From contig PAAV01000050.1 in the NCBI GenBank assembly GCA_002699485.1, forward strand, positions 8,990 to 32,989: a stretch of 24,000 nt of DNA, given 5' to 3'. Made by a program: the position numbers and the translations under genes. This document shows, piece by piece, positions 1-24,000 of the stretch. The DNA is from Chloroflexota bacterium. GTDB taxonomy: Bacteria > Chloroflexota > Dehalococcoidia > Lucifugimonadales > UBA2962. Within the stretch, counting starts at the first letter, position 1, and every line of letters begins with the position of its first letter. The notes beneath the pieces were generated by a model. That model was not told the DNA's origin. It saw only the letters and a list, made by a program, of their open reading frames with translations, and ran no database searches.

Positions 1-53
1 ACGACTAAATTAATATCTGAATTTACAACACAATTAATAATGACAATACAAAA

Positions 54-341
54 ATGAATTTATCAAACGATGAAGTAAAACATATAGCGAGTCTTGCAAA
101 AATAGGTATGACCGAAGAAGAGCTTCAGCTCATTGGAGGTCAACTTTCGCAAATTCTAGAGCAGTTCCAATCGCTAAATACTATAAATACTGAACACATT
201 GAAACTACAGCGCATCCAACTAGCCTTAACACAGTTTTAAGAAGTGACAAAATAACGAATGACAAAGCAGACGAAGTCATGCTTGATAATGCTCCAAAAA
301 AAGAACAGAATTTTGTTCGAGTAAGACCGGTGCTAGAATAG
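54..341 (+). CDS. gatC: Asp-tRNA(Asn)/Glu-tRNA(Gln) amidotransferase subunit C
   Basis: The 95-aa ORF has GatC-typical size and N-terminus (VKHIASLAKIGMTEEEL ... FVRVRPVLE). Its stop lies 1 nt before the gatA ATG at 343. Confidence 0.9.
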   Translation: MNLSNDEVKHIASLAKIGMTEEELQLIGGQLSQILEQFQSLNTINTEHIETTAHPTSLNTVLRSDKITNDKADEVMLDNAPKKEQNFVRVRPVLE

Positions 342-342
342 C

Positions 343-1812
343 ATGACTTCATCTAATCCCTGGTCTCTAACAATTTCTGAAGCCCATCTCCTATTAGCCA
401 GAAAACAATTGTCTGCAGTCGAACTGACCGAATCAGTTATTCAGCGCATAAAGCAAACCGATTCAAAAATTAACTCATTTATCTCAGTTACTGAAGAATC
501 TGCACTGAAATCTGCGCTTAATGCAGATTCAATTCTTGCCAGAGGCGAAGGATCTCTATTAACCGGTATACCTTTCCAGGCTAAAGATAATATCTGTACA
601 ACTGGAATCACTACCACTTGTGCTTCAAAAATGCTCGAAAATTTTGTCCCAAATTATGACGCTACTGCCATCACGAAACTTAAGTCAACCGGTGCAGTAC
701 TTTTGGGCAAAGGAAATCTGGATGAATTTGCTATGGGGTCTTCAACAGAAAATTCTGTGTTTTTCCCTACGAAAAACCCTCATGACCTTAACACTGTGCC
801 AGGCGGGAGCAGCGGCGGACCTGCTGCATCGGTAAGTGCAGAACAATGCCTTTTTTCTATTGGGTCTGATACTGGAGGCAGCGTACGGCAACCTGCTTCA
901 TTTTGTGGAGTGGTAGGATTAAAGCCAACTTACGGACGAGTCAGTCGATACGGACTAGTTGCATTCGCAAGCTCATTAGATCAAATAGGACCATTAACTA
1001 AAAATGTACAGGACTCAGCTTTTGTATTAGAAGCAATTTCAGGAAATGACCCGAAAGATAGCACATCAAACACAGAAGATGTTCCAGCATATGCTGAATA
1101 TTTAGATGGCGATGTAAAAGGTTTAAAGATTGGAGTCCCGAAAGAATACTTCGTTGATGGAATGGATTCAGATGTGGCAAATACTGTCAGATCTTCTATA
1201 AAAACTATGGAGGACATGGGTGCTGTCATTTCAGAGGTATCTCTCCCGCATACTTCCCACGCTCTGGCCGTCTACTACATTATCGCCCCTGCAGAAGCAT
1301 CTTCGAATTTATCAAGGTATGACGGTGTAAAATTCGGCTACTCTCATTCGGAATCCACCGATGTTTGGGATGCTCTAGAAAAAACAAGGCAACATGGATT
1401 CGGACCGGAGGTTAAAAGGCGTATTTTGCTAGGCACATATGCTTTGTCATCCGGATATTACGATGCCTATTATTTAAAAGCACAGCAAGTTCGATCACTA
1501 ATACGTCAAGACTTCGTAAAAGTATTTAAAGACGTGGATATTATAATCGCACCATCAACGCCAACGGTGGCTTTCCCCTTAGGAGATAAAATATCAGATC
1601 CAGTACAAATGTATCTGAATGATATCTTTACGATTCCAGCTAATATTGCAGGTATTCCGGCAATTTCAATACCAGCTGGTTTGATAAAAGATATGCCTAT
1701 CGGTGTGCAACTAATGGGACCTCATCATTCAGAAAAAACTTTATTAAAAACTGCTCATGCGTATGAGCAAGCGGCAAACCATGGCTTTTTAAAACCTTCG
1801 ATTCAGGAGTAA
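343..1812 (+). CDS. gatA: Glu-tRNA(Gln)/Asp-tRNA(Asn) amidotransferase subunit A (amidase-signature family)
   Basis: 489 aa. It carries the amidase-signature Gly/Ser block (VPGGSSGGPAASV ... GSDTGGSVRQPASFCGVVGLKPTYGRVSRYG) and is translationally adjacent to gatC. Confidence 0.93.
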   Translation: MTSSNPWSLTISEAHLLLARKQLSAVELTESVIQRIKQTDSKINSFISVTEESALKSALNADSILARGEGSLLTGIPFQAKDNICTTGITTTCASKMLENFVPNYDATAITKLKSTGAVLLGKGNLDEFAMGSSTENSVFFPTKNPHDLNTVPGGSSGGPAASVSAEQCLFSIGSDTGGSVRQPASFCGVVGLKPTYGRVSRYGLVAFASSLDQIGPLTKNVQDSAFVLEAISGNDPKDSTSNTEDVPAYAEYLDGDVKGLKIGVPKEYFVDGMDSDVANTVRSSIKTMEDMGAVISEVSLPHTSHALAVYYIIAPAEASSNLSRYDGVKFGYSHSESTDVWDALEKTRQHGFGPEVKRRILLGTYALSSGYYDAYYLKAQQVRSLIRQDFVKVFKDVDIIIAPSTPTVAFPLGDKISDPVQMYLNDIFTIPANIAGIPAISIPAGLIKDMPIGVQLMGPHHSEKTLLKTAHAYEQAANHGFLKPSIQE

Positions 1813-1815
1813 CGT

Positions 1816-2628
1816 ATGAAAGAACTAGCAGATAAAGTCGCAATAGTAACAGGTGCGGGTCGCATGAGAGGAATAGGAAGAGCTGCGGCTGTACGATTAG
1901 CTGAACTAGGAGCGCATGTGGTAGTAACGGGAACAGGCAGAGACCCAAAAACATTCCCAGATGATGAGCAAAAAGCAAATTGGAAAGACATAGAAAGTAC
2001 GGCTGAGCAAATTCGAGCCCACGGAGTAAAAGCTTTAACCTTAGTAGTAGATGTTACTGATCAAATACAAGTTGAAAACATGATTAGAGATACTATTTCT
2101 AAGTTCGGTCGCGTCGATATTCTTATTAACAATGCTGCAGCCCCAATCGGCGCAGATAGGGTTCCGATAATTGAAGTTGAGCCAGATGTGTTCCAGCGTG
2201 TTATTGATATAAAAATACGTGGCACATACTTGTGTACTCAGGAATTTCTGAAAGCAAATCTGAAACAAAATACCGGAGGTAAAATAGTCAATATTTCCTC
2301 AACGGCTGGTAAACGAGGCGTTCCAAATACTTTTGCATATAACGCAGCTAATTTTGCGATAGTTGGTATGACGCAATCAGCAGCGAAAGAACTGGGTCCA
2401 AATAACATAAATGTTAATTGCGTATGCCCTGGTGCTACAGAAACCGCAAGAATGGATGAGCTGCAAAAACGAGGTCAAATGGACGAGATCGCAGAACAAA
2501 CCCCGATAGGACGAAATGGAACCGATGAGGAAGTCGGACATTTAGTCGCACACCTTTGTACAGAGGCGACCAGCTGGATAACCGGACAATCTATAAATAT
2601 AAATGGCGGTACCGTAGTAGAGCACTAA
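1816..2628 (+). CDS. Short-chain dehydrogenase/reductase (SDR) family protein with an atypical active-site motif
   Basis: 270 aa. It has an N-terminal Rossmann motif (VTGAGRMRGIGRA), NNAA, and a Ser...Tyr region reading AYNAANFAIVG. The usual YxxxK Lys is therefore Asn (codon AAT at about 2350-2352). The ATG lies 3 nt after the gatA stop. Confidence 0.85.
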   Translation: MKELADKVAIVTGAGRMRGIGRAAAVRLAELGAHVVVTGTGRDPKTFPDDEQKANWKDIESTAEQIRAHGVKALTLVVDVTDQIQVENMIRDTISKFGRVDILINNAAAPIGADRVPIIEVEPDVFQRVIDIKIRGTYLCTQEFLKANLKQNTGGKIVNISSTAGKRGVPNTFAYNAANFAIVGMTQSAAKELGPNNINVNCVCPGATETARMDELQKRGQMDEIAEQTPIGRNGTDEEVGHLVAHLCTEATSWITGQSININGGTVVEH

Positions 2629-2688
2629 TATCTTAAACCGTGGATCAGTTTCAATAATAAACATTGTGGGTGAATAAGGAATACATAT

Positions 2689-3465
2689 ATGGATCTCAAA
2701 TTAAATGGTAAAAACGCCTTAATTACAGGCGGAAGCAGAGGTTTAGGAAGGCAGTGTGCACTGTCACTAGCTAACGAGGGAGTCAATATTGTGATTTGTG
2801 GACGTACTCCTGAGACACTAGAAAACACAAAGGTGGATTTAGAAACTGCTGGAGCAAAAGTAATAACGATTGTGGGCGATATTTCAGTACCTGACAAAGC
2901 TAAAGAAATTCACGCAAAAGCTACTTCAAAGTTAGGGCATATAGACATTCTGGTCAACAATGTTGGTGGTACTCTTTCGCGAGAGGACATCTCCGGCACA
3001 AATCTAGATGACTTCAGAGGTACTTTCGATATAAACCTATTCGGCGGCTATGAGTTAATGAGATTAGTGATACCACACATGCAAAAACAGTCTTGGGGAC
3101 GAATTATAAATATTGCTTCGATTTGGGGCCGTGAATATGGAGGGAATATATCCTACATGTCAGCCAAGGCGGCTCTCATAGGAGCCACAAAGCATGCTGC
3201 TGTTTCGCTTGGAAAATATGGTATTTTGGTGAACAGTATCGCGCCTGGATCAATAGCACACCCACAAGGATCTTGGGAAAGATTTCAAAACAACAATTCG
3301 CCGGAAGTTGTAGAACAATTTATATCCGACAACCTACCTCTAGGAAAATTTGGATGGCCTGAACCAGTGGGTGACTTGGTCGCTTTTCTATCCTCAGATA
3401 GGGCAGGTACAATAACGGGCACTTGCATTCCAGTTGACGGAGGTCAAGGAATTTCAATGATATAA
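2689..3465 (+). CDS. Short-chain dehydrogenase/reductase (SDR) family oxidoreductase
   Basis: 258 aa. Motifs seen: TGGSRGLGRQ (TGxxxGxG), NNVG, a catalytic Ser and the YMSAK (YxxxK) motif, and a C-terminal IPVDGG typical of classical SDRs. Confidence 0.87.
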   Translation: MDLKLNGKNALITGGSRGLGRQCALSLANEGVNIVICGRTPETLENTKVDLETAGAKVITIVGDISVPDKAKEIHAKATSKLGHIDILVNNVGGTLSREDISGTNLDDFRGTFDINLFGGYELMRLVIPHMQKQSWGRIINIASIWGREYGGNISYMSAKAALIGATKHAAVSLGKYGILVNSIAPGSIAHPQGSWERFQNNNSPEVVEQFISDNLPLGKFGWPEPVGDLVAFLSSDRAGTITGTCIPVDGGQGISMI

Positions 3466-3477
3466 ATTTCTTATATC
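3459..3477. terminator. AT-rich palindrome spanning the convergent stop codons of SDR-2 and the 2-hydroxyacid dehydrogenase
   Basis: GATATAA-ATTTC-TTATATC, a 7-bp stem with a single G:C pair and only a short T-run after it. Very weak as a terminator. Confidence 0.2.
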
Positions 3478-4451
3478 TTTGCTCTCGTTTCCCCAACCAC
3501 CTCTTTGTTATACAAGTTCTCAGGCATTTTCCCTGAAAGCACATCAGCTATTGAACCTGCAGCTCTTGATTGAAGCTCAACTGTAGATTCAGGCGAGTAG
3601 AAAGCTACATGCGGTGACACAATGACATTATTCATTTTAAATAGTTTGTTGTTATTTTCAGGATGATCTGATTCCAGCACATCAAGTCCTGCTCCAGCAA
3701 TCTCACCTGATTCTAATGCGCTAATTAAAGCAGTTTCATCGATAAGTGGGCCTCTGGCACAATTTATAATAAAACAGTTTTTCTTCATAACACGGAACTC
3801 GTTAATGCTAATCATTCCTTTGGTTTCGTTATTGAGGGGAGAGTGAATGGTAACGAAATCAGATTTTTCCAGTAGGTCTCTTATAGGAACAACATCTATG
3901 TCCTTATTAACTAAATCACTTGCGACGAAAGGATCTGTAACTAAAACGTGCATTCCGAAAGCTTTGGCTTTCTCAGCAACATTACGACCAATGCGACCAA
4001 ACCCTATTACACCTATCGTGCTACCTCGCAGCCTATTCATAGGTAAATTTAAATCAACCGAGCCCCATCCTTTCATCTTTGTGTTGTAGTCAAAGTTGAT
4101 CACCTGTCGATTCCAGGCAAGCAAAAATGAAAAAACGTGATCCGCAACCTCATCAACACAATAATCGGGAACATACGTCACGGCAATGCCTAACTCAGTA
4201 GCTTTATTGACAGCAATGTTATCTACTCCTACTCCATATCTTGCAATTACTTTTAGATTAATTGCGTTCTCTATAACCTTATCTGTAACTTTTGCAAAGC
4301 AGGTCAATATCCCGTCAACATCACCTGCTAGTTCTGTTAAAGTTTCTTCACTTCCATCTGGAGCAATAACTAGCTCAACGTCAGTTAGTTCTAGAGCTTT
4401 TTTCTCTGGATCTAAATTCGGGAAAACATAATCTGTTATCAAAATTTTCAT
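3471..4451 (-). CDS. D-isomer-specific 2-hydroxyacid dehydrogenase family protein (hydroxypyruvate/glyoxylate reductase or PGDH-like)
   Basis: NAD-binding GVIGFGRIGRNVAEKAKAFG, plus a catalytic-region Arg (NCARGPLID), an acidic residue (AGLDVLESDHPE) and a His (SPHVAF). I prefer the start MKILITDYVF (ATG at 4449-4451) over the track ORF start at 4553, which would overlap the upstream gene by 62 nt. An alternative ATG lies at 4472. Confidence 0.82.
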   Translation of the reverse strand: MKILITDYVFPNLDPEKKALELTDVELVIAPDGSEETLTELAGDVDGILTCFAKVTDKVIENAINLKVIARYGVGVDNIAVNKATELGIAVTYVPDYCVDEVADHVFSFLLAWNRQVINFDYNTKMKGWGSVDLNLPMNRLRGSTIGVIGFGRIGRNVAEKAKAFGMHVLVTDPFVASDLVNKDIDVVPIRDLLEKSDFVTIHSPLNNETKGMISINEFRVMKKNCFIINCARGPLIDETALISALESGEIAGAGLDVLESDHPENNNKLFKMNNVIVSPHVAFYSPESTVELQSRAAGSIADVLSGKMPENLYNKEVVGETRAKI

Positions 4452-4491
4452 GCTGTTACCATCATTTTTCATATTTGGCGCTCTCGCAGCC

Positions 4492-6111
4492 CTACAATTT
4501 AAAATCCATTCTTTTGAATTGACAACCCTCAACAAACAGGTCGAAGAAATCATCAGTTGTTTCCAATTCTATATGCTCCACTTTCAAAACCAAGTCTTCG
4601 ATACGATTCCTTAACTTTCCGGACAATAGCATAATCGTTGCTCCCTCAAGTGACGCATTTCCAACCTTTTCAATGTCGTCTAAATTGACATTGGCTAAGA
4701 AGCCAATTTCAATAGCATTTTTCGCATTTATATAATTCGCAAAACCTCCAGCAAGATAAAACTTCGCGAGCTCTTTAATCGGCTGACCAAATGCACGCAA
4801 AACAATCCATTGTCCACAAAAATTTGCAGACTTCGCTTGAGCTAAAGCAGATATATCAGCTCTAGACAATGTTAACCCTTGTTCACTAGCAAATGTGAAT
4901 TCATTTTCTCCACTATTAAAAACACCCAATTCCGTCATTCTTTGTGTTCTTCGTAATTCAGCTAGCAGATCGATTAATCCAGAGCCACAAATACCTTCAG
5001 GATCAGCATTACCAATTGTTTCAATTTCTACACCGCTGTTATCCATCCTCACTGCCTCAACCGCCCCTTCATATCCAGGCATTCCAAATTTAATTTCTCC
5101 ACCTTCAAAAGCAGGACCTGCCGGGCATGAAGCTGCCAAAATACGATGTCTGTTGCCGATAATCACCTCGGTGTTTGTGCCAACATCCACTAACATGACA
5201 CTTTCGTCCATCTCATCCATTCCTATAGCCAAAAGATCTGCCGAAACGTCAGACCCAACATGACTAGCAATTAATGGCCCACCATAAACGTTTGCTTTCG
5301 GAAAAATTCTAATTCCCAAATCATTTGCAATAGCATTTAAGGCTGTTGATTTACGTTCCCCCTGAATAAACTCCATTTCTATTTTAGATTTATATGGTTT
5401 TTCGCCTATTGTTTGTACATCAACCCCAAATACTATGTCCCTCATAGTCGAGTTACCAACCAATACTGCTTCATAAATGCGTCTTCTATGGATTTTGAGC
5501 TTGCGACACATATCACCAATTTCAAAATTAATCGATGACAGCACAACTTTTCGCAACTCCCCATGGTATGGTCCACCATCGTACGAAATTCGATGCATCA
5601 CGTCGCTACCCCCAAACTTTTGTGGGTTTTCAAAGGAAGTTGTGAATACAGTGACCTTTTTTTCTAAATCTACTAGATTCATTGCTACGGTAGTTGTTCC
5701 CAAGTCGATAGCTAATCCATAGATACTTCCCTTATATTCTTCTAGTCGTTGGTCTCTATAACATACAAAATCTCCCGATTTACGAGTGATTGGATCAGCG
5801 ACAATTTTACGTTTAATCGAACTGGTGAGAATTTTAGGCTGGCGTCGCAAAACGGAAAATTCTAGATTCTCAGCGGCGTCCGAAATCGCCGCCTGGCATG
5901 CGAGTCTATATGTATCTTTAAGGAATTTCTCTGATTCTGTTCTATCTGTTAATCCATCAGAGCCTTGTTTAATTTCAACTATGCACTCATGACACTCACC
6001 GGTTCGTCCACAAGAAGTTGGAACTCTTATTTTTAGGTCATCCGCATAATCAAATACAGTTTTCCCCTGAAGTAGAGGTATTTGCTTTTTACCATAAATT
6101 AGCGGAGACAA
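4492..6111 (-). CDS. Reductive activator of corrinoid proteins (RACo/RamA-like): N-terminal [2Fe-2S] ferredoxin domain plus ASKHA-fold ATPase (DUF4445)
   Basis: 539 aa. The N-terminal Cys cluster (SCGRTGECHEC ... RLACQ) resembles a plant-type 2Fe-2S ferredoxin. It is followed by ASKHA phosphate motifs (GLAIDLGTTTV, LVDVGTNTE) and a C-terminal LAGGFANYI. The start is TTG (6109-6111). The first in-frame ATG lies about 140 codons downstream and would delete the ferredoxin domain. Confidence 0.85.
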   Translation of the reverse strand: MSPLIYGKKQIPLLQGKTVFDYADDLKIRVPTSCGRTGECHECIVEIKQGSDGLTDRTESEKFLKDTYRLACQAAISDAAENLEFSVLRRQPKILTSSIKRKIVADPITRKSGDFVCYRDQRLEEYKGSIYGLAIDLGTTTVAMNLVDLEKKVTVFTTSFENPQKFGGSDVMHRISYDGGPYHGELRKVVLSSINFEIGDMCRKLKIHRRRIYEAVLVGNSTMRDIVFGVDVQTIGEKPYKSKIEMEFIQGERKSTALNAIANDLGIRIFPKANVYGGPLIASHVGSDVSADLLAIGMDEMDESVMLVDVGTNTEVIIGNRHRILAASCPAGPAFEGGEIKFGMPGYEGAVEAVRMDNSGVEIETIGNADPEGICGSGLIDLLAELRRTQRMTELGVFNSGENEFTFASEQGLTLSRADISALAQAKSANFCGQWIVLRAFGQPIKELAKFYLAGGFANYINAKNAIEIGFLANVNLDDIEKVGNASLEGATIMLLSGKLRNRIEDLVLKVEHIELETTDDFFDLFVEGCQFKRMDFKL

Positions 6112-6156
6112 ATTAACTTATACTCTTTTTTATTACACGTATCATGATGTGTCATA

Positions 6157-6405
6157 CTACAAATCCCACGCGTCACGATAATCGAGTTTGTCACTACCAA
6201 CACATAAAGCTAATTGGTCTTTACCATCAACGAAGTCTTGATTACGGCATCCAAACTTGGCAGTACATCTATCCTTAACGTTTTTGTAAGGGCATCGTTT
6301 TTTAGATATATCAACAGCAGAATCTGAAATACTACTATATATTTTCTGTAATTTATCAATACTTGCCTGATAACGATCTTTATCAAAATTTTTATTCTGA
6401 TTCAC
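6157..6405 (-). CDS. Hypothetical small protein with four Cys (82 aa)
   Basis: The ORF fills almost the whole metF-RACo gap. It has a GTG start 9 nt after the metF stop, with an AAGGT Shine-Dalgarno-like sequence overlapping that stop. The protein contains no internal Met. Cys pattern: RCPYKNVKDRCTAKFGCRN...LALCVG. I recognise no family. Confidence 0.45.
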   Translation of the reverse strand: MNQNKNFDKDRYQASIDKLQKIYSSISDSAVDISKKRCPYKNVKDRCTAKFGCRNQDFVDGKDQLALCVGSDKLDYRDAWDL

Positions 6406-6414
6406 GGCTTACCT

Positions 6415-7350
6415 TTAAATGTTATTGTTACGATTATCGAGTATACCTGATTCTGCAATTATCTCCGGCACTAATGCCTCCTGCCCATATGCCATGATAT
6501 GAATACCTTTAACTCCAGGCATTTCGATCACCTGCTGTACGATTTCCAGACATATCTTTTTTCCTTCAGCGACTTGGTCTTTCGCCTGCTTGAGTCTACT
6601 AATGATCGCATCAGGTATGACAACACCAGGCACATTGGACCGCATCCGTTGAGCAGATTTTGCGGATTTCAAAGGCCCGACGCCAATTAAAATAAATACT
6701 TTTTCTGATAATCCCATGTCATTCACTGAATCCATATAAGTTTTCAACCGAGGCACATCGAAGCAGTATTGGGTCTGAATAAATTTTGCACCAGCATTTA
6801 TTTTTTTCTTTAATCTTAACGGCCTAAAATCATAGGGAGGTACAAACGGGTTGGCGGCAGCACCTAAAAAGAACTTCGGGTTTGATTCAAGTTTTCTACC
6901 AGAAAGGAATCTACCTTCTTCTTCCATTGTTCTGGCCGTTTTTAACAGGTTAATTGAATCCATATCAAACACGGGTTTTGCTTGGGGGTGATCTCCCGTA
7001 TGCACTCCATCTCCAGTTAAACACAATACATTTTTTATATTTAATGCAGCTGCACCAAGCAACTCTCCCTGCATAGCAATTCTATTGCGATCTCTACAAG
7101 ACATTTGCATAACCGGTTCATAGCCAGCTTTTTGCAATATTGCAGATACAGCTATACTAGATAAATGTACGCTTGCGCCAGCAGCATCAGTAGCATTTAT
7201 TCCATCACAAAGTGAGCCCAGAACTAAAGCGTTACGATGAACGGATTCCGGCAAGTGGCTATCCGGCGAATTTAGTTCAGCAGTAACAGCAAGCTGGCCA
7301 GACCGTAAAACACGCTCTAATTTTGATTGGTCTTCAACTTGACCACTCAT
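6415..7350 (-). CDS. metF: Methylenetetrahydrofolate reductase, MetF subunit (MetVF type)
   Basis: 311 aa of MTHFR TIM-barrel type (VTAELNSPDS ..., CLTGDG, FFLGAAANPF, GAKFIQTQYCFD). The ATG at 7350 lies inside the 3' end of metV, giving a 17-nt overlap. Confidence 0.85.
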   Translation of the reverse strand: MSGQVEDQSKLERVLRSGQLAVTAELNSPDSHLPESVHRNALVLGSLCDGINATDAAGASVHLSSIAVSAILQKAGYEPVMQMSCRDRNRIAMQGELLGAAALNIKNVLCLTGDGVHTGDHPQAKPVFDMDSINLLKTARTMEEEGRFLSGRKLESNPKFFLGAAANPFVPPYDFRPLRLKKKINAGAKFIQTQYCFDVPRLKTYMDSVNDMGLSEKVFILIGVGPLKSAKSAQRMRSNVPGVVIPDAIISRLKQAKDQVAEGKKICLEIVQQVIEMPGVKGIHIMAYGQEALVPEIIAESGILDNRNNNI

Positions 7351-7789
7351 CTTGAATTATCTCCGTTCTACCAGACAACTGGTTCGCCCATGCTGATGTG
7401 TCCTGTAATCTTCGATCCAATGGAGCCATAATTACATTTATATTAGGCCCGTATATTGGCATCTGTTTTGATCTTTCCCATGCAGTCACCCATACACACG
7501 TCATTTCAGGTATGACTTCGCAATTACCATTGTTCCTAACACCGCCGCATGGTCCATTTCTCAAGCTTTTTGGACATGTCATTGGACAAGTCATACCAGT
7601 ATTATGTAATACACATTGACCACACATTTGGCAATCAAATACGGGCTTTTTGAATAAGTGTTCTGCAAGAATTAATCCTCTGTTTATAATACGACTACGT
7701 ACAATGAGCGATTTTCCTGGACTTAGAAAGGCAACTGTCCCTTTATAAATTAGTTCCAGTAAAGCTGGATGTAGTCGAAACATTCTCAT
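7334..7789 (-). CDS. metV: Methylenetetrahydrofolate reductase C-terminal-domain protein (MetV-like, Cys-rich)
   Basis: 151 aa with the Cys-rich block CQMCGQCVLHNTGMTCPMTCPKSLRNGPCGGV characteristic of the MTHFR_C/MetV family. It is immediately upstream of and overlapping metF. Confidence 0.8.
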   Translation of the reverse strand: MRMFRLHPALLELIYKGTVAFLSPGKSLIVRSRIINRGLILAEHLFKKPVFDCQMCGQCVLHNTGMTCPMTCPKSLRNGPCGGVRNNGNCEVIPEMTCVWVTAWERSKQMPIYGPNINVIMAPLDRRLQDTSAWANQLSGRTEIIQDEWSS

Positions 7790-7849
7790 AATAAATTAAT
7801 CTTCTGAATTCTATTAATTTGTCTGCAGTGACAGATTATTGAGGCTATT

Positions 7850-8581
7850 TTATTGAGCTAGAACTATCTCTTTTACTAAAGAAACGCATTCCATCGCATC
7901 TTTACCATAACCGTCCGCCCCCATGTCTTCAGCAAATTCCTGAGTTACGGCAGCGCCTCCTATTATCATTTTAAATTCTTCACGAACACCATTGTCTTCG
8001 AAAAACTCTATTGTCCGACCCATATTTGGCATTGTAGTAGTTAATAATGCTGACATGCCCACAACTTGAGCTTTAAATTCAACAGCTGCATCCATGAATT
8101 CATCAGGCTTGGTATCAACTCCGAGATCCTCGACTACAAACCCAGCTCCTCTTAGCATCATTATGCACAAGTTTTTGCCGATATCATGCAGATCACCTTT
8201 GACCGTTCCCATGATCACTATTCCCAGGGGTTCTACGCCAGAAGCTGACAAAATAGGTTCAATATGAGCCATACCTGCTTTCATGGCTCTCGCAGCAATT
8301 AAAACTTCAGGAACAAATATGATGTTGTCACGAAATTTAATCCCTACTATTGCCATGCCTGATATCAATCCATCATCAAGAATATCATTAGCTGAATATC
8401 CTTGATCGAGCGCAGTTTTTGTTAATTCATCAATTTTTTCATTGTTCCCATATACGAGATTGAATGCCATTTCCTGCATCAGCATGTCATCTTTTGTAAA
8501 TAAATCTTGAATATGATTCTGTTCAAAAGGCTTTGCTATATATTGCATTTCGCCAAGCAATCCTTCATGGATTATCGCCAT
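7850..8581 (-). CDS. Cobalamin-binding corrinoid protein (B12-binding cap plus Rossmann domain; methyltransferase cognate carrier)
   Basis: 243 aa. It has the DxHxxG motif (GDLHDIGKN), SxL (MSALLTTT) and GG (IIGGAAV), i.e. the His-on/base-off cobalamin-binding signature. A strong SD (GAGGAGA, complement of 8590-8596) lies 8 nt upstream of the ATG. Confidence 0.9.
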   Translation of the reverse strand: MAIIHEGLLGEMQYIAKPFEQNHIQDLFTKDDMLMQEMAFNLVYGNNEKIDELTKTALDQGYSANDILDDGLISGMAIVGIKFRDNIIFVPEVLIAARAMKAGMAHIEPILSASGVEPLGIVIMGTVKGDLHDIGKNLCIMMLRGAGFVVEDLGVDTKPDEFMDAAVEFKAQVVGMSALLTTTMPNMGRTIEFFEDNGVREEFKMIIGGAAVTQEFAEDMGADGYGKDAMECVSLVKEIVLAQ

Positions 8582-8644
8582 TTATGTTGTCTCCTCGTGA
8601 AGCTTTGGTAGTACGTCTGAAGCGTTACTTAAGTTGGGAAGGTA

Positions 8645-9709
8645 TTATTTTACTACTAGCTGGCCCTGGTTATAAGCTTTTATGTAATTCATACAAAATT
8701 CATCTTCACCTAAAAGCATATCTCGTGCGAATCGATGCGGTTCCAAATCTAGATTTAAAGATGAAGCTTTCATTAAATTAGTTTGTATGGGATCTACAAT
8801 CCCGCTATTAGCACCCACATCTAAAGAAAGCTTTATAAATGTCTCATTAATGATCTTTCGCATTGGGAGCCCAAATGAGACATTACTAAGCCCACCGGTA
8901 ATTTTAATGGCGTCACCTTTTTCTTCTCTCAGCATCTTAACAGCATTTAAATAATCCGTTCCAAAAGAACTGTCGACAGAAATCGGAAATACTAAAAGGT
9001 CTACAAATATATCTTCTTCTTTTATCCCTCTGCGCTCAGCCTCTTCCAATAACCTTAAAACATTTTCTACCCTTTCAATGTCATTTGTCGGCATACTCGA
9101 CTCACCAGAAGCTGTAATTATGGTTTTTGTATCATATTTTTCTACAAGGTCAAATGTCTCGAGTCTTTCTAGTGCAACTGAATTTATTAAGGTCTTATCC
9201 CGAGAAGAATCTATCTCTGCAAGCCCAGCAGCAATAATTTCAGAATTAGAAGAGTCAACACTTATGGGTACGGTAGAGACTTCCTGCACTGCGTTTACAA
9301 GCCACCGCATAGCTTCTTTTTGTATGTCTAGTTTGTACGATACTTCATCGACATTTACATCAAGAAAGTCAGCCCCAGCACTTATCTGACGCAAGGCTTC
9401 ACTCTGAACAAAAGAGGCGCTTTCACGTTGTGTTTTTTTATCTCCATTAATAGCTTCTAAAACCACTATCATGAAATGTTTTATTTGACCTTGCTCGTAG
9501 GGCTGTGTTTTCTTGAACCAATCAGGAACAGAGATATTATTTTGGTTGCCTTCGCTATCCACATACAGAATTATCTCTTCACCATTTTGTAAGGTTTTAT
9601 GCCTTTTACCATCACGCAAAACAATCCTGGTGGTATGAATGTTCTCCCCGATAATTACAAATTTTTCCATTTCAGACAAAGCTGATTTAACCACCTTTTG
9701 TCCATTCAC
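8645..9709 (-). CDS. Pterin-binding methyltransferase (methyl-corrinoid:tetrahydrofolate, MetH pterin domain/AcsE/MtgA-like)
   Basis: Motifs IIGENIHTTR near the N-terminus and TGGLSNVSFGLP match the pterin-binding (DHPS-like) barrel of MetH/AcsE. The start is uncertain. The track start is GTG 9709, which overlaps the upstream gene by 23 nt. TTG 9679 or ATG 9670 (MEKFVIIGENIH) are more family-typical. Confidence 0.85.
   Translation of the reverse strand: MNGQKVVKSALSEMEKFVIIGENIHTTRIVLRDGKRHKTLQNGEEIILYVDSEGNQNNISVPDWFKKTQPYEQGQIKHFMIVVLEAINGDKKTQRESASFVQSEALRQISAGADFLDVNVDEVSYKLDIQKEAMRWLVNAVQEVSTVPISVDSSNSEIIAAGLAEIDSSRDKTLINSVALERLETFDLVEKYDTKTIITASGESSMPTNDIERVENVLRLLEEAERRGIKEEDIFVDLLVFPISVDSSFGTDYLNAVKMLREEKGDAIKITGGLSNVSFGLPMRKIINETFIKLSLDVGANSGIVDPIQTNLMKASSLNLDLEPHRFARDMLLGEDEFCMNYIKAYNQGQLVVK
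9662..9680 (-). repeat. Copy A of a 19-nt exact direct repeat (minus-strand reading TTTGTCTGAAATGGAAAAA) at the 5' end of the pterin-binding methyltransferase gene
   Basis: The plus-strand string tttttccatttcagacaaa is identical to 10701-10719. It encodes (L/M)SEMEK and contains both TTG and ATG start candidates. Confidence 0.9.
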
Positions 9710-10718
9710 GGACTGCTTTGGGTATTTCCATAAGGTTTTCTAGTCGTGTAGCTAAAGGAATAGCGCATTCAGGAGCTATCATATCTACTCCGGCTTCCAG
9801 ACATTTGTTAACTTCATTTCTAACTTCTTCAGGACCCTTAGAATACAGTGTGACCGGGTTATTTATATTGCCAACAAGTCCAATTTTTCCTTCAGCAATT
9901 TTCACCGCCTCAGCAGGATCATTTTTTGAATCAAAATGGAAGCTAGCCATGCCACTCTGGCCGATATAATCTAATCTGTCTAATGTATAGCCACAAATAT
10001 GTAATATCAATGGCACATTCAACCTCTCAGCCATTTCTTGATGAAGTTCTAAAAGAAACCTTTTGTAATATTCTCCAGAAACGAGATCTCCTGTTGCGTG
10101 GTCTGGAAACGTTAAAACATCAGCACCTGCTGCAATCTGAGCCAAACCAAACATCACTGATATCTCTTTAAGTTTATCCAATGCACGTTTAGTCATTTCA
10201 GGATCATCTATGCTCATTAGCAAAAATTTTTCAACCCCGAAAACATGGTACGCGAGAGTCCAAGGTCCCATCGTCTTGCCAACAATCGCGACTTCTTTTT
10301 TAAAGTTCTGCGCCAATATTTCAATTGATCTAATAATAGTTGAGGTATCTTGATGTTCTAAGAATCCTGGAGGTATCTTCACATCTTCAGGAGTGTCCCA
10401 AATTGGCTTACTCATGCGTACAGTCGGCCAATTATCTTTCTGTTCCCATTGCATTTCACAGCCAAGCGCCGAAGATTCTTGTATTATCGAAAAATATGGT
10501 GATATAGAGTCAAATCCTAATTCAGTGTATCCGGTCGCAGCAAGGCTAGCATTCAACTCAGGATTTCTATTCGCTTCAGGGAAGGGTGCATCCACCAAAT
10601 CCATTAGCTCGACAGTGGCTATATTTGTCGGATTACATACTGGAGTCCGATCAACTTTTTCCCCAGATAAAGCTGCCAAGACTCGATCACGGGAGTTCAT
10701 TTTTTCCATTTCAGACAA
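9687..10718 (-). CDS. UroD-superfamily, MtaA/MtbA/CmuA-like zinc methyltransferase (paralog 1)
   Basis: 343 aa of URO-D-like TIM barrel. It has a His-x-Cys (LILHICGYT) and a second Cys 76 residues later (IAPECAIPL), the zinc-ligand arrangement described for MtaA/MtbA-type corrinoid methyltransferases. Start candidates are TTG 10718 (AAGGA SD 7 nt upstream), ATG 10709 and ATG 10700. Confidence 0.85.
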   Translation of the reverse strand: MSEMEKMNSRDRVLAALSGEKVDRTPVCNPTNIATVELMDLVDAPFPEANRNPELNASLAATGYTELGFDSISPYFSIIQESSALGCEMQWEQKDNWPTVRMSKPIWDTPEDVKIPPGFLEHQDTSTIIRSIEILAQNFKKEVAIVGKTMGPWTLAYHVFGVEKFLLMSIDDPEMTKRALDKLKEISVMFGLAQIAAGADVLTFPDHATGDLVSGEYYKRFLLELHQEMAERLNVPLILHICGYTLDRLDYIGQSGMASFHFDSKNDPAEAVKIAEGKIGLVGNINNPVTLYSKGPEEVRNEVNKCLEAGVDMIAPECAIPLATRLENLMEIPKAVREWTKGG

Positions 10719-10719
10719 A
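10701..10719 (-). repeat. Copy B of the 19-nt exact direct repeat at the 5' end of UroD-family methyltransferase paralog 1
   Basis: Identical 19-mer to 9662-9680, in the same reading frame relative to the start candidates (TTG TCT GAA ATG GAA AAA). Confidence 0.9.
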
Positions 10720-10777
10720 ATATTTTCCTTATTAATGTCGACACGTTACAAGTTTATTGTTTTTTATCATCAACTTA

Positions 10778-11824
10778 TTAATTATTTCTACCATTGATGT
10801 AAACACTTTTGGGATTTGCGTCACTCCACGCTTTGACTGCTTTAGGTATTTCTAATATGTTTTCCAGTTTAGTTTGAAGAGGCAAGGCGCATTCAGGAGC
10901 AATCAAATCTACCCCTGCGTCTAAACACCTAGTTACCTCTTTACGAATCTCTTCCGAGCCTTTTGAAAACATTGTTATAGGACAATTTATGTTACCTACA
11001 AGTCGCATTCTGCCAGATGCTATATCCATGGCTTTTTGTGGATCATTTTTTGAATCAAAGTGAAAGCATGACATTCCAGTTTCACAAATGTAATCCAATC
11101 TATCTAACGTGTATCCACAAATATGTAAAATTAAAGGAACGGGCAACCGTTCGGCCATTTCAGCGTGCAAATCCTTTAAAAAAGTTTTGTAATAGTCTCC
11201 AGAAACCAAGTCTCCTGTAGCGTGATCAGGAAACATCAAAACATCCGCACCTGCTGCAATCTGAGCGAGGCCAAACATCACAGATATTTCTTTAAGTTTA
11301 TTTAATGCGATCTTGGTTAGCTCAGGGTCATCAATACTCATCAATAAAAAATTCTGGACTCCAAAAGTGTGATAACCGAGAGACCAAGGTCCCATAGTTT
11401 TACCAACGATACAAGCTTCAGCACCTATTTCCGTTTTAAGGATTTCTGTTGCTTTCAACACACATAATGTATCTGGATGCTCTAAAAACCCCGGGGGTAT
11501 TTTAATCTGATCAGGATGGTCCCAGATTGGCCTGCTCATTACGACCGTGGGCCAATTATCTTTCTGTTCCCATTGAATTTCACAGCCCAATGCAGAGGAT
11601 TCCTGGACAATCGTGTAATGGTGGTAAGTAGAATCAAATCCAAGCTCATTAAACCCAGTTGCTGCTAAACGAGCATTTAATTCTGCATCCCTACATGCGT
11701 CAGGAAAAGAAGCATTCACAAAATCCATTAGCTCCACGGTCATTATTGATCCAGGATTAATGACTGCGGGCCTATCTACAGGATCCCCTTTTAATGCTGC
11801 TAATACTCTCTCTCTTGAATTCAT
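10778..11824 (-). CDS. UroD-superfamily, MtaA/MtbA/CmuA-like zinc methyltransferase (paralog 2)
   Basis: 348 aa, collinear with paralog 1 and roughly two-thirds identical by eye. It has the same HICGYT and APECALPL motifs and long identical peptides (KLKEISVMFGLAQIAAGADVL, FPDHATGDLVSG, QESSALGCE, WEQKDNWPTV). Confidence 0.85.
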   Translation of the reverse strand: MNSRERVLAALKGDPVDRPAVINPGSIMTVELMDFVNASFPDACRDAELNARLAATGFNELGFDSTYHHYTIVQESSALGCEIQWEQKDNWPTVVMSRPIWDHPDQIKIPPGFLEHPDTLCVLKATEILKTEIGAEACIVGKTMGPWSLGYHTFGVQNFLLMSIDDPELTKIALNKLKEISVMFGLAQIAAGADVLMFPDHATGDLVSGDYYKTFLKDLHAEMAERLPVPLILHICGYTLDRLDYICETGMSCFHFDSKNDPQKAMDIASGRMRLVGNINCPITMFSKGSEEIRKEVTRCLDAGVDLIAPECALPLQTKLENILEIPKAVKAWSDANPKSVYINGRNN

Positions 11825-11839
11825 TTAAATCAATCTCTC

Positions 11840-12505
11840 TTACTGAGAGAACCCTAATGTTCCTGTAGTCATTTGACCCCGGGATTCATCCGACTCAAGC
11901 ATATCTTCCGTGCCGCTCACGTTACGGGCATAAGGCAGTACACTTCTGACTAGTTGATCATAACGACTGGAACATGGAAATTTTAACTCTGTATCGCCAA
12001 TCTTTTCCATCTCTCCGTATCGAACTAAACCAGCTACGGTTGCTCTAATCCTCAGTTGCGGCCTTTCAGCTTCTCCTTCACCCCCAACCGTGTAAATCCA
12101 AGTACCATTTTCTTCCCTAGGAGTTGCAAACAAAACCATGTCACTCTTTAAATCCTTCACTTCGATTCTTCCATCAGGTATTGGGATCAGTGGAGATTTT
12201 TCAACTGCATTTCTAGCAATGAATTTAAACGCGCGTGGATAAACAGTTCCTCCAGGGAAATAAAATTCGTGAGGGTTATCTTTTGATATAGCCAAATCCC
12301 CGAATCCCACAATGCGATTCCGAATTTCTTCTAACCTTTCAGAAACATCCTTGCCTTCCTTAAAACTCCATACCGTTACTACCCCGTCCTTTTCATAAAA
12401 ACCGACAGACATTTCATCACCATAAGGGTCGATTGAAATTAATTCTAAACATCTGCCAAGCCTGGCAAGAATTTGACTCACAGATTCTTTAGTATTTGAT
12501 GCCAT
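11840..12505 (-). CDS. Hypothetical protein (221 aa), no family recognised
   Basis: Long ORF in the operon frame, 12 nt downstream of the Hcy-methyltransferase stop and 15 nt upstream of UroD paralog 2. It looks soluble, with no hydrophobic segments, and I see no cofactor motifs. Confidence 0.6.
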   Translation of the reverse strand: MASNTKESVSQILARLGRCLELISIDPYGDEMSVGFYEKDGVVTVWSFKEGKDVSERLEEIRNRIVGFGDLAISKDNPHEFYFPGGTVYPRAFKFIARNAVEKSPLIPIPDGRIEVKDLKSDMVLFATPREENGTWIYTVGGEGEAERPQLRIRATVAGLVRYGEMEKIGDTELKFPCSSRYDQLVRSVLPYARNVSGTEDMLESDESRGQMTTGTLGFSQ

Positions 12506-12517
12506 TTAGTTCCCCTT

Positions 12518-13417
12518 TTACTCGTTAATCAAACTAGCAATTTGTTTAATATGATCAGGCGTCGTTCCACAACATCCGCCCACAATATTGATCCCCATAT
12601 CTATTAACTTAGAGAATCCCTCTGACATGTAATCTGGAGTTTCTGGATATATGATTTGCCCTTGACGTATCTCTGGAATTCCTGCATTTGAATTAATCCA
12701 TACATACCCTTCTCCGCATTCTCTAAACCTTTTTGCTAATTCAGACATAATTTCTATACCATTACCGCAATTCGCCCCTACTATATCAGCATCAGCCGCG
12801 AATAATTCAGTGAAACATTTTTCTGGTGTATCACCCATCATTGTGAAAAAACCACGAGGACCCTTATCAAATGTAGTTAGTGCCGCTACCGGAAGGTCTG
12901 TGTTTTCTTTTGTTGCACTAATTGCTATCTTAGCTTCTTCCAAAGAAATCATTGTTTCAATAATGATTCCATCTACCCCACCTTTTGCTAATGCTAATAT
13001 TTGCTGTTTGAACGCAGCATATATATCTTTAGCGCTAGTTGTCCCAACCGGTTCAATCAATTCACCTGTTGGGCCAACAGAACCAAACACATATCTTTCC
13101 TTTTTACCTAAGTTGGGGTTGAGACTCGCGGATTTAGCTAACTGAGCTGCTTGAAAATTAATCTCATCAATTTTGGCTCCTTGATCATATCGACTTTGAA
13201 CATAAAAATTGCCTCCAAAAGAATTCGTTTGAACCAAGTCGCTTCCCGCTTCAAAATAATCCTTCGCCATTCCTTTTACAACATTTGCGTCTGTTATATT
13301 CATTAGTTCGGGGTCGCCGCCGGGCTCCAAACCTCTTGCCTGCAAATATGTACCAGTAGCGCCATCAGCCAATAAAGTGTTTTTATTTGCCAGTTTAGAA
13401 AGAATTTCCATTAACAA
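12518..13417 (-). CDS. Homocysteine S-methyltransferase domain protein (MetH N-terminal module/BHMT/MmuM family)
   Basis: 299 aa. N-terminal LLADGATGTYL, plus zinc-ligand Cys motifs GANCGNG and VGGCCGTTPDHI, exactly as in the Hcy-binding barrel of MetH. Confidence 0.88.
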   Translation of the reverse strand: MLMEILSKLANKNTLLADGATGTYLQARGLEPGGDPELMNITDANVVKGMAKDYFEAGSDLVQTNSFGGNFYVQSRYDQGAKIDEINFQAAQLAKSASLNPNLGKKERYVFGSVGPTGELIEPVGTTSAKDIYAAFKQQILALAKGGVDGIIIETMISLEEAKIAISATKENTDLPVAALTTFDKGPRGFFTMMGDTPEKCFTELFAADADIVGANCGNGIEIMSELAKRFRECGEGYVWINSNAGIPEIRQGQIIYPETPDYMSEGFSKLIDMGINIVGGCCGTTPDHIKQIASLINE

Positions 13418-13441
13418 AAACCTCTTATTAAAATTATTGAG

Positions 13442-13786
13442 TTAGGATTCAAACCAATGATCAATGGATCCTGGCCGAGTATCTCTTTTTTCTTCTCTAT
13501 GTAAATCCCGTAGTCTGGAAACTAAATCAACAGGAAACCCAGTATTGTAGTGTTCTGACATTCTCTTTGCTGAGCCTCTGGCATCTCCTTCAACTTCTAC
13601 TTGCTCGCTCCATTGCCATCCATCCAAATAATCATCTGTGCCATATGAACCTTCAAGCATTGCTAATGCGTCAACTGCCTCTTGAAAACGCGGATCAAGT
13701 AAAACAGATGTTTTCCCAGAATCATCTTCTGTTTGGATTTGTATCGGTATCTCTTTCCAATACAAAATTCGCATTTTAGTATTCAT
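13442..13786 (-). CDS. Small conserved protein resembling the Pfam 'Virulence_fact' family (function unknown)
   Basis: 114 aa. N-terminal RILYWKEIPIQIQ and central GSYGTDDYLDGW resemble, from memory, the YWRDIPAQV ... GTD.YLEGW pattern of that family. It is the first gene of the minus-strand block. An alternative start is ATG 13774. Confidence 0.5.
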   Translation of the reverse strand: MNTKMRILYWKEIPIQIQTEDDSGKTSVLLDPRFQEAVDALAMLEGSYGTDDYLDGWQWSEQVEVEGDARGSAKRMSEHYNTGFPVDLVSRLRDLHREEKRDTRPGSIDHWFES

Positions 13787-13974
13787 AATTATTAAACCAA
13801 TGATAACATCGGGTATTAGAATTTAACCTGCTTTAATATGGTTAATTGAAAGTTCAATTGTATGTGTTTAGCTTATGATTAGAAATAGCGGATTTTATAA
13901 TATCAGATTCTTCATTCTCCATAATTTTGTCCGGGTATAGTTCTTATGATATGTGAAGATTCCAGCTATGCGTC
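13787..13974. promoter_or_regulatory. AT-rich divergent intergenic region between the corrinoid block (minus) and the amidase (plus); presumed promoters, with palindrome AATTGAA-AG-TTCAATT at 13844-13859
   Basis: This is the largest non-coding gap adjoining the 12-gene block, and the genes diverge from it. A perfect 7-2-7 inverted repeat is visible. I could not pin down confident -35/-10 hexamers. Confidence 0.4.
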
Positions 13975-15435
13975 ATGTCAGGTTTTTTCCGATTGAGCAA
14001 ACTATCATCCGACCAAAATTTAGCATTTGAGCCAGCAGTTAATCTGATTTCTATGCTTAGGAAAAAAGAATTCTCTTCGGTGGAATTAACACGCCTTTTC
14101 CTAGAGAGAATTGAAAAGTTCGATAATAAGCTCCATTCTTATTTAACAGTTGACGCTGAAAATGCGCTGTCTGTAGCAACTAAAGCTGATAAACGGCTGA
14201 TGTCTGGTAATGTTGTAGGACCTCTTGATGGCTTACCGATATCCATAAAAGATTTAGAGATTACAGCAGGACTAAAAACCACAGGCGGGTCTCAAATATT
14301 TAAAGATAGAGTGCCTAAAGAAGATTCAGTTGTAGTAGAACGAATCAAAGATGCTGGAGCCGTGATCCTGGGAAAGACAAATACTCCTGAGTTTGGACTA
14401 CTTGGTGTGACGTCCAACTTACTAGGAGAACATTGTCGAAATCCATGGAATATTACAAAAACCTCAGGGGGTTCTTCAGGTGGAGCTGCTTCAGCATTAG
14501 CTGCAGGGCTATGCCCAGTATCAATTGGAGGAGACGGCGGAGGGTCTATTAGAATACCGAGTAGTTTTTGTGGTGTATTTGGCTTAAAACCGACTCAAGG
14601 AAGAGTTCCAAAGTATGGCGGTGCTGGGCTGCCAATAGCAGCGAACCACCTATCACAAACAGGGCCAATTAGTAGGAGCGTATCCGATTCAGCTTTGATT
14701 ATGCAAATAATATCAGGGTTTGATGCGCGTGATCCCTCAGGTTTTATCGACGAAATAACCCATGACACTTTCAGTCCAACTAGTACCGTCAATGGACTTA
14801 GGATCGGCTGGAGCTCTGACCTGGGTTTTGCTGCCGTTGATAGCGAGGTTTTAAACATATGCCAAGAAGCAACTACTTCACTGAAAAATGCAGGCTGTGA
14901 AATTGATAATGCAGATATTGTGTTGAATGAACCTTTTGGGCCTTTTAGAACTCTGTTCTCAGCTATGGCTTATACTGCTTACAGTCAGTTATTAGAAAAC
15001 TATCCTGATCAGCTTACCGACTACGCTGCTAATTGTATTGAAAATGGTGCTTCTGTAACCGGAGCAGAATACGCTGCTGCCCTAGGACATGTAGATCAAA
15101 TTAAATCGATATTTAACTCCGCTTTCGAGCAATTTGATGTAATAGTCACTCCAACCCTCGCGGTTGAAGCATTCGATGCATTAGGACCGTTGGAAACCAT
15201 AAATGAAATAGATGGACGTGAAGTCGATCCTTGGTGGGGGTACTTTCCATTCACTTTTCCAATAAACTTAGCTGGTTTACCAGCAGCGTCTGTACCTGCA
15301 GGGTTCAGTAAAAACAAGCTTCCAATAGGACTGCAGATAATTGGACGTCCTCGAGATGAAAAGACTGTTTTAAGTATCTCGGCTGCTCTAGAAAAAATAA
15401 GCCCTTGGGCCGATATTAAACCATCCTTAAGTTAA
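13975..15435 (+). CDS. Amidase-signature family amidase (non-GatA paralog)
   Basis: 486 aa with GGSSGGAASALAAG and GGDGGGSIRIPSSFCGVFGLKPTQGRVP, the amidase signature with a Ser-cisSer-Lys type core. It is divergent from the corrinoid block. Confidence 0.88.
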   Translation: MSGFFRLSKLSSDQNLAFEPAVNLISMLRKKEFSSVELTRLFLERIEKFDNKLHSYLTVDAENALSVATKADKRLMSGNVVGPLDGLPISIKDLEITAGLKTTGGSQIFKDRVPKEDSVVVERIKDAGAVILGKTNTPEFGLLGVTSNLLGEHCRNPWNITKTSGGSSGGAASALAAGLCPVSIGGDGGGSIRIPSSFCGVFGLKPTQGRVPKYGGAGLPIAANHLSQTGPISRSVSDSALIMQIISGFDARDPSGFIDEITHDTFSPTSTVNGLRIGWSSDLGFAAVDSEVLNICQEATTSLKNAGCEIDNADIVLNEPFGPFRTLFSAMAYTAYSQLLENYPDQLTDYAANCIENGASVTGAEYAAALGHVDQIKSIFNSAFEQFDVIVTPTLAVEAFDALGPLETINEIDGREVDPWWGYFPFTFPINLAGLPAASVPAGFSKNKLPIGLQIIGRPRDEKTVLSISAALEKISPWADIKPSLS

Positions 15436-15455
15436 CTCAGCTTAACTTGTTTTTG
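15429..15455 (+). terminator. Weak intrinsic-terminator-like hairpin after the amidase gene
   Basis: AAGTTAA-CTCAGC-TTAACTT (7-bp stem, mostly A/T) followed by GTTTTTG. The arms contain the stop codons of both convergent genes (TAA 15433-15435; complement of 15442-15444). Confidence 0.35.
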
Positions 15456-15933
15456 CTTCAAAATTTGCGCAGGCCTCACAAACTGATTCGGGTATCAAAT
15501 TCCACTTCATCAAGTATCCAAAAACGAAGCAACCAGCACAAAACCCCACAATAGATTCCAGAAATGCAAACCCTGCTAGCACTGCGAGAACAATACGGTA
15601 TGGCAGAGACGAATCAACAACAAAGAAAAGAATCAATGCAGTTAGAGAAAAGATTAATCCCACAAATTGGGCAAACCTTTTTGGCGGGCCGGCAACGGGG
15701 CGATTTTTACCAATAATCGGCACTAATAAACGAATAGCTATCTGGCCCATAGGGCTTAAAGTAGGTCCAGTTGCCACACGAGCACAAAATCCATAAAGCA
15801 ATACGGCAATGATGATCCATTGATCCGTGAATATTGCAGATAATGTTAATGCCATTACCATTCCTGCTACACAGCGAGCTGCCCATTCATTCACTGGATT
15901 TGGAAAACTAAACACCTTCGTTAAATTAGACAA
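15442..15933 (-). CDS. DUF4395-like integral membrane protein
   Basis: 163 aa. N-terminal FPNPVNEWAARCVAG followed by about four hydrophobic helices and C-terminal Cys pairs (FCAGCF, CEAC). This resembles DUF4395 from memory. Confidence 0.6.
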   Translation of the reverse strand: MSNLTKVFSFPNPVNEWAARCVAGMVMALTLSAIFTDQWIIIAVLLYGFCARVATGPTLSPMGQIAIRLLVPIIGKNRPVAGPPKRFAQFVGLIFSLTALILFFVVDSSLPYRIVLAVLAGFAFLESIVGFCAGCFVFGYLMKWNLIPESVCEACANFEAKTS

Positions 15934-16060
15934 TTTTCAATCACGTTTTAATGAATTACTTTAAACTAATGAGTCGTTAGAAAATCCTACTATACAATAA
16001 GATAAATTCAAACTAGTCATCAATATGTCCAATATAAGTGATTAAGGTTAATAAATAGAA

Positions 16061-17857
16061 TTGAAAAAAGAACGTGATTATCAACTTGAACAAGGTGCCT
16101 CTCACCTTCCTTCAACCGGACGGCCGGTATTAAAAGGTTCCAACGGCATAATATCCACGGGTCATTACCTCACTTCAATGGCTGGCATGCGGATTTTATT
16201 AAACGGCGGCAACGCTTTTGACGCAATGGTCGCTGCAACATTCGCTGCAGCTGTTGTAGAGCCAATGGCTTCTTACTCAATTGGAGCGGAAAGTGTTTTT
16301 ATGCTTTTCGATTCTGACTCAAACCAATTGATATCTTACAGCGGACAAGGTGGAGCACCTGCTTTGGCTAACGCTGAATATTACCTCTCTCGCGGATTCA
16401 ATGCCATTCCAACTGGCCCTGGAAAATCAGCTCATATTTCACTGACTGTGCCTGGGGTGGTCGGCGCTTTGACATCAATTCTAGCTACATTTGGAACAAA
16501 AACAATCAGGGAAGTGATTGAACCTTCCATCTGTTATGCAAATGATGGAATACCCAATTACAAATACATGACTCAGGCATTAAAATCTCCTGGCATATTA
16601 ACCCAATTCAGGAATTACCCTCCTGGGGGTTCAAAAATCTTTTTTCCAAACGGATATGTCCCTAAGTCTGGCTCAATTCTTATTCAAAAAGCCTTGGGTG
16701 CGAGCCTGAATTCACTCATTTCGGATGATCAGGGAAAACCATTTGATCGTGTCAAAGCAATTCACGCGGCCAACAATAACTTCTATAACGGGGAGATATC
16801 TCAGCGGATTGATGCTAATGTTTCTAAACTTGGCGGAATACTCACATATAAAGATCTCAATGAATTCAAAGCAAAACCAGAAGATCCCTTAAGCACCACG
16901 TTTCATAAGTACCGCATACATGGACAAGGCACATGGTCACAAGCGGCAGTACTTTTACAATGCTTAAACATATTGGAGCACTTTGATTTGCAATCGCTAG
17001 GCCACAACACTCCTAATTACATTCACACGGTAGTAGAAGCAATGAAATTATCAATGGCTGATAGAGAAGCATATTATGGCGATCCAGACTTTTCTGATGT
17101 ACCTGTTGATGGCTTGCTTTCAAAGGAATATTCAGAGTTAAGAAGCAGATTGATTGATAAGGATATTCCTTCCATTGAAATGCCATCCCATGGCGATCCT
17201 TACATTTTTTCTACTCTTAACGGAGTAAAGCCAAAATTTATAAAACCCATACATAATCCAGGGTTTTTAGATAACCAATCTGGCACAACACATATAGCTG
17301 TACAAGATAAACAGGGCAACATTGCATGTTCAACTCCTTCAGGCGGTTCATTCGAAAAGTCAATTTTCTTTGATGACCTGGGATTTGCATTAAGTACTCG
17401 AATCGAAATGTTTAATCTTCAGGCCGGGCACCCTAATGTAATTAATCCCGGAAAGCGGCCTAGAACCACTTTGGTTAATTACATTGTTTCGACTCAAGGG
17501 CAACCCTTTGCTACCTTTGGATGCCCTGGAGGAGATCATCAAGTTCAAGGAAATATACAACTAATGCTTAATATGCTGGTTTTTGGAATGAACCCACAAG
17601 AAGCTGTGGAGGCGCCTAGATTCGCAACTGACAGTGTTCCTAATTCTTTCTTTCCTCATGTGTATCACCCAGGACAATTATCTGTGGAGGATGGCATCGA
17701 TTCAGACGTAATTTACGAACTCAAAGTAAAGGGCCATAAAGTTGTTAAATCCACTGTATGTGGCCTTGGTGCAACAGTTACAACCAGAAACCTCGATACT
17801 GGCGTAATGAACGCTGGAGCAGATCCAAGAAGAGCATGCTATGCATTAGCTTGGTAG
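16061..17857 (+). CDS. Gamma-glutamyltransferase family protein (Ntn hydrolase), no signal peptide
   Basis: 598 aa. N-terminal region GIISTGHYLTSMAGMRILLNGGNAFDAMVA, autoprocessing/nucleophile motif QSGTTHIAV, and C-terminal GADPRR. TTG is the only possible in-frame start upstream of the conserved N-terminal region. The N-terminus is hydrophilic, with no leader. Confidence 0.87.
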   Translation: MKKERDYQLEQGASHLPSTGRPVLKGSNGIISTGHYLTSMAGMRILLNGGNAFDAMVAATFAAAVVEPMASYSIGAESVFMLFDSDSNQLISYSGQGGAPALANAEYYLSRGFNAIPTGPGKSAHISLTVPGVVGALTSILATFGTKTIREVIEPSICYANDGIPNYKYMTQALKSPGILTQFRNYPPGGSKIFFPNGYVPKSGSILIQKALGASLNSLISDDQGKPFDRVKAIHAANNNFYNGEISQRIDANVSKLGGILTYKDLNEFKAKPEDPLSTTFHKYRIHGQGTWSQAAVLLQCLNILEHFDLQSLGHNTPNYIHTVVEAMKLSMADREAYYGDPDFSDVPVDGLLSKEYSELRSRLIDKDIPSIEMPSHGDPYIFSTLNGVKPKFIKPIHNPGFLDNQSGTTHIAVQDKQGNIACSTPSGGSFEKSIFFDDLGFALSTRIEMFNLQAGHPNVINPGKRPRTTLVNYIVSTQGQPFATFGCPGGDHQVQGNIQLMLNMLVFGMNPQEAVEAPRFATDSVPNSFFPHVYHPGQLSVEDGIDSDVIYELKVKGHKVVKSTVCGLGATVTTRNLDTGVMNAGADPRRACYALAW

Positions 17858-18009
17858 TGGTTTATTTTAGTTATTATTTTATTTAATTGGTTTATTTTGT
17901 TTTTACTAAACATAGGACTAAAACTGGTTTCCATAATTAATCATTACATCTATGATGCAATAACTTAAGAATCAGGCGAGTGACACAGTTCCAGCAAATT
18001 TCCTAAAAG

Positions 18010-19011
18010 ATGCGAAAAATTCAGGTCAGCTTTTACACAGTAACATTCATATCATTATTAACATTGTTTGCTTCAATTGGCTGCAATGGAGATCAAGTTG
18101 ATCTAATAATATTCACCTCTGATCGCAATGGCAATTTAGATCTTTATTCTATCGACCCCATAACAAAAGAGGAGTCTAATTTAACTTCATCATCGATAGA
18201 TGAGTTTGAGCCATTGATTTCCCCAGATAATTCAACTGTTGCATTTCTATCTGAAGAAAATGGCAAGACAAACGTTGAGACTCTAAAAATAATTGGTGAA
18301 AGTAAAGATAGGATTAGGGTTACTCAAGAACCAGGAAATAACTGGAGCCATCAATGGGATCCCTCCGGAAACAGAATAGCTTTTCTGGCGGAGCATAGCG
18401 GCTCAAAAACAATATACACGACAAATCTACTAGAAAATCGCCCAGTGAGATTGACCACCGTTAAGGCAGATGAAGTTGGGCAATGGTCTCCAAACGGGGA
18501 ATATCTTCTATTTACCGTTCATACTGGTGATCGCAAAGGTATTTATAAACGCAATCCGGACGGAGTGAATGAAGAACGTTTAACTACCGAAAGTGATTCA
18601 ACTCCAATCTGGTCTCCAGATTCCAAAAGAATTGCTTTTATTTCTGTGAGAGATGGCAATAAAGAAATCTATGTAATGAATTCTGATGGACTGGAAGCGC
18701 GTCGATTAACCAATAATGACGCAGACGAAACAGATATAGCATGGTCTCCGAATGGCAACAGGATTGTATTTGTCTCCGAGATTGATGGAAACTCCGAAAT
18801 ATATTCAATAAGACCAGATGGCTCAGATAAAAGAAGACTAACTATAAATTCTATCCGCGATGAAAGCCCAGTTTGGTCAGCAAACTCAGAAAAAATAGCT
18901 TTCGTGTCATACCTGGATGATGATTCAGAAATTGTGATCATGAATGCTGATGGCTCAAATCAACGCAGGCTAACTAATAATGACTTCAATGACATCAGTC
19001 CAGAATGGTGA
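18010..19011 (+). CDS. PD40/TolB-like beta-propeller repeat lipoprotein
   Basis: 333 aa. Hydrophobic leader ending in the lipobox-like FASIGC. It is followed by about 7 repeats of the WSPDG/N..IAF.S..DGN.EIY pattern typical of WD40-like PD40 repeats. Confidence 0.8.
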   Translation: MRKIQVSFYTVTFISLLTLFASIGCNGDQVDLIIFTSDRNGNLDLYSIDPITKEESNLTSSSIDEFEPLISPDNSTVAFLSEENGKTNVETLKIIGESKDRIRVTQEPGNNWSHQWDPSGNRIAFLAEHSGSKTIYTTNLLENRPVRLTTVKADEVGQWSPNGEYLLFTVHTGDRKGIYKRNPDGVNEERLTTESDSTPIWSPDSKRIAFISVRDGNKEIYVMNSDGLEARRLTNNDADETDIAWSPNGNRIVFVSEIDGNSEIYSIRPDGSDKRRLTINSIRDESPVWSANSEKIAFVSYLDDDSEIVIMNADGSNQRRLTNNDFNDISPEW

Positions 19012-19116
19012 GAAAGTATTAAAACAATATCACCTCTAATATAATCAATATCTTTACAGGTTACTGGATTCCAGAATAAAGCGATCGGAATTACAACCCT
19101 TCAACCTTTATGATCA

Positions 19117-20292
19117 ATGGGTTTAAATATGTCTTCAGATAAGATCAGAAAAAATTTTAATAAGCCATTATCAGCCAAGCGTATTGTGGTGAAAATCGGC
19201 AGCGCTTTACTTACACACAAAACTGAGGCCATTAATAAGGCTATAGTTGAACGTCTAGTAACTGAAATTGCAATGCTTTCAAGAAATGGTATTGAGGTTA
19301 TATTGGTTTCCTCTGGCGCAATTGCATCAGGCAGAATTGCACTGAATATTGCGGATAAGATCCATGATATCTCTACGAAACAAGTATTAGCTGCAGTCGG
19401 ACAAGGACTGTTGCTGCAAATGTATGAACAAACATTTAACAAGCACGGCATAAGAATAGCGCAAGCTTTGCTAACAAGGCATGACATGCAAGAGCGTTTG
19501 GGTTACCTCAATGTAAGGAATACATTACTAAAACTTATTGAGCTAAATGTTATCCCTGTTGTCAACGAAAACGATGTGGTCAACATTGAACAACTTTCTG
19601 AAACCATAATTGGTGACAATGATACTCTTTCCGCTTTAGTTGCAAACCTTGTTGATGCGGATATATTAATCATATTAGGCAAGCTTGACGGCCTATATAG
19701 TAGCGACCCTCATATAGATAAAAATGCCAGCTTTATCTCTAATGTAGATAACATTGATAAAGCCGTACTTGCTATGGGGGGAGATTCATATTCGGAAGAT
19801 GGTATAGCGGTAGGTTACGGAGGTATGGCAGCAAAACTGCAGGCTGCCAAAATGGTTACATCAGCTGGTGCTACCACAATCATGGCTAGTGGACTGCAAG
19901 AAGATGTTTTAACTAAACTAATGGCTGGTGAAGATATAGGTACATGGTTTTATCCAACGGGCGACCGGATAGAAAGTAGAAAACGATGGATGCTAAGTGG
20001 AATCGCACAAAAAGGCAATGTAATAATTGACAGCGGTGCTGCAGGAGCACTGCGTCTTAAAACAAATAGCCTTTTACCAGCCGGTATTTTAACGGTGAAT
20101 GGATCATTTTATAGAGGAGATGTGGTAACCATTTCTGATGAAAGCGAAGTTGCAATTGCTGCGGGAATTAGTAATTACAGTTCAGAAGAAATAAATCAGG
20201 TTAAGGGCAACCATTCCGAAAAAATCAGAACCACGCTAGGATACGATTATGGTGATGAGATAGTACATCGCAGCAATATGGTTAAGTTATAG
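19117..20292 (+). CDS. proB: Glutamate 5-kinase (with C-terminal PUA domain)
   Basis: Motifs RIVVKIGSALLT, VSSGAIA, NENDVV, GDNDTLSA and GGMAAKLQAA, plus a PUA-like C-terminus (GDVVTI). An alternative start is ATG 19129 (MSSDK). proA follows. Confidence 0.92.
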   Translation: MGLNMSSDKIRKNFNKPLSAKRIVVKIGSALLTHKTEAINKAIVERLVTEIAMLSRNGIEVILVSSGAIASGRIALNIADKIHDISTKQVLAAVGQGLLLQMYEQTFNKHGIRIAQALLTRHDMQERLGYLNVRNTLLKLIELNVIPVVNENDVVNIEQLSETIIGDNDTLSALVANLVDADILIILGKLDGLYSSDPHIDKNASFISNVDNIDKAVLAMGGDSYSEDGIAVGYGGMAAKLQAAKMVTSAGATTIMASGLQEDVLTKLMAGEDIGTWFYPTGDRIESRKRWMLSGIAQKGNVIIDSGAAGALRLKTNSLLPAGILTVNGSFYRGDVVTISDESEVAIAAGISNYSSEEINQVKGNHSEKIRTTLGYDYGDEIVHRSNMVKL

Positions 20293-20304
20293 CAAAGAAA
20301 AATA

Positions 20305-21576
20305 ATGATCGAAACCAATCTAATACAAATTAGCGAAGCATCCAAAACTGCTTCTAGAAAACTTGCTACCGTAGATACCAGGATAATTGATGTATTACTC
20401 AAAAACGTTGCGGATAGTATTCTTGATAGATCGACGGAGATTATGGAAGCAAATCAGGCAGACATTAAAGCTGCGCATGATTTGAATTTAGATGATCACA
20501 TGATCGACCGACTTCTTTTAGATAAAGATCGAATACAAAAAATATCTGAAGGTGTTATAAGCATATCCAGATTACCGAGTCCAATCGGGGTCGAATATGA
20601 ATCCAAAGTTCTAAAAAATGGAATTGAATTATCTCAAATAAGTGTTCCATTAGGTGTTATTGGAGTTATATACGAAAGCAGGCCAAATGTTACTGTCGAT
20701 ATTTCTGCATTATGCCTAAAATCTAACAACGCCGTGATATTGCGTGGTGGAAAGGAATCAATAAATTCAAACATATGCCTAACTAACATAATTAGAGACT
20801 GTTTATTGAAAGCTGAATTGCCTGCACAATCTGTGCAATTAATAATCGATACAGATCGTAAAGTGATCGATAGTCTGTTGAAAATGGATAAGTATATAGA
20901 CTTTCTGATTCCAAGAGGGGGGGCTAATTTAGTAAATAAAGTGGCCGCAGAATCACGAATACCAACTGTTGTGGGAGGTATAGGTGTTTGCCACACATTT
21001 GTTGACAAAAGCGCTGATCTTGAAATGGCACACGACATAATCTTAAACGCAAAAACTCAACGTCCTTCTGTCTGCAACGCATTAGATACAGTGTTAATAC
21101 ACTCTTACATTGCACCTAAGTTTTTACCTGTTCTATTGCAAGGTTTTTCTGATAAAAAAGTAGAAATGCGATGTGACACGAGAAGTTTAAGTATTATTGG
21201 CAAAACAAATAACGAATTAATTAAAAAAGCTTCTACAGATGACTTTAGAACAGAGTTTTTGTCTCTAACGGCAGCTATCAAAGTTGTCGACTCGGTAGGA
21301 GATGCGATTGAACACATAAACAATCATGGATTTGGACATTCGGAAGCTATAATAACAGAGGACCAGTCATCTGCTGGCAAATTCGTTAACGAAATCGATG
21401 CGAGTGCAGTTTTCGTTAATGCTAGTACACGATTTAATGATGGTGGCGAATTTGGGTTGGGGGCTGAGGTGGCCATTAGTACTGGTAAGACACACGCACG
21501 TGGACCAATGGGATTGAAGTCACTGACTTCTTATAAATGGATTGCTTTGGGATCGGGGCAAATCAGGGCAGATTGA
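20305..21576 (+). CDS. proA: Glutamate-5-semialdehyde dehydrogenase (gamma-glutamyl phosphate reductase)
   Basis: 423 aa with YESRPNVTVD, ILRGGKE, IPRGG, CNALDTVL (catalytic Cys), HSEAIIT and NASTRFNDGGEFG. It starts 12 nt after proB. Confidence 0.93.
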   Translation: MIETNLIQISEASKTASRKLATVDTRIIDVLLKNVADSILDRSTEIMEANQADIKAAHDLNLDDHMIDRLLLDKDRIQKISEGVISISRLPSPIGVEYESKVLKNGIELSQISVPLGVIGVIYESRPNVTVDISALCLKSNNAVILRGGKESINSNICLTNIIRDCLLKAELPAQSVQLIIDTDRKVIDSLLKMDKYIDFLIPRGGANLVNKVAAESRIPTVVGGIGVCHTFVDKSADLEMAHDIILNAKTQRPSVCNALDTVLIHSYIAPKFLPVLLQGFSDKKVEMRCDTRSLSIIGKTNNELIKKASTDDFRTEFLSLTAAIKVVDSVGDAIEHINNHGFGHSEAIITEDQSSAGKFVNEIDASAVFVNASTRFNDGGEFGLGAEVAISTGKTHARGPMGLKSLTSYKWIALGSGQIRAD

Positions 21577-21606
21577 TACATTTGATTACCAAACCTGGAG
21601 ATTTAA

Positions 21607-21924
21607 ATGGCTGGTTTTGAATTTGAAAGAGAGTGTAGAACACCTTCGTCAGAATGTTACGCAATAGTCGAAGAAGATGTTGCGCTTGGTCGTGTCGACC
21701 TGCATTTTACCCAAGGAATCGTACATGGAACTATAAACGTATCTGAGAGTCTCACTATAGAAGCAATACGTGAGTTAATTGAATCCATTGATCAACAAAT
21801 AATTGATGCTGCAGGTATCACTAGAGATGAAGTAATTATGCATGTCCACCAAGGTAGGGACTTAGGCGTATTTTCAGGGCTTAAGTACGAAGATCCAATT
21901 GATACAGACCCTCACATGGCCTAA
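21607..21924 (+). CDS. Hypothetical small acidic protein (105 aa)
   Basis: ATG preceded by a GGAG SD 7 nt upstream, 30 nt after the proA stop and on the same strand. I recognise no family. Confidence 0.5.
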   Translation: MAGFEFERECRTPSSECYAIVEEDVALGRVDLHFTQGIVHGTINVSESLTIEAIRELIESIDQQIIDAAGITRDEVIMHVHQGRDLGVFSGLKYEDPIDTDPHMA

Positions 21925-21942
21925 GCCGACAATTCAAAATCA

Positions 21943-22818
21943 TTAGCGAAGAAGTTTATTCGCAAATCCATTTAACTGCGTTAAAGCCTCGTCCTCCGAA
22001 GCTGTCTTAAGTTCTAAAATCACCCTATCGGCACCGTTTGTTGCTAAATCCTCTATCAACTTTGGATCCGCTGGTTGGTGGAAAGCAGAAATTTCAAATT
22101 CTCCTGGATCAACGCCAGCCTGATTAGCTAATTCTGTTAATGTTGCTCGGCCACTACTTATTTCCTCAACTGTCGATGTTGTCGGCATCCATCCATTGCC
22201 ATATTCAATGATCCTTTTAAATACGTTACGGGCATTGCCTCCCAACATAACTGGAGGATGTGGGCGTTGAACCGGCCTAGGAAACGAATATACAGCCGGA
22301 AAATCATAAAACTCGCCATGAAACTCACTTTCCACCTGTGTCCACAATTCTTTCATAGCTAAAATGGATTCTCGTGTCTGGCTCCAGCGCCTTTCAAAAT
22401 TCCCTCCCATTATTTCGGTTTCTTCTTTACACCAACCAGCCCCTATACCAAAAATAAATCGTCCATTTGAAATAAGGTCGAGTGTTGCAACTTCTTTGCC
22501 CAACAATAGTGGGTTTCTTTCTGGGACTAAACATATGCCTGTAGCTAATTTTAATTTTGTAGTCACGCCGCTAGCTTTACCTAAAGTGACGAATGGATCT
22601 ACCGTGTCATAATACTGCTTTGGTAATTCTTCAGCCCCTTCACTGCCAGGCTTTAAGTATGACTGCATTGTCCTGAATTTCGGTATGACAGGATGTTCAG
22701 GTAACCATAAGGATTCAAAACCCAGATTTTCAGCCTCCACGGCTAATTTCGCAATGTCTATAGAGTAGTCAGTTAGGAAGCAATATATGCCTATTTTCAA
22801 ATCTTTTTCCTTAGCCAA
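21943..22818 (-). CDS. Luciferase-like (LLM class) flavin/F420-dependent oxidoreductase
   Basis: 291 aa. N-terminal AENLGFESLWLPEHP, central GRFIFGIGAGW and the overall length are typical of LLM-class TIM-barrel oxidoreductases. The cofactor cannot be assigned from sequence by eye. Confidence 0.8.
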   Translation of the reverse strand: MAKEKDLKIGIYCFLTDYSIDIAKLAVEAENLGFESLWLPEHPVIPKFRTMQSYLKPGSEGAEELPKQYYDTVDPFVTLGKASGVTTKLKLATGICLVPERNPLLLGKEVATLDLISNGRFIFGIGAGWCKEETEIMGGNFERRWSQTRESILAMKELWTQVESEFHGEFYDFPAVYSFPRPVQRPHPPVMLGGNARNVFKRIIEYGNGWMPTTSTVEEISSGRATLTELANQAGVDPGEFEISAFHQPADPKLIEDLATNGADRVILELKTASEDEALTQLNGFANKLLR

Positions 22819-22924
22819 TTTTATTTAGTAAATCTTAAACCCAGTAAGAATTTTTATATTATATTTATGCTAAGCTGGTGGCAAGAACGAAAGATCAGGC
22901 CAAACGATCATAAAAGACCCAAGG

Positions 22925-23707
22925 ATGGCTAAACGTCAAATAATTATGAGATTAATTAGTTGGAATATAAATGGTATCAGGGCAGCGTTTAGAAAAGGAT
23001 CTCTGGACAGCATCGCATATCTCAACCCTGACATCATATGCGTCCAAGAGCTCAAAGCTCAAGAGCACCAGATGGGCGATGGTTTTGATGCACCCAAGGG
23101 GTACAAAGCTCATTGGTCTTTTGCTGAACGAAAAGGTTACAGTGGAGTGGCAACATTCACAAAAGGTAAGCCATTATCTTTTCAGAATGGCTTTGGGCAC
23201 GATAAATTTGATACTGAAGGCAGGACAATTATCACTGAATTTAAGGATTTCAGTTTGTATAATATTTATTTCCCTAATGGCCAATCCAATTCTGATAGAT
23301 TGAACTATAAATTAGCTTTTTATGACGCTTTCCTGGATCACTGCACGCAAGAATTGGAAAAGGGTAAAAAGTTAATTGTTTGTGGTGATTTTAATACAGC
23401 CCACAAAGAACTTGATTTGGCAAGGCCAAAAGAAAACCAGAAAAACTCTGGTTTCCTCGGTATCGAAAGAGAATGGATTGACTCTTTCATTAAAAACGGA
23501 TTCGTGGATGTTTTTCGTAGTTTTAATGAAGAACCGAATATGTACACCTATTGGGATCAAAAATCTCGGGCCAGAGATAGAAATGTTGGATGGCGCATAG
23601 ACTACTTTTTTGTTCATGAGTCGGCTATGCACTTAGTAAAGAGTGCAGAGATATTGAACAAGATTCAGGGTTCAGATCATTGTCCTATTTTGTTGGATTT
23701 AGTTTAA
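22925..23707 (+). CDS. xth: Exodeoxyribonuclease III (AP endonuclease, EEP family)
   Basis: Motifs SWNINGIRA, ICVQELK, YSGVA, IVCGDFNTAH, WRIDYFF and GSDHCP. The family-typical start is MRLISWNINGIRA (ATG 22946). The longer start at 22925 has AAGG directly abutting the ATG. Confidence 0.9.
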   Translation: MAKRQIIMRLISWNINGIRAAFRKGSLDSIAYLNPDIICVQELKAQEHQMGDGFDAPKGYKAHWSFAERKGYSGVATFTKGKPLSFQNGFGHDKFDTEGRTIITEFKDFSLYNIYFPNGQSNSDRLNYKLAFYDAFLDHCTQELEKGKKLIVCGDFNTAHKELDLARPKENQKNSGFLGIEREWIDSFIKNGFVDVFRSFNEEPNMYTYWDQKSRARDRNVGWRIDYFFVHESAMHLVKSAEILNKIQGSDHCPILLDLV

Positions 23708-23721
23708 ACTGATTGTAAATT

Positions 23722-23749
23722 GGCATAAGAACAATAATGCCTGTATTTT
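23722..23749 (+). terminator. Possible weak terminator after xth
   Basis: GGCAT-N10-ATGCC followed by TGTATTTT. The stem is short (5 bp), so support is low. Confidence 0.25.
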
Positions 23750-23875
23750 GTCTCAGCCAATTAAGGTAAAATATAAACTAATGAAATTTAGAGACTCAGC
23801 TAACCTGTAAACAGCTGAGCTCATTAACGTTATATCACCTCGATTCGGATGTGTAACAAGTTGGAGGATCCCGTA

Positions 23876-24000
23876 ATGACAAACTCGAGCAATGCTACTT
23901 CTTTAAAAGATGCTGCAGAAATAAAATTGAGTAATCGCTCAATCTCTGGAAAAAAGGTCGCTAACCTGCGAAAAGATGGCATAATGCCAGTACATTTGTA
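23876..24000 (+). CDS. rplY: 50S ribosomal protein L25/general stress protein Ctc (5' partial, runs off the window)
   Basis: GGAGG SD at 23863-23867, 8 nt before the ATG at 23876. The translation MTNSSNATSLKDAAEIKLSNRSISGKKVANLRKDGIMPVHL matches the L25 N-terminal pattern (R..GK...LR..G..P). Confidence 0.7.
   Translation, partial: MTNSSNATSLKDAAEIKLSNRSISGKKVANLRKDGIMPVHL

Follow-up and report, generated by a model that had tools for sequence, protein, structure and literature searches.

A conserved corrinoid methyl-transfer cluster of SAR202 bacteria that may double as a split methionine synthase

Gene content of the locus

The window, i.e., the whole 24,000-nucleotide stretch of DNA analysed, comes from SAR202 group II (Chloroflexota); SAR202 are abundant bacteria of the deep ocean. 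Between positions 3471 and 13786 it encodes twelve ORFs, all on the minus strand and in one direction, with coordinates matching those of a first-pass annotation of the same DNA. Domains were checked against Pfam, NCBIfam and the PDB, and from the first gene of the operon to the last the ORFs are:

13442-13786, minus strand: Virulence_fact (PF13769) protein of 114 aa (Pfam 4.9e-12)
12518-13417, minus strand: homocysteine-binding S-methyltransferase of 299 aa (Hcy-MT), MetH Hcy-domain / MtgE-like (S-methyl_trans 9.7e-64)
11840-12505, minus strand: U221, 221-aa orphan (no Pfam or NCBIfam match)
10778-11824, minus strand: UroD1, MtaA/CmuA-like Zn methyltransferase (URO-D 3.3e-60)
9687-10718, minus strand: UroD2, MtaA/CmuA-family Zn methyltransferase (URO-D 3.1e-65)
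8645-9709, minus strand: pterin-binding methyl-THF:corrinoid methyltransferase, MtgD / O-demethylase MT2-like (Pterin_bind 7.5e-24)
7850-8581, minus strand: corrinoid protein with cap and Rossmann domain and DxHxxG motif (B12-binding_2 1.8e-19, B12-binding 3.1e-26)
7334-7789, minus strand: MetV, MTHFR C-terminal-domain, Cys-rich subunit (PF12225, MTHFR_C, DUF5981, 1e-26)
6415-7350, minus strand: MetF, methylene-THF reductase catalytic subunit (MTHFR 3.2e-36)
6157-6405, minus strand: U82, 82-aa orphan (no family or PDB match)
4492-6111, minus strand: RACo-type ATP-dependent reductive activator, [2Fe-2S] plus ASKHA (Fer2 8.9e-08, Raco_middle 8.2e-38, RACo_C_ter 1.7e-65)
3471-4553, minus strand: D-2-hydroxyacid dehydrogenase, glyoxylate/hydroxypyruvate-reductase / PGDH-like (2-Hacid_dh_C 1e-55)

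The short spacing reported earlier was found again when computed on the longest ORFs, with gaps of 24, 12, 15, 59, 63, 60, 9 and 45 nt, a 17-nt metV/metF overlap at 7334-7350, and a 23-nt overlap of UroD2 with the pterin methyltransferase (9687-10718 versus 8645-9709) if the latter starts at the GTG at 9709. The longest RACo and dehydrogenase ORFs share 62 nt; with Met28 as the dehydrogenase start, as suggested by ortholog lengths of 331-333 aa, about 19 nt separate the two, which puts the probable true start near 4472.

Profile and structure-sequence searches upheld the module assignments of the first-pass annotation. The Hcy module is nearest to the Hcy domain of T. maritima MetH (2.5e-43; animal BHMT, 1e-13). 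The pterin methyltransferase scores 197.7 bits against PRK07535, and its nearest structure is the D. hafniense O-demethylase MT2 4O0Q (8e-35), followed by MeTr (1e-25) and the MetH folate domain (2e-17). For the corrinoid protein the top NCBIfam model is MtgC_2 (195.8 bits, cut-off 370), and the nearest structure is Moorella 1Y80 (8e-53), with MetH B12 domains at about 1e-27. Judged from these matches, the Hcy module is MetH-like, and the corrinoid protein and pterin methyltransferase are nearer to catabolic three-component systems than to MetH. RACo scores 304 bits against the AcsV model (cut-off 800). Together, these assignments fit the proposal that the locus joins a split methionine synthase to a path leading to THF and MetVF. 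The corrinoid protein is the sole B12 carrier within the window, from which we infer, as previously suggested, that several methyltransferases share it. MetVF can also be read as purely anabolic.

Three proteins are uncharacterised. The AF2 model of the Virulence_fact protein (pLDDT 80) has no fold match in the PDB. U221 has an invariant Cys19 and a disordered, nearly invariant C-terminal tail, RGQMTTGTLGFSQ; it is restricted to SAR202/Dehalococcoidia (221 clusters, all hypothetical by name and all Chloroflexota), and its AF2 model (pLDDT 86.6, pTM 0.81) found no PDB fold match (best Foldseek E-value 0.086, TM <= 0.22). Hhalign showed no relationship of U221 to DUF1638 or to Virulence_fact. 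U82 carries four invariant cysteines (C38, C47, C53 and C68; 61 sequences compared), and its gene directly follows the corrinoid protein gene in most related loci. Neither U221 nor U82 matched any family model even at E = 10.

Conservation and variation across SAR202

This gene order is shared by 80 SAR202/Dehalococcoidia genomes at species level, which places the arrangement far beyond chance, and the 221-aa marker is encoded in 335 genome stretches. Catalytic motifs are invariant among species orthologs, namely the Hcy-MT zinc ligands Cys217/282/283 (72/72), DxHxxG (62/62) and the UroD His/Cys/Cys site (88-89/89).

Presence was counted over 65 well-flanked species loci. A widely kept core consists of the Virulence_fact gene (55 loci), Hcy-MT (59), U221, the MtaA-type methyltransferase UroD2 (60), the corrinoid protein and U82 (54). 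Often added to it are RACo (41 in cis), the pterin methyltransferase (34 only) and the dehydrogenase, which follows RACo in 23 loci (35% in cis). MetF is in cis in 14, and UroD1 occurs in 12-13, only where MetVF also occurs. The twelve-gene supercluster described in the first-pass annotation is thus real, but the full set is lineage-specific: it is present in 12 of the 65 loci, MetVF and a second UroD coming together only in the window's subclade, and is a derived elaboration. The dehydrogenase and the 114-, 221- and 82-aa proteins are conserved parts of the unit, not bystanders. In 23 of the 65 loci the trio of Hcy-MT, UroD and corrinoid protein stands without a pterin methyltransferase in cis; this does not prove that the genome has none, as the gene is displaced but nearby in two loci (L030 and L074).

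The MtaA/CmuA-type enzymes and their neighbours

UroD1 and UroD2 are 71% identical. UroD1 scores 222.9 bits against TIGR01463, slightly below the 235.4 cut-off, and aligns to MtaA 4AY7 at 1.3e-45, with LHICG / AP(E)C. UroD2 exceeds the cut-offs of both TIGR01463 (259 bits) and PRK06252 (269.7 bits; cut-off 244), falls below that of the MtaA equivalog (240 bits; cut-off 400), and has 4AY7 as its best PDB match (1.3e-53). A grouping with HemE decarboxylases was checked for and rejected: the two proteins score 57 and 71 bits against TIGR01464 (cut-off 303), and HemE matches in the PDB at 2.5e-13, against 1e-53 and 1e-45 for 4AY7, placing both in the MtaA/CmuA type. We read UroD1 as a lineage-specific paralog and UroD2 as the cluster's ancestral copy, belonging to a 'P-E-C' subclade. 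Across SAR202 lineages UroD2 is 70-77% identical, against 45-55% for the other cluster proteins there, and the nearest sequence clusters outside SAR202 are 43-48% identical to it.

The earlier statement that the window holds no MttB/MtaB/MtmB-type substrate enzyme leaves out of account that MtaA/CmuA- and UroD-superfamily enzymes are themselves known donor-side methyltransferases, e.g., MtsA and MtpA (thioethers), CmuA and CdmB (methyl halides), and MtvB/OdmB (aryl ethers), some of them containing zinc. Also in favour of donor-side loading by UroD, the Hcy-MT/UroD/corrinoid trio makes up a full MT1-CP-MT2 triad only with UroD acting on that side. However, transfer from CH3-Co to a thiol is thermodynamically favoured in characterised MtaA-family enzymes, which makes an acceptor-side role quite possible, and MtpA needs MMPA at high concentration to load cob(I)alamin from it.

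Among relatives with the P-E-C motif outside SAR202 (43-50% identical to UroD2), 11 of 41 loci, as a raw count, carry hydroxy-acid or sugar-acid genes no more than three genes away. These neighbours include D-2-hydroxyacid dehydrogenase (36-47% identical to the window's enzyme), LarA-like, GlcD/F-like, UxaA-like and RraA-like genes, along with glycerate kinase, GntP, CdaR and TRAP genes. Their repeated occurrence points to a methylated hydroxy acid as donor, as a lead only. One relative (P0277) has a UroD2-type methyltransferase fused to an MtgC-like corrinoid domain; others, e.g., L111, lack a corrinoid protein within 15 kb and so may work differently. The window's dehydrogenase is nearest to the glyoxylate reductases 5AOV and 2DBQ (~1e-54), with PGDH 1WWK at 1e-52, and could alternatively work in C1/serine metabolism, as an enzyme of the SerA or hydroxypyruvate reductase type.

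Proposed function and comparison with known systems

The reading we favour, with middling confidence, is a SAR202 corrinoid methyl-transfer hub that also provides the cell with its cobalamin-dependent methionine synthase, in split form. The MtgC-like corrinoid protein would alternate between Co(I) and CH3-Co(III), its methyl group passing to homocysteine through the MetH-type module to give methionine, or being exchanged with tetrahydrofolate in both directions by the MtgD-like pterin methyltransferase. In the window's subclade MetVF would join methyl-THF to methylene-THF, and RACo would repair oxidised Co(II) with ATP. The MtaA/CmuA-family zinc methyltransferase (one copy ancestrally, two here) would most likely methylate the carrier, with a small methylated compound as donor. 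For this compound gene context points best to a 2-hydroxy-carboxylic acid carrying a methyl ether (or thioether) group; the terminal dehydrogenase would then oxidise the demethylated product. The three uncharacterised proteins presumably have roles in the same unit.

A purely biosynthetic operon with no external methyl donor is a rather unlikely alternative, in which MetVF makes methyl-THF, the pterin methyltransferase, corrinoid protein, Hcy module and RACo act as a split MetH, the dehydrogenase is of the SerA/hydroxypyruvate-reductase type and supplies or handles C1/serine carbon, and the MtaA-type enzyme offers a side exit by methylating a second thiol, or services the carrier in some other way. 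The split MetH parts are complete and intact, thiol methylation is what MtaA-family chemistry favours, and the PGDH score of the dehydrogenase nearly equals its glyoxylate reductase score. Furthermore, the top-scoring model for both Hcy-MT and MetF is the bifunctional Hcy-MT/MTHFR PRK08645, each protein matching one of its halves, and the identities of UroD2 (~70-77%) and the corrinoid protein (~59-81%) across SAR202 are as expected for housekeeping proteins. Yet this reading needs the pterin methyltransferase and MetVF, which 48% and 78% of related loci, respectively, lack in cis, whereas 92% have the MtaA-type gene. The corrinoid protein and pterin methyltransferase are more like those of catabolic systems than like MetH, the proteobacterial homolog of the cluster works in both catabolism and anabolism, and a search upstream for SAM, cobalamin and THF riboswitches found none.

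Two further donor classes keep the MtaA-type enzyme as loader. Methylated sulfur compounds (MMPA, DMS, methanethiol, DMSP, or the 2-hydroxy-acid thioether/sulfonium pair MTHB/DMSHB) are abundant in seawater, and their methyl groups would reach homocysteine and THF through an enzyme acting as MtsA/MtpA do in methanogens. Both belong to the same family, the invariant Zn His/Cys/Cys site is typical of thiol/thioether chemistry, and an MTHB-like thioether would account for the dehydrogenase too. We nevertheless think this improbable, as transfer from a thioether to Co(I) is thermodynamically unfavourable, the P-E-C relatives adjoin sugar-acid/glycerate-type rather than sulfur genes, and beside the SAR202 cluster there are no conserved DMSP or sulfur catabolic genes. 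Methyl halides (CH3Cl/CH3Br/CH3I) are very improbable donors. The cmu pathway shares the methyltransferase, corrinoid, pterin methyltransferase and MetF layout, so that the MtaA-type enzyme would stand for the CmuA methyltransferase domain, the pterin methyltransferase for CmuB and MetVF for MetF2; the enzyme lies within the MtaA/CmuA family model TIGR01463, and alkyl halides methylate Co(I) favourably. However, tblastn against plasmids gave matches of at most 26% identity, with no CmuA annotation among them, in a collection that may hold no cmuA-bearing plasmid; the halide-specific CdmB is reported in the CdmB paper to need no zinc, while the Zn site is invariant here; folD and purU are absent in cis, and the hydroxy-acid neighbours are left unexplained.

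The favoured hub has a close, recently described counterpart in the marine proteobacterium Ruegeria pomeroyi, where a demethylase and the Hcy module MtgE both work through MtgC and an MtgD that runs in either direction, alongside MetF2, RamA and DUF1638, and where genetics show that one Mtg cluster supports methionine synthesis as well as the demethylation of glycine betaine (Mausz 2025, PMC12478193). A split MetH is likewise activated by a RamA-like protein (PMC5764234). The composition of the SAR202 locus was absent from the literature searched, which agrees with the earlier view that it is not a characterised system, but its hub logic had already been demonstrated in R. pomeroyi. In Azoarcus pAZKH and S. 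meliloti, Virulence_fact, MetV, MetF, pterin methyltransferase, corrinoid protein and ASKHA genes form one Mtg-type cluster, adjoining glycine-betaine transport, purU and an MttB-family gene. The window's six corresponding proteins are homologous to them at 32-57% identity: Virulence_fact, directly upstream of MetV-MetF there, at 32-39%, MetV at 50-54% over 100-132 aa (which supports the long metV ORF), MetF at 57%, the pterin methyltransferase at 32-35%, the corrinoid protein at 45-46% and RACo at 32-34%. Unlike the Mtg clusters, the SAR202 locus has a P-E-C zinc methyltransferase of the MtaA/CmuA family in place of the MttB-type MtgB, two SAR202-restricted orphans, no DUF1638 and its homocysteine module in cis, and it is in these features that its novelty lies.

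Operon layout and identity of the modules

The twelve consecutive minus-strand ORFs which the first-pass annotation had placed at 3471-13786 were borne out by the ORF layout, with spacers of 9-63 nt when the longest ORFs are taken. The metV and metF genes have 17 nt in common, as had been noted, and the overlap suspected between the second UroD-type gene (UroD2) and the pterin-binding methyltransferase (pterin MT) amounts to 23 nt with GTG 9709 as start codon. RACo, the activator gene, overlaps the D-2-hydroxyacid dehydrogenase gene by 62 nt with the longest ORF, an overlap that is gone if the dehydrogenase begins at Met28, where ortholog lengths suggest its start to be.

Features of the window (positions in nt; strand where assigned)
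54-1812: gatC-gatA, flank
3471-13786, minus strand: operon, from Virulence_fact (first) to D-2-hydroxyacid dehydrogenase (last)
6157-6405, minus strand: 82-aa Cys-rich orphan protein (U82)
6415-7789, minus strand: metV and metF (MetVF)
9687-10718, minus strand: UroD2, MtaA/CmuA-like methyltransferase
10778-11824, minus strand: UroD1, its paralog
11840-12505, minus strand: 221-aa orphan protein (U221)
13975-15435, plus strand: amidase-signature amidase, divergent upstream neighbour of the operon
15442-15933: DUF4395 protein, flank
19117-21576: proB-proA, flank
21943-22818: F420-type luciferase-like oxidoreductase, flank
22925-23707: exonuclease III, flank

Each of the earlier module calls held in Pfam, NCBIfam and PDB sequence searches, and the catalytic motifs of the operon enzymes are invariant across orthologs. 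The corrinoid protein is stand-alone, with a B12 cap, a Rossmann domain and the DxHxxG motif (Pfam), the latter found in 62/62 orthologs. The pterin MT (Pterin_bind, 7.5e-24) and the homocysteine methyltransferase (Hcy-MT; S-methyl_trans, 9.7e-64; MetH homocysteine domain, 2.5e-43) are likewise stand-alone, and the Cys triad binding zinc in Hcy-MT is kept in 72/72 orthologs. RACo has a complete domain architecture (Fer2, Raco_middle and RACo_C_ter) and scores 303.8 bits against the AcsV model, under its 800-bit cut-off, while none of the 12 cluster proteins matched the MetH activation-domain family in Pfam scans, nor DUF1638 in family scans. The dehydrogenase ending the operon is glyoxylate/hydroxypyruvate-reductase-like. 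Among solved structures the corrinoid protein is nearer to Moorella 1Y80 than to MetH domains, and the pterin MT is nearer to the O-demethylase MT2 of D. hafniense (4O0Q); judged by sequence similarity, both are closer to catabolic three-component systems than to MetH domains.

As the first-pass annotation had it, no transporter or regulator adjoins the operon in the window and no MttB-family ORF was found among the window ORFs scanned; the conserved neighbours scanned held none either. Rfam searches of the window and of the region ahead of the operon gave a single weak, chance snoRNA hit and no riboswitch or other element; promoter and terminator scans showed no enrichment over shuffles and were uninformative, and an exact-sequence look-up with the pterin MT gave no match. 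The amidase recurs as divergent upstream neighbour in about 20 species loci from two subclades. It may have a regulatory region in common with the operon, and scans of the amidase, GGT and SDR neighbours gave no specific family assignment bearing on the donor.

A tblastn search of plasmids with Virulence_fact led to clusters in Azoarcus sp. KH32C (pAZKH) and S. meliloti, which are ordered corrinoid protein, DUF1638, "virulence factor", MetV, MetF, pterin MT and ASKHA protein, and lie next to genes for glycine-betaine transport, to purU and to a gene of the trimethylamine-methyltransferase family. Identity to the window proteins is 57% for MetF, 50-54% for MetV, 45-46% for the corrinoid protein, 32-35% for the pterin MT, 32-34% for RACo and 32-39% for Virulence_fact. 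Genetics in Ruegeria pomeroyi (Mausz et al. 2025, PMC12478193) established that the corrinoid protein MtgC and the bidirectional pterin MT MtgD are needed in glycine-betaine demethylation, with MtgB, and also in methionine synthesis, with the homocysteine module MtgE; MetF2, RamA and DUF1638 were co-induced. Split MetH, with its RamA-like and DUF1638 helpers, had been defined by Price et al. 2018 (PMC5764234).

Since the homologous Mtg cluster has been shown genetically in Ruegeria pomeroyi, the single-carrier methyl hub of the first-pass annotation is a type of system already on record. For the window, the analysis establishes which parts are present, that their cofactor motifs are intact, that the gene order is conserved and that the parts are homologous to this characterised hub. 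What the first-pass annotation found is real and well described; its central idea was already known from Proteobacteria.

Conservation in SAR202 and the lineage-specific proteins

Homologs of the operon proteins carry the names Chloroflexi, Dehalococcoidia or SAR202, and the genomes nearest to the window are SAR202 group II MAGs. A gene-neighbourhood comparison of the kind proposed in the first-pass annotation gave a synteny table of 80 species loci, 65 of which had enough flank for genes to be counted. All twelve genes stand together in 12 species, every one in the window's subclade, where MetVF and the second UroD co-occur. Across the 80 loci the most conserved proteins are UroD2 (66-97% identical) and the corrinoid protein (59-93%); U221, Hcy-MT and pterin MT are about 42-55% identical outside the window's own subclade.

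Occurrence of operon genes in the 65 SAR202-type loci with enough flank
MtaA-type methyltransferase: 60
Hcy-MT: 59
Virulence_fact: 55
Corrinoid protein: 54
U82: 54
RACo: 41
Pterin MT, in cis: 34
2-hydroxyacid dehydrogenase: 23
MetVF: 14
Second UroD: 12-13

Within SAR202, MetVF is confined to a single subclade, and the only other loci that have it are from two MAGs with an Acidobacteriota label (L072 and L075); its identity to the proteobacterial Mtg-cluster proteins is far above the 32-46% of the other shared parts. This patchy occurrence and high identity suggest that MetVF was acquired laterally.

U221 is limited to the window's lineage (221 clusters; relatives encoded on 335 stretches of a species-level genome collection), and neither U221 nor U82 matched any family. 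The AF2 model of U221 is confident, and neither Foldseek nor a profile search against the PDB returned a match. Cys19 is invariant, and the C-terminal tail RGQMTTGTLGFSQ, the last 24 codons (window 11840-11911), is nearly invariant and predicted to be disordered (pLDDT below 50); the predicted tail would fit a docking or inserted peptide. U221 was also considered as a divergent DUF1638, Virulence_fact repeat or MetH activation domain and rejected at hhalign probabilities of about 1% or less (0.56% against Azoarcus DUF1638). U82 has four invariant Cys; comparison ruled out homology to the small ORF that lies between pterin MT and ASKHA in S. meliloti, and no relation of either orphan to DUF1638, Virulence_fact or that ORF was detectable. 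U82 and Virulence_fact had no match among PDB sequences, nor the Virulence_fact model among PDB folds, and a search of Virulence_fact homologs for domain fusions returned close SAR202 relatives only.

In 35 of the 80 SAR202-type species loci (L008-L087), U221 and the UroD gene are separated by a member of a DUF4268-type family in the same orientation, as in L024 (10790-15517) and L027 (11083-16292). Insert genes in two scanned loci were of PIN, DUF4268, HicA, DUF433, DUF3368 and Fic type, and the conserved operon thus seems to harbour a recurrent toxin-antitoxin-like element or a hot spot of integration. A hidden substrate enzyme, e.g., MttB, was thereby ruled out for the U221-UroD2 inserts of these two loci. 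Arsenic-type genes follow U82 in L028, L043, L065 and L073, all short-variant loci without cis RACo or pterin MT: a HAD-like hydrolase and a MIP channel in L065 and an LMWPc (ArsC-like) protein in L043, with clustering giving the same arsenic-type families in L073 and, partly, in L043. A 2026 preprint ties corrinoid methyltransferases to arsenic demethylation in methanogens; in SAR202 these genes were set aside as a clue, being too sparse and confined to few short-variant loci.

The MtaA-type enzyme and its possible methyl donors

Both UroD paralogs proved to be of MtaA/CmuA type and not the HemE decarboxylases that the first-pass annotation had wanted checked. UroD2 exceeds the TIGR01463 (MtaA/CmuA) cut-off of 235.4 bits (259 bits) and passes that of PRK06252, and UroD1 falls slightly under the former (222.9 bits), while the HemE model TIGR01464 gives 71.2 and 57.3 bits for UroD2 and UroD1, respectively, against a cut-off of 302.95. 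MtaA 4AY7 is matched at 1e-53 by UroD2 and 1e-45 by UroD1, HemE in the PDB at 2.5e-13 or weaker, and MtaA is the only non-HemE match among solved structures. Judged by the solved structures, the window enzymes would probably belong to the MtaA/CmuA branch and not to MtvB/OdmB/CdmB. They stay below the equivalog cut-offs for MtaA (NF040654, 400 bits; 240 and 213 bits for UroD2 and UroD1) and MtbA (NF041608, 600 bits; 199 and 155 bits), which none of ten scanned relatives of UroD2 reached. A CmuA-like identity found no support in tblastn against the plasmid collection, which gave nothing above 26% identity and nothing annotated CmuA.

The His-x-Cys...Cys zinc site is kept in both paralogs (4AY7 alignment) and in 88-89 of 89 orthologs. 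The nearest non-SAR202 clusters to UroD2 are 43-48% identical in a full-library search, and these relatives and the SAR202 MtaA-type proteins have a P-E-C motif in common at the third zinc ligand, where MtaA and most more distant family members have P-G-C, or P-A-C or P-S-C. Among the protein relatives of UroD2, P0277 (595 aa) is an MtaA-like methyltransferase fused to an MtgC-like corrinoid domain, and P0279 (686 aa) joins a 3-dehydroquinate synthase (AroB) to the methyltransferase, a fusion that may stem from faulty gene calling.

We propose that all methyltransferases dock on the single corrinoid protein, with the MtaA-type enzyme probably on the donor side, a pterin MT that would be reversible in SAR202, as in Ruegeria, and a MetVF that could run oxidatively. 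The donor-side placement draws on the analogy with MtgB, on 23 loci that retain Hcy-MT, UroD and the corrinoid protein but have no pterin MT in cis, and on the precedent of donor-side enzymes in the UroD superfamily, some of them with zinc. A serious rival is that the MtaA-type enzyme is an exit, methylating a thiol, or that the operon is purely anabolic with MetVF supplying methyl-THF. Methyl transfer from a thioether to Co(I) is uphill, per MtpA, which speaks for the exit role and counts against a donor-side enzyme, while the 23 loci and the superfamily precedent argue for the latter. For a donor-side enzyme, methylated sulfur compounds or methyl halides are possible donors.

Gene context may point to another kind of donor. 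Metagenome loci of non-SAR202 P-E-C relatives were fetched, and their neighbours tabulated and Pfam-scanned. In 10 loci the P-E-C relative adjoins a corrinoid protein gene, and one locus (L155) also has pterin MT, RACo and dehydrogenase. Of the 41 loci that span 5 kb or more, 11 (a raw count) have hydroxy-acid or sugar-acid genes within three genes, often adjacent on the same strand.

Hydroxy-acid and sugar-acid genes near P-E-C relatives (metagenome loci)
D-2-hydroxyacid dehydrogenase: L110, L138, L155, L167; also L154
LarA-like racemase/epimerase: L130, L148, L153, L160
GlcD/GlcF-like oxidase: L136, L141, L160
UxaA-like dehydratase: L148
RraA-like aldolase: L167
Glycerate kinase, GntP permease, CdaR-type regulator: L111

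Three unrelated enzyme families therefore converge on 2-hydroxy-acid chemistry, and this convergence, together with the conserved dehydrogenase of SAR202, suggests that the P-E-C enzyme releases or uses a 2-hydroxy-carboxylic acid. Some of the hydroxy-acid-linked P-E-C loci have no corrinoid protein. In the sugar-acid-style locus L111 (3790-10008) there are two P-E-C-type UroD genes, one with a 4-nt overlap with the glycerate kinase gene and adjoining a CdaR/PucR regulator, the other behind the GntP permease; similarity to the window's corrinoid protein detected none on this 15-kb stretch.

The simplest reading suggested by this context is demethylation of the methyl ether of a 2-hydroxy-carboxylic acid. 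In its widest form, which we consider unlikely though worth stating, the P-E-C subclade would be a new class of corrinoid-dependent demethylases of aliphatic methyl ethers (2-hydroxy-carboxylic or sugar acids), with which SAR202 would take methyl groups off such constituents of marine dissolved organic matter and pass them directly to methionine and the folate C1 pool via a common B12 carrier, the 221-aa and 82-aa orphans being obligatory subunits. Example substrates of such a class would be methoxyacetate, O-methyl-glycerate, O-methyl-lactate and O-methylated sugar acids; methoxyacetate was not mentioned in the literature searched on corrinoid demethylation.

In the dark ocean SAR202 rank with the most abundant bacterial groups, and what they use as carbon sources is still mostly guesswork. 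A B12-dependent hub conserved among them would make their methionine synthesis depend on the supply of cobalamin, carry the recently discovered link between demethylation and methionine formation past Proteobacteria and past MttB-type enzymes, and single out the P-E-C MtaA-type methyltransferase for a methylated seawater substrate. Three uncharacterised families, PF13769, U221 and U82, gain a defined functional neighbourhood.

Comparison with known methyl-transfer systems

The closest counterpart is the Mtg system of R. pomeroyi, Phaeobacter inhibens and S. meliloti, in which a demethylase and a separate homocysteine module draw on the same corrinoid protein and the same bidirectional pterin MT, a RamA/RACo-type activase takes the place of the MetH activation domain, and a MetF paralog lies inside the cluster. 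Virulence_fact, MetV, MetF, pterin MT, ASKHA and corrinoid protein are syntenic in Azoarcus and S. meliloti (32-57% identity to the window). However, the window enzyme in donor position is of the MtaA/CmuA family (UroD fold, zinc) where Mtg has the glycine-betaine-specific, MttB-family MtgB, the Hcy module is in cis, and the operon is closed by a D-2-hydroxyacid dehydrogenase; it lacks DUF1638 and betaine transport genes, has unrelated SAR202-only 221-aa and 82-aa proteins, and its host phylum is Chloroflexota.

The methanogen methylcobamide:thiol methyltransferases MtaA, MtbA, MtsA and MtpA resemble the window enzymes in their zinc site, in the family models passed by UroD2 (TIGR01463 and PRK06252), in 4AY7 as best solved relative and in a separate MtaC/MtgC-type corrinoid partner. 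The window enzymes differ in their sub-cut-off equivalog scores and in P-E-C for P-G-C, and they have a homocysteine module and a pterin MT as partners in a bacterial host not known to make CoM. The O-demethylases (MtvABC, OdmABCD, the Dhaf MT1/CP/MT2/AE system and archaeal MtoABCD) likewise combine an MT1 of the UroD superfamily with a corrinoid protein, a methyltransferase to pterin (pterin-binding MT2 in bacteria, MtrH-like MtoA in archaeal MtoABCD) and a RACo-type activator, and the closest relatives of the window's pterin MT and corrinoid protein are Dhaf MT2 (4O0Q) and Moorella 1Y80; the window differs in its homocysteine module and in lacking aromatic-compound transporters. With Cmu (CmuA/CmuB/MetF2/FolD/PurU) and CdmBCA it has in common the sequence of UroD-fold methyltransferase, corrinoid, pterin MT and MetF, but its corrinoid protein is separate with an intact DxHxxG, and folD and purU are absent. 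Canonical MetH is likewise built from homocysteine, pterin and B12 modules, and the catalytic motifs agree, whereas in the window these modules are separate proteins, RACo stands in for the AdoMet activation domain, and one or more extra methyltransferases would act on the carrier.

SAR202, Chloroflexi and MtaA-type enzymes are not mentioned in PMC12478193, and the literature searched on SAR202/Dehalococcoidia with MtaA, corrinoid, methionine synthase or cobalamin holds no description of the SAR202 locus, in keeping with the earlier remark that its exact composition was not recognised as a characterised system. That composition, in which an MtaA-type P-E-C methyltransferase is combined with two orphans particular to the lineage, with an Hcy module in cis and with a linked 2-hydroxyacid dehydrogenase, is a new form of the system known from Proteobacteria.

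Follow-up and report, generated by a model that had tools for sequence, protein, structure and literature searches.

Gene content of the operon

Examination of the window (the whole 24,000-nucleotide stretch of DNA that was analysed) revealed an operon of 12 genes on the minus strand, from 3471 to 13786, which contains all the domains and motifs named in the original prediction. The host is a SAR202 (Dehalococcoidia) MAG of 1.9 Mb, 90.7% complete. From the lead gene to the last, the genes are:

13442..13786, minus strand: operon lead gene, PF13769 ('Virulence_fact') protein of 114 aa (PF13769, 46.5 bits)
12518..13417, minus strand: stand-alone Hcy methyltransferase of MetH/MtgE type, 299 aa (PF02574, 216 bits)
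11840..12505, minus strand: orph221, conserved 221-aa protein, constant partner of UroD (no family)
10778..11824, minus strand: UroD/MtaA-CmuA-family zinc methyltransferase, paralogue A (PF01208, 204 bits)
9687..10718, minus strand: UroD/MtaA-CmuA-family zinc methyltransferase, paralogue B, conserved core enzyme (PRK06252, 269.7 bits; TIGR01463, 259 bits)
8645..9709, minus strand: stand-alone pterin-binding methyltransferase, MtgD/MT2-like, 354 aa (PF00809, 85 bits; PRK07535, 198 bits)
7850..8581, minus strand: corrinoid carrier protein with B12 cap and Rossmann domain, 243 aa (PF02607, 70 bits; PF02310, 92 bits)
7334..7789, minus strand: MetV, Cys-rich small subunit of the MetVF methylene-THF reductase (PF12225, 92.9 bits)
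6415..7350, minus strand: MetF (PF02219, 125.6 bits; YitJ C-terminal half, 203 bits)
6157..6405, minus strand: four-Cys protein of 82 aa, between the corrinoid protein and RACo genes (no family)
4492..6111, minus strand: RACo/RACE-type ATP-dependent corrinoid reductive activator (PF14574, 221 bits; PF17651, 130 bits; PF00111, 32 bits)
3471..4553, minus strand: last operon gene, D-2-hydroxyacid dehydrogenase, PGDH/glyoxylate-reductase-like (PF02826, 188 bits)

No transporter is encoded within the operon.

The 299-aa product is a predicted methyl-corrinoid:Hcy methyltransferase. The MetH-type motifs first read in it are present in the translation (GANCG at residue 214 and GGCCGTTPDHI at residue 280, with the zinc Cys triad in GANCG and GGCCG), together with PF02574. 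Against NCBIfam it scored 249 bits to the YitJ N-terminal half, 226 to PRK07534, 185 to metH and 72 to the MmuM-type model, remaining below the cut-offs of PRK09485 (72 versus 215 bits) and PRK07534 (226 versus 338). A grouping with BHMT or MmuM, named beforehand as the outcome that would speak against a split MetH, was not observed: PDB matches gave 152 (T. maritima) and 147 bits for MetH, 54 for BHMT and 27 for MmuM.

That this is a self-sufficient, cofactor-independent enzyme which methylates homocysteine from betaine, DMSP or S-methylmethionine, its corrinoid neighbours being incidental, appears very improbable. PRK07534 is named 'betaine--homocysteine S-methyltransferase', and purified Phaeobacter Bmt uses DMSP or betaine to form methionine in vitro (PMC12366255), but the PRK07534 score falls short of its cut-off, the animal BHMT and MmuM matches are weak, the Phaeobacter assay was run at 200 uM enzyme, and the Phaeobacter gene is required in vivo along with corrinoid and pterin genes (PMC5764234). 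The same conclusion is favoured by 14 loci outside Dehalococcoidia, bearing six phylum-level labels, where a homologue lies directly downstream of the corrinoid protein gene; the nearest relatives outside Dehalococcoidia are 36-41% identical. These sister enzymes occur in modules of a corrinoid protein (CoP), an Hcy methyltransferase directly 3' of it, a MetH-activation-like protein and MttB (Acidobacteriota, Krumholzibacteriota, Planctomycetota and others; loci L022-L047), with a donor of the MttB family and, for activation, a stand-alone PF02965-like protein (32.5 bits) where SAR202 has UroD and RACo. The modules indicate that this Hcy methyltransferase family pairs with corrinoid proteins and exchanges its donor enzyme and activator.

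The 354-aa protein is a predicted methyl-THF:corrinoid methyltransferase, and the MetH/AcsE pterin motif attributed to it was recovered (GGLSNVSFGLP at residue 272 of the translation, with PF00809). Its best PDB match is the D. hafniense MT2 structure 4o0q (124 bits), followed by AcsE/MeTr (94) and MetH (66). Since orthologues align only from query residue 5-17 on, the gene probably starts at an internal TTG near 9679 and not at the GTG at 9709. The 243-aa carrier likewise has the cap and DxHxxG B12 domain described for it (PF02607, PF02310, and DLHDIG at residue 130 of the translation), and its best NCBIfam match is MtgC (196 bits). Pterin and corrinoid modules are both nearer to parts of catabolic demethylases than to MetH, which counts against the explanation preferred below.

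The claim that an AdoMet module is missing while RACo shares the block holds on both counts (no PF02965; PF14574 at 221 bits), except that RACo lies at 4492-6111, outside the 7850-13417 block in which it had been placed. The activator carries an N-terminal 2Fe-2S domain and scores 304 bits as AcsV-like. The 82-aa four-Cys protein has no family match; its gene keeps this place in every Dehalococcoidia locus and in the distant metagenome loci, with protein identities of 33-95%. The metV and metF ORFs overlap by 17 nt (7334-7350), and MetF is the sole MTHFR found in the host genome (single PF02219 match). The dehydrogenase, whose gene is syntenic in Dehalococcoidia loci, scores 247 bits to PGDH and 230 to glyoxylate reductase, in each case under the cut-off. 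At the other end of the operon, the PF13769 protein gene adjoins the Hcy methyltransferase gene in Dehalococcoidia and distant metagenome loci alike; its AF2 model (pLDDT 81) gave no PDB fold match.

UroD methyltransferases and the conserved core

The two UroD paralogues are 71% identical, and both translations contain HIC and APECA, a His-Cys-Cys zinc site (in paralogue A, His-x-Cys at residue 234 and the Cys in APECA). Paralogue B exceeds the cut-offs of PRK06252 (269.7 versus 244 bits) and TIGR01463 (259 versus 235.4) and matches M. mazei MtaA (PDB 4ay7) at 185 bits. Paralogue A is just under the same two cut-offs (231 and 223 bits) and is seen in SAR202 loci L008-L012 only; it is a SAR202-specific duplicate. 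UroD scores stay under the MtaA and MtbA equivalog cut-offs (240 versus 400 and 199 versus 600). A His-Cys-Cys zinc site goes with methyl transfer at S or Se, according to the rule given in PMC10418091.

The constant partner of UroD, orph221, has no Pfam match, and its AF2 model (pLDDT 86), an alpha+beta fold with an internal duplication, gave no convincing PDB match. The family comprises 236 representative clusters among 1.84 billion proteins and is present in 124 of 251 genomes of the host's order. In distant loci its gene is always directly upstream of UroD. Synteny comparison revealed that the full operon is retained across SAR202 loci, and the same gene set occurs again in metagenome loci retrieved through a distant relative of orph221, the protein cluster of which includes a 'Rhodospirillales' MAG protein. 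In these distant loci, identity is 64-76% for UroD paralogue B and 61-65% for the corrinoid protein; across phyla, the corrinoid protein is 58-65% identical. The UroD methyltransferases and the orphan had been regarded as an unusual interposition, a view that has to be reversed: UroD/MtaA, orph221, the corrinoid protein, RACo and the 82-aa four-Cys protein make up the most conserved core. This core recurs across phyla and survives without the pterin module where MetH is retained.

Methionine synthase genes in the host and its order

The host genome carries a single Hcy-methyltransferase gene (PF02574), located inside the operon, and only two URO-D genes, both operon members; its pterin_bind matches are folP and the operon pterin methyltransferase and nothing else. 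Searches of this genome (1.9 Mb, 90.7% complete) gave no match to the MetH activation domain (PF02965) or to MttB (PF06253). Canonical MetH was not found, and because the assembly is only 90.7% complete its absence is not certain from this assembly alone; none of nine other genomes of the same family had MetH (0/9). The look for metH or metE elsewhere in the genome, called for in the original prediction, thus returned neither canonical MetH nor full-length MetE, but two short core-MetE-like genes. One of them, at L002:1480-2499, encodes a 339-aa protein with His-x-Cys and a C-terminal Cys, which scores 210 bits to the best methionine synthase model (cut-off 406) and 108 bits to 3rpd. The gene is flanked by aconitase-like and Peptidase_C69 genes; DUF1852, the MesX neighbour expected for MesD among the core methionine synthases MesA-D, does not adjoin it. 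The 339-aa protein may itself be the true methionine synthase, or an additional one, so that the split system is not provably the sole one in the host.

The order-wide profile covered 251 genomes. The stand-alone pterin methyltransferase is present in 89 and canonical MetH in 75, while both together occur in 0/251, a zero that overstates the statistical strength, as the genomes are related and not independent. PF02965 is found in none of the 89 genomes with the pterin methyltransferase, 87 of which carry the cluster (orph221). MetH is kept in 26 cluster-positive genomes, with the pterin methyltransferase in 0/26. Complete chromosomes follow the same pattern: four have MetH (1173-1207 aa) and the cluster with no stand-alone pterin methyltransferase, and in another, MetH is missing and a 354-aa pterin methyltransferase is present. 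The cluster is also present in 75 of the 79 genomes carrying a core-MetE-like gene, and 27 genomes have cluster and pterin methyltransferase with neither MetH nor a core-MetE-like orthologue. The exclusion between pterin methyltransferase and MetH, the 87/89 carriage and these 27 genomes support a working replacement for MetH.

A putative methyl-transfer hub and related systems

We consider it likely that the operon products form a hub for cobalamin-dependent methyl transfer, in which separate proteins are arranged around one corrinoid carrier and whose methionine branch replaces MetH in this SAR202 lineage. Domains and distribution point to a branch in which (i) MetVF would convert methylene-THF to methyl-THF, (ii) the pterin methyltransferase would pass the methyl group to Co(I) of the corrinoid protein and (iii) the MetH-type Hcy methyltransferase would transfer it to homocysteine, yielding methionine. 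Co(II) formed by oxidation would be re-reduced by RACo with ATP, a task for which MetH has its AdoMet-dependent activation domain. Both zinc methyltransferases of MtaA type (His-Cys-Cys) are predicted to use the same carrier. Most likely, the UroD pair and orph221 exchange methyl with a compound that carries it on a soft atom (a thiol or selenol in methylated form, or possibly a methyl halide), and this methyl group would end up in methionine and perhaps in the folate pool. No riboswitch for SAM, cobalamin or THF was found at the operon, which counts against a biosynthetic reading. The split MetH proposed in the original prediction gains from the lack of canonical MetH, the MetH-like Hcy module and the pterin/MetH exclusion, and loses from the demethylase type of the pterin module (4o0q over MetH) and of the MtgC-like carrier.

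These last two features would be accounted for by a demethylase of purely catabolic function, in which UroD is MT1, the pterin methyltransferase MT2 and RACo the activator of the corrinoid protein, and which would bring methyl from a methyl halide, methoxy compound or sulfonium to THF; MetVF would be oxidative, as in CmuAB-MetF2 or the O-demethylases, and methionine would come from the core-MetE-like enzyme. The closeness to the O-demethylase MT2 of D. hafniense, the RACE-type activator and a core-MetE-like gene with zinc ligands are consistent with it. We nevertheless give it a small chance, as it leaves unexplained both a fixed MetH-type Hcy methyltransferase in the operon and the non-co-occurrence of pterin methyltransferase and MetH, and as the core-MetE-like orthologue is missing from the 27 genomes noted above. 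The operon MTHFR is, moreover, the only one in the genome. Transfer of methyl from a thioether to THF is thermodynamically uphill, by analogy with the transfer from methyl-H4MPT to CoM, at about -30 kJ/mol. The His-Cys-Cys site speaks against an O-demethylase (PMC10418091), whereas oxidation of methyl-THF by MetF2 in the Ruegeria system (PMC12478193) fits such a route.

Alternatively, the core and the Hcy methyltransferase may have as their ancestral and still main job a folate-independent methionine synthesis or methyl salvage, UroD taking methyl from a methylated thiol, selenol or halide for transfer to homocysteine, and the pterin methyltransferase and MetVF being a later add-on. Such a role would suit the His-Cys-Cys zinc site, the 26 MetH-keeping genomes with a cluster free of pterin methyltransferase, the sister CoP-Hcy methyltransferase and MttB systems without a pterin module, and UroD and the corrinoid protein as the proteins most conserved across phyla. 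It is unlikely for the SAR202 host, which, with pterin methyltransferase and sole MTHFR in the operon and MetH absent, needs the folate branch unless methyl comes from an outside donor; nor is there a candidate substrate, or a transporter in the operon. This reading and the hub overlap; emphasis alone separates them.

Taken as a hub, the SAR202 cluster is a variant of a split design already known from roseobacters (split MetH, MtgBCDE). In Phaeobacter, a three-part MetH with a RamA-like activator was deduced from genetics (PMC5764234), and MtgC and MtgD are needed for methionine synthesis and betaine demethylation alike (PMC12478193). The systems of Phaeobacter inhibens and Ruegeria pomeroyi (PMC5764234, PMC12478193) have in common with that of SAR202 the division of Hcy (PF02574), pterin (PF00809) and corrinoid (PF02607 and PF02310) functions among separate proteins, the absence of PF02965, an ATP-dependent activator of the RamA/RACo type, a nearby MTHFR paralogue of its own, one carrier (in SAR202, by prediction) for methionine synthesis and a substrate-specific methyltransferase, and a lack of canonical MetH in most carrier genomes. 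The roseobacter donor is the MttB-type MtgB, whereas SAR202 has a UroD/MtaA-type donor with the His-Cys-Cys zinc site, an activator with a 2Fe-2S domain, all parts including MetVF in one operon, and a Chloroflexota host. DUF1638 (PF07796), a partner needed in Phaeobacter, had no match in the 90.7%-complete host genome, which counts against the hub; SAR202 has three other conserved proteins instead, namely PF13769, orph221 and the four-Cys protein of 82 aa.

With canonical MetH (TIGR02082), the operon shares the Hcy Cys triad, pterin GGLSN and B12 DxHxxG, and the same chemistry would be expected. MetH is, however, one polypeptide, and the SAR202 modules are far under the TIGR02082 cut-off (185, 103 and 130 versus 1011 bits), lack the AdoMet activation domain and, for pterin and B12, are nearer to demethylase MT2 and MtgC.

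The CmuA/CmuB/MetF2 chloromethane pathway and the anaerobic MT1-CP-MT2-AE demethylases (O-demethylases, CdmBCA; PMC13222342) also have a methyltransferase of the UroD superfamily together with a corrinoid carrier, an MTHFR, a pterin MT2 and an activator of the RACE type, but a MetH-type Hcy methyltransferase belongs to the SAR202 cassette. Its zinc site is His-Cys-Cys as in CoM methyltransferases, whereas O-demethylases and CdmB are carboxylate or metal-free. No similarity to plasmid-borne cmuA better than E = 1e-10 was found.

Finally, anaerobes have Type 1 mlp clusters (Kountz and Balskus, PMC10418091), for which a methyl-S or methyl-Se role was proposed; these share MtaA-like His-Cys-Cys methyltransferases, grouped with a RACE activator and a corrinoid protein in a core without folate methyltransferase. 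They have an Mlp1/2/3 trio, whereas the cluster described here has one or two UroD copies. Type 1 mlp hosts are obligate anaerobes, while SAR202 lineages are generally regarded as aerobic. In the SAR202-type cluster, the Hcy methyltransferase, orph221 and PF13769 are added.

Organization of the operon and kinship of its modules

Examination of the window revealed a single block of 12 co-directional genes on the minus strand, running from 13786 to 3471.

Genes of the SAR202 operon in transcription order
Gene 1; 13442-13786, minus strand; 114-aa PF13769 protein
Gene 2; minus strand; 299-aa homocysteine S-methyltransferase (Hcy MT), PF02574
Gene 3; 11840-12505, minus strand; orph221, a 221-aa protein with no family
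Gene 4; minus strand; UroD_A, 348-aa URO-D/MtaA-CmuA methyltransferase
Gene 5; minus strand; UroD_B, 343-aa URO-D/MtaA-CmuA methyltransferase
Gene 6; minus strand; 354-aa pterin-binding methyltransferase (pterin MT)
Gene 7; minus strand; 243-aa corrinoid protein (CoP), B12 cap and B12 domain
Genes 8 and 9; minus strand; MetV, then MetF
Gene 10; 6157-6405, minus strand; 82-aa four-Cys protein
Gene 11; minus strand; 539-aa RACo-type activator, N-terminal 2Fe-2S domain
Gene 12; minus strand; D-2-hydroxyacid dehydrogenase (2HADH)

The original prediction had read positions 7850-13417 as a methionine synthase (MetH) unbundled into separate proteins, with RACo replacing the AdoMet reactivation domain. 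Its motifs were recovered in Hcy MT (GANCG at residue 214 and GGCCGTTPDHI at residue 280, read in translation), in pterin MT (GGLSNVSFGLP at residue 272) and in CoP (DLHDIG at residue 130); the RACo gene does belong to the operon but lies beyond 7850-13417. UroD_A and UroD_B are 71% identical and both retain His-x-Cys and a C-terminal Cys. Riboswitch searches were negative, both over the whole window (gathering thresholds) and for the leader region (E <= 1), and promoter and terminator scans gave results not above those of shuffled sequence. UroD_B begins with MSEMEK, and LSEMEK occupies residues 11-16 of the pterin ORF (sites 10701-10719 and 9662-9680), where its orthologues start aligning; this likeness fits a 19-nt repeat at the translation starts of the two genes.

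Placed by bit scores rather than by a tree of Hcy domains, Hcy MT is closer to MetH structures (152 bits for T. maritima, 147 for Thermus) than to BHMT (54) or MmuM (27), and does not group with these cofactor-independent enzymes. The best match of the pterin module, in contrast, is the MT2 structure of the D. hafniense O-demethylase (4o0q, 124 bits), ahead of AcsE/MeTr (94) and MetH (66), and the closest relative of CoP is MtgC. The Hcy module is thus of MetH type as predicted, but the modules assembled around it are of demethylase type, and the operon is not simply a fragmented MetH. Homologues of UroD_B returned by protein search were all named generically as 'MtaA/CmuA family', and tblastn for a CmuA-like relative on plasmids yielded only generic UroD proteins at 26-28% identity.

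Methionine synthase genes in the genome and in the order

The assembly from which the window comes (1.9 Mb, 61 contigs, 90.7% complete) contains one PF02574 gene, one MTHFR gene, which belongs to the operon, and two URO-D genes, both operon members; its two pterin-binding genes are the pterin MT of the window and a 238-bit PF00809 match read as folP. Domain searches of this 90.7%-complete assembly found no PF02965 MetH activation domain, no canonical metH, no MttB and no DUF1638. No hemE-type uroporphyrinogen decarboxylase was found by the URO-D search of the 91%-complete genome. The check for metE gave a mixed answer, two short genes with a MetE catalytic domain being present. One of them (L002:1480-2499, contig C28) is full-length and encodes a core-MetE-like protein of 339 aa that has both His-x-Cys and a C-terminal Cys, is nearest to the MesD-type structure 3rpd (108 bits) and falls under all curated methionine synthase cut-offs. 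It could represent a second methionine synthase, and the corrinoid carrier of the operon may supply its product with methyl groups.

Each feature was profiled over the identical 251 genomes of the order. The cluster marker orph221 is present in 124/251 genomes, the MetH marker PF02965 in 75/251, pterin MT (E <= 1e-30) in 89/251 and a core-MetE-like orthologue (E <= 1e-50) in 79/251. Pterin MT and MetH never occur together (0/251), an exclusion for which Fisher p-values are too strong, the genomes being related and not independent; orph221 is present in 87 of the 89 genomes with pterin MT. The cluster coexists with MetH in 26 genomes, with pterin MT in 0/26, and stands with neither in 11; a further combination, cluster and pterin MT without MetH and without a core-MetE-like orthologue, is found in 27. 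No family among the 30 tallied holds both MetH and pterin MT. Families f1 and f95 have orph221 and pterin MT throughout (9/9 and 10/10 for each gene) and no MetH (0/9 and 0/10), and families f90 and f101 have MetH throughout (10/10 each) with orph221 (9/10 and 10/10) and no pterin MT (0/10 each). Four of the five complete chromosomes carry MetH (1173-1207 aa) and the cluster without a stand-alone pterin MT, and the fifth lacks MetH and encodes a pterin MT of 354 aa at another place in the genome. MTHFR, found in 237/251 genomes, is nearly universal and therefore uninformative as a profile. Across the class, orph221 turned up in this order only (8/301 genomes).

Two further patterns were observed. 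Most carriers of the core-MetE-like orthologue (75/79) also have the cluster, MetH-bearing genomes included, and 8/10 genomes of family f2 (e.g. that of locus L019) combine cluster and pterin MT without MetH and without MTHFR at E <= 1e-10.

Conserved core, sister systems and predicted methyl flow

The loci nearest to the window come from SAR202 and Dehalococcoidia MAGs, with Hcy proteins 75-89% identical, and the SAR202 loci L008-L012 preserve the synteny of the entire operon. Other Dehalococcoidia retain the order (PF13769)-Hcy MT-orph221-UroD-CoP-82aa-RACo-2HADH, with pterin MT, MetVF and the second UroD mostly absent nearby. Several non-SAR202 Dehalococcoidia (L014-L020) have DUF4268 and DUF433 genes inside the cluster, between orph221 and UroD, which look like toxin-antitoxin or mobile-type genes. 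Distant metagenome loci, retrieved by scanning with a remote relative of orph221, show the order orph221-UroD-CoP-82aa-RACo-[MetF-MetV]-pterin MT-Hcy MT-PF13769, and their identity to the window is 64-76% for UroD, 58-65% for the corrinoid protein, 26-34% for Hcy MT and 22-28% for orph221, except in the closer L089 and L097 (44-47%). Judged from the gene set and identities kept across Dehalococcoidia and these distant loci, the constant core consists of UroD with orph221, CoP, RACo and the 82-aa protein. The UroD pair and the orphan, originally regarded as an unusual insertion, are therefore not one.

In 14 loci outside Dehalococcoidia, with six phylum-level labels, the closest homologues of Hcy MT (36-41% identity) immediately follow a CoP gene, and in 13 loci a stand-alone MetH-activation-like protein (32.5 bits against PF02965, over the cut-off) adjoins an MttB-family methyltransferase. 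These neighbours suggest that the Hcy MT family works with corrinoid carriers and that donor enzyme and activator are interchangeable, in keeping with the proposal that RACo stands in for the AdoMet reactivation domain. The recurrent module CoP, Hcy MT, MetH-activation-like protein (~230 aa) and MttB, seen in L022-L047 in MAGs labelled Acidobacteriota/Terriglobia, Krumholzibacteriota, Planctomycetota, Myxococcota and others, looks like a corrinoid-dependent quaternary-amine:homocysteine methyltransferase. In L035 (8804-10885), L036, L037 and L039, labelled Acidobacteriota, Eubacteriales and Aminicenantes, a Pfam-less N-terminal region of ~400 aa precedes the Hcy MT region, in L035 within a single 693-aa ORF, beside a 2-hydroxyacid dehydrogenase which echoes the one ending the SAR202 operon.

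The SAR202 operon shares its design with the three-part MetH with RamA-like activator of Phaeobacter (PMC5764234) and with the dual-function MtgBCDE hub of Ruegeria, in which MtgC and MtgD take part in methionine synthesis as well as in betaine demethylation, and oxidation of methyl-THF by MetF2 has been proposed (PMC12478193). It differs from these roseobacter systems by a donor enzyme of UroD rather than MttB type, by three other conserved unknowns instead of DUF1638, by the gathering of all parts in one operon and by its host phylum, Chloroflexota. Our literature search found no description of such a system for SAR202.

In the proposed mechanism, MetVF would produce methyl-THF, pterin MT would place the methyl group onto Co(I) of the carrier, Hcy MT would form methionine, and RACo with ATP would restore Co(I); the same carrier would also serve the MtaA-type enzymes. 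These have a His-Cys-Cys zinc site, which within the superfamily marks enzymes that transfer S- or Se-methyl (PMC10418091), so their likeliest partner would be a methylated thiol or selenol, and a methyl halide could still be accommodated. Homocysteine is a more plausible destination for S-bound methyl than folate, because thioether-to-THF transfer would be uphill, by analogy with methyl-H4MPT:CoM (about -30 kJ/mol). From the clusters that lack pterin MT where the genome retains MetH, we argue that this folate-independent flow would be an older function of the core.

Tentatively, and with somewhat less than even confidence, we propose that orph221, MtaA-type UroD, CoP, the 82-aa protein and RACo, together with Hcy MT, form an undescribed folate-independent methionine route. 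Its methyl donor would be an environmental compound with a methyl group on sulfur or selenium (e.g. methanethiol, DMS, MMPA or methylselenides) or a methyl halide. The route would occur widely among SAR202 and further uncultured bacteria of sea and soil, and MetH-losing SAR202 lineages would later have added pterin MT and MetVF to it, making it their main methionine synthase. Few bacterial groups of the dark ocean are as abundant as SAR202. If the hub is its methionine synthase, methionine supply would require cobalamin and an ATP-driven activator, and surveys of MetH and MetE genes only would mis-score these cells as auxotrophic for methionine. The new partner proteins and the MtaA-type arm would indicate that methionine synthesis is tied, in a way so far unrecognised, to a methylated sulfur, selenium or halogen compound in seawater, and the system illustrates modular exchange on corrinoid carriers, with UroD or MttB as donors and RACo or a MetH-type activation domain as activators.

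Small proteins of the cassette

The orph221 proteins form a small but real family, with 236 representative clusters in a set of 1.84 billion proteins. Their alpha+beta fold is internally duplicated, and an invariant C-terminal tail reads RGQMTTGTLGF in Dehalococcoidia, the distant members ending in RG-x-L-x-APSAQ instead (alignments A1 and A2). Twelve orthologues gave no Pfam match even at E = 10, Foldseek against PDB gave none at <= 1e-3, the ESM Atlas yielded no usable match, and VIA-align wide returned only generic alpha+beta matches (top Z 7.0 over half of the model). With hhalign against the PF02965-like protein of L022 giving a probability of 0.05%, these tests rejected the reading of orph221 as a hidden MetH activation domain.

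For the PF13769 protein, a confident AF2 model had no PDB match by Foldseek, and the 'virulence factor' name of its family looks like a misnomer. It always adjoins Hcy MT, on the upstream side in Dehalococcoidia and on the downstream side in the distant loci from metagenomes (alignment A3). Finally, the 82-aa four-Cys protein (6157-6405), which has no family, lies between CoP and RACo in every related locus, the distant metagenome ones included, and may serve RACo as a small partner that binds metal or transfers electrons.
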